From an uncultured Bacilli bacterium (GTDB lineage Bacteria > Bacillota_I > Bacilli_A > RFN20 > CAG-826), in the NCBI GenBank assembly GCA_934168325.1, contig CAKPNG010000005.1, positions 1 to 61,733 on the forward strand: DNA of 61,733 nucleotides, given 5' to 3'. This document shows positions 1 through 61,733 of the stretch, one piece after another. The translations under genes were made by a program, and so were the position numbers. The first letter of the stretch is position 1. The number at the start of each line of letters is the position of its first letter. The notes beneath the pieces were generated by a model. It searched no databases. It was not told where the DNA came from and saw only the letters and a list, made by a program, of their open reading frames with translations.

Positions 1-133
1 TTGCAAATATAATTTTTGGAAGTAATACTTAATTGTATTTAATTTTAGGGAGACCTACAACAAAGGGACACAATCTTATAATTTGATGTACCGAAAAAGG
101 TATTTACAAAAACAAAAAGTATGTATAACTAAA

Positions 134-1237
134 CTATTTTTTCTTATTTTCAAATTTTGTAATGAAATTATCTAAATCTGTTGCAAATCCATCAAGTTCT
201 TTTGAGAAATCAATAATTATTTTACTTATTTCTTTATTTCCATTATTGTTGACTTTTTTAATAACTAAAATAATATAGCGTAAGAAATCGAAAATAAAGC
301 GAATCATATATCTAATTTCTTCTTCATAGTCTTCATCAGATTTATGGAGTAAATAACCATCAGCGTGAGAAAATACGACACTTTTATTATAAATCTCTTT
401 ATAAAGATTACGCTCATCTTCGTCATCAATAATTGAAAATAATTTATCAACTCTAGCCGAATAAGTAAAACCCGGACTAAATATATTTTGAGGATTTTCT
501 AATAATTTGTTATTAAATATAATTCGATTAATATTTTTAAAATTGGAGTATTTTTCATAACATTTGTCAATAATCTCTTTATCAATAATATCAGATTTAC
601 TATATTTAAAATGCTTTGAAATTATATTTAAAGATAGATCAAAATAAATCTCTATAAAAGTATTAAATTGTTCATAATTTAGATTTAAAGCAGTATAAAA
701 TAGTGCAGATTTTTCAATATACGGTTTAACTGTAATAAACGCTCCACGTTCTTCTTTTAAAAAGAATAAAACTCCGATATCACGTAAATACTCTAAGTTA
801 AAATTAAATAAATAAAGATAATACGAGAAATAATTCTCTTTAATTTTGTTTAATTCATTATAAAAATTTTTAAAGTTATTCTTAAAGTTAGAAAATTTAT
901 TTAAAAATTCATTTAAATAAATATTTTGCTCTAGTCCATCAGTAATTAACTTTTTAGTTTCACTTTGTCTATTATTTTCTTCTTTTTTCATCGCATCTCG
1001 CAATATTAAAGAGCGATTATTAAATTCTTTATCAATAAATTCTTCATTATAAATCGCAAGATTATGAACAATTTTACTATAAAAAGCATAAGAATCAGCT
1101 AAATTAGCATCTACTTTCGTTAATATTTCATTAAAATCTTTATAATTATTAACTAATGCATATAAATAAATTGAAGGATTAGATTTTAAAAATTTATCAA
1201 AATCAGTTGATTCTGGAAGCATAAGTGCTCTTTTCAT
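134..1237 (-). CDS. hypothetical protein, Asn/Lys/Phe/Tyr-rich, no recognisable domain; the annotated ATG is probably not the true N-terminus
   Basis: 367-codon ORF. The same frame stays open for 99 more codons upstream (1238-1534) with no ATG, GTG or TTG, then an in-frame TAA at 1535-1537. Confidence 0.5.
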   Translation of the reverse strand: MKRALMLPESTDFDKFLKSNPSIYLYALVNNYKDFNEILTKVDANLADSYAFYSKIVHNLAIYNEEFIDKEFNNRSLILRDAMKKEENNRQSETKKLITDGLEQNIYLNEFLNKFSNFKNNFKNFYNELNKIKENYFSYYLYLFNFNLEYLRDIGVLFFLKEERGAFITVKPYIEKSALFYTALNLNYEQFNTFIEIYFDLSLNIISKHFKYSKSDIIDKEIIDKCYEKYSNFKNINRIIFNNKLLENPQNIFSPGFTYSARVDKLFSIIDDEDERNLYKEIYNKSVVFSHADGYLLHKSDEDYEEEIRYMIRFIFDFLRYIILVIKKVNNNGNKEISKIIIDFSKELDGFATDLDNFITKFENKKK

Positions 1238-1626
1238 TTTTGCTTGTTCGTTTGCTCCAACTTTCCTTTCTTGAGCTAATATACGAAATAATTGATAATT
1301 GATTTTAAGATCTAAAATATTTTCTTTTTTAAATAATTCGACAATTCCTAAAGCTTCAAGATATCTTCTAATAAAAATAGATTTTGTATAAAGCGATAAA
1401 TCAAAATAATCAGCAATAGCAATTAGTTTAAAACAAAAATAAATTTCATAATCAAAAGAGTTATTAAAATAACCACGATTATCATTAATAAATTTTGAAT
1501 CGTTAGCTTTAACAACGTTTAAATAATCAGAAAATTATCTATAATTTCTGTTCGATTTAGTTTTTTTATTAACTTTTTTATCTTTCACCACGCCTTTATT
1601 ATAGCACGTTAGAAAAATATAAAAAA

Positions 1627-3762
1627 TTATACTTGTTTAATAGATAAAGATATTCTTTTTTTATTAACATCAACAGCGATAACTTTAACTTTTACTAAGT
1701 CATTAACTGAATATAATTCACTAGGATGTTTAACAAATTTTTTAGATAATTCACTGATATGAACGAGTCCATCTTGATGAACATTTATGTCAACAAAAAT
1801 ACCAAAGTCCATAATATTTCTAACTGTTCCGTTTAAAATCATTCCGACTTTTAAATCTTTTATATCTTTAACATCATTATTTAATTCAACTATTTCAATA
1901 TCTTCTCTAATGTCTCTTCCAGGTTTTTTAAGTTCTTCAATAATATCTGTTAAAGTTTCAATACCGACATTAAATTCTTTAATAAACGAATTTTTATTTA
2001 ATGAATTTAATTTCTCTGTAATTACATTTAAGTCGTCTTTTTGAATATTAATCCTGCAGATCTCAATTATTTTTTTAGCAATTAAATAACTTTCAGGGTG
2101 AATTCCCGTAGTATCTAAAGGTTCTAAACCATCAATAATTCTTAAAAATCCTGCACATTGCTCGAAAGCTTTATCACCCATTTTAGGAACTTTTTTAAGA
2201 TCTTCTCTAGTTTTAAATGGGCCATTTTTCTCTTTATATTCAAAAATTGTTTTAGCTAAACCTTTGTTAATACCGGAAACATATTTTAATAAAGAAATTG
2301 ATGCACTATTAACATTTACACCAACAAGATTAACAACATCTTCGACAGTATTTGTCAATGCAAAGTCAAGTTTAGCTTGATCCATATCATGTTGATATTG
2401 ACCAACTCCAATAGCTTTTGGATCTATTTTAACTAACTCAGCGAGTGGATCTTGAAGTCTTCTAGCTAATGAAATAGCACTTCTTTTTTCAACTGTTAAA
2501 TTAGGGAATTCTTCTTCCCCAAGTTTAGATGCACTATAGACACTAGCACCGCTTTCATTAACAATAAATATCTTGGTATTTAATTTATTATCTTTAACAA
2601 TCTTAGATAAAATAGCTTCACTTTCTCTACTAGCAGTTCCATTACCTAAAGCAATATAATCAATCTTATTTTCTAATAAAATCTTAGTTAATTGCTTAAT
2701 AGATTCATTAACTTTATATTCACTATTTGCAGTAATTTCACTAACTCCAACAAATAAAGGCTTACCATATGGATCGACTAAAGCATATTTACAACCAGCT
2801 CTAAATCCAGGGTCAAATCCTAAAACAGTAATATTTTTAATTGGTGGATACATCAATAATTGATATAAATTCTTCTTAAATACTTCAATAGATTTATCTT
2901 CAGCAACTGAAAATAATTCATTACGTATTTCATTATCAACTGAAGGTAATATAAGTCTTTTTAAACTATCATTAATAACATCTAATAAAATATCTTTATT
3001 AGGATTTAATCCAATTTTCTCTTTTTTAGATATATATTCAGTTAATTCATCAACATCATAATTTAAAGAAACTTTTAGACACTTTTCTTTTTCACCACGA
3101 TTTAAAGCTAATATTCTATGAGGTGGAATAGTTTTAATTAATTCAGAAAAATCAGCATAATGACCATATGTATCTTTTTCATCTTTTTTAATTTCTTTAG
3201 ATGTAATAAAACCAAATTTACAAATTTTATCTTTAATAAATTTACGGTAATTTGCTTTATCACTAATATCTTCACTAATAATATCTTTAGCACCACTAAT
3301 TGCATCATTAACATCATTAACTTTCTTTTCAGGATTAATAAATGTTTTAGCAAATTCTAAAATATCATCCTGTCCTTCTTTTATTGCTTTAGCTAAAGGT
3401 TCTAATCCTTTTTCTTTAGCAATAATTGCTCTAGTTTTCTTTTTAGGTTTATAAGGACGATATAAATCCTCTAATTCGCTTAAAGTAGAAACATTTTCAA
3501 TTTCTAATTTTAATTCATCAGTAAGTTTTCCTTGTTCTTCAATACTTTTTAAAACTGTATTCATCCTTTCTTCAAGTTTTCTAAGATAAATAAGTCTTTC
3601 TTCAAGTTTTCTTAAATCAGTATCGGTTAAATTTCCTGTTGCTTCTTTTCTATAACGAGCAATAAAAGGAATAGTATTTCCTTCATCTATTAAATTAATA
3701 GCACTAGAAACGCTACTTTCTTTTAATCCAAGTTCAGTAGCAATTATATTTATAATATTCAT
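1627..3762 (-). CDS. tex: Tex-like transcription accessory protein (YqgF/RuvC-like domain plus C-terminal S1 RNA-binding domain)
   Basis: The N-terminus 'IPFIARYRKEATGNL' is typical of Tex. The C-terminal 'GTVRNIMDFGIFVDI...GLVHISEL' is an S1 domain. Length is 711 aa. Confidence 0.9.
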   Translation of the reverse strand: MNIINIIATELGLKESSVSSAINLIDEGNTIPFIARYRKEATGNLTDTDLRKLEERLIYLRKLEERMNTVLKSIEEQGKLTDELKLEIENVSTLSELEDLYRPYKPKKKTRAIIAKEKGLEPLAKAIKEGQDDILEFAKTFINPEKKVNDVNDAISGAKDIISEDISDKANYRKFIKDKICKFGFITSKEIKKDEKDTYGHYADFSELIKTIPPHRILALNRGEKEKCLKVSLNYDVDELTEYISKKEKIGLNPNKDILLDVINDSLKRLILPSVDNEIRNELFSVAEDKSIEVFKKNLYQLLMYPPIKNITVLGFDPGFRAGCKYALVDPYGKPLFVGVSEITANSEYKVNESIKQLTKILLENKIDYIALGNGTASRESEAILSKIVKDNKLNTKIFIVNESGASVYSASKLGEEEFPNLTVEKRSAISLARRLQDPLAELVKIDPKAIGVGQYQHDMDQAKLDFALTNTVEDVVNLVGVNVNSASISLLKYVSGINKGLAKTIFEYKEKNGPFKTREDLKKVPKMGDKAFEQCAGFLRIIDGLEPLDTTGIHPESYLIAKKIIEICRINIQKDDLNVITEKLNSLNKNSFIKEFNVGIETLTDIIEELKKPGRDIREDIEIVELNNDVKDIKDLKVGMILNGTVRNIMDFGIFVDINVHQDGLVHISELSKKFVKHPSELYSVNDLVKVKVIAVDVNKKRISLSIKQV

Positions 3763-3763
3763 A

Positions 3764-6169
3764 TTAAATAGCCACTATATTAACAATTCTATTTTTAACA
3801 ACGATAACTTTCTTAATATTTTTACCGTCAGTAAATCTTTTTACATTAGCTGAACTAAAAGCAATTTCTTTTACTTTTTCATCATCTAAATCTTTTTCAA
3901 TTTCAATAGTATCTCTAAGTTTACCATTAACTTGTACAGCAATTTTAACTTTATTTAAAACTAATTTAGATTCATCATAAGTAGGCCATTTTTCATATGT
4001 AATAAGATCTTTATTACCAAGAATTGACCAAATTTCTTCGCCAACAAACGGGCAAATACAATCAAACATCTTAACAAAGCCTTTTAAATATTCAATATAT
4101 AATTCATCAGCTTTATATAATTCATTGACAAAAATCATCATTTGAGAAATTGCAGTGTTAAATTGTAAATTTTCAAAATCATTAGTAACTTTTTTAACTG
4201 TATAATTATAAACATAATCTAATGAATGATTATTAGTTTCAACAATCTTATTCTTTAAGCCTTCTTCTTCAAAAACTCTATAAACTCTATCAATAAAGCG
4301 TTTACTACCTTCTAAACCTTTATTAGACCAAGGTAAACTTGCTTCAAGAGGTCCCATAAACATTTCATATAATCTTAATGCATCAGCACCATATTGATTA
4401 ACAATATCATCAGGATTTATAACATTTCCTCTTGATTTAGACATTTTTTCACCATTTTCACCTAAAATCATCCCTTGATGGAATAATTTCTTAAATGGTT
4501 CTTTAGAACTAACAATACCTTTGTCATATAAATATTTATGCCAAAATCTAGCATATAATAAATGTAAAACAGCATGCTCTTGACCACCAATATATAAATC
4601 AACAGGAAGCCAATGATCTAATAATTTTTTATCACCGATTTCTTTATCATTATGTGGATCTATATATCTTATATAATACCAACAACTACCAGCCCATTGA
4701 GGCATAGTATTTGTTTCTCTTTTAGCATCACAACCATTGACTTTAATATTAAGCCAATTTTTCGCATTAGCTAAAGGAGATTCGCCAGTACCACTAGGTT
4801 TATATTCATCAAGTTCAGGTAAAACTAAAGGTAAATCTTCATCTTTAACTCTACCCATTTCATTATTATCAACAAAAGTATAAATAGGAATAGGTTCTCC
4901 CCAATATCTTTGTCTAGAGAATAACCAATCTCTTAATTTATAATTAACTTTAAAATTACCATCACCCATTTCAATAAGTTTATTAGTAATAGCTTCTTTA
5001 CCTTCAGCAATATTAAGACCGTTAATAAAATCACTATTAATATGCTTACCATCTTCAGTATAAGCATTTTCACTTACATCAGATTCAATTACTTTTTTAA
5101 TAGGTAAATTATATTTTTTAGCAAAAGCATAATCTCTATCATCATGAGCAGGAACAGCCATAACAGCACCTGTTCCATAACTTCCAAGAACATAATCAGC
5201 AATAAAAATTGGTACTTCTTCATTATTTATTGGATTAATTGCATAAGCTCCAGTAAATACACCAGTTTTTTCTTTATTTAATTCAGTTCTATCTAAATCA
5301 GATTTATGAGAAACTTCATCTTGATATTTTTTAATATTATCAGCATTATCACTAGTTACAATTTTTTCAACTAAAAGATGTTCAGGAGCTAAACAGCAAT
5401 AAGAGCAACCAAATAAAGTATCAGCTCTAGTAGTAAATACTTCAAAATAATCACTAGTTCCTTTAACCTTGAATTTTATGATAGTACCTTTACTTTTTCC
5501 AATCCAATTACGTTGCATTTCAATAGTTGAACTTGGCCAATCAAGACCTTCTAAATCAGTAGCTAATCGATCTGCATAAGAGGTAATTCTTAACATCCAT
5601 TGTCTCATTGGCTTTCTTATTACAGGATAGCCACCCCTTTCACTTTTACCATCAATGACTTCTTCGTTTGCTAAAACTGTACCTAATTCAGGGCAAAAGT
5701 TAACTGGTTTATAACTAACATAAGCTAAATTATCATCAAACATATGAGCAAAAATATATTGTGTCCATTTATAGTATTTTGGATCACAAGTCATAATTTC
5801 ACGATCATAATCATAGCTAAAACCAAGCATTTGGATTTGTCTTCTAAAATTAGCAATATTTTTTAAAGTAAATCCTTCTGGATGTTCATTCATTTTAATA
5901 CTATATTGTTCAGCAGGTAAACCAAAAGCATCCCATCCAATTGGATGTAATACATTATAGCCTTGCATTCTTTTCATTCTAGAAATAATATCAGTTGCTG
6001 TATATCCTTCAGGATGGCCAACATGTAATCCTTGACCACTAGGATATGGAAACATATCTAATGCATAATATTTTGGTTTAGAAAAATCTGAAGTATCACA
6101 TTTATATTCTTTTCTATCAATCCAAATTTTACTCCATTTTTTCTCTACATTCTTAAAATCATAGCTCAT
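3764..6169 (-). CDS. leuS: leucine--tRNA ligase
   Basis: HIGH-type motif 'HVGHPEGY', 'KMSKSRGN' motif, 801 aa, LeuS-like along the whole length. Confidence 0.97.
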
Positions 6170-6358
6170 AAAGTTCTCCTTTATTTGACGTTTATTTATT
6201 ATACCAAAAAACCTCTATTTTTTCTTTAATTATTACAAGGCATATAAATAATTTTGTAAAAAATTTGCTACGAATAGTATATTTTACTAAAACACACTTG
6301 TATTTTTTTACTTTACAAATATTTTATCGCATTTAAAATATATATCGGAGGGTTAAAA

Positions 6359-6571
6359 ATGAAGAAAATTCAAGTTGTGCTTCTTATTTATGATTATCTA
6401 AATAAACAAAGAAGCATTAATATTAATGATATTGCTGATATGGCAAATTGTTCGAAAAGAACTGCTATTCGTTATATCAACGATATTAGAGAATATTTTT
6501 CTGCATGTCATATTAATAAGGAGATTATTTATGATAGGCAGAAAAAAAGTTTTATTATAAGAAGTTGTTAG
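6359..6571 (+). CDS. small stand-alone helix-turn-helix protein (HTH_11/DeoR-N-like), 70 aa
   Basis: GGAGG lies 8 nt before the ATG. 'INDIADMANCSKRTAIRYINDIREYF' has an HTH pattern. A hairpin terminator follows. Confidence 0.55.
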   Translation: MKKIQVVLLIYDYLNKQRSININDIADMANCSKRTAIRYINDIREYFSACHINKEIIYDRQKKSFIIRSC

Positions 6572-6581
6572 AATTACATTT

Positions 6582-6607
6582 AGACAATCCAATGTGATTG
6601 TCTTTTT
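6582..6607 (+). terminator. rho-independent terminator after the small HTH gene
   Basis: AGACAATC (6582-6589), 6-nt loop, GATTGTCT (6596-6603), then a T-run. Confidence 0.6.
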
Positions 6608-7796
6608 ATTTACTTAATAATTTAGACATCCCAGCTTTAGAAGTTTCTTTATACCCGCTTTTTAAATCTTTACCAGTTTCATACATTGTTTTAACTATTT
6701 CATCAAAACTAATTTTTGAACTATCTGAATCAATTAAAAATGCTAATTGAGATGCATTAATTGATTTTAACGCAAATATTGAATTTCTTTCTATGCAAGG
6801 AATTTGAACATATCCATCAATTGGATCACAAGTTAAACCCAAAGAATGTTCTAAAGCAATTTCAGCCGCTTGAGCTATTTTTTCATTATTAGCATTAAAT
6901 GCATTCATAATCATTGCACTAGCCATTGATGAAGCAGCACCTATTTCAGCTTGGCATCCTGCAACAGCTCCACTAACTGTAGCATTAGTTTTTATTATTT
7001 CACCAATTAAACCAGCAACTGCTAAACTTTCTATAATTTTATTATCATCTATATTATTTAATCTAAGATATTTAATAACTCCAGGAATAACTCCACAACT
7101 TCCACAACTAGGAGCAGTTGCAACTATACCTCCAGAAGCATTTTCTTCACTAACTGCAAAGGCATATGCCATTACTAAAGCGTTATTTTTTAAATTATCA
7201 TTATCATTTTTAATTGCTTCATTATAAATAGTATTAGCTTTTTTAATAACATGAAGTGAACCGGGTAATTCACCAACATTATTAATACCTCTATTAGCTG
7301 CTTCATCCATTATTTTTAAAATATTTTTCAAATAAATTAAGATGTCATTTTCTTTTTCTAATACATATTCTAATAGAGTTTTATTATTTTCTTTACAATA
7401 AAAAAGTATCTCTTTTAAAGTATTTTCCTTGTAAATCTCAACTATTTTATTAGATTTTGCACCTTTTACTTTAATAGTTCCACCACCTATTGAATATATT
7501 CTTTCTTTAAATAATTCGTTATTTTTATGTATTATAAAATCCATTGTATTAGGGTGATTTACTTTTGTAAAATAATCAAATTTAATGTGATGATTTATAT
7601 TTTTTAATTTATTATTAATAACGACATCAATTAAATGACCTTTACCAGTTAAAGCTAAAGATCCATATAAAATAATCTCGATTTTATCTATATCTTGATA
7701 TTTATTTAATATATAATCAAGTGCTTTACTAGGACCAATTGTATGAGATGAACTTGGTCCATTACCAACAATAAATATTTCTTTAATCGATTTCAT
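6606..7796 (-). CDS. sdaA: L-serine ammonia-lyase (iron-sulfur dependent, single-chain form)
   Basis: N-terminal 'FIVGNGPSSSHTIGP' and C-terminal 'YKETSKAGMS' match the SdaA family. The protein is 396 aa, shorter than E. coli SdaA. Confidence 0.78.
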   Translation of the reverse strand: MKSIKEIFIVGNGPSSSHTIGPSKALDYILNKYQDIDKIEIILYGSLALTGKGHLIDVVINNKLKNINHHIKFDYFTKVNHPNTMDFIIHKNNELFKERIYSIGGGTIKVKGAKSNKIVEIYKENTLKEILFYCKENNKTLLEYVLEKENDILIYLKNILKIMDEAANRGINNVGELPGSLHVIKKANTIYNEAIKNDNDNLKNNALVMAYAFAVSEENASGGIVATAPSCGSCGVIPGVIKYLRLNNIDDNKIIESLAVAGLIGEIIKTNATVSGAVAGCQAEIGAASSMASAMIMNAFNANNEKIAQAAEIALEHSLGLTCDPIDGYVQIPCIERNSIFALKSINASQLAFLIDSDSSKISFDEIVKTMYETGKDLKSGYKETSKAGMSKLLSK

Positions 7797-8548
7797 TTTT
7801 TTATTTCTACTTTCTTTAAATCTTCATTAAAATGTTTTTTAACTAATAAATATATTAAATAAATATAAGGCATACCCAAATTAGTTTCAATAATAGAATT
7901 AATTAATAATGTTTTAATACTATTTTCATTATATGGTCTAATTCCATTAATTAATAAGCTAAATTCCCAGAAAAATTGGACACTTATACCAATTAAATTA
8001 AGCCATAAAATGTTAATTATCTTCTTTTTAGAAAATAAAGAGTAAATAGTTAGTCCAAAATAACCTACTAATAAAATAATTGCCATATAAGTATGATATG
8101 CATTAGTTGTGCGATATGTTTGAATGTTATTATCTCCACCAAAAATAGTAATACTAGGAACTACTAACCACCATATAACTATTAAAAATATCCAATATTT
8201 TAAATATTTATCTTTGCTTAAACATAGCCAAATAAAAGCAAAATTAGTAATTCCATAACTTAAACTCATCCATAATAAGATAAGTCCAGTATATAAACTA
8301 TTTTGTTTTACTCCATCTATAAATATCGATCTAGTATTACTAATTAAATAAAAATAACCAAAATCGACAATAAAATACAAAATACCACCAAATAAAGCAA
8401 AAATAACTGTTAAATACCTCTTTTTTAATATAAGTAATGTTAATAGCAAGCAAATAAAACAACTATCTAATATAATATATAGAAGATTAAAATTACGTGT
8501 AGGTGTTATGACTTCACTTAAAATATTAAAATTAAAAATATTTAACAT
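7793..8548 (-). CDS. multipass integral membrane protein, function unknown
   Basis: 251 aa with several hydrophobic segments. The stop overlaps the sdaA start by 4 nt. Confidence 0.55.
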   Translation of the reverse strand: MLNIFNFNILSEVITPTRNFNLLYIILDSCFICLLLTLLILKKRYLTVIFALFGGILYFIVDFGYFYLISNTRSIFIDGVKQNSLYTGLILLWMSLSYGITNFAFIWLCLSKDKYLKYWIFLIVIWWLVVPSITIFGGDNNIQTYRTTNAYHTYMAIILLVGYFGLTIYSLFSKKKIINILWLNLIGISVQFFWEFSLLINGIRPYNENSIKTLLINSIIETNLGMPYIYLIYLLVKKHFNEDLKKVEIKK

Positions 8549-8556
8549 AATTAAAT

Positions 8557-9999
8557 TTATTTGTTAATAGAATTATACAAATCTAGATACATTAAAGCTG
8601 ATTTTTTCCAACGATGATCTTTTTTCATCGCGTTCTTCCTTAATGCATTCATATATTTAGCATTACTATAATATAAATTAAAAGCTTTATCTATTGATTC
8701 ATTTGCTTCAAAATTTGAGAAATCATCAAATCCAATTCCATCAGCTTTTAAGTAATTAGAGTTATCATTATTTAAGCAAGTAACAGTGTCAACTAAACCA
8801 CCAGTTCTTCTAACAATTGGAAGTGCTCCATATCGATGAGCAATCATTTGTCCTATACCACATGGTTCAAAAGCACTAGGCATAATAAAGAAATCACAGC
8901 TAGCATATAACTTGTGAGCTAATAGATCATTATACCCAATATAGACATAACTATTTTTAGGATTTAAAGCTTTAAATCTATTAAAGAAACATTCAGCTTC
9001 ATATTCTCCACTACCTAAAATTGCAAATGTTCCATTATGATTAATTACTTCTTGAGCCATTCCATAAATTAATTCTAAGCCTTTTTGAGAAGTTAATCTA
9101 CTTACTATAGTAAACATCGGAACCTTAGGATTTAAACCATTTTCCTTGCAAAACTCAACTTTATTTTTAGATTTTAAAGTATTTACATTTGATTCATTAT
9201 ACATTACATAGATATTTTTATCTTTACGAGGATTAAATTCTTTTTCATCAACGCCATTAACAATACCTATAAAATCATCTTCTCTAAGAAGTAAATCATA
9301 ATATAATCCTTTACTTCCATCGATTGTTAATAATTCATTACGATGAGTTGGTGAAACTGTTGTAATCTTATCAGAATAAACAATTCCTGCTTTTAAAGTT
9401 GATACTTGACCATCAAGTCTAACCTTGCCTTCATCATATAAATTAGTAGGTAAGTTATATAAATCAAATAAAGAATCTCTATTAATATAACCTTTAAATA
9501 AAGGATTATGAATTGTCAATACACACTTAATTTTATTAAAATAATTATCTGATCCATATTTAGTTTTTATTAAGCAAGATAACATAGAAACTTGCCAATC
9601 ATTTAAATGTAATACATCAAATTTAATTGGTAAATATTTCATTAATTCAATAATAGCTAAGCAGAAAAAAGCATAACGCTCACCATCATCATAATAACCA
9701 TAAAGTCCATTATCACGATCAAAATAATAATCGTTTTTAATTAAAAAATAATCAATCTTATCATAAACTACATGATAAATACTTGCGTTTATCTTTCTCC
9801 AATTCATTGTAACTATTAAATCACATACATGATTAATCTTTTTATGAACTTTCTTTTCTATTTCTTTATAAAAAGGTAATACAAAAGATACATTATGATT
9901 TAATTTAACAAATTCTTTACTTAAACTATAGCTAACATCAGCTAAACCCCCAGTTTTACAAAAAGGTAAAGCCTCACTTGCTGTCATTAAAATATTCAT
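8557..9999 (-). CDS. glgA: glycogen synthase (ADP-glucose type)
   Basis: The N-terminus 'ASEALPFCKTGGLADV' is diagnostic of GlgA. Length is 480 aa. The TAATG junction overlaps glgD. Confidence 0.93.
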   Translation of the reverse strand: MNILMTASEALPFCKTGGLADVSYSLSKEFVKLNHNVSFVLPFYKEIEKKVHKKINHVCDLIVTMNWRKINASIYHVVYDKIDYFLIKNDYYFDRDNGLYGYYDDGERYAFFCLAIIELMKYLPIKFDVLHLNDWQVSMLSCLIKTKYGSDNYFNKIKCVLTIHNPLFKGYINRDSLFDLYNLPTNLYDEGKVRLDGQVSTLKAGIVYSDKITTVSPTHRNELLTIDGSKGLYYDLLLREDDFIGIVNGVDEKEFNPRKDKNIYVMYNESNVNTLKSKNKVEFCKENGLNPKVPMFTIVSRLTSQKGLELIYGMAQEVINHNGTFAILGSGEYEAECFFNRFKALNPKNSYVYIGYNDLLAHKLYASCDFFIMPSAFEPCGIGQMIAHRYGALPIVRRTGGLVDTVTCLNNDNSNYLKADGIGFDDFSNFEANESIDKAFNLYYSNAKYMNALRKNAMKKDHRWKKSALMYLDLYNSINK

Positions 10000-11117
10000 T
10001 ATATATTAGCCCCTTGAGGAATATAAATTGGATCAGATTCAGTTCCTATAACTTCATCTTTATTTTTTATATGACAATGTTTATCAACAATAACATGTTT
10101 TAAATGAATTCCATTTTTAATAACTGAATCAGTAAATATGATACAATCTTCAACACTAGCACCTTCTTCAACTTTAACATTTCTAGATAAAATAGAATGT
10201 TTAACAGTGCCATCTATTTGACATCCATTAGCAAGTAAAGAATCACTAACTTCAGCTTTTTCACCATATAATACCGGAGTAGAATTATGAGTAGTAGTAT
10301 AATAAATCCAATCATCTTGGAAGAAATCATTAACTACTTCTTTATTATCAATAAATTCAAAACTAAAATCATAATAATCTTTTAAACTATTAAAATATCT
10401 ACAATATCCTTTATATTCAATAGCATGAATCTTTTCTTTATAATTACATATAAAATGAATTAAATCTTTTAAAGTAAACATCGAAGAAACATCACTAACT
10501 TTATTTAATAATTCACGAAGATAATCAGTATTAAAAATATAAGTTTCCATCGATATATATTCATCATCATTAATTCCATTATTAGAACTAAATTTTTGAA
10601 TATTACCTAAAGCATCAATTGTAATCTTATCACAACCGATAAAATTAGTTTTAGCATTATCAACATGCTTATATAAAACACTTATAACTTTATTAGATTT
10701 AATATGTTCTTCAATAACTTCATTAAAATCTACTTTACAAACAAAAGCAACAGGTACTACAACAATATATTTAGCATTCTTATCATATAAGAACCAATCA
10801 TTTTCTTTAATATTATTAATATCAGTATTAAAAGGAGGATTAGTTAAGCCGTATTCATTAATAAATATTGATTGAAAACCAGTCTTAGGATTTTTTAAAT
10901 AAGTAGCATCACTACCTAAATGTTTAATAATACTTCTAGAATGATCTTTAACTAAAATACCAATATTATCAATTCCACTATTAGTTAAATTACTTAAAGC
11001 AAAATCAATAAAAGTATATCTTCCTAAAAAAGTAGTAGATGCCATTGGACGAGATTTAGTTAAAACACCTAAATTCTCTTTATTATGTAAATCAACTAAA
11101 GCAATTACATTTTTCAT
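9999..11117 (-). CDS. glgD: glucose-1-phosphate adenylyltransferase, GlgD subunit
   Basis: Nucleotidyltransferase plus left-handed beta-helix layout without the GlgC 'GGKGTRL' loop. It occupies the position between glgC and glgA seen in Firmicutes. Confidence 0.85.
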   Translation of the reverse strand: MKNVIALVDLHNKENLGVLTKSRPMASTTFLGRYTFIDFALSNLTNSGIDNIGILVKDHSRSIIKHLGSDATYLKNPKTGFQSIFINEYGLTNPPFNTDINNIKENDWFLYDKNAKYIVVVPVAFVCKVDFNEVIEEHIKSNKVISVLYKHVDNAKTNFIGCDKITIDALGNIQKFSSNNGINDDEYISMETYIFNTDYLRELLNKVSDVSSMFTLKDLIHFICNYKEKIHAIEYKGYCRYFNSLKDYYDFSFEFIDNKEVVNDFFQDDWIYYTTTHNSTPVLYGEKAEVSDSLLANGCQIDGTVKHSILSRNVKVEEGASVEDCIIFTDSVIKNGIHLKHVIVDKHCHIKNKDEVIGTESDPIYIPQGANI

Positions 11118-12250
11118 TTACTAAGACTCCTTCCATAATCAATTAATACAACTTCTTCACTATCTTTATTAATTGTTTCATTATCTTTAATAACAGTATT
11201 AGGTCCAATAATTGCATTATTTACATAAGCATTTTTACCAATTTTTACTCCAGGCATTAAAACTGAATCCTTAACAGTAGCATTTTTATCTATAAAAACT
11301 TCATTAGAAATAACACTAGAATTGACATTTCCGTAAATAATTGCCCCTTGATTTATCAAACAATTACTAACTTTAGCATCTTTTGAAATAAATTGAGGAG
11401 TTGAGTGAGTATCTTCACTATAAATTTGAGGATATTCACTAAATCTAATTGTTTCACTATTTCTATTATTAGGTAAAAGTTCCATATTAGCTTGATGAAG
11501 TGAAGATAAAGTACCAACATCACGCCAATAACCTTTAAATCTATAAGCAACAATTTTCTTATTATTATTTAATAAATAAGGAATAATATTCTTACCAAAA
11601 TCATGAGAACTATTTTCATTTTTAGCATCAAGTAAAAGAGCTTTTTTTAATTCTTTATAAGTGAAAATATATACACCCATACTAGCTAAATTTGATTTAG
11701 GAACTTTAGGTTTTTCAACAAATTTAGTAATAACATCATTATTATCAACTTCTAAAATACCAAATCTACTAGCTTCATAAATTGGTACTTCTAAAACACT
11801 AATTGTACAACTAGCACCAGTTTTAATATGGAGATCAAGCATTTCATTATATTGAGCTTTATATATATGATCACCACTTAAAATAAGAACATATTCAGGA
11901 TCTTCATCATCTAAAAAATCAATGTTTTGATAGATTGCATCAGCTGTTCCTTTATACCAATTAGCACCTTCTTCAGTTTGTCGAGGTGATAAACATAAAC
12001 ATTTACCCCCAACACCGTTAAAGCCCCATTTTTCACCATTGCCTATATAATTATTTAAGACAATAGATTCATATTGAATCAAAACTCCGCAAGTATCAAT
12101 ACCACTATTTGCAACATTTGATAAAGAAAAATCAATAATACGATATTTCCCACCAAAATAAACTGCAGGTTTAGCAATTTTCTTGGTCAAAGCCTGTAAT
12201 CTAGTTCCCTTACCACCAGCTAAGATCATTGCTACACACTGTTTAGACAT
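11114..12250 (-). CDS. glgC: glucose-1-phosphate adenylyltransferase
   Basis: 'AMILAGGKGTRL..LT...AKPAV.FGGKYRIIDF.LSN' is the GlgC signature. GGAGG RBS at 12257-12261. Confidence 0.93.
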   Translation of the reverse strand: MSKQCVAMILAGGKGTRLQALTKKIAKPAVYFGGKYRIIDFSLSNVANSGIDTCGVLIQYESIVLNNYIGNGEKWGFNGVGGKCLCLSPRQTEEGANWYKGTADAIYQNIDFLDDEDPEYVLILSGDHIYKAQYNEMLDLHIKTGASCTISVLEVPIYEASRFGILEVDNNDVITKFVEKPKVPKSNLASMGVYIFTYKELKKALLLDAKNENSSHDFGKNIIPYLLNNNKKIVAYRFKGYWRDVGTLSSLHQANMELLPNNRNSETIRFSEYPQIYSEDTHSTPQFISKDAKVSNCLINQGAIIYGNVNSSVISNEVFIDKNATVKDSVLMPGVKIGKNAYVNNAIIGPNTVIKDNETINKDSEEVVLIDYGRSLSK

Positions 12251-12279
12251 ATAAGACCTCCTTTAATCTATTATATATA

Positions 12280-15200
12280 CTAATCTTCTTTCGAATATAA
12301 TAATACACAACTACTATTCTTATCGTGGCTAACAAGTAATGTTTCATCAACAAGTTCAGCTATATCTCCAATTTTTTCAGGAGGTGTAGATAAAATAACT
12401 TGTAAATTAAATCTTCTTAATAATTTAACAGCTTCAATAATTCTTTCACGGTCCATCTTAGAGAAAGCTTCATCGAATATAATCATACGAATTGTATTAG
12501 CGATTTCTCCTTCATCATGAACGTGATAAAGTTGAGCAAAACTTGCTAAGACAGAAATATAGAATGGAGTTTGAGTTTCACCACCGGATTTCTTCTTAAT
12601 CATCTTAGATAATCTTTGTTCTTCACCACTATTCTTATTATACACTATTAAATCAAAATCTAAGTAGCTACGATAATCAGTAAACTTTTCAATATTTTGT
12701 AATAAAGCACTATTTCTTTCATTATTTCCGATATCAACGATTTGTCTAAATAAATCTTCCATGACATCTTTATATTTTTCTAAGAATGGGGTTTCATCTT
12801 CTCCAGTATCTAAAATGATATCATCTTTAAGCATGTCATAATATCTTCTATAAACTTGAGAAGGTTTAACAGTGAATCTATATAAATCGCTTCCAAAGCT
12901 TGATTCTTTTAAAGCAACATTTAAATTAGCAATTTGATCTTCAACATCTTCAATTGCACTTCTTAATTTGAAGATAAAATCATCTTTAAATTGTTGAGTT
13001 GCTTTATGATAAGAATCTTCAATTTTTGCACGATATTCAGGAAGTTTAACTTCTTTAAATTCATTTAATTCTTTATCAAAATCATCATTAACTACTTTTT
13101 CAGGATCAAAAGATAAATGATAATCATGTAAATAATCTCTTCTTAATTTAACAAGTTGATTGAAAATATTATTTACAACATATTGTAATCTAGTGAATCC
13201 AGCTGTATTTTCTTGATAAATTTGAATATAAGATTTTCTTGAATCAAGTTCTAATTCTAAAATTGGAACACATTTAGTATTAACAAATTCTAAATCATAA
13301 GCATTTGCAAGCTCAGTTTCCATTTGTAAAATCTTAGATTCTTCTTCTTTAATTTTTTCAGTTTTTAAATTTTTAATTTCAGTTGTTAAATTACCTTTTT
13401 CTAAAATTAAAGATTCATTAGATTTATTAATAGAATTAATATCATCACTAACATCTTTTAATCTCTTATCTAAAGAATTAATTAATGTAGTATCATGTTC
13501 ACTAAGTTCATTTTCAATATAATCTAAGCTAGATTTTAAGCCTTTTAATTGAGCTAATTTCTCAATTGTTTTAGTAATATTGATAATTTCATTACTATTG
13601 AGGGCTTCTAAATTATTAGCTTCAGTAATAACACTATGTAAACTACGATAAATTCCTAAATTAGATAAATTAGAATTTAATTCACTACTTTTTTCTTTTA
13701 AGAAACGAGCATCTAATTTACGACCAATAAAACTATTTTGATAAATACGTGGATTTATCTTATTAAAAGCGAAATTACGATAAACATCACATTCTTTAGT
13801 AATACCATTTCCACTATTTCTAGCTTCTTCAATATTAGTTGATTTATGTAAACGACCAATTAAGAAATTAGTATAAGCTCTAGCACCTTCATGATCTGTA
13901 ATAATTTCAGTAGCTAAAGAAGCTTTATCCATATCGAAATCTCTTTCGATAATCTTTTCTTGGTCAATTAAAGCAATGCCATATAATCTAACTTCATCGA
14001 TAATTCTTCTAAATATCTTATAAGCATCAATATAATATTTAGGAGCAACAAATAAATTAAATCTTTGTCCACCTAAAAATCCTTCGATTGCATTAGACCA
14101 ACTTAAGTCTTTTATATCGATTAAATCAGCATAAATTTCAACTGGTATATCACGATTAAATTTCTCTTTAAGTTCTTTTTCAAGTCTAGATTTAACTATG
14201 ATTAATGTACGATCATAAGGCTTAGTACCTGTATCACGAATTCCTCTTTCTTCTTCTTTTAAAGAAGCAATCTTTTTCTCAATATTTTGAATAGCTCTAG
14301 CAATTGAAGTAGCTAAAGAACTAACTTTATTTTTAAAACTTGCTAAATGGATACGATAATTCTCTAAGTTTTCTTTATCCAATAACATTAAATTAGATAA
14401 ATAATTATCTTTAAATTTCATTGATTCATCAAAAACAACTTGAGCATCATGCTCTAAATCTAAAAGTTCACGGTCTTTATCTTCATCTAAGAAATCTCTA
14501 TCAAATGTTGATAATTTCTTTAATAAAGAAGAAGTTGCTTTTATATAATTATCAGTATAACGAGTTAAATTTTCTTTAACTTCATTTTCTTCAAATTTTA
14601 TAGCATCAATTTTAGCACTGATTTCACGTTTTTCTTCGATTAATTCATCAGTAATTTTAACTGTATCATTATTAGCTTTATCGCTAATTAAATTAGCTCT
14701 TCTTCTTTCAAGTTCTTCTAAATTAGATTTATTTTCATTTAGTTCAACATCGATTTCATTGATTCTTTTAGTAGCTTTTAAAACTTCATTTTTAAAACTA
14801 TTTAGTTTATCTTTACTCATTTCGAGTTGACATCTTTGAATAATATATTGAGAAACAGTTAATTTTTCTTTATTTGTTTTATATATATTATAAGTATTAG
14901 CAATTTCATCAAGTTGATTTACACGAAGTTCAATTGCTTCAGCTTCTTTTTCTAGTCTTTTATATTGAAGAATATTATCTTGAAGAGCTTCTAAATTAAT
15001 ATCAGCTTGTGGATCACAAACGTATTCTGTAATAAAAGTAGTAATATCAGTAATTGGAGAGAAACTACTAGCTTTTTTAAGTAGGCTAAAATATTTATCT
15101 TTAAGACCACCAAATTTCTTCTTTAAGAAATCTTGATATTGTCGATTAGAATCGAAGAATTGATAATCATTTTTATCATAATTAGTAGCAAAATATTTAG

Positions 15201-15654
15201 CTAAATCTTTATATTCCATTGGATATTTATCAACAATGAATTCATTTTCAGGAATTTTATCATTAGTTGAGAAGAAATGATGTTCTTCACTACCATCATT
15301 TGAAGTATCAAAAACAATACCCATAGTAAAATATGAATCATGTAAATCATCATAAAATTCAAGAGCAATATAAGAAGTAAAACGTCCATTTCTTAAATAT
15401 TTAAAATCACCTTCAGCAGTATCACCAATTTCACCACGAAGATAACCTTTTAAAGTACGAGCACTTTTATCCATAGCAGCTTTATTAAAGAATCTACCAG
15501 TGGTATCTCCTAATAAAACTAAAGATAAAGCATCGATTAAAGTCGATTTACCTGATGCATTTTTACCAGTTAAAAATACTATTTGTTTAAATTCTACAGT
15601 TTGATTCCAAAAATAATGCCAATTTATAATTTTTGCTTTAGTAAGTGATTTCAT
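12280..15654 (-). CDS. SMC-like ATPase resembling Wadjet JetC / condensin MksB
   Basis: N-terminal P-loop 'FLTGKNASGKSTLIDAL', a very long coiled-coil middle, C-terminal 'SGGETQTPFYISVLASF' and Walker B 'MIIFDEAFSKMD'. Length is 1124 aa. GGAGGA lies 8 nt before the ATG. Confidence 0.7.
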   Translation of the reverse strand: MKSLTKAKIINWHYFWNQTVEFKQIVFLTGKNASGKSTLIDALSLVLLGDTTGRFFNKAAMDKSARTLKGYLRGEIGDTAEGDFKYLRNGRFTSYIALEFYDDLHDSYFTMGIVFDTSNDGSEEHHFFSTNDKIPENEFIVDKYPMEYKDLAKYFATNYDKNDYQFFDSNRQYQDFLKKKFGGLKDKYFSLLKKASSFSPITDITTFITEYVCDPQADINLEALQDNILQYKRLEKEAEAIELRVNQLDEIANTYNIYKTNKEKLTVSQYIIQRCQLEMSKDKLNSFKNEVLKATKRINEIDVELNENKSNLEELERRRANLISDKANNDTVKITDELIEEKREISAKIDAIKFEENEVKENLTRYTDNYIKATSSLLKKLSTFDRDFLDEDKDRELLDLEHDAQVVFDESMKFKDNYLSNLMLLDKENLENYRIHLASFKNKVSSLATSIARAIQNIEKKIASLKEEERGIRDTGTKPYDRTLIIVKSRLEKELKEKFNRDIPVEIYADLIDIKDLSWSNAIEGFLGGQRFNLFVAPKYYIDAYKIFRRIIDEVRLYGIALIDQEKIIERDFDMDKASLATEIITDHEGARAYTNFLIGRLHKSTNIEEARNSGNGITKECDVYRNFAFNKINPRIYQNSFIGRKLDARFLKEKSSELNSNLSNLGIYRSLHSVITEANNLEALNSNEIINITKTIEKLAQLKGLKSSLDYIENELSEHDTTLINSLDKRLKDVSDDINSINKSNESLILEKGNLTTEIKNLKTEKIKEEESKILQMETELANAYDLEFVNTKCVPILELELDSRKSYIQIYQENTAGFTRLQYVVNNIFNQLVKLRRDYLHDYHLSFDPEKVVNDDFDKELNEFKEVKLPEYRAKIEDSYHKATQQFKDDFIFKLRSAIEDVEDQIANLNVALKESSFGSDLYRFTVKPSQVYRRYYDMLKDDIILDTGEDETPFLEKYKDVMEDLFRQIVDIGNNERNSALLQNIEKFTDYRSYLDFDLIVYNKNSGEEQRLSKMIKKKSGGETQTPFYISVLASFAQLYHVHDEGEIANTIRMIIFDEAFSKMDRERIIEAVKLLRRFNLQVILSTPPEKIGDIAELVDETLLVSHDKNSSCVLLYSKED

Positions 15655-16279
15655 TATTTAAGTCCTCCGATTTTTTATTTATTTCATCTAAAATATTGCT
15701 CATAGAAATGATTTTATCGTTATTTAATGCATAAACTATACTAGGTAAGATATAAAAACTAACATTACCTTCATCATAACTTCCACTAACTTTAGAAATA
15801 ATATTATGATTAGCTAAAAATCTTAAACTTCTAGCAAGTCCACGACCACTAAGTCTTTTTCCAGGCATAACAATATTGTGATCAAGCATTTCTTTAATTA
15901 ACATTGGGGTAGTCATATAAATTGAAACACCAGCTTCATTAGATTCAGATTTTTCATTTTCATAAATTAATCTTAATGCAAATAAAACTAAGCTAGTTTC
16001 TCTATCAATTCTAAGACGATTATCGTAATATTCATTACTTAAAGCAACAACACCTAAAATATTATCTTTTTCAACATGCCAACCACTAAATTTAAGATAT
16101 CCTTCAAATACGTCAAAATATCTTTCCATAAATCTATAATCAGGATTAACTCTCATTATTTTTTCTTTTGCATCAAATATATCTCTTACTATAAAGCCTT
16201 TAAGTAATAATCTATTACAAACTTCAGCAAATTTACTTTGATCGCCAGCAGGCATTTTTATAAAATCATCACTAAACAT
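15638..16279 (-). CDS. JetB/MksE-like (DUF4194-like) subunit
   Basis: 213 aa, the typical size and position between the kleisin-like and SMC-like genes. It overlaps the next gene by 17 nt. The assignment rests on sequence impression only. Confidence 0.55.
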   Translation of the reverse strand: MFSDDFIKMPAGDQSKFAEVCNRLLLKGFIVRDIFDAKEKIMRVNPDYRFMERYFDVFEGYLKFSGWHVEKDNILGVVALSNEYYDNRLRIDRETSLVLFALRLIYENEKSESNEAGVSIYMTTPMLIKEMLDHNIVMPGKRLSGRGLARSLRFLANHNIISKVSGSYDEGNVSFYILPSIVYALNNDKIISMSNILDEINKKSEDLNNEITY

Positions 16280-16281
16280 AA

Positions 16282-17709
16282 TTAGTTATTCTCCTTTCTT
16301 TTGAATAAAAAGTGTGGAACACGATAATGATTATTAATAATCTTCTTATCGTCCACTAATTCGATTGTATAAAAACAATCTTTATTATCTTTTTTAACAG
16401 TAGCAAAAATTAAACAAATAAATGCTTCAAAATTAGTTAATGGCATGTCTTCAACTCTTAAAGTATCGCTATCACCGAAACAATTTTCCATAAATTCATA
16501 AATTTTTTCATCAGTATAAATATTCTTTGTAGCTTCTAAGAAATCTTTCATGATTTCATCATTTGCAAAATCAAAATCAACGATTTGCATTGGTGAAGTA
16601 TCTTCGTTATATTTTCTTAAAATTGGGAATGTAATTGATTCGCTATCAACATATCCTTGTTCATATAAATAGATTGAATCTTGCATTTTAGATAAAATCT
16701 TTGATAAAGAACGAGGATCATTAACTGATTTAGAATAAGCTTTAAATATATTTTCTAAATGTCCTTTAATAGATTTATCATTATTATTTAAATAAAGAAT
16801 CTTATTAGTAGAAGATTTAGTATAAGCGCTATTTTCTTTATCAATATGATTAATTACACTATTTAAAGAGTGATAAGTATCAGTTATATAATTAATTTTT
16901 GTAATAATATCTTTTTCAATTTCTTCTTTAGGTAAACTAGTATTTGCAATACTTGAAAGTAAAACTAATTTATTTCTAATTTCTTTATTATTTAACCAAT
17001 TTTCTAATATTGTAATAATTGGTCTTTTAAATTTAGCGACACTATCGAATGTTTTTAATGGATGATAATATCTATCTAAAATTTTATATTTATAAACATC
17101 AAAGAAATCATACAATACTTCATTTGTTTGAAACATCTTACCTAATTTAGATTGGAAGATTCTAATTGAGTGAGATAAAGTAATGAGTTCAACTTTTAAT
17201 TTTTTAGTATTTTCATAACATCTTACTAAAGTTATATACATTAAATCATCTTGCTCTTCATCTTCTAATTTAAGTTCACTATAAGTTGAATGAACTAAAC
17301 TTAAATATGGAGATTCTTCATCACCAATGATGTCTCTAAAAGTTTTTAAAATAAAAATAGAATAAACAGGTAAGATAATTGTTTCTTCCATTGTTTCAGT
17401 ATTCATCGCGATATTTATCCAACCAGTTTCTTCAAGTCTTCTAACTAAAAAACTTGCTTTGGTTGACAAATTATCAATAATAATATTTTCGTCTGATTTA
17501 AAGTCTTCCTCTTCTTCTAATAAATCAAGGTTTTCTAATTCCTTTTTTCCTTTTTCTTTAAGTGCTTTAATATAGTCAGTTTTATTGATTGCGTTTTCAT
17601 CATTTTCAAGCATTTCATAAAGGATTAGCAAACTTTCAGCATAAATAGAGCGGTTTTTACCAGAAAAAATTGAGAAATATTTTATAGGTAATATATCAAA
17701 TAAATTCAC
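16282..17709 (-). CDS. JetA/MksF-like (kleisin-like) subunit
   Basis: 475 aa and first gene of the triplet. It has a GTG start (17707-17709) with AAGAGGG 9 nt upstream. The assignment rests mainly on size and order. Confidence 0.5.
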   Translation of the reverse strand: MNLFDILPIKYFSIFSGKNRSIYAESLLILYEMLENDENAINKTDYIKALKEKGKKELENLDLLEEEEDFKSDENIIIDNLSTKASFLVRRLEETGWINIAMNTETMEETIILPVYSIFILKTFRDIIGDEESPYLSLVHSTYSELKLEDEEQDDLMYITLVRCYENTKKLKVELITLSHSIRIFQSKLGKMFQTNEVLYDFFDVYKYKILDRYYHPLKTFDSVAKFKRPIITILENWLNNKEIRNKLVLLSSIANTSLPKEEIEKDIITKINYITDTYHSLNSVINHIDKENSAYTKSSTNKILYLNNNDKSIKGHLENIFKAYSKSVNDPRSLSKILSKMQDSIYLYEQGYVDSESITFPILRKYNEDTSPMQIVDFDFANDEIMKDFLEATKNIYTDEKIYEFMENCFGDSDTLRVEDMPLTNFEAFICLIFATVKKDNKDCFYTIELVDDKKIINNHYRVPHFLFKRKENN

Positions 17710-17738
17710 TTTAATTGGCCCTCTTAATAGTCTTAATT

Positions 17739-17747
17739 ATTATAGCA
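17739..17747 (-). promoter_or_regulatory. candidate extended -10 promoter (TGcTATAAT) for the jetA-like gene
   Basis: The minus strand reads TGCTATAAT about 30 nt upstream of the GTG start. The -35 is weak. Confidence 0.4.
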
Positions 17748-17854
17748 TAAAAACATTTTATATATTAATATAATTTGTATGTTTTTTATAAAAAAATTGA
17801 ATGACGATTATATAATACTTTTAATTAAATATTTTTAAATAAAAAGTAAATTAT

Positions 17855-18718
17855 TTAGTCATTAATTTTTAAATAAGGTTCAATTTTTAGTCCTATTTTA
17901 TTTATAATTTCTAGCCCTAATTCAATTGCTTTATCATTAAGACAAGATGGGTCATGAGCATCTAATCCAATAATAATTTTTAAGCCATCTTCTTGATATT
18001 TTTTAATATATTCAAAGAAATTAATATTAGGATAAGGATAATTTTTATAATCTTTATAACCCCATGACTTAGAATTTCTAATTCCATTAATATTAAATTC
18101 TAAATAAACATTATTTTTAATTGCTTCAAGACATAATTCATCAATTCTATCTAATATATGTTTATTAAAATGAGTATTAAAATCACTTAAATAAGAAACA
18201 CAAAATAAATCAGGATGAGCAATAACTTTAAATAATTTAGATTTAATAGCACTAATTATAGTGTCAAAATATCCATCAACATTATCTTCATTAATTTCAG
18301 AAAAACTATTAATAAGTTTTCCTTTATAACTATAAAAATGAACACCTAAAATCATATAATCAAGTTTAGATCTTAAATACTTATAATATTCGATATCATC
18401 GATAAAAAATTCAGTTTCACTACCTTTATAAATCTTAATTTTATCTTTATATTTAATAATTGCTTCATCTATTTCTTTTAAATAAATATTTAAAAAAGAA
18501 TATAAACTCATATTTAAATTTAAATAATTTTTATGTAATTTTACTTTGTCAAAATAAGCTAAATCAATTGGGTTATGATCTGAAAATCCTAATTCAATAA
18601 ATCCTAAATCAATCGCTTTTAAAACATAATCAAAAACATCGCCATTAGCATGATTACATAAATAAGTATGAGTGTGATAATTAGCTTTAATTTCTTTCAT
18701 TTCACATATTATATTCAA
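17855..18718 (-). CDS. PHP-domain phosphoesterase, HisJ/HisK histidinol-phosphatase family
   Basis: 'YHTHTYLCNHA', 'FSDHN', 'GSETE', 'GVHF', 'AHPDL' and 'GLDAHD' match the PHP metal-ligand pattern in HisJ order. Confidence 0.75.
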   Translation of the reverse strand: MNIICEMKEIKANYHTHTYLCNHANGDVFDYVLKAIDLGFIELGFSDHNPIDLAYFDKVKLHKNYLNLNMSLYSFLNIYLKEIDEAIIKYKDKIKIYKGSETEFFIDDIEYYKYLRSKLDYMILGVHFYSYKGKLINSFSEINEDNVDGYFDTIISAIKSKLFKVIAHPDLFCVSYLSDFNTHFNKHILDRIDELCLEAIKNNVYLEFNINGIRNSKSWGYKDYKNYPYPNINFFEYIKKYQEDGLKIIIGLDAHDPSCLNDKAIELGLEIINKIGLKIEPYLKIND

Positions 18719-18896
18719 TTTAGGTTATAAAGTTAATTTAAATGAGTTAATTTTAAATAACTAATTATAGAATTGTTCATAATTATTTGTTTTATTACTA
18801 TATGAAATTAATTATGTAATAAATTATTTTTTACTATAATTTATATTAAATACATCATAAAAAAATTATTTTAATTATGCTGAATATGAAATAAAA

Positions 18897-19094
18897 TTAT
18901 TCTTTTCTTGTTAAAATAAAAACAATAAGTACTCCAAAAAGTGAAAACATTAATGCTAAAAAAGTAAGTATTATAATGAAATCTTGGTTATATCCCGAAA
19001 GCGTTACATAAGAAATTACAAAAGTCAAAATAGTTGTAATTATAGACAAAATAACAGAAATTATTCTAAAATTTAATTTTTTAATACCCTTCAT
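18897..19094 (-). CDS. possible small two-TM membrane protein
   Basis: 65 aa and hydrophobic, but the AGGA abuts the ATG, so the RBS spacing is poor. Confidence 0.3.
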   Translation of the reverse strand: MKGIKKLNFRIISVILSIITTILTFVISYVTLSGYNQDFIIILTFLALMFSLFGVLIVFILTRKE

Positions 19095-19258
19095 TCCTAA
19101 TTTATTTCACTTTATTTTTTTTAGGAATTATTCAACATATTTTATTAAGCAACTTCTCCTTTGTATTTATAATATTAGTGTAAATAAATAGTAAAATTAT
19201 TTATTAATGTTTATAATAATTTGAAAGGATTATTATAAAGTTATTAAAGAATTAAATT

Positions 19259-20203
19259 ATGCCATCAACTCTCACTCATTACACATTTCTAACATTAGTA
19301 GAACCTAATATTTCTAAGATTGGTTTTATAGGCGCTCAAGGTCCTGATCCTTTCTTTTTTAATTTTGCTAGTTTAAATAAAGGTAAAGATTCTAAAAAGA
19401 TTGAAGAATGTGGGCATTTTTTACATGATATTAATCCTATTAAAACCTTTTTATATTTTATAAATAGAATTAAAGAAAGTAAAAATAATAAAGAAAAGAA
19501 AGCTTTATATGATTATTTAAAAGGTATGACATCTCATTATGCTTTAGATGCTACTACTCATCCTTTTATTTTTTATAATTCTGGATTTGTTATTAGCGAT
19601 AAAGATAATTCTCATAACTTCTTTTTATCTCATGCTGCTATTGAATCAAGTATTGATCGTCTTGTTAGTGATAAATTTAATATTAATAAAAGTCCATCTA
19701 AGATGCTTTCTTTTAATAAGAAAGATTTAAAAATAGTTTCTAATGTTTTTTATAATTATTTAAATGATGAATTTAAATTAGATTTTATTAAAAATAAAAC
19801 ATTTTATATTGCTTTAAAAAGAATGAGATTTGTATATAGAGTTATATATTCTAAGCATCCTTATAAGAAAAATTTATTTAGAAAAGTAGCGAATAAATCA
19901 GCAATAAATGTATTTTCTACTCCAACTACAAAGCAAGTTCTTCCTTATGATTTTTTAAATTTAAATCATAAAACTTATACAAGTTGCGTTGATTCTAATA
20001 AAAAATATAATTTTGATTTTTATCAATTAATCGATAAAGCTAAAGATTATTATTTTGTATTATTAAAAGAAATTGATAAACTAATTGATGGTTCTACTTC
20101 TAATCTAGCTGAAGTTATTGATAATGTTAATCATAACGGTCATAAAGTAAATGAAGTTATGAAATATTACAACTTAATATGGAACCATAAATTATCAAAA
20201 TAA
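19259..20203 (+). CDS. zinc-dependent phospholipase C-like family protein (metal-dependent hydrolase)
   Basis: N-terminal 'STLTHY', then 'GAQGPDPFFF', 'HFLHD' and 'SHYALDATTHPFI' resemble the Zn_dep_PLPC family. No clear SD. Confidence 0.45.
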   Translation: MPSTLTHYTFLTLVEPNISKIGFIGAQGPDPFFFNFASLNKGKDSKKIEECGHFLHDINPIKTFLYFINRIKESKNNKEKKALYDYLKGMTSHYALDATTHPFIFYNSGFVISDKDNSHNFFLSHAAIESSIDRLVSDKFNINKSPSKMLSFNKKDLKIVSNVFYNYLNDEFKLDFIKNKTFYIALKRMRFVYRVIYSKHPYKKNLFRKVANKSAINVFSTPTTKQVLPYDFLNLNHKTYTSCVDSNKKYNFDFYQLIDKAKDYYFVLLKEIDKLIDGSTSNLAEVIDNVNHNGHKVNEVMKYYNLIWNHKLSK

Positions 20204-20206
20204 TTG

Positions 20207-20235
20207 TTGTATTCTAAATTAGTTATATATATAAT
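20207..20235 (+). promoter_or_regulatory. candidate sigma-A promoter of the infC operon
   Basis: TTGTAT (20207-20212), 17-nt spacer, TATAAT (20230-20235). Confidence 0.45.
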
Positions 20236-20241
20236 ATTAAC

Positions 20242-20365
20242 CGAACGTAGAAAGAAAAGCGCCTGCTTCTCACCAGATTAATAAATTAATTAATTGGTCA
20301 ATAGCTACAAATGTTAATTTTGTAAACTCAACGGGCGCATGAATTTATGCGTCCGTTTTATTTAT
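20242..20365 (+). promoter_or_regulatory. L20-type ribosomal-protein leader with intrinsic terminator (attenuator) upstream of infC-rpmI-rplT
   Basis: This is a GC-enriched leader in AT-rich DNA. The hairpin is ACGGGCGCAT (20331-20340) / ATGCGTCCGT (20347-20356) followed by a T-run. An upstream GCGCC (20259-20263) can pair with GGCGC in the 5' arm, giving an alternative structure. Confidence 0.6.
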
Positions 20366-20382
20366 CTCAGGAGGAAAATACT

Positions 20383-20955
20383 ATAGCACAAACCCAAAAT
20401 CCTAATAATCAGCAGGATATTAAAAATCGCAAAAATGATAAATTTAATGGCGATATCGTTAATGAAAGAATTCACTTTAAAGAAGTCTTAGTTATAGGAC
20501 CTAATGGTGAATCACTTGGAAAAATGTCTAGATTTGATGCTTTTAAAAAGGCTGAAGAGTATGATTTAGACTTATTATGTGTAGCACCTAATGCTAATCC
20601 ACCAGTCTGTAAAATTATCAACTACGGAAAATATCGTTTCGAAGCTCAAAAGAAAGCTAAAGAAGCTAAAAAGAATCAACGTATAGTTGAAATTAAGGAA
20701 GTTCAATTAACTCCACAAATCGGTGAACACGATATCCAAACTAAGGTTAAAGCTGCTATACGTTTCCTACAAGATGGAAATAAAGTAAAAGTAGGCGTTA
20801 GATTTAGAGGACGTCAATTGTCACATGTTGATATGGGCGAAGATGTTCTAAATAAGTTCATTGAATACGTTTCTGAATATGCTGTCGTAGAGAAGCCTGC
20901 TTCTCTTGATGGTAAATGGCTTACTTGTGTATTAGCAAGTAAAATTAAAAAGTAG
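20383..20955 (+). CDS. infC: translation initiation factor IF-3, probable non-canonical ATA start
   Basis: IF-3 N- and C-domains are recognisable ('[21 protein letters not shown]...'). AGGAGG (20369-20374) lies 8 nt before the in-frame ATA at 20383. The track's ATG at 20347 lies inside the attenuator hairpin. Confidence 0.88.
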
Positions 20956-20971
20956 AAAGAAGGAGAAAATT

Positions 20972-21166
20972 ATGCCAAAAATGAAATCAAAAAGAGCTTT
21001 AATGAAAAGAATTAAAGTCACTGGTAGTGGTAAAGTTGTAAGACATCACGCATATGTTTCACACTTAGCTCCACACAAAACTCACAAACAAAAGAGACAC
21101 TTAAGAAAGGCTACTGTTGTTAGCACTTCCGATATGAAGAGAATTAAGTATCTCATTCAACAATAG
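20972..21166 (+). CDS. rpmI: 50S ribosomal protein L35
   Basis: '[22 protein letters not shown]' is a typical L35. GGAG RBS. Confidence 0.95.
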
Positions 21167-21178
21167 GAGGTTAGAATC

Positions 21179-21529
21179 ATGAGAGTTAAAAATGGTCCAA
21201 CAACACACGCAAGAAGAAAAAAGATCTTAAAATCAGCTAAAGGTTATTTTGGAAGTAAACATTTACTTTTCAAAACTGCTAGAGAACAAGTAATGCGTTC
21301 TCATATGTATGCTTACATTGATAGAAGAAACATCAAAAGAGATTTCAGAAAACTTTGGATTAAAAGAATCAATGCTGCATGCAGAATGAACGATATTTCT
21401 TACAGCAAATTTATGCATGGTTTAAAAGTTAACAAAATCGATATTAATAGAAAAATGCTCAGCGAAATCGCTATTCACGATGAAACTGGATTCAAAGATT
21501 TAGTTAAAATTGCTAAAGAAGCAAAATAA
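21179..21529 (+). CDS. rplT: 50S ribosomal protein L20
   Basis: '[24 protein letters not shown]' is a typical L20. It is the third gene of the infC operon. Confidence 0.95.
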
Positions 21530-21555
21530 TTAAACTTAATTGAATTTATAAAAAT

Positions 21556-21585
21556 AACCTGTTGGATGATCCATCAGGTTTTTTA
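21556..21585. terminator. bidirectional rho-independent terminator between rplT and thiI
   Basis: AACCTGTTGGA / TCCATCAGGTT hairpin flanked by an A-run and a T-run. Confidence 0.7.
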
Positions 21586-21591
21586 TTTATT

Positions 21592-22767
21592 TTAATTATT
21601 ATTTATATTAGTAATAACTTTTAATTCAACATTTTCAATTGCTTCATTTAATAAAGGTGTAAAATCAAATTTATTTTCTATAATTTCACACTCCTTCATC
21701 TTTGGCTTAGTTTTAGGATTTTTATTTGTAAATATAGTACAACAATCTTCATAAGGTCTAATAGAAATATCGTAGCAATCAATCTTTTTTGAAATATTAA
21801 TGATATCTAATTTATCATAAGTAGCTAATGGTCTAATAATAGGGAAATTAGTAACTGAATTAATAACATACATCGATTCGATTGTTTGGCTAGCTACTTG
21901 CCCTATTGATTCTCCATTTGCAATAGCTTTAATATGAAGTTTATTAGCAAGCATTTCAGATAAACGATACATCATTCTTCTCATTATTGTTATTGGATAT
22001 CCTTCAGTCGATATTTCATATATCTTCTCTTGAATTTTAGTAAATGGGATAATAAATAAATTTATTTTATCTTGATATATATTTAATTTAGATAATAAAT
22101 CTTCTAATTTAATAATAACTCCAGCGTTTGTATATGGTGGAGCAGCAAAATGAATACATGTTACTTCTATTCCTCTTTTCATTAATAAATAAGTAGCAAC
22201 TGGTGAATCAATTCCTCCGCTTAGCATCATTAAAGCTCTTCCTGTAGATCCTGATGGATAACCACCTATTCCTTTAATTGTTTCTGTAAACATATAAATT
22301 CCATCTGGTTTTATTTCTAATGATAAAAGAATGTCAGGGTTATGAACATCAACTTTTAGGTCTGTATTTTTTAAAATTATACTAGCGATTTCACGATTAA
22401 TTTCATCGCTTATATATGGGAATGATTTATCAATTCTTCTAGCATAAACTTTAAATGTTTTTCCAGTTTCTTTTTTAATTTCTTCTAATGCTAAATTTTT
22501 AATATCTTCTAATTCAAATAAATCTGCTTTATAAGCTAAAGAAAAACTTCCAATGCCAGCAACTTCTTTTAAAGGCAAATAATCAAATTCATCTTTCTTT
22601 AAAATGTCAATATAGATATGATCATGTCTTAAAATTAATGAGTATATATCATTATAACCTAATAAATTTTTCTTAATGTTTCTAGCTAAAAGGTTAATAA
22701 AATCTTTTCTATTTTTGCCTTTGGTTGACATTTCACCAAAGCGAATAATAATTGTATTATAATCCAT
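21592..22767 (-). CDS. thiI: tRNA 4-thiouridine synthase (tRNA sulfurtransferase) ThiI
   Basis: 'IIRFGEMSTKGKNRKDF' THUMP N-terminus and PP-loop 'MLSGGIDSPVA'. Confidence 0.9.
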   Translation of the reverse strand: MDYNTIIIRFGEMSTKGKNRKDFINLLARNIKKNLLGYNDIYSLILRHDHIYIDILKKDEFDYLPLKEVAGIGSFSLAYKADLFELEDIKNLALEEIKKETGKTFKVYARRIDKSFPYISDEINREIASIILKNTDLKVDVHNPDILLSLEIKPDGIYMFTETIKGIGGYPSGSTGRALMMLSGGIDSPVATYLLMKRGIEVTCIHFAAPPYTNAGVIIKLEDLLSKLNIYQDKINLFIIPFTKIQEKIYEISTEGYPITIMRRMMYRLSEMLANKLHIKAIANGESIGQVASQTIESMYVINSVTNFPIIRPLATYDKLDIINISKKIDCYDISIRPYEDCCTIFTNKNPKTKPKMKECEIIENKFDFTPLLNEAIENVELKVITNINNN

Positions 22768-22770
22768 AAA

Positions 22771-23898
22771 CTAACTCCTTAATGTATTTAAAATGTTTTT
22801 CAATTCGTTAAGAAAAATATCACATTCTTCTATTGTGTTATCTGATGAAAAAGATAATCTAATAGAATTTTTAGCTTCTTTTTCACTATTTGTTAAATTA
22901 AAAATAACATATGATGGAACTTCTTTTTTACTGGAACAAGCACTAGTACTACTAACATAAATTTCTTTATTACTTAAAGCTTCAACAGCTACACTAGCTT
23001 TTTTATCGATTGAAAAATTTAAAATATATGGGGTTTGTTTTTTAAATAAATGTAACTTTACTCCAGGAATTTCTTTTAACTTTTCAACTAAATAATTAAA
23101 AATTAATGTGACTTTTGCATAGTTTTCTTTAAAATTAGCCATTATTTCTTTAGTAGCAACATCAAAAGAAAATATCAACGGCGCATCCAAAGTTGAACTA
23201 CGTAAATTGTTTTCTTGCCCTCCTCCAACTAAAATTGGATTAAGTCTAATTTTCTTCTTTTTGATTAAGCAACTAATACTTTTTAATCCATGGATTTTAT
23301 GAGAAGATATTGTAATTAAGTCTCCTAAGCTATAATTAAATTGATATTTACCTAAAGTTTGAGAACAGTCTAAATGCAAAACACATTTTGGAAATTGAGA
23401 TACTTTAGATCTAATTAATTCAGCATCAACATATAGCCCAACCTCGTTATTTATTGGTGTTAAAGCAACTAATATTGTTTTATTATCAATAGTTTGATTG
23501 ACTTGTTCAATATTAAAATTGCCACTTTCATCTACATCTAAATATTTAACAATAAAGCCATGTTCTTTTTCTAAATATTTAAAAGTTTCTAAGACACTAG
23601 CATGTTCAATATGTGTAGTAACAATTACGTTTCCACGATTCTTATTAGCTAAGCAATAACCTATAATTGAAAGATTATTAGCTTCTGTTGCGCTACTTGT
23701 AAATATCACTTCATAATCAGAATTTAAATGAAGATATTTTAAAATATTATCTCTACTATGATTGATTTTATTTGTCAATTGCATTCCTAAATAATGAATT
23801 GAACTAGGATTAGCAAAATCATTTTTTACAGCATCTAAATACGTATTTAAAACAATTTCGCTAACTTTAGTTGTAGCAGCATTGTCAAAATAAATCAT
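22771..23898 (-). CDS. cysteine desulfurase (NifS/NifZ/IscS class V aminotransferase)
   Basis: 'IYFDNAATT', PLP-lysine region 'ISSHKIHG', and 'SSTSACSS' active-site Cys loop. It is adjacent to thiI as in Bacillus. Confidence 0.87.
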   Translation of the reverse strand: MIYFDNAATTKVSEIVLNTYLDAVKNDFANPSSIHYLGMQLTNKINHSRDNILKYLHLNSDYEVIFTSSATEANNLSIIGYCLANKNRGNVIVTTHIEHASVLETFKYLEKEHGFIVKYLDVDESGNFNIEQVNQTIDNKTILVALTPINNEVGLYVDAELIRSKVSQFPKCVLHLDCSQTLGKYQFNYSLGDLITISSHKIHGLKSISCLIKKKKIRLNPILVGGGQENNLRSSTLDAPLIFSFDVATKEIMANFKENYAKVTLIFNYLVEKLKEIPGVKLHLFKKQTPYILNFSIDKKASVAVEALSNKEIYVSSTSACSSKKEVPSYVIFNLTNSEKEAKNSIRLSFSSDNTIEECDIFLNELKNILNTLRS

Positions 23899-25631
23899 TG
23901 TCTATTATACCCGTCTTTAAGTTTGATTTTTTCAATAGATTCATTACTTATTTCAAAAGCAAGTTTATAATTTCCGTTTTCATATAAATCTTCAGCTTGA
24001 TCAACAAGTGCATTAACATCAGTAAATTTATATCTCTCTTTATTCGCAATTAAAATATTTTTCTCAGCTTCTTTTTTGAAATTAAGTAATTTATCAATTT
24101 CAATAAATAATGAATTAGAAAGATTATTTAACTTATTAACATTTACATTTACTTCATTAACATCAATTGGTATAACTTTAATAATAGAATAAATATTATC
24201 TATATATTTATAACAATCATTAAACGTATTTTTAAAATTATCTACAAGTGTTTTATCCTTGATGTTATTTTCAACAAGTGACTCATAATTTTTAAGTTTA
24301 AAATATAAAATATTAATCAAATTATAAGCTTTTTCAGAATCATTTTTTAAAGTAACTAAATAATTTTTAAAAGCAGTAATTCTATCATTTAAATCGTTAG
24401 TTCCGTTATCAAGAGCAGACATTCTATCAACTAAAGCTTTGTAAGGAATACTATCTTTTTGGTGAATATAAACTTCCATCTTTCTTTTTTCTTTACTAAC
24501 TTCATTAACCTTGTCTGATAAATCATTAAAATCTTGTAAATGTTTCTCATCAACAACATAAAATTTATTAATTTTTGCCATTGTATTTGAAATTTTAATA
24601 TATTCTTTTTCTAAAGAAACAAATCTTTCAGAACTATTTTTAATATTGGATTCAAATTCTTCTTTTGATTTTTGTTCATCAGCAAACGAAGCTTTAACTT
24701 CATTTATTTGAGAATGCATATTATTAATATTCGTTTCGATATCTGAAAATCTTAAATTTTTCAAATTATTAACGGAATTCTCAACACAATAATGTAAAGA
24801 ATTAATAATATCTTCAATATTTAAAGATCTTAAAGGATAGCCAAGTGATAATAATTCACGATAATTATTAGTTATGTCATCTATTTCTTTTGGTAAAATA
24901 TTTAATAATTCATCAATATATTTAGGTGCTTTATCCATCATATTTAATAAAGATTTTAAAATTTTATTCATTTTAGGAACCATTGATGAAGCTTCATCAT
25001 AATTTGCACTTTCTACGTATCCATCATATTGATTGAATTGACTTTCGATCATATCGAATACTTTATAAAAAGAATCATGTAAATAAGATAAATCATTTTC
25101 ATTAGCATTATATTTAGATTTAACTTCTCTAAATCTTTCTTTTAATAATAAAATATTTTGTCTAGCATCTTCTTCTGGTTTAATAATAGCGTATAAATCG
25201 CTATCTAATGAATTAACGCTTTCTTCGTAATGAGTAAGAATTGTACTTCTTTCGTTATAATAATTCTTAAATTCTTTATAACTTTTTTGTTCATATAAAC
25301 TTTTAAGTTCATTTAAAATTTCAAGATATAATTGATCTTGATTATCACGAATTTCTTTAAATCTTCTAAAATATGTAGAATGAATATCACCATATAAAAG
25401 ATTAGTTCTAGAAATTATTTCTAATCTTTGAATATAATTTAAATCTTGTCCAAGTAATAAAGAATTTAAATATTCGTATTTCTTTTCAACATCCGTTAAA
25501 ATTCTACGACATCTTCTTTTTTTTAGTATCATTTTATCTAATAAAAATACAACTAATAATAAAAATAACGCTCCACCCATGGTAGAACAAACAATAATAA
25601 TTTTGTCTAAAGTTGAAAATAATATTAACAT
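23895..25631 (-). CDS. ezrA: septation ring formation regulator EzrA-like protein
   Basis: A single N-terminal TM helix followed by about 540 aa of coiled coil. Its position upstream of the desulfurase and thiI matches B. subtilis. Confidence 0.7.
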   Translation of the reverse strand: MLILFSTLDKIIIVCSTMGGALFLLLVVFLLDKMILKKRRCRRILTDVEKKYEYLNSLLLGQDLNYIQRLEIISRTNLLYGDIHSTYFRRFKEIRDNQDQLYLEILNELKSLYEQKSYKEFKNYYNERSTILTHYEESVNSLDSDLYAIIKPEEDARQNILLLKERFREVKSKYNANENDLSYLHDSFYKVFDMIESQFNQYDGYVESANYDEASSMVPKMNKILKSLLNMMDKAPKYIDELLNILPKEIDDITNNYRELLSLGYPLRSLNIEDIINSLHYCVENSVNNLKNLRFSDIETNINNMHSQINEVKASFADEQKSKEEFESNIKNSSERFVSLEKEYIKISNTMAKINKFYVVDEKHLQDFNDLSDKVNEVSKEKRKMEVYIHQKDSIPYKALVDRMSALDNGTNDLNDRITAFKNYLVTLKNDSEKAYNLINILYFKLKNYESLVENNIKDKTLVDNFKNTFNDCYKYIDNIYSIIKVIPIDVNEVNVNVNKLNNLSNSLFIEIDKLLNFKKEAEKNILIANKERYKFTDVNALVDQAEDLYENGNYKLAFEISNESIEKIKLKDGYNRQ

Positions 25632-25799
25632 ATTTATATTTTATAACTTAATACATATTTTTTCTACATATTAATATAGATTAATTTATAATTTTTTCAC
25701 AACTATTGTATTTTCAATATTTATAAAAATATATGACTTTTGCATAGTTATTGAATAAAAATAACGTTATTTTAAAATTATAATCGATTATAATTATTG

Positions 25800-26201
25800 T
25801 TATTTATTATTAATTAAATTAAATAATTCATCAAAATCCATCGATAATTTGTAATTATGCAATTCACTCTTTTTAATAAAAAATACATTGCCTTCTTCAC
25901 TACTTTTTATTGTTCCAGTAAACTCATTACATTTATATAAAAATCCTAAATAGCGGATTCCATCTTCAAATCTCCATTCTTTAATATCACAAAGAATGGG
26001 ATTTTTAATACTAAGACCTGTTTCTTCCTTCATTTCTCTAATTACGGATTCTTCTAATGTCTCATTTTCTTCAACATGTCCTCCAGGAAAAGAGATTCCT
26101 GGCCAATCTTTTTTTGTCCTATTAATTACTAAAATTTCATCACCTTTATAGATCATGCACATATTAGACAAAATTGTTTTCGATATTTTATTATCAGTCA
26201 T
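25800..26201 (-). CDS. NUDIX hydrolase (MutT-like)
   Basis: Nudix box 'GGHVEENETLEESVIREMKEETGL'. Confidence 0.82.
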   Translation of the reverse strand: MTDNKISKTILSNMCMIYKGDEILVINRTKKDWPGISFPGGHVEENETLEESVIREMKEETGLSIKNPILCDIKEWRFEDGIRYLGFLYKCNEFTGTIKSSEEGNVFFIKKSELHNYKLSMDFDELFNLINNK

Positions 26202-26733
26202 GCATATACTCCATAATAATATTCATTTCTAAATCATATATAGTAATTTTATTATCTTCTTTTATAGCAAAAGAATTAATTAAATCGCCTTTTGCTAAAG
26301 AAATGCTTCCTGGATTTAAATACGTTACTCCATCTACTTTATCTATTTTATGAATATGTGTATGCCCATATAAAACAACAGAACCACTTTCAACATTTAA
26401 TTTATTATCAGGATTAAAATGATGGCCATGAGTCATATACATATTAAAATCATCAGCGACTAAAGCTAAATCTAAGATAGGAAAATTTAAAACCATAGAA
26501 TCAACTTCAGCATCACAATTTCCTTTAACTGCTATTATTTTATCTTTCAATGGATTTAATAATTTAATAACTTCTTTTGGATTATATTCTTTAGGTAAAT
26601 CATTTCTTGGTCCATGGTATAAAATATCGCCAAGAATCAAGATTTTATCACATTTTAAAGTCTCAAAATAATTTAAAACTTTCTTTAAATAATAACTTGA
26701 ACCATGTATATCACTAATAATTAAATATCTCAT
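26194..26733 (-). CDS. YfcE/MJ0936-family metallophosphoesterase
   Basis: Calcineurin-like motifs 'ISDIHG', 'GDILYHG', 'GNCD' and 'GHTH'. Confidence 0.8.
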   Translation of the reverse strand: MRYLIISDIHGSSYYLKKVLNYFETLKCDKILILGDILYHGPRNDLPKEYNPKEVIKLLNPLKDKIIAVKGNCDAEVDSMVLNFPILDLALVADDFNMYMTHGHHFNPDNKLNVESGSVVLYGHTHIHKIDKVDGVTYLNPGSISLAKGDLINSFAIKEDNKITIYDLEMNIIMEYMHD

Positions 26734-26824
26734 AAATTTTTCCTCTTCAACATTATACTTTAAATAAGCATAACTGATAAATTATTTTATTTAAAAATAA
26801 TCTCTTGAATATTATAATTTATGT

Positions 26825-27412
26825 ATGTTGAAGAATAGAAATTTAAAAAAAGAAATAGAAAGAGATATAAATGATATTTTATCTTTTGAAAAAAATAAAA
26901 ATAATGATGCTTATGCAACAATTAATGATGATTGTGCAATCATAAAATTACATCTTGAAAAAGATAATTTATATAAACCTTATTCTAATAATGGTTTATT
27001 AAATGATGAAATTTTTGATTATATTTATAGTGCTTTTAAATTAGTTAGAAAAAAAAGATCTTTAAAACTAGATATAAGCTTTGCAGATGATATTAATGAA
27101 CAAGAAAGAATAAAAATTAAAAATCTTATTAAAAAACATTACGCATTAGAATATCAAATTTTAAAAGAAAAAATAAAAAGTAAGAAACGCGCTTCATTTT
27201 TTTGCTTAGTTATCGGTGTATTTTTATTATCATTAGAGATATTGCTTTATTATTTCTTTAAAAATCAAATTGTTAATGAAGTAATTGATATCTTCTCTTG
27301 GGTTTTTATATGGGAAGCTTGTGATATTATTGCTTTTACTGTTACAAAATATAATATAAATCGTATTCAAACCTTAAGACTTTTTGAAATGGAAATTATA
27401 AACAATGATTAA
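26825..27412 (+). CDS. hypothetical protein with two C-terminal TM helices
   Basis: 195-aa ORF whose stop overlaps the next gene by 8 nt. Confidence 0.5.
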   Translation: MLKNRNLKKEIERDINDILSFEKNKNNDAYATINDDCAIIKLHLEKDNLYKPYSNNGLLNDEIFDYIYSAFKLVRKKRSLKLDISFADDINEQERIKIKNLIKKHYALEYQILKEKIKSKKRASFFCLVIGVFLLSLEILLYYFFKNQIVNEVIDIFSWVFIWEACDIIAFTVTKYNINRIQTLRLFEMEIINND

Positions 27413-28331
27413 TTTTATTATTAAAAAACAATTTAGAAAAGCTAGTAAAAACATGCTTTTAGGCGATCTAGAAAGTATTAATAAGCAAAAAGACAATAAA
27501 ACTGTTCAAGTTGATACTTACAATTTTTTAGATAATAAAAAATCATATAGTTTATTAAATTATTATTATAAAAAGGATGAATCAACTAAAGATAAAGATT
27601 TAATAATTGACTTTCATGGTGGCGCTTGGATTTATGGTGATAATAATACAAATGGACTTTTTTGTATGAATTTTGCAGAAAAAAATTATATAGTAACGAG
27701 TTTTACATATAGATTACTTATTGATAATCATAATTTAATTGACATTATACATGATATATTTAATGCAATAAATTACATATTAAAAGACCCTAATAATTAT
27801 GGCTATAATAAAGACAATATTAGTTTATTTGGAGATAGTGCAGGTGGTCATCTTCTATTATTATTCTTAGCAATTAATAATAACACTGAGCTTCAAAGAA
27901 TATATAATGTTAATCACATTGATATAAATATTAAAAACGTAATATTAAATCATCCAGCTCCTTTTTTATTAGATTTAATATTAATTAAAGATCATTCTTT
28001 TATAAATTACTTAGCTAAAAGAACTTTTAATAAAATGATGTTTAATAGCAATAAAAAGAAAAATATTATTAGAAATAATTCTTCAATTGATCAAATAATC
28101 AAATCTATAGATCATAATCTTAATTATTTATTAATATCAAGTAATGGTGATCGAGTTTGCCAAGAACAAGCATTTAAATTACATCAACTTTTTATAGATA
28201 ATAATATAAAACATGATTTCTATTTTGAAAAAGATGATAAAGCCTTTCATGTATATAATGTTTTAGAACCTGATAAAGAATTAGGAACAAATTGTAATAA
28301 TTATATTTATAATTTCCTAAAAAATCACTAA
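27405..28331 (+). CDS. alpha/beta hydrolase (esterase/lipase, HSL-like fold-3 family)
   Basis: Oxyanion-type 'FHGGAW' and nucleophile elbow 'GDSAGG'. Confidence 0.7.
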   Translation: MINFIIKKQFRKASKNMLLGDLESINKQKDNKTVQVDTYNFLDNKKSYSLLNYYYKKDESTKDKDLIIDFHGGAWIYGDNNTNGLFCMNFAEKNYIVTSFTYRLLIDNHNLIDIIHDIFNAINYILKDPNNYGYNKDNISLFGDSAGGHLLLLFLAINNNTELQRIYNVNHIDINIKNVILNHPAPFLLDLILIKDHSFINYLAKRTFNKMMFNSNKKKNIIRNNSSIDQIIKSIDHNLNYLLISSNGDRVCQEQAFKLHQLFIDNNIKHDFYFEKDDKAFHVYNVLEPDKELGTNCNNYIYNFLKNH

Positions 28332-28380
28332 ACCTTGATTTGTAGGAATTATTATTTATAATAATTCCTAGGTAAGTTAT

Positions 28381-28842
28381 ATGGAAAAAATTTTAATTAG
28401 TGCATGTTTAGTTGGCGATAAAGTAAAATATGATGGAAAAAGTAATTATAATCCATTAGTAAGAGAATTATTACAATATTATGAATTAGTCCCAGTTTGT
28501 CCTGAAGTATTAGGTGGATTAACTACTCCTAGAACTCCTTCAGAAATAAAAGGTGATATAGTTATTGATAAAAACGGAAAAGATGTCACTAAATATTTTA
28601 TAAAAGGTAGAGATGATGTTATAAACATCATTGAATATTTACATATCAAAAAAGCAATTTTAAAGGAAAATAGTCCAAGTTGTGGAGTTAATAGTATTTA
28701 TGATGGTAATTTTAATCATAAATATATTAAAGGTTCAGGTATATTGACTGAAAAATTAAAAGCATTAGGTGTTAAATGTTACAACGAAGATGAAATAAAG
28801 GTACTTATAGATGAAAAAGCAAGTATTGATAAAGAACATTAG
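28381..28842 (+). CDS. DUF523/TudS-family iron-sulfur protein (2-thiouracil desulfurase-like)
   Basis: 'ISACLVG', 'VCPEVLGGL.TPR' and 'SPSCG' cysteine motifs. Length is 153 aa. Confidence 0.7.
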   Translation: MEKILISACLVGDKVKYDGKSNYNPLVRELLQYYELVPVCPEVLGGLTTPRTPSEIKGDIVIDKNGKDVTKYFIKGRDDVINIIEYLHIKKAILKENSPSCGVNSIYDGNFNHKYIKGSGILTEKLKALGVKCYNEDEIKVLIDEKASIDKEH

Positions 28843-29362
28843 TTATATTGCAATATTTTCTGCTTTAACTTTTGTTTTAACTTATTTTATATCTATCCCA
28901 TATGGTGGTGGGGCTGGTTATTTTAATCTTAGTGATGGATTAATAATTTTTATTACAATTTATTTAGGACCTGTTGTTGGATTTTTTAGTGGAATTATTG
29001 GAACTGCTTTAGGAGATTTAGCTAGTGGTTTTGCAAACTTTATTCCTTTTACTATTGTTGCAAAAGGTTTAGAATCTATCGCTACTTTTTTATTATTTTA
29101 TTTTTTAAGAAAAACTAAATACATTAAATTTATATCTTGTTTAATTTCACCATTATTTATGGTTTTAACATATTTTATTTCATATATTGTTCAATTTGGA
29201 ATATCTTATGCATTAACTAGTAGTGGTTTTGATCTTATTCAAGGCGTTTGTGGTACAGTATTTTCAATTTTATTATTATTACTATTTGAAAAAATACCTT
29301 ATAAGCATTATGACTATATGTCATTATCAATATTTAAAAAAGCAAATAAAAATGCATCGTAA
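28811..29362 (+). CDS. ECF-transporter S-component-like membrane protein, substrate unknown
   Basis: 183 aa with about 6 TM segments and Gly-rich loops. It overlaps the DUF523 gene by 32 nt. Confidence 0.5.
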   Translation: MKKQVLIKNISYIAIFSALTFVLTYFISIPYGGGAGYFNLSDGLIIFITIYLGPVVGFFSGIIGTALGDLASGFANFIPFTIVAKGLESIATFLLFYFLRKTKYIKFISCLISPLFMVLTYFISYIVQFGISYALTSSGFDLIQGVCGTVFSILLLLLFEKIPYKHYDYMSLSIFKKANKNAS

Positions 29363-29377
29363 TGATGCATTTTTTTA
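29351..29377. terminator. bidirectional rho-independent terminator (S-component gene / glgP)
   Basis: AATGCATC / GATGCATT hairpin with flanking A- and T-runs. Confidence 0.7.
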
Positions 29378-29397
29378 TTAATCAAATTCTTAAGATA

Positions 29398-31809
29398 TTA
29401 TTTATTAGGAATCTTACTTAAGTGCCAAATATCACGATTATATTCTTCAATAGTTCTATCACTACTAAAGTAACCACTCATTGCAATATTTATTAAGCAA
29501 CTCTTTGCCCAAGCTTTTTTATCTAAATAATATTCTTCTACTTTCTTAGATTCTACTAAATAACTTTCAAAATCCTTTAAGATAAAGTATTCATCATTAT
29601 GATTCATAACTTCTTCAAATATTGCTCTAAATTTATTAGGTTCATTACACCAAGGACCATTAAATAAACTATCAAGAATTCTTCTAATATGTGGATTACT
29701 ATTATATTCATCCCATGGATTATATAATCCTTTATTTCTTAATTCTTCAATATCATTAACTTTTAAACCAAATATAAAGCAATTATCTTTTCCAACACGT
29801 TCACTAATTTCAACGTTAGCACCATCTAAAGTACCTAAAGTTAATGCACCATTCATCATAAATTTCATATTTGATGTACCACTAGCTTCTTTACCTGCAG
29901 TTGAAATTTGTTCACTAACATCAGTTGCTGGGATAATCTTTTCAGCTATAGAAACACCATAATTTTCCATAAAGACTACTTTCATATATTTATTAACTTC
30001 TGGGTCATTATTGACAATATTAGCAACACTTAAAATTAATTCAATAATTTGTTTTGCAAAGTAATATGAAGGAGCAGCCTTAGCACCAAAAATATATGTA
30101 TGAGGTACCATTTTGAAATTTTTATTATTCTTTATTTCAAAATAATAATGCATAATTCTAAAGATATTCATCAACTGTCTTTTGTAAGCGTGAAGTCTTT
30201 TGATTTGTGTATCAAATATTGAATTAGGATCAATTTCGATGTTATAATTCTTCTCAATATATTTAGCTAATGCAACTTTATTATCGTGCTTAATTTTCAT
30301 TAAACCCTCTAAAACTTCACTATTATTTTTAAATTCAATAAATTTCTCAAGTTCATTTTCTGGATTAATTTCCCATTTATCACCAATTGATTTTGTAATT
30401 AAATTAGCTAATTCAGTGTTAGAATACATCAACCAACGTCTATGAGTAACGCCATTTGTTTTATTATTAAATTTATTAGGGAAATATTTATAGAATGTTT
30501 TAAATGTTTCTTTCTTTAAAATATTAGTATGTAAAGCAGCAACACCATTAACACTAAAACAAGTGAAAATTGCTAAATTAGTCATTCTGACCATACCATC
30601 TTTAATAATAATCATATCATTAAATTCGTTTTCATTGACATTATTTTCATGCATCCAAATCATTTGTCTACGATTAATTTCTTCAATAATCATAAAGCAA
30701 CGAGGAATTAATTTTTGAATATAAATTATTGGCCACTTTTCTAAAGCTTCAGGCATAATTGTATGATTTGTATAAGCAATACATTGGGTAACTTGTTTCC
30801 AAGCACTATCCCATCCATATCCATAATCATCCATTAATAATCTCATTAATTCAGGAATAGCTAAAATTGGGTGAGTATCATTTAATTGGAAAACATATTT
30901 TTCATAGAAATTATCTAAAGTTCCATATCTTCTTAAATGTCCTCTTAAAGCACTTTGAAGGCCAGCACTTACAAAGAAATATTGTTGTCTTAATCTAAGA
31001 ATTCTACCATGTTCAGTTGAATCATCTGGATATAAACCATGGCATAATTCTTTTAAAGTTGTTAAATAATCTTCAAAAGATTGACCACTTTCAAGATTAT
31101 TTTCACTAGGTTCAGCACTCCATAAACGAAGTGTATTTGCTAAACCATTTTTATAACCTGGTATATAAACATCATATGGCATAGCTAAAACTTTAACAGC
31201 ATCAACAGTTCTAATACCATATCCACCATTAGGTTTTAAATATGTTTCAGCGTTTCCATAGAAACTAACTTCAACAGCATGTTTTGGCTTTCTAATTTCC
31301 CAAACATATCCATTTGTAAGCCATTGATCGGGTAATTCAATTTGCTTTCCATCAATTAATCTTTGTTTAAAGAATCCGTATTCATAACGAATACAGTTTC
31401 CAAATCCTGGATAATTAACACTAGCAATACTATCTAAAAAACAAGCAGCTAATCTTCCAAGACCACCATTTCCTAAGCCGGCATCTGCTTCTATATCTTC
31501 TAAAGCTTCTAAATCTATTCCTAAATCTTCTAAGCCTTCCTTACAGATATTATAAATACCCATATTCATCATATTACTAGTTAATAAACGACCAATTAAA
31601 AATTCCATTGAGAAATAAATTAATTGTTTTTGATTATTCTCTAATACATATTCTCTAGTATTACGCCAATCATGTCCGCCATAATCACGAACCATTTCAC
31701 CTAATATATCAAATTGTTCTAAAATATGTGCTTCATTTGGAGCTTTACCATATTTAGATACTAAACGATCTTTAAATTCATTTATAAATTCTATTTTATT
31801 TTTAAACAT
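29398..31809 (-). CDS. glgP: glycogen/maltodextrin phosphorylase
   Basis: 'EAGLGNGGLGRLAACFLDS' and the PLP site 'EASGTSNMKFMMNGALT'. Length is 803 aa. Confidence 0.95.
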   Translation of the reverse strand: MFKNKIEFINEFKDRLVSKYGKAPNEAHILEQFDILGEMVRDYGGHDWRNTREYVLENNQKQLIYFSMEFLIGRLLTSNMMNMGIYNICKEGLEDLGIDLEALEDIEADAGLGNGGLGRLAACFLDSIASVNYPGFGNCIRYEYGFFKQRLIDGKQIELPDQWLTNGYVWEIRKPKHAVEVSFYGNAETYLKPNGGYGIRTVDAVKVLAMPYDVYIPGYKNGLANTLRLWSAEPSENNLESGQSFEDYLTTLKELCHGLYPDDSTEHGRILRLRQQYFFVSAGLQSALRGHLRRYGTLDNFYEKYVFQLNDTHPILAIPELMRLLMDDYGYGWDSAWKQVTQCIAYTNHTIMPEALEKWPIIYIQKLIPRCFMIIEEINRRQMIWMHENNVNENEFNDMIIIKDGMVRMTNLAIFTCFSVNGVAALHTNILKKETFKTFYKYFPNKFNNKTNGVTHRRWLMYSNTELANLITKSIGDKWEINPENELEKFIEFKNNSEVLEGLMKIKHDNKVALAKYIEKNYNIEIDPNSIFDTQIKRLHAYKRQLMNIFRIMHYYFEIKNNKNFKMVPHTYIFGAKAAPSYYFAKQIIELILSVANIVNNDPEVNKYMKVVFMENYGVSIAEKIIPATDVSEQISTAGKEASGTSNMKFMMNGALTLGTLDGANVEISERVGKDNCFIFGLKVNDIEELRNKGLYNPWDEYNSNPHIRRILDSLFNGPWCNEPNKFRAIFEEVMNHNDEYFILKDFESYLVESKKVEEYYLDKKAWAKSCLINIAMSGYFSSDRTIEEYNRDIWHLSKIPNK

Positions 31810-31833
31810 ATTTTCTCCTAATAAATGTTAAAT

Positions 31834-33729
31834 TTATTTAAACTTTAATATAATTCCAGCATAAGGGGCTAACTTAACACTAATCTTAAATGGTTTATTT
31901 TCAGGTCCACCATTTGAAGTAACTAAATCTAAGCCATTATATGCATTACTTCCGCCATAAACATCTTTATCACTATTAAATATTTCTTGATAAGTACCTT
32001 CTCTAGTGACTCCAATATCATAACTTTCATAATAATTTGGTGTCATATTAAATATAAATATAAGATGAGAATCACCGACTCTTCTTTCAAAAGCAAATAC
32101 TGATTGATCTTTATTATCAACCATTAACCAATTGTAATGTACAGGATTATATTCTTCAAAATACATTGCAGGTTCATGACGATAAATTAAATTTAAATCT
32201 CTCACTAATCTAGAAACACTATCATGTTTTGGATAGCGTTTTAATTCCCAAGGAAGTGATTTATTTTCATTCCATTCATCAAAACTAGCAAGTTCATTAC
32301 CCATGAAATTTAATTTTTTACCTGGATGAGCAAATTGATAAGTATATAAATTTCTAATTAATGCAAATTTTGTATCATAATCGCCAAACATTTTATTAAT
32401 AATAGTACCTTTTCCATGAACTACTTCATCATGAGATAATGGTAATAAGAAGTTTTCGCTAAAGAAATATGCCATTGAGAATGTAATCTTATCATGTTCA
32501 TATTTCTTATATATAGGATCTAATCCATAATACTTTAATGTATCATTCATCCAGCCTAAATCCCACTTATAATCAAATCCTAATCCACCATATTCAAGAG
32601 GTTTAGTTACACCAGTGAAATCTGTACTATCTTCAGCAATCATCATGACACTATCATGTAGAATATGCATTTTACCATTTAATCTACGAATAAATTCAGT
32701 AGCTCCATAATTTTCGCCATTATTTTTATTACCTTCCCAATAAACAATATTACTGACAGCATCGACTCTAATACCATCAAAATGGAAATATTCAATAAAA
32801 TAATTCATAGCACTCATTAAGAAGCTTCTAACTGGATCTTTACCTAAGTCAAATTGTAAACTACCCCATGGGCTATATTTATGTTCATTATCATATTCAT
32901 ATAAACAAGTACCATCAAAATGACATAAAGCAAATTCATCTGTAGCAAAATGAACAGGTGCAAAATCTAAAATAACGCCGATCCCAGCTTGATGTAATCT
33001 ATCAACAAAAGACATAAGTTGCATAGGATTTCCATATCTACTATCTACACTATAAAATCCTGTTGATTGATATCCCCAAGATCCATCAAAAGGATATTGA
33101 GTGATAGGCATTATTTCAACATGAGTATAACTAAGTGCTTTTAAATAAGGAATTAAGAAATCAGCAATTTCTTCATATGATAAATTTCTATTATCAATTT
33201 TTCCTTTCCAAGATCCTAAATGCATCTCATAAATCGACATTGGTTGATCAAAATTTCTAGTTCTATGTTTTAAAAATGGTCTATCATGCCAAATAAATCC
33301 ATCTATATTAAATAATCTAGAACAACTTCCTGGTCGATATTCACTAAAGAAAGCAAAAGGATCTGCTTTATCAACATAAATCCCTCTAGCATCCTTAAAA
33401 TGATATTTATAAAAGCTATAATTATGTAAATTTGGAATAAAAATCTCAAAAACACCAGCTTCATCAATCTTTTCCATTTTATGAATTTTAGGATCCCAAT
33501 TATTAAAATCGCCAATAACACTAACATCTTCTGCCATAGGTGCATATAATCTAAAAACAACACCTTCAACAGTAGTCATTATCTTACTTTTTTTAGTCTT
33601 TTTTGAATTCTTTTTTAAAGGAACTAAAATTTCAGTCTCGACTTCTCTTTTAACAAAATGAGCACCAAAATAATTATAAGCTTCAATACATTGTCCGTTT
33701 AAATAATCATAAAGCAATCCGTAAGCCAT
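31834..33729 (-). CDS. glgB: 1,4-alpha-glucan branching enzyme
   Basis: GH13 motifs 'DFAPVHF', 'FDGIRVDAV', 'MIAEDST' and 'LPLSHDEVVHGK'. Length is 631 aa. Confidence 0.95.
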   Translation of the reverse strand: MAYGLLYDYLNGQCIEAYNYFGAHFVKREVETEILVPLKKNSKKTKKSKIMTTVEGVVFRLYAPMAEDVSVIGDFNNWDPKIHKMEKIDEAGVFEIFIPNLHNYSFYKYHFKDARGIYVDKADPFAFFSEYRPGSCSRLFNIDGFIWHDRPFLKHRTRNFDQPMSIYEMHLGSWKGKIDNRNLSYEEIADFLIPYLKALSYTHVEIMPITQYPFDGSWGYQSTGFYSVDSRYGNPMQLMSFVDRLHQAGIGVILDFAPVHFATDEFALCHFDGTCLYEYDNEHKYSPWGSLQFDLGKDPVRSFLMSAMNYFIEYFHFDGIRVDAVSNIVYWEGNKNNGENYGATEFIRRLNGKMHILHDSVMMIAEDSTDFTGVTKPLEYGGLGFDYKWDLGWMNDTLKYYGLDPIYKKYEHDKITFSMAYFFSENFLLPLSHDEVVHGKGTIINKMFGDYDTKFALIRNLYTYQFAHPGKKLNFMGNELASFDEWNENKSLPWELKRYPKHDSVSRLVRDLNLIYRHEPAMYFEEYNPVHYNWLMVDNKDQSVFAFERRVGDSHLIFIFNMTPNYYESYDIGVTREGTYQEIFNSDKDVYGGSNAYNGLDLVTSNGGPENKPFKISVKLAPYAGIILKFK

Positions 33730-34030
33730 ATTTTTCTCCTTATATTACTTATATTATATTCTTAAAAAAATCATGCTTAAAGAATTAAGTGATGATTTTT
33801 TATCAAAAATGTAACTCCATGTAAATATTTTCATAAATTTATAAATTTATCTAATTTAATGTAAAATTTCCGTAAAATTAGGCTGATTTTATAAATAACC
33901 ATATTTATTTATAAATAAAAAAAATATAAATTTTATTTAATTTGTTCTTTATCCTATTATATATAGCAAGAAGTAAAATTAAGAATTAAACACAAAGTTA
34001 TGATCTAATATTATTTTGTAAAAATATTCC

Positions 34031-34060
34031 TTGATTTAAAGATTAATGTAGTGTTATACT
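34031..34060 (+). promoter_or_regulatory. candidate promoter of rpmB
   Basis: TTGATT (34031-34036), 18-nt spacer containing TG, then TATACT (34055-34060). Confidence 0.45.
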
Positions 34061-34088
34061 TATTAGGCGATTTAAGGAGGTAAACGAG

Positions 34089-34280
34089 ATGTCTAGAGTT
34101 TGTCCTATTACAGGTAAGCACCCATTAAGTGGTAATAAACGTTCACACAGTTTACGTGCAACACGTAGAAAATGGAATGTTAACTTACAAACATATAAAG
34201 TTGAAATTAATGGCCAAGTAGTTAAAGTTAAAATGTCTGCTCGTGCTTATAAAACCCTCAATAAATCACTTGCAAAGTAA
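34089..34280 (+). CDS. rpmB: 50S ribosomal protein L28
   Basis: '[10 protein letters not shown]...[21 protein letters not shown]' is a typical L28. AAGGAGG RBS. Confidence 0.95.
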
Positions 34281-34283
34281 ATT

Positions 34284-34310
34284 AAAAGTCTCAAATTATT
34301 GAGACTTTTT
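34284..34310 (+). terminator. rho-independent terminator after rpmB
   Basis: AGTCTCAA / TTGAGACT hairpin followed by TTTTT. Confidence 0.7.
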
Positions 34311-34322
34311 ATTTTATTTTAT

Positions 34323-34979
34323 TTAAAATAATAAAACTAATCCAATAGGAATATAACTTAAAATTAAATTTAAAAATACACCCCATTCTAGCATTGCTAA
34401 ATAACAATATTTAGGTCTAGCAAATACTTCAGCATCAAATTTAACCATCTTAGCCCAGCTTTTTGAAGTTTTATTAATAATTAAAATAACACTAAATATC
34501 AATTGTAAGCAAATCACCACAATTGAAGCTATACATACACCTTTTATGACTGTATATCCTCTATCAATACTAGAAAAATAATAAAACATTAATAAATCTA
34601 AAGCTATTTGAATACCAGTAAATGAAGATGCTAATAATAAATGTCCTCTAAAATTTGATAATTTAGTGAATAGTAATAAAACAAAAACTAAATAATCAAT
34701 AATAAACATAATCATTATTATATAACTACTAACATAGCTAAAATTAATAGCAAATAAAATAATAGGAGTTATAAAAAGTAATGAACAAATAACTAATAAT
34801 AAAATAGAAATTTTGCCTTGTTTTGTTTTTCTTCTGAAGCCATTTAATTCAAAAGGAAAATAACTTAAAAAATGAAATTTATTACTTCCTGTTAAATTAA
34901 ACATCGAAATCCATTGACCAAAAGTTAATCCAAAGAAGAAAAGTGAAATTAATATAATTACAATAAAAGCTGTACCCAT
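34323..34979 (-). CDS. multipass membrane protein, function unknown
   Basis: 218 aa and highly hydrophobic. It starts 3 nt after the rpe stop. Confidence 0.5.
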   Translation of the reverse strand: MGTAFIVIILISLFFFGLTFGQWISMFNLTGSNKFHFLSYFPFELNGFRRKTKQGKISILLLVICSLLFITPIILFAINFSYVSSYIIMIMFIIDYLVFVLLLFTKLSNFRGHLLLASSFTGIQIALDLLMFYYFSSIDRGYTVIKGVCIASIVVICLQLIFSVILIINKTSKSWAKMVKFDAEVFARPKYCYLAMLEWGVFLNLILSYIPIGLVLLF

Positions 34980-34982
34980 AAA

Positions 34983-35639
34983 TTACTCTCCCAAAATTAA
35001 GCTAACTGCTACTTTTTTATCAGTAGCTTTTGCTAAATAACTACCACAAACTAAAAGATTTGCACCGCTATTAAATATAGTTTTTGCGTTATCACTTTTA
35101 ATTCCACCATCAACTTCAATTATATAATTAAGTCCTTTATTTTTTCTAAAAGTGTCTAAATCCCTAATTTTTATATAGGAATTGATAATAAATGATTGTC
35201 CACCAAAGCCAGGTTCAACAGACATAACTAATGCCAAATCAATCATTGGTAAGAATTTTATAATTGCTTCAATAGGTGTATTAGGTTTAATAGAAATTCC
35301 ACATTTACATCCAAAACTATGAATATAATTAATTAATTCAATAACCTCATTATCATTATCTAAAGCTTCATAATGAAAGGTAATTATATCAGCTTTAGCT
35401 TTAGCAAACTGCTCAATATAATCTTTAGGATTCGTGATCATTAAATGTACATCGTTTATTAAATTATGTTTTTTATTAATAGTAGATAAAATATGTGGTC
35501 CAAAGCTAATATTATTAACAAAATGACCATCCATGACATCATAATGTAAATATTTAACACCGCTATTAAAAATATTTTCTAAATCTAATTCTAAGTTAGA
35601 AAAATCACTCGATAATATTGAATAAGATAGTTCTTTCAT
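34983..35639 (-). CDS. rpe: ribulose-phosphate 3-epimerase
   Basis: 'LHYDVMDGHFV.NISFGP', 'MSVEPGFGGQ.F' and 'VDGGI'. Confidence 0.93.
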   Translation of the reverse strand: MKELSYSILSSDFSNLELDLENIFNSGVKYLHYDVMDGHFVNNISFGPHILSTINKKHNLINDVHLMITNPKDYIEQFAKAKADIITFHYEALDNDNEVIELINYIHSFGCKCGISIKPNTPIEAIIKFLPMIDLALVMSVEPGFGGQSFIINSYIKIRDLDTFRKNKGLNYIIEVDGGIKSDNAKTIFNSGANLLVCGSYLAKATDKKVAVSLILGE

Positions 35640-35660
35640 AATGTTATTTTACCACATCTT

Positions 35661-36551
35661 CTAATTGGATGATAATCCAAAAATTCTCGCTAATAGGCTT
35701 CTTCCTTGCTTCATAGCTTTTTTATTCTTATATAAATTTAAAATATCATCTCTCATAAGTTTGACAGTTTTATATCTAACGCGTAAATCTTTATCTACGG
35801 CTTTAAAAAATATCTTTTCAGCTTCTTTTGGTAAAGAAGGAATTATTTTTAAAGGACTAGGCATTACTTCTTTAACATGTTTAATTGCTATATCATTAGG
35901 ATTATCACCATCAAAAGGAACATTTCCAGTAATTAATTCAAAAAATAATATTCCTAATGCATAAATATCACTTTGATAACTTCCACCAGCTTTCCCAGTA
36001 ACAAGTTCTGGAGCTAAATATTGAGCAGTTCCAGCAATTTTTTTATTCTCATTAATATTTAAATTACTATCTAATAATATAGATATACCAAAATCACCAA
36101 TTTTAACGGATCCATCAGGTAAAATATAAACATTAGAACTTTTAATATCTCGATGAATAATCTTTTTAGAATGAATATAAATTAAAGAATCACAAAGTTG
36201 TAACATAATCGAGCAAGCTTCGTTGATCGTATAAGCACCTTTAAAATCAAGTGAATCTCTTAAAGTTTGTCCTTTAACAAATTCATTTACTATAAATAAT
36301 GTATTATCGTATTCACCATAATCATAAATTTTAACAATATTTGGATGATTTAAAGCACTAGAAAATCTAGCTTCATTTTGAAATCTTATGATATTATCTA
36401 CTTTTTTTAAGGCTTCTGGTTTTAAAAATTTAATAGCAACATTTCTTTTTAATATGAAGTCTCTAGCTTCATATACATTACTCATTCCACCTTTTCCAAT
36501 TGTAGCAACTATCTTATATCGTTCACTTACTATATCATTAATTCTTATCAT
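35661..36551 (-). CDS. Ser/Thr protein kinase, catalytic domain only (PrkC position, no TM or PASTA)
   Basis: Hanks motifs 'GKGGMSNVY', 'VAIK', 'HRDIKSSN', 'DFG' and 'APE'. The protein ends about 25 aa after the kinase domain. Confidence 0.88.
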   Translation of the reverse strand: MIRINDIVSERYKIVATIGKGGMSNVYEARDFILKRNVAIKFLKPEALKKVDNIIRFQNEARFSSALNHPNIVKIYDYGEYDNTLFIVNEFVKGQTLRDSLDFKGAYTINEACSIMLQLCDSLIYIHSKKIIHRDIKSSNVYILPDGSVKIGDFGISILLDSNLNINENKKIAGTAQYLAPELVTGKAGGSYQSDIYALGILFFELITGNVPFDGDNPNDIAIKHVKEVMPSPLKIIPSLPKEAEKIFFKAVDKDLRVRYKTVKLMRDDILNLYKNKKAMKQGRSLLARIFGLSSN

Positions 36552-37296
36552 CTATACACTCCCAAAGTGCAACAGAGATATTATCACTACCACCATTAAA
36601 ATTAGCGACATTAATTAAACTATTAACTTTAGTTTCAGTAGAATCATCAGTTCTTAAGATATTTTCAATATCTGGGGTATTAACATTGTTATATAAGCCA
36701 TCACTACATAATAAAATACTTTCTTTATTATATTTATATACTTTTATATTTAAACTAATTGAAGGATAAATACCAACAGCATTAATTAAAACATGACGTT
36801 TAGGATGAGTTTTAATTTCATCTTCCTTAATTTGCCCACTATTATATAAATAATTAGCATAAGTTTCATCTTCACTTAATTGCTTAAATTCTTTTTTAGA
36901 TAAAATATAGCATCTACTATCACCGGCATTTGCTATTATTAAATTATTGTTATAAAGAAAAGCTAATATAATAGTTGTTCCCATTCCTTTATAATTAGCA
37001 TCAGAATAGCTTAAATCATATAACTTTTTATTTATAATCTTTAAAGTACGTCTAATAAAATGAATACAATCAAATGTGGAATAAAATTTTTTTCTTTTTT
37101 TAAAAGCTTCAGTTAGTTCATTAATAACTTCTAAACTAGCGAAATCACCTTTATTAGCGCCACCCATTCCATCAGTAACCATCATCAAAAGATCACCATT
37201 ACTATTAATAAGTATTTTGGATTCATCTTCATTTGATATTCTTACTTTTCCTAAATCTTTTTTGTAAGAGAATGTACCATTAAATTTGTGTTTCAT
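36538..37296 (-). CDS. PP2C-family Ser/Thr phosphatase (Stp/PrpC)
   Basis: PP2C motifs 'RISNEDE', 'VTDGMGG', 'GTT', 'GDSR', 'CSDGL' and 'GGSDNISV'. Confidence 0.88.
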   Translation of the reverse strand: MKHKFNGTFSYKKDLGKVRISNEDESKILINSNGDLLMMVTDGMGGANKGDFASLEVINELTEAFKKRKKFYSTFDCIHFIRRTLKIINKKLYDLSYSDANYKGMGTTIILAFLYNNNLIIANAGDSRCYILSKKEFKQLSEDETYANYLYNSGQIKEDEIKTHPKRHVLINAVGIYPSISLNIKVYKYNKESILLCSDGLYNNVNTPDIENILRTDDSTETKVNSLINVANFNGGSDNISVALWECIDDKN

Positions 37297-38317
37297 GTTT
37301 TGCTCTTAATTGTCCACAGGCAGCATCTATATCAGTGCCAAATTCTTTACGAATAGTGACATTAACTCCCCTTTTCATTAAAGTATCCATAAAATCATGG
37401 ACTCTTTTTTCATCACTACGTTTATATTTTAATTCATTAACAGGATTAAAAGGTATTAAATTTACGTAAGCTAACGTTCCTTTTATTAAATTAGCTAATT
37501 CTATTGCGCATTCTTTACTATCATTAACATCTTTTAATAAAATATATTCAAATGTAACTCTTCTTTGAGCTACTTTTTCATAATATTTTACAGCATCCAT
37601 CAATTCATCAAGTGGATATTTCCTATTAATAGGCATAATTTTATTCCTTAATTCATTATTAGGTGCATGTAAAGAAATAGCTAAATTAATTTGTAATCCT
37701 TCATTAGCATAGTCTCTAATTTTTTCAATCAATCCGCATGTTGAAACAGTAATATGTCTAGCACCAATAGCTAATCCATGAGGATGATTTAAAATTCTAA
37801 TAAAATCCATTACATTATCGTAATTATCAAAAGGCTCACCAGTTCCCATAACAACTACGTGCGTAACTCTTTTTTCTTCATCTTTTAATAAATTATTTAA
37901 AACTAAAACTTGACCAATAAGTTCATCAACTGTAAGCGCTCTTTTCTTTTTAAGTAATCCAGAGGCGCAAAAACAGCACCCCATATTGCAACCAACTTCG
38001 CTAGTTACACAAGCAACATTACCATAATTATATCGCATAAGAACAGTTTCAATTTTATTACCATCATTAAGTTCTAATAATAATTTAATAGTGCCATCAC
38101 TTGAAACTTGTTTTGTAAATATTTTAGGAATTTCTAAACAATATTCATTCTTTAAAGTTTCTCTAAAAGACAAAGAGATATCACTCATTTCATCAAAATT
38201 AGTGACACCTTTTTCATAAATCCACTTAAAAAGTTGTGTCGCCCTAAATTTCTTTTGACCGACACTAACCATTTTATCTTCTAATTTATTTAATGAATAA
38301 GAATATAAGTTAAGCAT
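37280..38317 (-). CDS. rlmN: 23S rRNA/tRNA m2A methyltransferase RlmN (radical SAM)
   Basis: 'FRATQLFKWIY', radical-SAM 'CNMGCCFCASG' and C-terminal 'DIDAACGQL'. Confidence 0.93.
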   Translation of the reverse strand: MLNLYSYSLNKLEDKMVSVGQKKFRATQLFKWIYEKGVTNFDEMSDISLSFRETLKNEYCLEIPKIFTKQVSSDGTIKLLLELNDGNKIETVLMRYNYGNVACVTSEVGCNMGCCFCASGLLKKKRALTVDELIGQVLVLNNLLKDEEKRVTHVVVMGTGEPFDNYDNVMDFIRILNHPHGLAIGARHITVSTCGLIEKIRDYANEGLQINLAISLHAPNNELRNKIMPINRKYPLDELMDAVKYYEKVAQRRVTFEYILLKDVNDSKECAIELANLIKGTLAYVNLIPFNPVNELKYKRSDEKRVHDFMDTLMKRGVNVTIRKEFGTDIDAACGQLRAKHETQI

Positions 38318-39581
38318 TATCTTTCTTTCTTAAAATAGCATAGTAGAAAATAGAATTATTTTGATTTGGTAAATATTGTTTTTCTTTAATTAATTCGAAT
38401 TCTGCATGGTTTTCTAAAAAATTAGCGACTAATTTATTAGTTTCTTTTAATCCTAAAGTATCAACACAATAAACTAAATATCCACCATCAGTAACATATT
38501 TTGCACCATTTTCTAAGCTAAGATTTTCACTAGCAATATATTCATCTAATTTATTAGAATCAAATATAACACTATAGTCAGGGCTATTTCTTAATTTATC
38601 GAATTCGCTACTTTTAGCAAACATAACAAATAAGTCTTGTTTCTTAGAAATTAAAGAATCTAAAGAATCAGGTTGAGCTTCATTAAAATATAAATTCTTT
38701 AAACCATAAGTTTTCTTAATATTTAATAATTCATAATTATCTTTTAAAGCATTGGCAATAATTGTAGCTTGATTTCCTTCTTTATTATATTTTGCAACAA
38801 TTGGCATATAAATGAAGGATCTACCACCTAAATAAATTGTATAATTTGAATGTTTTAAATCTGGTAATTCATTTAATAAATCTAAATATGATAATTGAAT
38901 TGGTAATAATACTTTTTCTTTGATAGCTTGAGTTTTTCTAAAACTACCTTTACCTTTATATACATAAGTTCCATTATCACAGAGTTCAAAATCATTTAAT
39001 AATTGCTTATCATTTTCAGTAATGTCTTTTAAAGAATTAAGCCATAAATTTTGAGTAGGTACTCTTGAAATTAATCTACAAGAAGCTAAACCATTTTCAC
39101 TTCCATAATATTTAATCATCATTTTGACAAACCATTCAGGTAAATTAAATTTCATACTAAAATATGCCATACTACCTTTTCTTATGTTTGTAGATGGGAA
39201 TGCATAAGCTTTTTTATCCTTACAAATTCCATTTAAAACTGTGATTTGATCATTACTAACGTTTATATCTTTCTTAAGTAATTCTTCTTTTAAATAATTT
39301 AAAGCATCTTCTTCGCTACAAGATTTAACAAATGCATTATTTACAAAATATAAACCTGCGATAAGTAATACATCAAAATCATTTTTACCGAAAACAAATT
39401 CAGTAGCTTTTCTTATAAAATAGTAATTTCTTAAAAAAGATCCAACCAAATTTAAACAAATATATTTGTCTTTATCAGTTAGTTTTTCTTTATTGCATCT
39501 TTGATTAACTAATGCAAAATAATCTTTTTTCTCTTTTAATACTACAGTTAATACATCTTTACAAATTCCAAAATAGTTCAT
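38310..39581 (-). CDS. RsmB/Sun-like protein with apparently degenerate SAM-binding and catalytic-cysteine motifs
   Basis: It is collinear with RsmB and sits in the rsmB position before rlmN. Where RsmB has CAAPGGKT, DAPCS and TCS it reads 'IYLGGRSF', 'MFAKSS' and 'YCVDT'. Confidence 0.55.
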   Translation of the reverse strand: MNYFGICKDVLTVVLKEKKDYFALVNQRCNKEKLTDKDKYICLNLVGSFLRNYYFIRKATEFVFGKNDFDVLLIAGLYFVNNAFVKSCSEEDALNYLKEELLKKDINVSNDQITVLNGICKDKKAYAFPSTNIRKGSMAYFSMKFNLPEWFVKMMIKYYGSENGLASCRLISRVPTQNLWLNSLKDITENDKQLLNDFELCDNGTYVYKGKGSFRKTQAIKEKVLLPIQLSYLDLLNELPDLKHSNYTIYLGGRSFIYMPIVAKYNKEGNQATIIANALKDNYELLNIKKTYGLKNLYFNEAQPDSLDSLISKKQDLFVMFAKSSEFDKLRNSPDYSVIFDSNKLDEYIASENLSLENGAKYVTDGGYLVYCVDTLGLKETNKLVANFLENHAEFELIKEKQYLPNQNNSIFYYAILRKKDNA

Positions 39582-39583
39582 TT

Positions 39584-40057
39584 TTATTTACCTTTCCCAT
39601 TAATTTTATCTTCAAAGCCTTCAAAAACATTCCCTAAATAAGGCTCGATAGTACCTTCTTCATCTTCGTCTTGACATTCATCATCATAGTCTTCTTCATA
39701 AACAAGATTTTCTTCAGTCATAAAGCGTGGATGCTCATTATTTATAAATTCATAATAATTATCTTGTGAATAATAATTAAAAATAATTTCCATATTTATG
39801 CATGCGTCTTTTAAAAATTGGTGAAGAATTTTACATGCTTCTTTTTCCATCACCTTAACTTTCATTGGAGCTTCAACTTTAACAAGGATGTTCCAAGTAT
39901 TTTGTTCTACACCATCATGTATATATAAGCATTCTGGACAATAAAAATTAATTTTGTCTTTACTAGTTTCATAGATGTCAGCAAGCTTTGGAGTAACATC
40001 TTTACTAATTCCTCTTACAACATATGGGTCTAAACCTAAAATTGATACAGTTATCAT
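39584..40057 (-). CDS. DUF1904-like (tautomerase-fold-like) protein with acidic C-terminal tail
   Basis: The roughly 110-aa N-terminal part resembles DUF1904 proteins. The tail 'EEDYDDECQDEDEEG' is strongly acidic. Confidence 0.4.
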   Translation of the reverse strand: MITVSILGLDPYVVRGISKDVTPKLADIYETSKDKINFYCPECLYIHDGVEQNTWNILVKVEAPMKVKVMEKEACKILHQFLKDACINMEIIFNYYSQDNYYEFINNEHPRFMTEENLVYEEDYDDECQDEDEEGTIEPYLGNVFEGFEDKINGKGK

Positions 40058-40106
40058 CTTTTTACCTCTACTTAATAATCTTAGATTATTAATAAAAATT
40101 TTTCAA

Positions 40107-42293
40107 TTAGTAGTCTATAGGATTTACATTAATTTTTACTAAAATATTATTTTTTGACTTATAAATATCAATAATTTCATCCAAAGTAGTTTCCACCTCA
40201 GATATTTTTTTGCATTTTAAATACAAATTAGTCTTATATTGTTTTCTATACCAAAAAGGCTCGCTTGGATTCAAAATTATTAAATTTTCGTTAGACAATT
40301 CAATATAATTTTTAATATCTTTAGCAACATCATAGGTCAAATTGGCATCAGAAGCTATTATTTCAATTAGTATTACCTTATAAAATGGTGGATTATTTAA
40401 TAATTTCCTACGTTCAATTTCACTTTTATAAAAGGACATGTAATCATTATTTATCGCAAATTTAATTGAATTATCATCTTTAAAACTTGTTTGAATAATT
40501 GCTAATCCTTTTTTATCTGCACGTCCTGCTCGACCAATCGTTTGAGTAATTAAATCAAATGCATTTTCACTTGCTTTATAAGTAGCGATAGAAAGTAAAG
40601 AATCTGCATTAACTATTGCAACCAAAGTTACATCATCAAAGTCATGACCTTTAGAAACTATTTGCGTTCCTATTAAAACTAAAGCTTCTTTTCTATTAAA
40701 TTTTGATAAAATAGTGGAGATTTGCGAGGATTTTGGTGTTCTATCACCATCTAATACTAAATAAGGTACCTTAAATAATTTCTTAAAATCCTCTTCAACT
40801 TTTTCTATTCCAAAATCTAAATACGATAAATATTTTGATCCGCATTCTGGACAAGTAGCTGGTTTTCTTATTTTATATCCGCAATGATTACAACGTAAAG
40901 TTTCATCTTCTTTGTAGTAAATTAAATTCATATCGCAGTGTGGACATTTAAAAGTGTGTCCGCATTCGCGACAATAAAAACTTCTACCATATCCTTTAGT
41001 ATTTATAAAAATTATAGTACGTTCATTTTTCAATAATCTTAATTTAATTTCCTTTATTAATTGGTATGAAAAAACTTGACTAAAACTTGGAAAATTAGTG
41101 AATTTTGTTCTATCAATAGTTATTATTTCTGGTAATTCAGCATGATTATATCTTTCATTTAAAGTAAGTAATTTATAAACTCCATTTCTAGCTTTTGACA
41201 TTGTTTCTATTGACGGAGTTGCGCTACCTAAAATAACTTTACCTTTATGATAAGTTGCTCTAATCATTGCAACATCTCTAGCATCATAACAAAGTGACTC
41301 ATTTTCTTTATAGGTGTCGCTATGTTCCTCATCTATAATAATTACGCCAATATTAGATAATGGAGCAAAAATAGCACTTCTTGTTCCTATAACGATACGA
41401 GCATGATTATCTTTAATTTTTCTATATTCATCATATCTTTGTCCCTCAGTTAAAGATGAGTGTAAAATAGCAATATCCACGCTAAAGTAGGATAAAATTC
41501 TAGAAATCATAAGTGGAGTTAATGCAATTTCGGGTACTAAAATCAATGCATTTTTGCCTTCATTAATTGCTTTTTCTACTGCTTTTATATAGATTTCAGT
41601 CTTTCCACTACCTGTTACACCATGCAAAAGATATACTAGATAATTACTATTTTTATACTCATCAAACACTTTTGCTTGTTCTTCACTTAAAGAAAATTGT
41701 TTTTTATAATCAAAAATTGGTTCAATATCTAAGCGATATTTTTCTTTCTTTTCTAAAGTAATAATCCCTTTATCAATTAAGGAATTTAAAGATTTTGATT
41801 GACTAATATTTGACTTAGGAATAAAGTCAATTTGGCTAAATTTATTTAATATCTTTTTTTCATAATTATTAATATTGATTTTATCTATTTGTTCATTATG
41901 TAATTTATAAAAATATTCATATTGAATATGAGAAACATTACTTATTTTTTTTGGGCGTAAAGACTTAGGTAAAATTGTTTGCAATGTTCCAATTAATGGA
42001 TAAAAATATCTTTTTGATAAAATATTAGCTAATTTAAATAATTCATCATTAATAATAGGAGTCTCATCAATTTGTTTATCAATAAATTTAAGATTTAAAC
42101 CAAGTTGATCAGATACTTTTTGAATATTATCACAATCAATAAATTTAGATTCAACAACAAATCCATATAATTCTTTATTATTAAAATTAATTTGGACTCT
42201 AATTCCTTTTTGAACTTCTTTTAATGAGCAATAATAAAAATAACTATTTAAGGCAAAAACATTATGTTCGACTAATACCTTTAATAAAAACAT
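40107..42293 (-). CDS. priA: primosomal protein N' (replication restart helicase PriA)
   Basis: Walker A 'GVTGSGKTE', 'IIIDEEH', and the Cys-rich zinc insert 'CRECGH..CPHCD...CNHCGY...CPECGS'. Confidence 0.93.
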   Translation of the reverse strand: MFLLKVLVEHNVFALNSYFYYCSLKEVQKGIRVQINFNNKELYGFVVESKFIDCDNIQKVSDQLGLNLKFIDKQIDETPIINDELFKLANILSKRYFYPLIGTLQTILPKSLRPKKISNVSHIQYEYFYKLHNEQIDKININNYEKKILNKFSQIDFIPKSNISQSKSLNSLIDKGIITLEKKEKYRLDIEPIFDYKKQFSLSEEQAKVFDEYKNSNYLVYLLHGVTGSGKTEIYIKAVEKAINEGKNALILVPEIALTPLMISRILSYFSVDIAILHSSLTEGQRYDEYRKIKDNHARIVIGTRSAIFAPLSNIGVIIIDEEHSDTYKENESLCYDARDVAMIRATYHKGKVILGSATPSIETMSKARNGVYKLLTLNERYNHAELPEIITIDRTKFTNFPSFSQVFSYQLIKEIKLRLLKNERTIIFINTKGYGRSFYCRECGHTFKCPHCDMNLIYYKEDETLRCNHCGYKIRKPATCPECGSKYLSYLDFGIEKVEEDFKKLFKVPYLVLDGDRTPKSSQISTILSKFNRKEALVLIGTQIVSKGHDFDDVTLVAIVNADSLLSIATYKASENAFDLITQTIGRAGRADKKGLAIIQTSFKDDNSIKFAINNDYMSFYKSEIERRKLLNNPPFYKVILIEIIASDANLTYDVAKDIKNYIELSNENLIILNPSEPFWYRKQYKTNLYLKCKKISEVETTLDEIIDIYKSKNNILVKINVNPIDY

Positions 42294-42866
42294 CTATTTT
42301 GCCATTCGATCCTTAATAATTTCAGCAATTCTTTTAGCAGCTAATTCTGGAACATCATTAACAACATTATAATCATAAAGTGATTTCAATTGTAATTCTT
42401 TACTGCCTTTATCTAATCTTTCTTTTATAACTTCTTCTGTTTCAGTACGTCTATTTCTAATTCTAGCTTCTAACTCATATAAGGATGGAGGTAATAAGAA
42501 AATAGAAACTACATTATTACCCTTCATTTTTTCCATTACTTGTCTAGCGCCATTGGTCTCAATTTCAAGAAGAATATTGTGGCCTGAATCTAGCATTTGT
42601 TCTACATAAGCTTTAGGAGTTCCATAATAATTATTTACAAACTTAGCAAACTCTAATAATTCGTCATGTTCGATTTTTCTTTCGAATCCTTCCTTACTAA
42701 CAAAGAAGTAATCGCGTCCGTCTACTTCGCCATTTCTAGGTTGCCTAGTTGTCATAGATATTGAATAAGATAAGTTTAAAGATTTATCTTTCATTAACTC
42801 TTTAACAACTGTACCTTTACCAACACCACTAGGACCACTAACTATAACTAATAATCCCCTATTCAT
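42294..42866 (-). CDS. gmk: guanylate kinase
   Basis: 'GPSGVGKGT' and 'TTRQPR.GE.DG.DYFF'. Confidence 0.95.
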   Translation of the reverse strand: MNRGLLVIVSGPSGVGKGTVVKELMKDKSLNLSYSISMTTRQPRNGEVDGRDYFFVSKEGFERKIEHDELLEFAKFVNNYYGTPKAYVEQMLDSGHNILLEIETNGARQVMEKMKGNNVVSIFLLPPSLYELEARIRNRRTETEEVIKERLDKGSKELQLKSLYDYNVVNDVPELAAKRIAEIIKDRMAK

Positions 42867-43069
42867 AATAAAATAATATATACAAAAAAGAACTGAGTTT
42901 CAATTACTTTTTAGATTTATTGCATATAATGTGTGTTAATTGCATATAATGTTATGCTTAAAATAGGTATTTATCTATTTTAAAAATTAAATTTTAACTT
43001 TATAATCAAAATATTAGTAAACTTATATAACTTTGTTATATAATAAAAAACGTTAACGGAGGAATTTAT

Positions 43070-44029
43070 ATGGTCAAAAAAATTGGCATATTAACAAGTG
43101 GAGGGGATGCACCTGGCATGAATGATGCTATCTTTGGTGCTGTTAGAACTTGTTATAAATTAAATAAAGAAATTTATGCTATTTATGGTGGTTATAAAGG
43201 ACTTATTGAAGATAATATAGTTAAATTAGATAAAAATTTTGCTGATACACTTATAAATCATGGTGGAACAGCTATAAAAACAGCTCGTTTATCAGAATTT
43301 AAAGAAGATAAAGTTCAATATGAAGCAATAGAAACTTTAAAAAAACACGGAATTGAAGCTTTAATTGTTGTTGGTGGTGATGGCTCTTATATGGGAGCAA
43401 AAAAATTAACAGAAAAGGGAATCAATTGTATTGGTTTACCAGGAACAATTGATAATGATATTGCAAGTACTGAAACTACTATCGGTTTTGATACTGCATT
43501 AAATACTGTAGTTGAAGCTATTGATCGTATCGTTGACACTTCCAGTAGCCATTATCGTTGTGCTGTAGTTGAAGTTATGGGCAATAAGTGTCCAGATCTC
43601 ACACTTTTTGCTGGAATTGCAACAGGTGCAAATTATATATTAACAGCTGATAATAATGTTAATGTTGATAAAATGATTGAAGAATTAAAAGAATTAAAGA
43701 AAACAAATCCAGATCATGTTCTTATTTTAGTTGCCGAAAAATTATTGGATACAGCAGCTTTAGCCAAAAGAATTATGGATGAAACAGGCTTTGATACTAG
43801 AGAAACAGTTTTAGGTCATATTCAAAGAGGTGGTACTCCTACTGCAATGGAAAGAGTTAATTCAATTAGAATGGGAGCTTATGCCGTTGAATTACTTGAT
43901 AAAGGAATCGGTGGTGTCTGTATTGGTACAAAAGGTTATGACTTAATCTATACAGATATTTACGATGCATTAAATTTACCAAGAGATAAACATGAAGATT
44001 TTTATTATACTCACGATTTAATTAAATAA
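43070..44029 (+). CDS. pfkA: ATP-dependent 6-phosphofructokinase
   Basis: 'IGILTSGGDAPGMN', 'GGDGS', 'PGTIDND' and 'LGHIQRGG'. GGAGG RBS. Confidence 0.95.
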   Translation: MVKKIGILTSGGDAPGMNDAIFGAVRTCYKLNKEIYAIYGGYKGLIEDNIVKLDKNFADTLINHGGTAIKTARLSEFKEDKVQYEAIETLKKHGIEALIVVGGDGSYMGAKKLTEKGINCIGLPGTIDNDIASTETTIGFDTALNTVVEAIDRIVDTSSSHYRCAVVEVMGNKCPDLTLFAGIATGANYILTADNNVNVDKMIEELKELKKTNPDHVLILVAEKLLDTAALAKRIMDETGFDTRETVLGHIQRGGTPTAMERVNSIRMGAYAVELLDKGIGGVCIGTKGYDLIYTDIYDALNLPRDKHEDFYYTHDLIK

Positions 44030-44042
44030 AGAGGGTAAAAAA

Positions 44043-45491
44043 ATGATAAATATTACTAAAAAAACTAAAGTTGTTTGTACAATTGGTCCTGCTAGTTCTA
44101 GTCCAGAAATGTTAAGAAAACTTATTCAGAACGGTATGAACGTCGCTCGTCTTAACTTCTCACACGGTGATTATGAAGAACATTTAGGAAAATTAAATAA
44201 TATCCGTGCTTTTGAAAAAGAGGGTATATATATTCCAATTGTTCTTGATACTAAAGGTCCTGAAATTCGTTGCCACGATATGGAAAATAATTTAATTAAT
44301 GTTAAAAAAGGTACAATTTTAAGAATTTCCATGGCAAAAGTCTTAGGTACACCTTCAAAAATTAGTGTCAATTTCCCTGATTTATATAATGATGTATCTG
44401 TTGGTAATCATTTTAAAATTGATGATGGAAAATTAGATCTTTTAGTAACAGGTAAAGATGAAGAAAATAAAGAAATTATTACTGAAGTTTTAAATGATCA
44501 TGAATTAGCTAGTAAAAAAGGCGTTAATTGCACTGGTGCTAGATTATCAATGAAATTTATTAGTGAAAAAGATGAGCAAGATTTAATTTGGGGTTGTGAA
44601 CATGGTGTCGATTTTATCGCAGCTAGTTTTGTTAGAAATAAACAAGATGTTGAAGATATTCGTAAAATATTAGTTGATCATGGTCACCCTGAAATAAAAA
44701 TTATTTCTAAAATCGAAAATTGCCAAGCAATGGGATGCTTAGATGAAATAATTGATGCTAGTGATTCTATTATGGTTGCTAGAGGTGATTTAGGCGTTGA
44801 AGTTCCTTTTGAAGAAGTTCCACTTGTTCAAAGAAGACTTATCACTTTATGTAGACAAAAAGGAAAACCAGTTATTACTGCAACACAAATGTTAGATAGT
44901 ATGACTCATTCTCCTACTCCTACTAGAGCTGAAGTAAGTGATGTTGCTACAGCTGTTGATGAATCTACAGACTGTGTAATGTTAAGTGCAGAAAGTGCTA
45001 GCGGTGAATATCCTGCTGAAGCAGTTATGGCACAAGCTAAAATATCTAAAGCTATCGAAAGTGAATTAGATTATGAAACTTTAGCTAAAGAAGCTTATGA
45101 TACTTCTAATAAAGATAATAACGATGCTATCGCTAATTCTATTGCAAATACTGCTAAATTAATTGATGCTAAATTAATTGTCAGTTATACAGAACGTGGA
45201 AATAGTTCTAGAAGAATTTCAAAAGCTAGACCATGTTGTCCTATTTTATCAATAACTAATAAGAGAACTACCGCTTTACAAAACGGATTATACTGGGGTA
45301 TTTATACAATTTTAATTAAAACAAAAATGCCTGATTTCATCGAAGATATGGAATCAATTGCTATCTTCTATGCTAAGAAAATTGGTTTAAAACCTGGTGA
45401 CGTTATAGTTGTTAGTGGTGGCACTCCTACTGGTGCTGGTAAAACTAACTTTATGAGAATTATTACAATTCCTAAAGATAGAGAATTATAA
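44043..45491 (+). CDS. pyk: pyruvate kinase
   Basis: 'TKVVCTIGPAS', 'ARLNFSHG', 'MVARGDLGVE' and 'ATQMLDSM'. It forms a pfkA-pyk pair as in Firmicutes. Confidence 0.95.
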   Translation: MINITKKTKVVCTIGPASSSPEMLRKLIQNGMNVARLNFSHGDYEEHLGKLNNIRAFEKEGIYIPIVLDTKGPEIRCHDMENNLINVKKGTILRISMAKVLGTPSKISVNFPDLYNDVSVGNHFKIDDGKLDLLVTGKDEENKEIITEVLNDHELASKKGVNCTGARLSMKFISEKDEQDLIWGCEHGVDFIAASFVRNKQDVEDIRKILVDHGHPEIKIISKIENCQAMGCLDEIIDASDSIMVARGDLGVEVPFEEVPLVQRRLITLCRQKGKPVITATQMLDSMTHSPTPTRAEVSDVATAVDESTDCVMLSAESASGEYPAEAVMAQAKISKAIESELDYETLAKEAYDTSNKDNNDAIANSIANTAKLIDAKLIVSYTERGNSSRRISKARPCCPILSITNKRTTALQNGLYWGIYTILIKTKMPDFIEDMESIAIFYAKKIGLKPGDVIVVSGGTPTGAGKTNFMRIITIPKDREL

Positions 45492-45544
45492 AACTATTTA
45501 CAAAATTAATTTGTAGATATAAGATAAATACGCAAAGAGAAAGA

Positions 45545-45760
45545 CAAGTTAGATATTTAAGTATTATTAGAGAGTAGAAATAATTGGTGAAAATTTCTAT
45601 TATTACAAATATCTAATACCACTTTTGAGCAATTAAGGAAACTTAACGCTGATTAACGTTACTAATCATAATCGAGGTGATAGTATTTTATTACTATAAC
45701 TAAGGTGGTACCGCGTAAATTAATACGTCCTTAGATATTTTAATCTAAGGACTTTTTTTA
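45545..45760 (+). promoter_or_regulatory. T-box riboswitch leader (Thr) controlling thrS
   Basis: Stem I carries AGAGAG and a GGTGAAA distal loop. The T-box sequence AAGGTGGTACCGCG is at 45702-45715. The terminator TCCTTAGA (45728-45735) / TCTAAGGA (45744-45751) is followed by T7. The candidate specifier ACA is at 45605-45607. Confidence 0.85.
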
Positions 45761-45770
45761 AGGAGAAATT

Positions 45771-47696
45771 ATGGAACTAATATTAAAAGATGGTAAAAAG
45801 ATCAATTTAGAAAATGGTAAAAATGGACATGATGTTGCATTAACTATTTCAACAAGTTTAGCTAAAGAAGCATTAGCTTATAAACTTAATGACAAATTAT
45901 TTGATTTATATACACCTATTAACGATGGTGGTAGATTCGAAATTATAACCAAAAAAGATGAATGTGCTAAAGACATTTTAAATCATAGTACTGCTCATCT
46001 TCTTGCAATGGCTGTTAAAGAATTATATCCAAATGCTCATTTTGCAATTGGCCCTTCAATTGAAGATGGCTTTTATTACGATATAGATTTTGGTAATAAT
46101 GTTTTAACAGAACAAAATTTACCAACTATTGAAAAGAAAATGAAAGAACTTGCTAAGAAAAATTTCTATATTACTAGACAAGAAATTTCTAAACATGATG
46201 CTTTAGAATTATTTAAGGATAATCCATATAAAGTTGAACTTATCAATGAGTTAGAAGATGGTACAATCACTATTTATAAACAAGGTGATTTCGTTGATTT
46301 ATGCTTAGGACCTCATGTTCCTTCAACTGGTTTCATTAAATTCTTTAAACTTGAATCTCTTGCTGGTGCTTATTGGAGAGGTGATAGTAAAAATAAACAA
46401 TTAACAAGAATCTATGGTGCAAGTTTCTTCTCTAATGAAGATTTAGAAGCTTATGAGCATATGAAAGAGGAAGCTAAAAAGAGAGATCATAGAAAAATCG
46501 GTAAAGACCTTGGTTTATTTATGTTCAGTGAATTTGGTCCTGGATTCCCATTTTATTTACCAAATGGCTTAATGCTTAGAAGGCAAATTGAAAACTGGTG
46601 GAATAATATCCATGATCGTGAAGGTTATAAAATTATTAAAACTCCAATTATTCTTTCTAAAGAATTATGGCTTACAAGTGGTCACTGGGATCATTATAAA
46701 GAAAATATGTATACAACCAAAATCGATGAAAAAGATTTTGCTATTAAACCAATGAATTGTCCTGGTGCAATTTTAGTTTATAATAATGAACTTCATTCAT
46801 ATAGAGATTTACCTTTAAGATATGCTGAACTCGGCTTAGTTCATAGACATGAAGCTAGTGGTGCATTAAATGGTTTATTTAGAGTTAGATGCTTTACTCA
46901 AGATGATGCTCATATATTCTGTAGAAGAGATCAACTTCAAAGTGAAATTCAAAAATTACTCCATTTATACGATGAAATGTATAGTATTTTTGGATTAGAT
47001 TATAGTATCGTTCTTTCTACTAGACCTGAAGCAGACTATATTGGCGATATAAAAATTTGGGATGAATCAGAAAAAATATTAGCTGAAGCTTGTAAAGCTA
47101 GTGGCAAAGATTTCAAAATTAATCCTGGAGATGGTGCTTTCTATGGTCCAAAACTTGACTTCAAATTAAAAGATTGTATGGGAAGAATTTGGCAATGTGG
47201 AACTATTCAATTAGATATGAATTTACCAGAAAGATTCAATTGTACTTATATTGATAGTAATGGCGAAAAAGTTAGACCAATTATGTTACATAGAGCTATT
47301 TTAGGTAGTTTTGAAAGATTCTTAGGAATTATTACAGAACATTTTGCTGGTGCTTTCCCATTATGGATTGCTCCTGTCCAAATTCAAGTTTTACCTGTAA
47401 ATAATGAATTCCATTTAGAATACGCTAAAAAATTAGCTGAACAATTAACTAACGAAGGATTTAGAGTTAATTTAGATGATTCTAACGAAAAATTAGGTTA
47501 TAGATTAAGAAATACAATTCTTAAAAAGATTCCTTATACAATTGTTATTGGTGATAAAGAGGTCGAAAATAAATCAGTCACATACCGTAAATATTCGACA
47601 ACTGAACAAATTAACATTTCTACTCAAAAATTTATCGATAAATTAAAGAGTGAAGTTAATAATAAAGAATTATTAGTTGATCCTAAATCATTATAA
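45771..47696 (+). CDS. thrS: threonine--tRNA ligase
   Basis: TGS, editing, class II core and anticodon-binding layout. It has 'HSTAHLLA' and 'FTQDDAHIF'. Length is 641 aa. Confidence 0.97.
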   Translation: MELILKDGKKINLENGKNGHDVALTISTSLAKEALAYKLNDKLFDLYTPINDGGRFEIITKKDECAKDILNHSTAHLLAMAVKELYPNAHFAIGPSIEDGFYYDIDFGNNVLTEQNLPTIEKKMKELAKKNFYITRQEISKHDALELFKDNPYKVELINELEDGTITIYKQGDFVDLCLGPHVPSTGFIKFFKLESLAGAYWRGDSKNKQLTRIYGASFFSNEDLEAYEHMKEEAKKRDHRKIGKDLGLFMFSEFGPGFPFYLPNGLMLRRQIENWWNNIHDREGYKIIKTPIILSKELWLTSGHWDHYKENMYTTKIDEKDFAIKPMNCPGAILVYNNELHSYRDLPLRYAELGLVHRHEASGALNGLFRVRCFTQDDAHIFCRRDQLQSEIQKLLHLYDEMYSIFGLDYSIVLSTRPEADYIGDIKIWDESEKILAEACKASGKDFKINPGDGAFYGPKLDFKLKDCMGRIWQCGTIQLDMNLPERFNCTYIDSNGEKVRPIMLHRAILGSFERFLGIITEHFAGAFPLWIAPVQIQVLPVNNEFHLEYAKKLAEQLTNEGFRVNLDDSNEKLGYRLRNTILKKIPYTIVIGDKEVENKSVTYRKYSTTEQINISTQKFIDKLKSEVNNKELLVDPKSL

Positions 47697-47707
47697 TAAG
47701 AAAAAAT

Positions 47708-47743
47708 AAAGTGGTTACGTTTTGAAAGCGTAACCACTTTTTT
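47708..47743. terminator. bidirectional rho-independent terminator (thrS / cvpA)
   Basis: GTGGTTACG (47711-47719) / CGTAACCAC (47729-47737) with flanking A- and T-runs. Confidence 0.8.
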
Positions 47744-47764
47744 AATTAATTAAAATAATAAAAT

Positions 47765-48292
47765 TTAAAATAATTGCATCAAATAGCTCATTAAAAATTT
47801 ACTTAAGGTAAACTTATCATTTGTAATTGATAAATCTTGTATATAAAAAGCATTTATATTTGGATCAACTTGTGCTAATCCATAAAAGATTAATAAATAC
47901 AAAGTTCCTATAAATAAGCCAAATACTAAGCCTAATATTCCGCCTAAAGTTCTATTGAAAAAGCCAATTATTTTATTATTATTAATGCCGCGTGAAATAA
48001 TTCTTTTTAAAACATTTAATACTATAAATAAGATTATAAAAATTATAATTCCACTAATAATTAAAATAACAAAGTTTGTCCACTTTTCTCCAATCGCATT
48101 ATACATATTTGTATATAAAGGTGTATTGAAGAATAAAGTAGATAGAGGAGTTGCGATATAATAAGCAATAACAAGCGCTATAAAAATATTTAACCAGCCT
48201 AAAATTTTACCAATAATACCTTTTGCTATTCCTATAATTAAGAATAATAACAAGATACAAAGTAAAATTATATCCGTAATTGAAAATGCCAT
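47765..48292 (-). CDS. cvpA: CvpA-family membrane protein
   Basis: 175 aa with 4 TM segments. The N-terminus 'DIILLCILLLFLIIGIAKGII' is typical of CvpA. Confidence 0.65.
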   Translation of the reverse strand: MAFSITDIILLCILLLFLIIGIAKGIIGKILGWLNIFIALVIAYYIATPLSTLFFNTPLYTNMYNAIGEKWTNFVILIISGIIIFIILFIVLNVLKRIISRGINNNKIIGFFNRTLGGILGLVFGLFIGTLYLLIFYGLAQVDPNINAFYIQDLSITNDKFTLSKFLMSYLMQLF

Positions 48293-48333
48293 AACCCCTC
48301 TTTTTTACCTAAAAGTCTGCAAAACTCAACTAT

Positions 48334-49089
48334 TTATTTTGCTTTTCCTTGATTTTTAACAGCTTCCATTGCCTTTTTAATAGCATCTTGGTCACCTAAA
48401 TAACGTTTTGAAATGACTTTAAAATCTTCATCTAATTCGTAAACTAATGGTACACCGGTAGGAATATTTAAGGAGACAATATCATCATCACTGATATTTT
48501 CTAAGTATTTAACTAAAGCTCTTAAACTATTTCCATGAGCAGCAATAATAACTTTTTTACCATCTATAATATCTTTTTTAATTACTTCTTCAAAGTAAGG
48601 AACAACTCTAGCTACAGTGTCTTTTAAACATTCTGTAAGTGGTAATTCTTTTTTATCAACATTAGCATATTGTCTTTGTAATGCAGGATTGCGTGGATCA
48701 GTTGGTTCTAAAGCTGGTGGTTGAACATCATAACTTCTTCTCCAAATTTTAACTTTTTCTTCACCAAATTTTTCAGCAGTTTCTGCCTTATTTAATCCTT
48801 GTAAAGCTCCATAGTGTCTTTCATTAAGTTTCCAAGTTTTATAAACCGGAATATATTCTTCATCAAGTGCTTCTAATACTCTATTTAAAGTGTGTATAGC
48901 TCTTTTTAAATAAGATGTATAAGCAACATCAAAATGGAATCCTTCATTCTGTAATAAAACACCACCATTAGTAGCTTCTTCTTTTCCTTTTTCAGATAAT
49001 TCGACATCAGTCCAGCCTGTGAATAAATTAAGTTTATTCCATTCGCTTTCACCATGTCTAATTAATACTAATTCATAAGTTTTTGCCAT
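48334..49089 (-). CDS. gpmA: 2,3-bisphosphoglycerate-dependent phosphoglycerate mutase
   Basis: '[17 protein letters not shown]', 'RSYD..PP' and '[10 protein letters not shown]'. Confidence 0.95.
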
Positions 49090-49210
49090 AATTTAACCTT
49101 CCTTTACAATGAATATTGTAATTAACTTTACATATTTTTTCTATATATATTTTAATAAGTTTTAATCTTTTAATTATTTATAATAATTAATAAATTATCA
49201 TAATCAATTA

Positions 49211-49219
49211 TGATATAAT
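49211..49219 (+). promoter_or_regulatory. candidate extended -10 promoter (TGaTATAAT) of galT
   Basis: TGATATAAT lies 24 nt before the galT ATG and is overlapped by an 8+8 inverted repeat. Confidence 0.4.
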
Positions 49220-49242
49220 CATTTCATAAAGGAATTTTTATT

Positions 49243-50775
49243 ATGGAAGGTAATTTAATCGTTGAAAAGCTAATAAAATATGCACAATATCACTTACATT
49301 TAGATGAATTAGATGTTTGTTATAAAAGAAATGAATTAATTTCATTATTAAAATTAAACAACATTTATAAAGGAGAATGTGATTTTAGTTATATTAAAGA
49401 GCTTAAAGTTCCAGATACTATAATTGAGGAATTAAAAGATTATATTTTAGATAATAAATTGGTTGATGAAAACTATTTAGAAATTTTTATAACTGATATT
49501 TTAGGTGAATTGACTCCTTTACCTTCAACTATCAATCATACTTTCACTGATTTAAAAAAGAATTTTGATTCAGAAAAAGCATGTAAATATCTATACGATA
49601 TTTCTATTAAGAATTGGTATATTAAAAAAACTGCAATCGAAAAGAATTTACATTGGTTCTATAATCCAGTTAATTCTGATAAATTCTTAGAAATTACTGT
49701 TAATTTATCTAAGCCTGAAAAAAATAATAAAGATACTGCAAAATTATTATTAAAACAAACTGGTGATAAATATCCTAGCTGTTTATTATGTAAAGAAAAT
49801 GAAGGCTTTGAAGGTACTTTATCTCAACCTCCACGTAGAAACCTTCGCACAATAAAACTTAATTTAAATGATGAAAAATGGTTTTTACAATTCTCACCAT
49901 ATGCATATTATAATGAACACTGCATTATAATTAATGAAGATCATCATCCAATGAGAATTGATAATACCACTCCTATTAAATTAATGGATTTTGTTGATTA
50001 TTTACCTAATTATTTTATTGGTAGTAATGCACCCCTTCCAATTGTTGGTGGTTCTATATTAAATCATGAACATTTCCAAGGTGGAGAACATTTGATGCCA
50101 ATGCATAAGGCTCAAATTAAAGAAGAAATTAAAACTAAATATAAGGATCTTAAATTTGGAATCCTTGATTGGTATAATAGTGCCTTACAAATTGAAGGCT
50201 CTAATAAAGAAGAAATAATAAAGTTAGCTAATAATATTATTGACACTTGGAATAATTATTCTAATAAATCTTGTGATATTGTCGCAAATGAAAACGGCGT
50301 TCAACATAACACTGTATCTCCTATTTGTCGTAAAAACTGTAATAAATATTATTTCACAATAATTTTAAGAAATAATAATACAAGCGAACAATATCCTGAT
50401 GGTATTTTCCACGTACATCCTGAATATCAAAATATTAAGCACGAAAGTATTGGTCTTATAGAGGCGATGGGCTTATTTATTTTGCCAGGTAGACTTAAGA
50501 AACAATTCGATATGATTGAAGATATTTTATGTAATATTACTCCTTATAATGAAAACGAATTAAATGATCCTAATAACACTTTATGCGTTCATAAAGATAT
50601 GATTAAAGAATTAGTTTCTTCTGGATTATGTAATTCAAAAGATGAAGCAGCTAATAAATTAATAAATCATGTTAATCATGTATGTGAAAAAATACTTGAA
50701 AATACTGCAGTATTTAAAGAAGATTTAAATGGAAGAAATGGCTTTAAAGATTTTATAAACAAGCTAGATATTTAA
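49243..50775 (+). CDS. galT: galactose-1-phosphate uridylyltransferase (class II, Firmicutes type)
   Basis: About 500-aa class II GalT with 'GGSILNHEHFQGG'. Confidence 0.9.
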   Translation: MEGNLIVEKLIKYAQYHLHLDELDVCYKRNELISLLKLNNIYKGECDFSYIKELKVPDTIIEELKDYILDNKLVDENYLEIFITDILGELTPLPSTINHTFTDLKKNFDSEKACKYLYDISIKNWYIKKTAIEKNLHWFYNPVNSDKFLEITVNLSKPEKNNKDTAKLLLKQTGDKYPSCLLCKENEGFEGTLSQPPRRNLRTIKLNLNDEKWFLQFSPYAYYNEHCIIINEDHHPMRIDNTTPIKLMDFVDYLPNYFIGSNAPLPIVGGSILNHEHFQGGEHLMPMHKAQIKEEIKTKYKDLKFGILDWYNSALQIEGSNKEEIIKLANNIIDTWNNYSNKSCDIVANENGVQHNTVSPICRKNCNKYYFTIILRNNNTSEQYPDGIFHVHPEYQNIKHESIGLIEAMGLFILPGRLKKQFDMIEDILCNITPYNENELNDPNNTLCVHKDMIKELVSSGLCNSKDEAANKLINHVNHVCEKILENTAVFKEDLNGRNGFKDFINKLDI

Positions 50776-50809
50776 AAAACCCTTCTAATCTCAATTAAAA
50801 TTTTAAATT

Positions 50810-52573
50810 ATGTATAAACAAATATTTCATTTTTTAAAGCCTTATAAAAAAGAAACTATTTTAGCAATAGTATTTTTGGTGTTAGAAACAATCTTAGAAA
50901 TCACTGTTCCTTTTTTAATGAATTTTATACTTCAAAATAACTTAGGAATAAATTATGGTTCAGATAATATAATTACAAATGTAAATTATCCAATTGTCTA
51001 TTCAGTTGGCGGAGTTATGATTGTATGTGCTATATTAGCGTTTATATTTGGTATCGTTGGTTCAAAATTCACTGCTATAGCTGGAAGAGGCTTAGGAGCC
51101 GAATTAAGAAAAAATGAATTCAAAAAAAAACAAAATTTTTCTTTTAAAAATTTAGATAATTATAGAGTTGATAGTTTAATAACAAGATTAACAAGCGATA
51201 TAACTATAATTCAAGACTGGTTTTGCCAATCATTTAGAGCTTCTTTAAGAAGTCCTACATTACTTATTTTTTCTTTAGTATTAGCATTTATTATTTCACC
51301 TTATTTAGGAATTATATTTTTAGTTGCTGTTCCATTATTAGCCACTTTATTAATAATTTTAATTAAAATCGCAAGACCAAAATTTTCTAAAATGCAATCT
51401 ATAGTTGATAATTTAAATCGTGTAACTCAAGAATCTATTATTGCCATCAAAACAATTAAATCATATGTTAAAGAAGATTATGAAGTTGAGAAATTTCAAG
51501 AAGTTAATTCTAAATTAATAACTACTTCATCTTCTGCTTTTTCTACAATTAGTTTAAATATGCCATCAATTCAGCTTATAACTTACGCTACTATTATCGC
51601 TTTATTAAGCTTTGGTGCTTCTTTTTTCTCTAAAGGATTAATTCAAGATGTAAGCGAAATATCTACTTTTTTAAGTTATATAATGCAATTATTAGCTGCT
51701 TTATTAATGCTTTCTAATGTATTTATGCTAACAAATAGAGCAAGCGCTAGTTTAATAAGGGTAATTGAAGTTATAAATACAAATAGTGATATTATTGATG
51801 GAAATTCAAATAAAGAAATTACATCAGGAGATATTACTTTCAATAATGTCTATTTTAAATATAATGAAAAAGCTTCAAAGTATGTTTTAAGCGACATTAA
51901 TTATCAAATTAAAAACGGATCTTTCGTTGGAATTTTTGGAGAAACTGGAAGCGGAAAAACTTCTTTTATTAACCTTATTGAAAGATTTTACGATGTAAGT
52001 AAGGGAGAATTAATAATTGATAATTTAAATATTAAAGATTATAAAATTAATGAAATACACGATAAAATTGGAATATGCTTTCAAAATCCAACTTTATTTT
52101 CAGGCTCTATTTTAGATAATTTACGATGGGGGAATAAAGATGCAACTATGGAAGAAATTATCAAAGCATGTAAAATTACTTGTTGTTATGATTTCATAAT
52201 TAATAACTTATCAAATGGATTCGATACACAAATAAGTCAAGATGGGATTAATATTTCTGGTGGTCAAAGGCAACGTATATGTTTAGCTAGAGCTCTTTTA
52301 AAGAATCCTAAAATTCTTATTCTTGATGATTCTTTTAGTGCTTTAGATTATATTACTGAAACAAAAATTAAAGAAAACTTAAGAAAACTTAAAAATATCA
52401 CTATAATTATTATTTCACAAAAAATAAATTCAATTAAGGATGCTGATGATATTGTTGTTTTAAAAGAAGGAAGAATTTTAAATCATGGTAATCATAATTA
52501 TTTAATGCAAAATAATGAAATATATTCAAATACATATCGAATCCAAAACGAGGGTGTACTAAATGAAAAGTAA
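50810..52573 (+). CDS. ABC exporter fused TMD-NBD subunit, degenerate-site half
   Basis: Walker A 'GETGSGKTS' and signature 'ISGGQRQR'. Walker B reads 'ILILDDSFSALD' (D replaces the catalytic E). The H-loop reads 'ISQK' (Q replaces H). Confidence 0.9.
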   Translation: MYKQIFHFLKPYKKETILAIVFLVLETILEITVPFLMNFILQNNLGINYGSDNIITNVNYPIVYSVGGVMIVCAILAFIFGIVGSKFTAIAGRGLGAELRKNEFKKKQNFSFKNLDNYRVDSLITRLTSDITIIQDWFCQSFRASLRSPTLLIFSLVLAFIISPYLGIIFLVAVPLLATLLIILIKIARPKFSKMQSIVDNLNRVTQESIIAIKTIKSYVKEDYEVEKFQEVNSKLITTSSSAFSTISLNMPSIQLITYATIIALLSFGASFFSKGLIQDVSEISTFLSYIMQLLAALLMLSNVFMLTNRASASLIRVIEVINTNSDIIDGNSNKEITSGDITFNNVYFKYNEKASKYVLSDINYQIKNGSFVGIFGETGSGKTSFINLIERFYDVSKGELIIDNLNIKDYKINEIHDKIGICFQNPTLFSGSILDNLRWGNKDATMEEIIKACKITCCYDFIINNLSNGFDTQISQDGINISGGQRQRICLARALLKNPKILILDDSFSALDYITETKIKENLRKLKNITIIIISQKINSIKDADDIVVLKEGRILNHGNHNYLMQNNEIYSNTYRIQNEGVLNEK

Positions 52574-54419
52574 TGTTGATTCATATAAAAAACCAAAGAA
52601 CTTTTTAAAAACATTAAAAAGACTTTTACATTACTATAAAGGATGGAAATTAGTAATTCTTATAATAGTCATCTTGTTAACTATTTTCAGCAGCATTTCA
52701 TCAATTATAGGTACATTTATGTTAAAAGATGTAATCAATATAATTTTAGGAATTAAAAAAGGCACTTCTACTTGGAATGAATTAACTTTAAATCTTTTAT
52801 TCATGGGATCTTTATATTTTTTAGGTGCAATGTCAACCATGATTTATAATCAATTAATGATTAGAACATCACAAAAAATAATAGGTCAATTAAGAAAGGA
52901 TTTAATAACTCATACACTTCATCTCCCGGCTGAAGAGTTTAATAAGCATACACGTGGCGAGTTTATGACTTTTTATACAAATGATATCGACACATTAAAC
53001 AATGCCTTAAATGATGCATTTTCTAATTTTGTATTTTCTTTATCAAATATTATAGGAACTCTTATTGGAATATTCCTAATTAATATTTATTTATCCCTCG
53101 TTGTTGTCTTCTTTTTATCATTAATGATAATTTTTATTATTTATAATTCAAAAAAATGTCAAAAATATTATAAAAATGTACAAACAAGCTTATCAAAAAT
53201 GAACAGTTTTATTGAAGAAAATATTAAAGGTACTAAAGTCGAAAAAGCATTTAATCATCAGGAAATTAACTATTCTAAATTTGATGAAATTAATAATGAA
53301 TTCCAATCAACTAGCACTGAAACTTTCTATAGAACTCAAATGAATGTCCCAGTAATAGTTGCACTAAGTTACTTCAATTTTTCAGTAAGTTGCGTTCTTG
53401 GTGTTATTTTTGCTTATAAAGGATTGTTAGTTGGAGGTGTTGCTGCATTAACAAGTTACTTGGTATATGTAAGGCAGAGTGCTAGACCATTCAATTTTAT
53501 AACTCAGCATATTAATTCGATACTTTCAGCTTTAGCTGGTTCTGAAAGAATTTTCAACTTCTTAGAAAAGCCAGAAGAAATTGATGATGGTAATATTACT
53601 CTAGTTAAAATAGATAGTAACAAAAATTTCTCTTATGCACGGAAGATTCCAAAGCTTAATAATAAAGATTACAGCTTAATACCATTAAGAGGAGAAATTA
53701 AATTCGTTGATGTTTATTTCGGATATTTAGAAAATCAAAATATCCTTAAAAATATAAATTTCACTGCAGAACCCGGACAAAAAGTTGCATTTGTTGGTTC
53801 AACCGGTGCTGGTAAAACTACAATAATTTCATTAATTTCTAGACTATATGAAATTAATAAAGGTTCTATTTTATATGATGGAATTGATATTAAAAACATC
53901 AAAAAAGAATCATTAAGAAGATCAATGTCTTTAGTTACTCAAGACACTCATTTATTTACTGGAACTATAAGAGATAACATTTCATATTCAAGACGTCATT
54001 CAACTTTCGATGAAATTCAACACGCTGCAATTATAACTAATGCTGATAGTTTCATTAGTCGATTACCATTCGGTTATGATACTATGCTTTATGAAGATGG
54101 TCATAATTTAAGCGAAGGTCAACGTCAACTTCTTGCGTTGGCACGAGCCGCCTTAAGTAAACCTCCTTTATTAATCTTAGATGAAGCAACTAGTAACATA
54201 GATACCCATACAGAAAAATTAGTTCAAGAAAGCATGGATAAATTAATGTTAAATCGCACAGTTTTAGTAATTGCTCATAGACTTTCAACAGTTCGCAACA
54301 GCAATGAAATACTTTGCTTAGAAAACGGAAATATTATCGAACGTGGATCACACGATAAACTTTTGTCTTTAAATGGCTACTATGCTAAATTATATAAAGG
54401 AATAAGTGAATTACATTAA
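52563..54419 (+). CDS. ABC exporter fused TMD-NBD subunit, consensus-site half
   Basis: Walker A 'GSTGAGKTT', Walker B 'LLILDEATSNID' and H-loop 'IAHRLST'. The signature 'LSEGQRQ' is non-canonical. It overlaps the partner gene by 11 nt. Confidence 0.9.
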   Translation: MKSNVDSYKKPKNFLKTLKRLLHYYKGWKLVILIIVILLTIFSSISSIIGTFMLKDVINIILGIKKGTSTWNELTLNLLFMGSLYFLGAMSTMIYNQLMIRTSQKIIGQLRKDLITHTLHLPAEEFNKHTRGEFMTFYTNDIDTLNNALNDAFSNFVFSLSNIIGTLIGIFLINIYLSLVVVFFLSLMIIFIIYNSKKCQKYYKNVQTSLSKMNSFIEENIKGTKVEKAFNHQEINYSKFDEINNEFQSTSTETFYRTQMNVPVIVALSYFNFSVSCVLGVIFAYKGLLVGGVAALTSYLVYVRQSARPFNFITQHINSILSALAGSERIFNFLEKPEEIDDGNITLVKIDSNKNFSYARKIPKLNNKDYSLIPLRGEIKFVDVYFGYLENQNILKNINFTAEPGQKVAFVGSTGAGKTTIISLISRLYEINKGSILYDGIDIKNIKKESLRRSMSLVTQDTHLFTGTIRDNISYSRRHSTFDEIQHAAIITNADSFISRLPFGYDTMLYEDGHNLSEGQRQLLALARAALSKPPLLILDEATSNIDTHTEKLVQESMDKLMLNRTVLVIAHRLSTVRNSNEILCLENGNIIERGSHDKLLSLNGYYAKLYKGISELH

Positions 54420-54439
54420 ATAATTGTTGATTTTTAGCA

Positions 54440-54607
54440 ATAAATATAGTATTTTATATAAGCATTTGAGTGCAGCATATAAATACTTCTTGTCTGACGA
54501 GATGACATTAAATAAGTAACCTAAGCTACAAGGCGAAACGTTATCTCACCCGTAGAAAGGAATTTATACCTTACTTAAAGTGCAATATCTTTATAGGAGG
54601 AAATAAA
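54440..54607 (+). promoter_or_regulatory. long, relatively GC-enriched 5' leader of rpsD, a possible S4 autoregulatory leader
   Basis: About 170 nt of non-coding sequence with higher GC than the surrounding spacers, ending in a TAGGAGG RBS. No motif was confirmed. Confidence 0.3.
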
Positions 54608-55210
54608 ATGAGATATTTAGGACCAAAATGGAAACGTGCTAGAAGATTAAACTTTTCTCTTTTAGGAACTGGCGAAGAATTAAAAAAGAGAGCATATGCT
54701 CCTGGCCAACACGGACAAAACAAAGCAAAAATTTCTGAATATGGAAAACAACTTCAAGAAAAACAAAAATTAAGAGATATGTATGGAGTTAACGAAAGAC
54801 AATTCAGAAGACTTTTCAATCTTGCTACTAAGAGTGAAGATGTTACAGGTGTTGCTTTCTTCAGAATCCTTGAATCAAGACTTGATAATTTAGTTTATAG
54901 ATTAGGATTTGCTTCAACAAGAAATCAAGCTAGACAATTAGTTAACCATGGACATATTTTAGTTAATGGTAAGAAAGTTGATATCCCAAGTTATTTATGT
55001 AATGTTGGCGATGAAATTTCCGTTAAAGAAAAATCAAAAGATTTATTAATCATCAAAACCGCTATTGAAGCTAATGGTACAACAGTTGGCTATGTCGAAA
55101 GAGACACAGAGAAAAAATCTGGTAAATTTACAAGACTTCCAGAACGTAATGAACTTCCAAGTGATATCAAAGAAGCTCAAATCGTTGAATACTACAACAG
55201 ATTGTTATAG
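54608..55210 (+). CDS. rpsD: 30S ribosomal protein S4
   Basis: '[14 protein letters not shown]...' and '[30 protein letters not shown]'. Confidence 0.96.
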
Positions 55211-55232
55211 TTGTAAAACAAAATTCGTAGCA

Positions 55233-55264
55233 AAAAAAGTAGGATTATTCCTACTTTTTATTTT
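55233..55264. terminator. bidirectional rho-independent terminator (rpsD / exoA)
   Basis: GTAGGA / TCCTAC hairpin with an A-run before and a T-run after. Confidence 0.7.
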
Positions 55265-55281
55265 GCTTTATAAATTAATTA

Positions 55282-56034
55282 TTAATTATTTAATTCTAAG
55301 CAGATTGGACAATGGTCGCTTCCAAATACATCATTTAATATTAAGCTATCTTCTATTTTACTTAATAACTCTTTGCTAACAACAAAATAATCAATTCTCC
55401 ATCCAGCATTTTTTTCTCTAGCTTTAAAGCGATAATTCCACCAAGAATATTTGACATCGTTTGGGTGTAAGAATCTAAATGTATCAATAAATCCATTACT
55501 CAATAATTCTGTAAATTTAGTTCGTTCTTCTATCGTAAACCCTGCAGATCTAAGATTATTTTTTGGATTTTTAATATCAATTTCTTCATGAGCTACATTA
55601 AGATCTCCACATAATATAATAGGTTTCTTTGATGATAAAAAATTTAAATACTTTCTTAATTTATCTTCATATTCCATTCTATATGATAATCTAAGCAACT
55701 CTTCTTTTGAATTTGGTGAATAAACATTTATCAAATAAAAATCGTTAAATTCTAAAGTTATTACTCTCCCTTCATCATTATATTCATCTTCTATTCCATA
55801 TATAACGTTAATAGGCTTAATCTTAGATAAAACTAATGTTCCACTATAACCTTTTTTAATTGCATTAGAATAATACTGATAAGGATATTGATCAAACTCT
55901 TGGAAGTTAGATTCTATCTGCATTTTAGTTTCTTGAAAACAAACGATATCAGGATTAAATTTATTCAAAAAATTATTTAACCCTTTAGTTAAACAAGCTC
56001 TTATTCCATTAACGTTCCGTGATATTATTTTCAT
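55282..56034 (-). CDS. exoA: exodeoxyribonuclease III (AP endonuclease)
   Basis: 'MKIISRNVNGIRA', 'FQETK', 'GDLNVAH' and 'SDHCPI'. Confidence 0.92.
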   Translation of the reverse strand: MKIISRNVNGIRACLTKGLNNFLNKFNPDIVCFQETKMQIESNFQEFDQYPYQYYSNAIKKGYSGTLVLSKIKPINVIYGIEDEYNDEGRVITLEFNDFYLINVYSPNSKEELLRLSYRMEYEDKLRKYLNFLSSKKPIILCGDLNVAHEEIDIKNPKNNLRSAGFTIEERTKFTELLSNGFIDTFRFLHPNDVKYSWWNYRFKAREKNAGWRIDYFVVSKELLSKIEDSLILNDVFGSDHCPICLELNN

Positions 56035-56611
56035 AAATATAATAAAATTCCTTAATTAAATTATTAGATATAACTATATTGTAACTTAGTAAAAATATTA
56101 GTATCAAATATAATACAAATAAAAATTCAATAGCCCAATTAAATGTAAAATTATAAGTTTTATCAAAAATTGGAGTTAATGAAATAGTTAAAAAATAATA
56201 CATTGTAATTAAATTCAAAACAATTAGTGTAATCGAAAGAATATTTGCAATAATACTTAGTGAGTGTTTTGAATTTGAATATAGTAATGTAAGCATTTTA
56301 TTCATATTCTTTTTCCTATTAATAAAGAAAACTCTTATTCCAAAAAAAGTAGCAAAAAGAAATATTGTCAAACATAAAGAGAAAAACAATTCTATAAATA
56401 AATTTGTAACAAATCCAGAAGACATTATCGATCTCTTTTCCATTATATCTATAAAAATATTTTTAAAAACCATATTAGAATCATTTAATGCATAAAATAA
56501 ACTATGATTAGAAATATTACCATCTAAATTTTTATATCTAAATATAGGTAAAAATGAAATTAATAAATACAAAATACCATGAAAAATTAATAAAAACCCT
56601 GCAAAAATCAA
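56009..56611 (-). CDS. multipass membrane protein, function unknown
   Basis: 200 aa and hydrophobic. It overlaps its upstream neighbour by 4 nt and exoA by 26 nt. Confidence 0.5.
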   Translation of the reverse strand: MIFAGFLLIFHGILYLLISFLPIFRYKNLDGNISNHSLFYALNDSNMVFKNIFIDIMEKRSIMSSGFVTNLFIELFFSLCLTIFLFATFFGIRVFFINRKKNMNKMLTLLYSNSKHSLSIIANILSITLIVLNLITMYYFLTISLTPIFDKTYNFTFNWAIEFLFVLYLILIFLLSYNIVISNNLIKEFYYIYENNITER

Positions 56612-56964
56612 ATAAAAATTCTTTTTTTATTTAACTTGTCATCTAAACTAACGTTAGAATATAGTAATTTAAAATTATAATCTTTTTCCTCTACAATTTT
56701 ATTTTGATCATAAATTTGTCCATTTTCATCATTTAAATTATTTAACTTTTTATATAAATAAGCTATTAAAAATTTGAGAATTAATATTACAAAAAAAGAC
56801 ATTCCAAGAACAATTCCTGCAATGAACCATTTTTTTCCTTTACCAAGTCCAATAATAACAAAAAAAGACATTATACAAATTAAAACAACAATAAAAGCAT
56901 CATTAATTTTACTAACTATATTTAATGCTTTAATTTTTTTATTAAGTTTATCTTTTTCTATCAT
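56608..56964 (-). CDS. small two-TM membrane protein, function unknown
   Basis: 118 aa with 4-nt overlaps on both sides. Confidence 0.5.
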   Translation of the reverse strand: MIEKDKLNKKIKALNIVSKINDAFIVVLICIMSFFVIIGLGKGKKWFIAGIVLGMSFFVILILKFLIAYLYKKLNNLNDENGQIYDQNKIVEEKDYNFKLLYSNVSLDDKLNKKRIFI

Positions 56965-58445
56965 ATTTTATAAAATTTTAATATAACCTCTTCTTGATTC
57001 ATATCTAAAACAGTAAAGTTGAAATTAATTTTTTTCTTATTATGAAATGTTGAATTAGAAAAAAATGAAAATAAAGAACTTGAATCAAAAGTATCACCTT
57101 TATGATATAAACTATCATCATTAGCTAATGATTTATTATAAAAGGAAATATTATTTTTATTAATCTGTTCAATTAAAAAGTATGGATTCTCACCTAACTT
57201 TTTAGATTTAGAATTAGATGCAGCAATTGAATAATACTCTCCAGTTATATAATTATCTTTAATAGTTATATTACTTTTTTTAAATTTTGAAATATCATTT
57301 GAAACATAAAAATATGTAGAATCATCGCCATCAGCAGACAATTTAATATGAGCAATTCTAGCATCAACATGATAAACAATTATTCCAGGTTCTTTAAACA
57401 TATTGTTTTTTATAACTTCATTATATGGAGTAATAGCATCTTTTTTATTTAATAAATCAGGTGTATAAAACTCAATAATTAAATATTCATCAAATGCATT
57501 ACCTACAAAATCAGATGAAATAACTAATGCCTCTCCACTATTACTAAAAGATTTTAATGTAATTTCTTCTTCTTTAGTCACTAATTTAGGAGTAATCCAC
57601 CCTAAAGCAAATTTAGAAAAAGCATCATGATCTCCTATATTATTATCCATCATCATTTTTCCGCCACTCGAACTATAATGTACATTCTTATCATATGTAT
57701 AATAATCATCAAGACCCATCATATGTCCAGTTTCATGAATTATCGTATGAGCATCTTGTCCATTAGATCCTTCAGCTTCATAAAGAAAAATTTGTGAACA
57801 ATTAGCAAATGTCGAAAAAGTAGGTTTATTAATATCAGCTTTAGTATTCATCATCCAAGAAGTATAGGCCCAATAATATCTCAAGTTAAAAACTTCATAA
57901 GCTGTTCCAGCATTAAAAATAAACCATACACCGTCAACATAGCCATCTTTATTAGAATCAAAATTATTATAATCAATAGGCTTAGAATCAATAGTTGCAT
58001 TATTATAAACTTCTTCAGCTAAAACATGCGTTCCAGTTTGAAAATAATCTAAATTTGCGTTTTCTTTAGCGACAAAAAGACTAGAACTAAAACTAGGTGT
58101 AAAAACATCACTTATAACACAATTAAAATTTAATTTGCCATAACTTGATTTATTATAATAACTCTTTAAACTTTCCCAGTAATCATTACTATAGTCTTCT
58201 TTAAACCCATTAAATGAATAATTAATATTATTTAATTGTTCTTTTGTAAATGCATCTTTATCTGAAAATTCAATAGGTACAACAAGTAAATTTACATCAC
58301 CAACACTTGGAGTTAATCCATTATACAAAGTTGCATAATCAAATTGAGAATATGTCAAAGTAGTATATTCTTTTTTTAAAAAATTGCATGAAGTAAGAGC
58401 AATTATTCCAGTTGCTATTACAAAATATTTACCTATTTTTTTCAT
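56961..58445 (-). CDS. lipoprotein zinc metalloprotease (M6/InhA-like HExxH protease)
   Basis: Signal peptide with lipobox 'IALTSC'. The zinc motif 'HETGHMMGLDDYY' resembles M6 immune-inhibitor-A peptidases. Confidence 0.6.
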   Translation of the reverse strand: MKKIGKYFVIATGIIALTSCNFLKKEYTTLTYSQFDYATLYNGLTPSVGDVNLLVVPIEFSDKDAFTKEQLNNINYSFNGFKEDYSNDYWESLKSYYNKSSYGKLNFNCVISDVFTPSFSSSLFVAKENANLDYFQTGTHVLAEEVYNNATIDSKPIDYNNFDSNKDGYVDGVWFIFNAGTAYEVFNLRYYWAYTSWMMNTKADINKPTFSTFANCSQIFLYEAEGSNGQDAHTIIHETGHMMGLDDYYTYDKNVHYSSSGGKMMMDNNIGDHDAFSKFALGWITPKLVTKEEEITLKSFSNSGEALVISSDFVGNAFDEYLIIEFYTPDLLNKKDAITPYNEVIKNNMFKEPGIIVYHVDARIAHIKLSADGDDSTYFYVSNDISKFKKSNITIKDNYITGEYYSIAASNSKSKKLGENPYFLIEQINKNNISFYNKSLANDDSLYHKGDTFDSSSLFSFFSNSTFHNKKKINFNFTVLDMNQEEVILKFYKI

Positions 58446-58448
58446 TAA

Positions 58449-59702
58449 TTAGCCGAGATCTGCAAGGTAATAATTCTTTTTACCGCGTTTTACAATAATA
58501 TATTTTCCAAATAATGCGCCTTCTTTAGAATAAAGTTTTAAATTATCGATACTCTTTTCACCATTAATAGATATAGCACCATTTTTAATAAATTCACGAG
58601 CTTCACGCTTACTAGAAGCAGCTTTAACATGAATTAATAAGTCTTCTAAAGTTAATTCATTATCAATATTAACTTTCATTGTTGAGAATAATTCTTCAAT
58701 TTCTTCTTCATTCAATTCTTTAAAATTGTTAGAGAATAAAGCCTCACTCATCTTAACAGCACTATCAGCATCTTCTTTACCATGAATAATCTTTGTAACT
58801 TCATAAGCTAAAGCTTTTTGTCCAATTCTTTGACCTAAATGTTCAAAATGTTCTTTATTAATCTTTTCAATTTCTTCTTTAGTTAAGAAAGTAAACACTT
58901 TTAAATATTTAATAGCGTCTTCATCACTTTGATTATAGAAAAATTGATACATTTTATAAGGACTTACTAATTTTTTATCTAAATAAATAGCGCCTTCTTC
59001 ACTCTTACCAAATTTTTTACCATCACTTCTAGTGATTAAATGAGCTGTCATACATTCAACTTTAGTATCTGGACCTTCAATCTTTTTAATATAATCTAAT
59101 CCAGCAGTTAAATTTCCCCATTGATCACCACCACCAATTTGAATTCTACATCCATATTTTTTAAATAAAGAATAAAAATCATAAGATTGCAATGTCATAT
59201 AAGAAAATTCAGTTAAAGAAATTCCACTTTCAAGTCTTCCAGCAACAATATCTTTTCCTAACATATAATTAACACTAAAGTATTTAGCAACATCTCTTAA
59301 ATATTCAATAATGCTTAATTTACTAAGCCAATCATAATTATCAACAATAATACCTTTACTAGGATCTGAAAAATCTAAAAATTTAGAAAGTTGATTTTTA
59401 ATAGATTGAGTGTTAGCTTTTACATTTTCTTCAGTTAAAAAACTTCTTTCTTTATTTTTACCACTAGGATCGCCAATCATTCCAGTTCCACCACCAACAA
59501 GAGCAATAATTCTATGACCAGCTCTTTGAAGTCTCATTAAAATGGAAATCATAACGAAATTGCCAATATGCATGCTACTTGCACTTGGATCAAATCCACA
59601 ATATATAGTTTGACGAGTTTTTAGTAATTCTTTTACACTTTCTTCATTACTATAATCTTTTATTAATCCTCTATAATTTAAATCATCAATAATGTCTAAC
59701 AT
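58449..59702 (-). CDS. tyrS: tyrosine--tRNA ligase
   Basis: 'GFDPSASSMHIGN' (HIGH), 'KFGKS' (KMSKS) and a C-terminal S4-like domain. Length is 417 aa. Confidence 0.96.
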   Translation of the reverse strand: MLDIIDDLNYRGLIKDYSNEESVKELLKTRQTIYCGFDPSASSMHIGNFVMISILMRLQRAGHRIIALVGGGTGMIGDPSGKNKERSFLTEENVKANTQSIKNQLSKFLDFSDPSKGIIVDNYDWLSKLSIIEYLRDVAKYFSVNYMLGKDIVAGRLESGISLTEFSYMTLQSYDFYSLFKKYGCRIQIGGGDQWGNLTAGLDYIKKIEGPDTKVECMTAHLITRSDGKKFGKSEEGAIYLDKKLVSPYKMYQFFYNQSDEDAIKYLKVFTFLTKEEIEKINKEHFEHLGQRIGQKALAYEVTKIIHGKEDADSAVKMSEALFSNNFKELNEEEIEELFSTMKVNIDNELTLEDLLIHVKAASSKREAREFIKNGAISINGEKSIDNLKLYSKEGALFGKYIIVKRGKKNYYLADLG

Positions 59703-59713
59703 ATTTTCTCCAA

Positions 59714-60427
59714 TTAATCGTGATATTTAATATAAGTTAATCTACCTAATTTATCTTCCCAAACAATATTTATAATTTGAGATTTTTTAATAATTTCTTT
59801 TACTTTATCTTTATATTCAACTTCAACATCTTGTTCATCAATTTTTCTTACGAATTTTCCAATATGGTGTAAACCATTTTGAACTTGAACAAAGTCTCCA
59901 ACATTTAATCCATAATTTACGATAGAACAAACTGGAATTCCTAATGCTTTATAACCATGTAATGAACGTAATTCGACTAAGAATAATCCCATAATTGGAA
60001 TACCACCACTTTTTTCTACTAATCTTTTCATAGCAGCAGCACTACCACCAGTTGCAATGATATCATCAAGAATAATGACACGATCGCCTTTATTAATACT
60101 ACCTTCTGGAATTTCCATAGTTGCAGTTCCGTATTCTAATTCATAAGTTTCACGATATCCTACAACAGGAAGTTTCCCAGCTTTTCTAGCAATAACAATA
60201 CCTTTATTATTTAAAAAAGCTAGAGGAGATCCAAAAATAAAGCCTCTACTTTCAGCACAAATTATCTTATCCCAACTCTCAAAACTTGGTAATTGCTTAT
60301 TTAAATCCATAATTGCTTGATGAAAAGCGTCGCCATTATAAAGTAGAGGTGTAATATCTCTAAATTTAATTCCTTTAATAGGATAATCATTAATTGTTCT
60401 TATATAAGTATCATATACATCTTTCAT
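59714..60427 (-). CDS. apt: adenine phosphoribosyltransferase with an extra C-terminal domain of about 64 aa
   Basis: Residues 1 to about 173 are Apt-like ('DYPIKGIKFRDITPLL', PRPP loop 'VIILDDIIATGGS'). Residues about 174-237 have no counterpart in ordinary Apt proteins of about 170-185 aa. Confidence 0.85.
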   Translation of the reverse strand: MKDVYDTYIRTINDYPIKGIKFRDITPLLYNGDAFHQAIMDLNKQLPSFESWDKIICAESRGFIFGSPLAFLNNKGIVIARKAGKLPVVGYRETYELEYGTATMEIPEGSINKGDRVIILDDIIATGGSAAAMKRLVEKSGGIPIMGLFLVELRSLHGYKALGIPVCSIVNYGLNVGDFVQVQNGLHHIGKFVRKIDEQDVEVEYKDKVKEIIKKSQIINIVWEDKLGRLTYIKYHD

Positions 60428-60441
60428 AATTTGCCTCCATT

Positions 60442-61440
60442 TTATAATCTTGTTGAATTTTTCTTTATATATACTGACTCAAAACGATATTCTTTATCAT
60501 ATAAGCAATCATTTATCAAATCGACTAACATAAACATTGCTCTTTTTCCAACTTCTTGCATATCAATATACATATTTGATATTTGAGGTCTAATAATTGA
60601 AGAATATTTTGTACCAATAATTGATAAAACTTCAATATCTTCAGGAATTGATAATCCACTATCACTAGCAGCGTTTAATACAGCAGCAGCGATAGAATCA
60701 CGATATGCAATAACATATTCTTTTCTTTTAACTTTAAATCTTTCCATAAAATCATGATATGTTCTTTGATATGAATCGTCACAATTCATAATGTTATATT
60801 CACGATCATTTTGAATATGGGTTTGAATAAAAGCATTTTCAACACGTGTTAATAATCGACCTGCATTATGAACATGTAAGAAAGTCATCTTTTTATCACC
60901 TTTATTAAAATAATCAGTAATAATTTGTTTAATAAGGTGTTCATAACTAAAATGAATACATCCGATTTTACTAGCAATTATTCTATTATTAACGCTAATA
61001 ACAGGAACATTATAATTACTACAAACTTCTAAATCTTCACTATTTAACTCATCATCAAAGACAATTACACCGTCAACATGAGATTGAATGACTTTTTCTA
61101 GCATTGTCAATGCATCTTCACGACTATGAGAAGTTGTATATAAACTGACAGTGAAGCCTTTATTTTTACAAACTTCAGTAATACCATTCAACATATTAGC
61201 GATATAAACATAATTTGCACTAGGAATAATAACACCTATATTAGTTGTTTTATTCGTGGCTAAAGCTTGAGCTAAACCACTAGGTTTATAGCCCAATTTT
61301 TTAATTACACTTAAAACTTTACGCTTTGTTTCAGGCTTGACTGAATCAGCATTATTAATAACTCTACTAACAGTGGCTAAAGAAACGCCACTAACCTTTG
61401 CTACTTCGTAAATTGTAACACGCTCTTTAACATTTTCCAT
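60442..61440 (-). CDS. LacI-family transcriptional regulator (CcpA-like)
   Basis: N-terminal HTH 'VTIYEVAKVSGVSLATVSRVINN...V...TR.KV...I..LGY.P' followed by a periplasmic-binding-fold sugar domain. Confidence 0.85.
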   Translation of the reverse strand: MENVKERVTIYEVAKVSGVSLATVSRVINNADSVKPETKRKVLSVIKKLGYKPSGLAQALATNKTTNIGVIIPSANYVYIANMLNGITEVCKNKGFTVSLYTTSHSREDALTMLEKVIQSHVDGVIVFDDELNSEDLEVCSNYNVPVISVNNRIIASKIGCIHFSYEHLIKQIITDYFNKGDKKMTFLHVHNAGRLLTRVENAFIQTHIQNDREYNIMNCDDSYQRTYHDFMERFKVKRKEYVIAYRDSIAAAVLNAASDSGLSIPEDIEVLSIIGTKYSSIIRPQISNMYIDMQEVGKRAMFMLVDLINDCLYDKEYRFESVYIKKNSTRL

Positions 61441-61733
61441 GTATACATATTAACATATCTAATAAAAATGTAAATATTTTCATGTTTTTTTCAATATAAA
61501 AACTTAATTTATTAATATTCATATTAATTTTAATTAAATTTAATCTATTTTATTAAAAAATGAAATATTTTATGAAAAATTTTCATTTATACTAATAAAT
61601 TGGATACGGAACTCTTTTTAAACGATCACTTGGTATATTTCTTCTACCTTCTTTAGCCCCGTTTTTAGAATATAGTACTACAATTGTTTAGAATTTAATT
61701 CCAATTAAACCATTTAAAATCTCGAATAAATCG

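Follow-up and report, generated by a model that had tools for sequence, protein, structure and literature searches.

A JetABC operon of type I Wadjet descent that lacks JetD and occupies a housekeeping locus in uncultured Bacilli

Three adjacent genes in the 61.7-kb window (the whole stretch of DNA analyzed here) encode intact type I Wadjet JetA, JetB and JetC proteins, and no jetD gene accompanies them. We interpret the locus as a type I Wadjet-derived JetABC system that has lost JetD and most likely acts on the chromosome rather than in plasmid-cutting defence, a reading to which we assign a probability of about 0.6. How anti-plasmid and chromosome-folding SMC machines interconvert is an open evolutionary question, and reviews speculate that MukBEF and MksBEF both descend from Wadjet. 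The clade described below offers a comparatively shallow case, in which the armed JetABCD of Clostridia and the disarmed JetABC of Bacilli still share 35–41% identity in JetC. Such loci also matter for annotation: defence finders that need all four genes skip them, and others mis-score JetABC as defence.

Gene layout and identity of the trio

All three genes lie on the minus strand. The first, jetA (16282..17709), starts with GTG and encodes a 475-residue MksF-like kleisin; jetB (15638..16279) encodes a 213-residue MksE-like KITE subunit; and jetC (12280..15654) encodes an MksB-like SMC ATPase of 1124 residues. Only 2 nt separate the jetA stop from the jetB start, jetB and jetC overlap by 17 nt, and the three genes are probably coupled in translation. 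These coordinates, sizes and spacings, together with the GTG start, had been given in a sequence-only reading of this DNA and were all correct on recheck. That reading had also called the 475- and 213-residue proteins JetA- and JetB-like, and both gave strong matches to kleisin (JetA) and KITE (JetB) profiles. Its guess of DUF3375 as the kleisin family was wrong, the actual family being PF18982.

JetA matched Pfam PF18982 (JetA/DUF5716) with an E-value of 6.3e-88 over positions 2–434 of the 434-position profile, and aligned at full length with the PADLOC JetA1 model (E=9.3e-118). JetB was recognized by Pfam DUF4194 (PF13835, MukE-like; E=8.4e-13) and by PADLOC JetB1 (E=4.9e-66), and residues 1–1123 of JetC matched PADLOC JetC1 with an E-value of 0 and 1088 bits, in addition to the Pfam families AAA_29 (2.5e-16) and SbcC_Walker_B (2.2e-24). 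When the PDB was searched with a JetC-based profile, the solved JetC chains 9qxt and 8as8 were found first (E ~1e-15); PDB sequence searches with the JetA profile, the JetB profile or the single JetC sequence returned no matches. The AlphaFold2 model of JetC is of low confidence (pLDDT 66.6, pTM 0.37) and runs from a head through long helices to a globular middle, and back through long helices to a head. A canonical Smc of the Smc-ScpAB type was rejected as the identity of this protein, which scored 17.3 bits with SMC_N (cut-off 40) and had no match to SMC_hinge (PF06470), whereas genuine Smc proteins of similar organisms match both.

The ATPase motifs quoted for JetC in the earlier reading are all present in the checked translation. 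The Walker A motif GKNASGKST is encoded at 15541..15567 (minus strand); neither alignment A1 nor alignment A2 shows any variation at G35, K36 or T38. The ABC signature SGGETQ (12571..12588, minus strand) corresponds to S1023–Q1028, which did not vary among 15 of 15 diverse relatives. The Walker B motif and D-loop, MIIFDEAFSKMD, lie at 12451..12486 (minus strand) and include the catalytic E1062, which is invariant in the alignments along with F1060 and D1061.

Absence of jetD and the genomic setting

Among the ORFs of at least 120 codons in the 61.7-kb window, none matched Pfam JetD_C or JetD_N or any PADLOC JetD model. We also built an HMM from 15 JetD sequences taken from the closest relatives that carry the gene, and it found nothing in the six-frame translation of the window (best E=4.4). 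The earlier claim that no JetD/MksG gene is present therefore holds across the entire window. We then extended the search to ±10 kb around the operon in 80 relatives sampled at species level. In 61 of these jetD is missing, and 59 of the 61 loci carry at least 1.5 kb of downstream sequence. The other 19 relatives, all Clostridia-type, have jetD directly after jetC; the same JetD search detected every one of the 19, and their products are bona fide JetD1 proteins (PADLOC 1e-134; Pfam JetD_C). JetC proteins of JetD-less loci are 35–41% identical to their nearest JetD-bearing homologues, and a neighbor-joining tree places large JetD-less clades apart from the JetD-bearing clade. Four JetD-less loci (L072, L073, L078 and L080) are nested within the JetD-bearing clade and retain the JetD-type JetC loop and JetB W2 described below, from which it follows that recent or apparent losses of jetD do occur. 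The absence of jetD at the locus is not an assembly artefact. The sequence-only reading had allowed that the assembly might break a normal four-gene locus, but 33 other species show the same tight jetC–glgC junction.

Around the JetD-less loci the order of housekeeping genes is conserved, with rpmB on one side of jetABC and glgCDA on the other. The jetC–glgC junction measures 14–134 nt in those 33 species, also on contigs of ~1.07–1.08 Mb, and glgC lies 0.6–4.5 kb after jetC in 16 further species, so that glgCDA is linked to jetC in 49 of the 61 JetD-less species loci. Upstream of jetA, rpmB, preceded by prpC-prkC-cpgA-rpe, was found in 32 species. The jetABC genes are inherited vertically and keep the same place among housekeeping genes. 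The clade that carries them is large and consists of uncultured gut Bacilli, mostly of low GC content and with reduced genomes of ~1 Mb; its metagenome-assembled genomes (MAGs) go by the names Candidatus Onthovivens, Erysipelotrichales, Mollicutes, Acholeplasmataceae or plain Bacilli; the subclade of the window is Onthovivens-like, with ~25% GC. At one locus of the clade survey, L021, acpP adjoins jetA.

In the window, the glgC start codon (ATG at 12250) lies 29 nt beyond the jetC stop, the distance originally reported. The 29-nt spacer (12251..12279, minus strand) contains the glgC ribosome-binding site AAAGGAGG, and a scan of it for terminator-like sites found none, which implies that transcripts of jetABC read through into glgCDA. 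These downstream neighbors, glgC-glgD-glgA (8557..12250, minus strand), were assigned from their ORFs and from the Pfam families of an identical contig copy, and stand outside the SMC complex. Upstream of jetA, a consensus scan located a promoter-like site at 17739..17768 (minus strand), TTAATA-18 nt-TATAAT with a TG extension, which agrees with the consensus at 10 of 12 positions plus the extended -10 and is a consensus match only. It is followed downstream by the ribosome-binding site AAGAGGG and the GTG at 17709. The genes of the 61.7-kb window are housekeeping genes throughout, and we found no mobile-element or defence genes in the flanks of the module or in the remainder, which extends to the whole window what had been claimed for the flanks.

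The earlier reading had also proposed a variant with a different effector, an option left unsupported by the relatives' loci, where no conserved additional gene accompanies the trio. A PHP-domain gene upstream was considered as an alternative effector and rejected, as it occurs only in the window and in one relative (L006). Also rejected were the genes of clusters c2, c3 and c7, which separate jetC from glgC in deeper branches; they encode small predicted membrane proteins with no match to a curated Pfam family and no similarity to JetD. A UvrD-like helicase gene follows jetC in L072 and L078, and L068 has a DEAD-box helicase gene; both are lineage-specific.

Selection and changes that track JetD loss

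Compared with the L006 locus, dN/dS is 0.10 for jetA, 0.08 for jetB and 0.14 for jetC, and 0.15–0.36 for the neighboring glgC, glgD and glgA. The three genes are under strong purifying selection.

Two features of the proteins follow the presence or absence of jetD. Residues 951–957 of JetC (12784..12804, minus strand) form a head loop, GEDETPF, whose short acidic form is specific to the JetD-less clades. In 19 of 19 JetD-bearing relatives this loop reads G[YFHLN][NST][ILV][AFYS]S..F, whereas in none of the 57 deep JetD-less relatives is the [ILV][AFYS] dipeptide present, and the residues there are mostly acidic. Residue 2 of JetB is phenylalanine here and in all deep JetD-less relatives, as against tryptophan in all JetD-bearing ones. 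From these alignments, the two-residue deletion in the JetC head loop and the JetB W2F substitution are a candidate "disarming" signature that tracks JetD loss. In E. coli JetC, F919 is the residue that docks JetD. HMMER places F919 at the deleted dipeptide, and hhalign places it at the conserved F957, four residues further on. The clade-specific loop thus appears to lie at or next to the JetD-docking position, in a register that is ambiguous and depends on the alignment.

Function and relation to known SMC systems

By analogy with characterized systems, JetC would act as the SMC ATPase, JetA as the kleisin and JetB as the KITE subunit of an MksFEB or "JetABC-only" complex. This complex would still load onto DNA and extrude loops with ATP, as JetABC of characterized systems does, and would be unable to cleave DNA without JetD. 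Its substrate would be the chromosome, where it may contribute to compaction, segregation or the resolution of sister DNAs in the manner reported for Pseudomonas aeruginosa MksBEF and for MukBEF. With no JetD and hence presumably no cleavage, a loop-extruding, non-cleaving chromosomal role is the most likely one we can infer. Loop extrusion on chromosomes is not documented for JetABC of any JetABCD system (PMC10586767). In one Erysipelotrichales MAG a nuclease-less FEB operon occurs alongside a complete, separate FEBG operon, a hint that the two differ in role. The suggestion that the locus is a domesticated condensin-like system has gained support from the core synteny, the purifying selection and the JetD-correlated changes.

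A stronger proposal is that the JetD-less JetABC is the principal or sole chromosomal condensin of these cells, an independent and much more recent replay of the takeover of Smc-ScpAB by MukBEF. If so, the takeover would have been captured at only 35–41% JetC identity to relatives that are still armed. We consider this unlikely. Regular-expression and ORF scans found no smc, ftsY or rnc in the window or in 85 loci. When metagenome contigs were scanned with a DNA pattern for an AT-rich GPNGSGKSN Walker A motif, Smc seeds were among the matches listed, and two homologue searches from these seeds yielded lineages of short Smc proteins of ~981–985 residues. One of the lineages, on a contig of 1.06 Mb, has rnc-smc synteny; another is named Erysipelotrichales. 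A comparison of WGS prefixes between Smc-bearing and JetABC-bearing assemblies revealed no shared assembly; tetranucleotide similarity was 0.77–0.84, a range that is only suggestive. The presence of an rnc-smc lineage in compositionally similar genomes of ~1 Mb, and in a sibling "Erysipelotrichales" MAG, makes the sole-condensin proposal less likely. The cell may already have a canonical condensin, which would leave its need for a second one unexplained. Papers on RFN20 genomes contain nothing on SMC proteins.

JetABC could instead still oppose plasmids or other mobile elements without cleaving them, by compacting, silencing or mis-segregating small circles as Smc5/6 does with viral episomes. 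The nearest JetD-bearing relatives are bona fide type I Wadjet systems, and SMC-based, non-nucleolytic restriction is known from the literature on eukaryotes. According to published work, however, the JetABCD systems tested need the Toprim residue of JetD for restriction, and the operon lacks the patchy, island-bound spread that defence genes typically show; in more than 30 species it keeps one core location, and dN/dS is ~0.1. We therefore regard non-cleaving defence as doubtful. An ordinary Wadjet system whose nuclease acts in trans, whether it is encoded by a jetD at another genomic site or is an unrelated nuclease that was recruited, seems distinctly improbable. Our search for JetD covered the 61.7-kb window and the ±10-kb flanks of relatives, and the four nested loci with a JetD-type loop and JetB W2 represent recent or apparent losses that would fit such an arrangement. 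Against it, jetD directly follows jetC in all 19 JetD-bearing relatives, the operon has no conserved additional gene, and the deep JetD-less clades have dropped two JetC loop residues at or near the JetD-docking residue and changed JetB W2.

The loss of the defining effector and the reduced size of the genomes (~1 Mb) might also be expected of a decaying defence remnant with no present function. This is very hard to reconcile with three ORFs that are intact in 61 species, with ATPase motifs that are all invariant, and with dN/dS values of 0.08–0.14, below those of the adjoining glycogen genes; it is also implausible that ~1-Mb genomes would hold on to 5.4 kb of DNA that serves no purpose. Finally, there is a negligible chance that the 1124-residue protein is a repair ATPase of the SbcC/Rad50, RecN or RecF type with a superficial likeness to Wadjet, as the Pfam names SbcC_Walker_B and AAA_23 and weak RecF and MukB-N matches might suggest, for it groups with JetC (1088 bits over its full length, against 22 for RecF, ~23 for LmuB and 18–42 for MADS), its profile finds solved JetC chains first, and it is encoded beside JetA and JetB with no SbcD/Mre11 or LmuA partner gene next to the operon.

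The favored JetABC complex, acting on the chromosome, can be set beside three known systems. Type I Wadjet JetABCD of Bacillus cereus Q1 and E. coli GF4-3 (equivalent to MksBEFG/EptABCD) has the same core subunits in the same A-B-C order, with similar sizes, tight coupling and ATPase motifs, and the best profile matches of our trio are to PADLOC type I models. The locus described here differs in having no JetD Toprim nuclease, a shortened and acidic JetC head loop, the JetB W2F change, and a fixed housekeeping context instead of a variable defence island. P. aeruginosa MksBEF is likewise a three-gene complex of the Wadjet group without MksG/JetD; it has been proposed to derive from JetABCD through loss of JetD and to act in chromosome organization, and was shown to coexist with Smc-ScpAB. 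It belongs to another phylum and another Wadjet subclade, whereas the kleisin here is of the PF18982/DUF5716 family; JetD was presumably lost independently in the two cases. MukBEF, a further member of the Wadjet group without a nuclease, serves chromosome segregation and has replaced Smc-ScpAB, but is very distant. Its N-terminal MukB model (PF04310) gives 18.7 bits with JetC, below the cut-off of 23, and the partners in our operon belong to the JetA and JetB families rather than to MukF and MukE, so we rejected a MukBEF identity.

The locus belongs to a known kind of system, since nuclease-less relatives have already been catalogued, and the novelty implied by the sequence-only reading was overstated. 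Bürmann et al. (2025, Cell, Fig. S1A; PMC7617805) mapped nuclease loss throughout the Wadjet group, and the accompanying table enters the operons of Kandleria vitulina DSM 20405 and of an Erysipelotrichales MAG as FEB. The catalogued operons share with ours co-directional kleisin, KITE and SMC genes and the absence of a flanking MksG/JetD gene. As far as this figure and table go, FEB loci are only listed, and the subclade of the window, its glgCDA/rpmB synteny, selection and JetD-correlated substitutions are not described there. Data S1 of the same paper also gives contig SVBD01000001.1, from an Erysipelotrichaceae MAG, as FEB without G; its coordinates match our locus L049, which belongs to the same clade, in the JetD-less group related to the window, and whose JetC is 42% identical.

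Structure and identity of the operon

Three genes lie tightly packed on the minus strand of the window. jetA (16282-17709) has a GTG start and encodes 475 aa, jetB (15638-16279; 213 aa) begins 2 nt past the jetA stop, and jetC (12280-15654; 1124 aa) overlaps jetB by 17 nt. The sequence-only reading, which had named the genes JetA-JetB-JetC, gave every element of this layout exactly, and profile searches of all three proteins against Pfam and PADLOC supported its identification. JetA gives a full-length match to Pfam PF18982 (E = 6e-88) and also matches PADLOC JetA1 (E = 9e-118); DUF3375, the kleisin family proposed earlier, was thus wrong, though only in detail. JetB matches DUF4194 (E = 8e-13) and JetB1 (E = 5e-66), and JetC has a JetC1 match that spans the protein (E = 0, 1088 bits), with further matches to AAA_29 and SbcC_Walker_B. 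The reading had also weighed the large protein against SbcC/RecN/RecF-like ATPases; RecF, MukB-N, SMC_N, LmuB and MADS each scored at most 25 bits. Given the JetA1, JetB1 and JetC1 matches and the weakness of the competing families, the module is a type I Wadjet JetABC.

The solved JetC chains 9qxt and 8as8 were the top PDB matches to a profile of JetC relatives (E ~1e-15), and a low-confidence AF2 model of JetC (pLDDT 66.6) has the expected succession of head, long helices, globular middle, long helices and head. We located the previously quoted Walker A (15541-15567), signature (12571-12588) and Walker B (12451-12486) motifs in jetC, and an alignment showed their residues to be invariant in 15 diverse relatives. 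A promoter-like site with an extended -10 (17768-17739) precedes the jetA GTG, together with an RBS. As read before, glgC (11114-12250) starts 29 nt past the jetC stop; sequence inspection and a terminator scan found an RBS and no terminator in this spacer.

Absence of JetD in the window and most relatives' loci

The missing JetD/MksG nuclease gene was borne out across the window: no ORF of at least 120 aa matches any Pfam or PADLOC JetD model, and searching all six reading frames with an HMM of the 15 nearest JetD proteins gave no match (best E = 4.4). Because the window is only a 61.7-kb metagenome scaffold, we used a JetC alignment to search a single genome from each GTDB species, which yielded 80 loci (87% to 35% identical), each taken with flanks of up to 10 kb on either side. 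In 19 of these, a ~410-460-aa gene directly 3' of jetC is jetD (Pfam JetD_C; PADLOC JetD1, E = 1e-134). The source MAGs or isolates of all 19 carry names of Clostridia-type Bacillota (plus one Desulfovibrio label), and JetC in these loci is 35-41% identical to that of the window. JetD was not found within the flanks of the other 61 loci, 59 of which extend at least 1.5 kb downstream of jetC; the MAGs of these 61 go by the names Candidatus Onthovivens, Erysipelotrichales/Erysipelotrichaceae, Mollicutes, Acholeplasmataceae or just Bacilli. An assembly break in a normal four-gene locus does not account for the absent gene, since a 63%-identical relative has the same three-gene jetABC-glgCDA-leuS-tex order on ~1.07-1.08-Mb contigs.

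Restriction by tested JetABCD systems needs the JetD Toprim residue. Nuclease loss across the Wadjet group was described by Bürmann et al. (PMC7617805; Fig. S1A, with operon structures in Data S1), and the window's module belongs to this known kind of nuclease-less Wadjet-group/MksBEF-type operon. Their Data S1 lists operons without the nuclease (FEB) in Kandleria vitulina DSM 20405, an Erysipelotrichales MAG and the Erysipelotrichaceae MAG contig SVBD01000001.1, the last at the coordinates of our locus L049. For that Erysipelotrichales MAG (GCA_022508535.1) it gives, besides the FEB operon, a separate, complete FEBG operon (JAFLUZ010000005.1, JAFLUZ010000004.1), suggesting that disarmed and armed versions can coexist in one genome, which fits separate roles for the two. 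By gene sizes this FEB agrees with the type of our JetD-less locus L029. We did not find the window's own subclade in the part of Data S1 available to us. To this the present analysis adds the tight synteny with glgCDA and rpmB, a clade spanning 61 species-level loci, and a candidate molecular signature of disarmament.

An effector other than JetD could partner JetABC, as the sequence-only reading had suggested, but no extra gene is consistently linked across the relatives' loci. A PHP-domain gene (17855-18718; TTG start) lies upstream of jetA only in the window and its 87%-identical relative L006, and, in deeper branches, the inserts that separate jetC from glgC encode small predicted membrane proteins with neither a curated Pfam-family match nor similarity to JetD. 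These inserts comprise one to three small genes (L045-L051, L028, L029, L059, L064, L067, L075; L040-L042) in clusters c2 (~300-370 aa, 12 loci), c3 (~150 aa, 6 loci) and c7 (~285 aa, 3 loci). Their products have hydrophobic N-termini throughout; c3 has a sub-threshold Pfam match to MASE6 only, and c2 follows jetC even where glgC is missing (L028, L029). Three JetD-less loci carry a same-strand helicase gene at the place of jetD: a 693-aa UvrD/REP-like helicase (L072:13520-15601, L078:13525-15606) and a 404-aa DEAD-box helicase (L068:13508-14722).

Selection and changes that track JetD loss

The three genes are under strong purifying selection. Against L006, dN/dS is 0.10 for jetA, 0.08 for jetB and 0.14 for jetC, compared with 0.15-0.36 for the adjacent glycogen genes and 0.39 for the PHP gene. 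Two sequence features correlate perfectly with JetD status among the deep clades. The first is a loop of the JetC head immediately ahead of a conserved Phe/Tyr (window residue F957). It reads G[YFHLN][NST][ILV][AFYS]S..F in 19/19 JetD-bearing loci; the [ILV][AFYS] dipeptide is gone in 57/57 deep JetD-less loci, and acidic residues predominate there (window: GEDETPF). The second is JetB residue 2, at which all JetD-bearing loci have W and the deep JetD-less loci have F. In E. coli JetABCD, the JetD aCAP domain docks on the 'larynx' of the JetC head, with F919 entering a pocket, and the JetB N-terminal helix is a proposed aCAP contact (bioRxiv 10.1101/2023.11.03.565488). HMMER aligned F919 to the deleted dipeptide and hhalign to F957, which places the loop change at, or within 4 residues of, the docking site. 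These changes are suggestive of a dismantled JetD interface in the deep JetD-less clades. An ordinary jetD acting in trans would supply the nuclease from elsewhere in the genome; the loop deletion and the JetB W2F change argue against it.

In a neighbor-joining tree, JetD-less loci form two large clades apart from the JetD-bearing clade, and four more (L072, L073, L078, L080) are nested within the latter. The nested loci keep the long JetC loop (4/4) and JetB W2 (3/3 with readable JetB: L072, L073, L078); L072 and L078 are the UvrD/REP-like helicase loci.

Inheritance and a possible housekeeping role

As the best explanation we favor, at a probability of roughly 0.6, an SMC complex derived from Wadjet that has been disarmed, is inherited vertically and has a housekeeping role in organizing DNA. 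Without JetD, JetABC would extrude loops without cleavage, and the complex may serve the chromosome. The three-gene operon is conserved in its setting: jetC lies within 140 nt of glgC in 33/61 JetD-less species and 0.6-4.5 kb away in 16 more. glgCDA directly follows jetC in most relatives and is probably co-transcribed with it. In 32 relatives (among L011-L066), a prpC-prkC-(cpgA)-rpe-membrane protein block ending in divergent rpmB stands immediately upstream of jetA; prpC-prkC-cpgA-rpe then rpmB is also the B. subtilis order. Pfam and PADLOC found no mobile or defence genes in the whole window, extending what had been claimed for the flanks, and its genes are housekeeping ones (leuS, tex, sdaA, thiI, ezrA, infC-rpmI-rplT, glgB/P, rpe, prkC, rlmN, priA, gmk, pfkA-pyk, thrS, rpsD, tyrS).

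In the window, rearrangement has parted the prpC-rpmB block (34323-37296) from jetABC, and beyond the PHP gene comes a 540-nt spacer that is very rich in AT (18719-19258). This ~25% GC, apparently reduced genome retains a full glycogen set, with glgC, glgD and glgA after jetC (8557-12250) and glgB and glgP ~17 kb off (29398-33729). Pfam and PADLOC gave no significant match for three sizeable ORFs, at 134-1237 (367 aa), 38310-39581 (423 aa) and 56961-58445 (494 aa); for one of them a weak PADLOC match fell short of significance. The 423-aa ORF occupies the priA-rlmN interval, which in B. subtilis holds def, fmt and rsmB. On the 1.08-Mb relative (L003:50-1922), ~6-8 kb upstream of jetA, two opposed Methylase_S (type I restriction S-subunit) genes surround a phage-integrase-family recombinase, in what looks like a phase-variable hsdS shufflon.

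The finding would gain interest if Smc-ScpAB proved lost from genomes with JetD-less JetABC. No smc, scpAB, ftsY or rnc occurs in the window or any relative's flank (up to 10 kb each side). Short Smc lineages (~981-985 aa) were among the matches listed from a scan with an AT-rich Smc Walker A pattern and two homologue searches. One with znuA-rnc-smc synteny is on a 1,060,646-bp contig of 26% GC and in the Erysipelotrichales-named MAG GCA_022508565.1, whose WGS prefix JAFLUY directly precedes JAFLUZ and JAFLVA, two JetABC-bearing MAGs of the same NCBI name. Tetranucleotide correlations between Smc and JetABC loci (0.77-0.84) fall within the range among JetABC loci themselves. In 0/6 cases among the assemblies compared was the Smc-bearing assembly also the JetABC-bearing one. 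It is likely that JetABC and canonical Smc-ScpAB coexist in the same genomes. The organisms with the short Smc (~980 aa; loci L208-L219, gut metagenomes and MAGs) have ~26-28% GC, and the one on the 1.06-Mb contig has few Pfam-annotated neighbours; their conserved znuA-rnc-smc order is followed by an unannotated ORF of 800-1180 aa.
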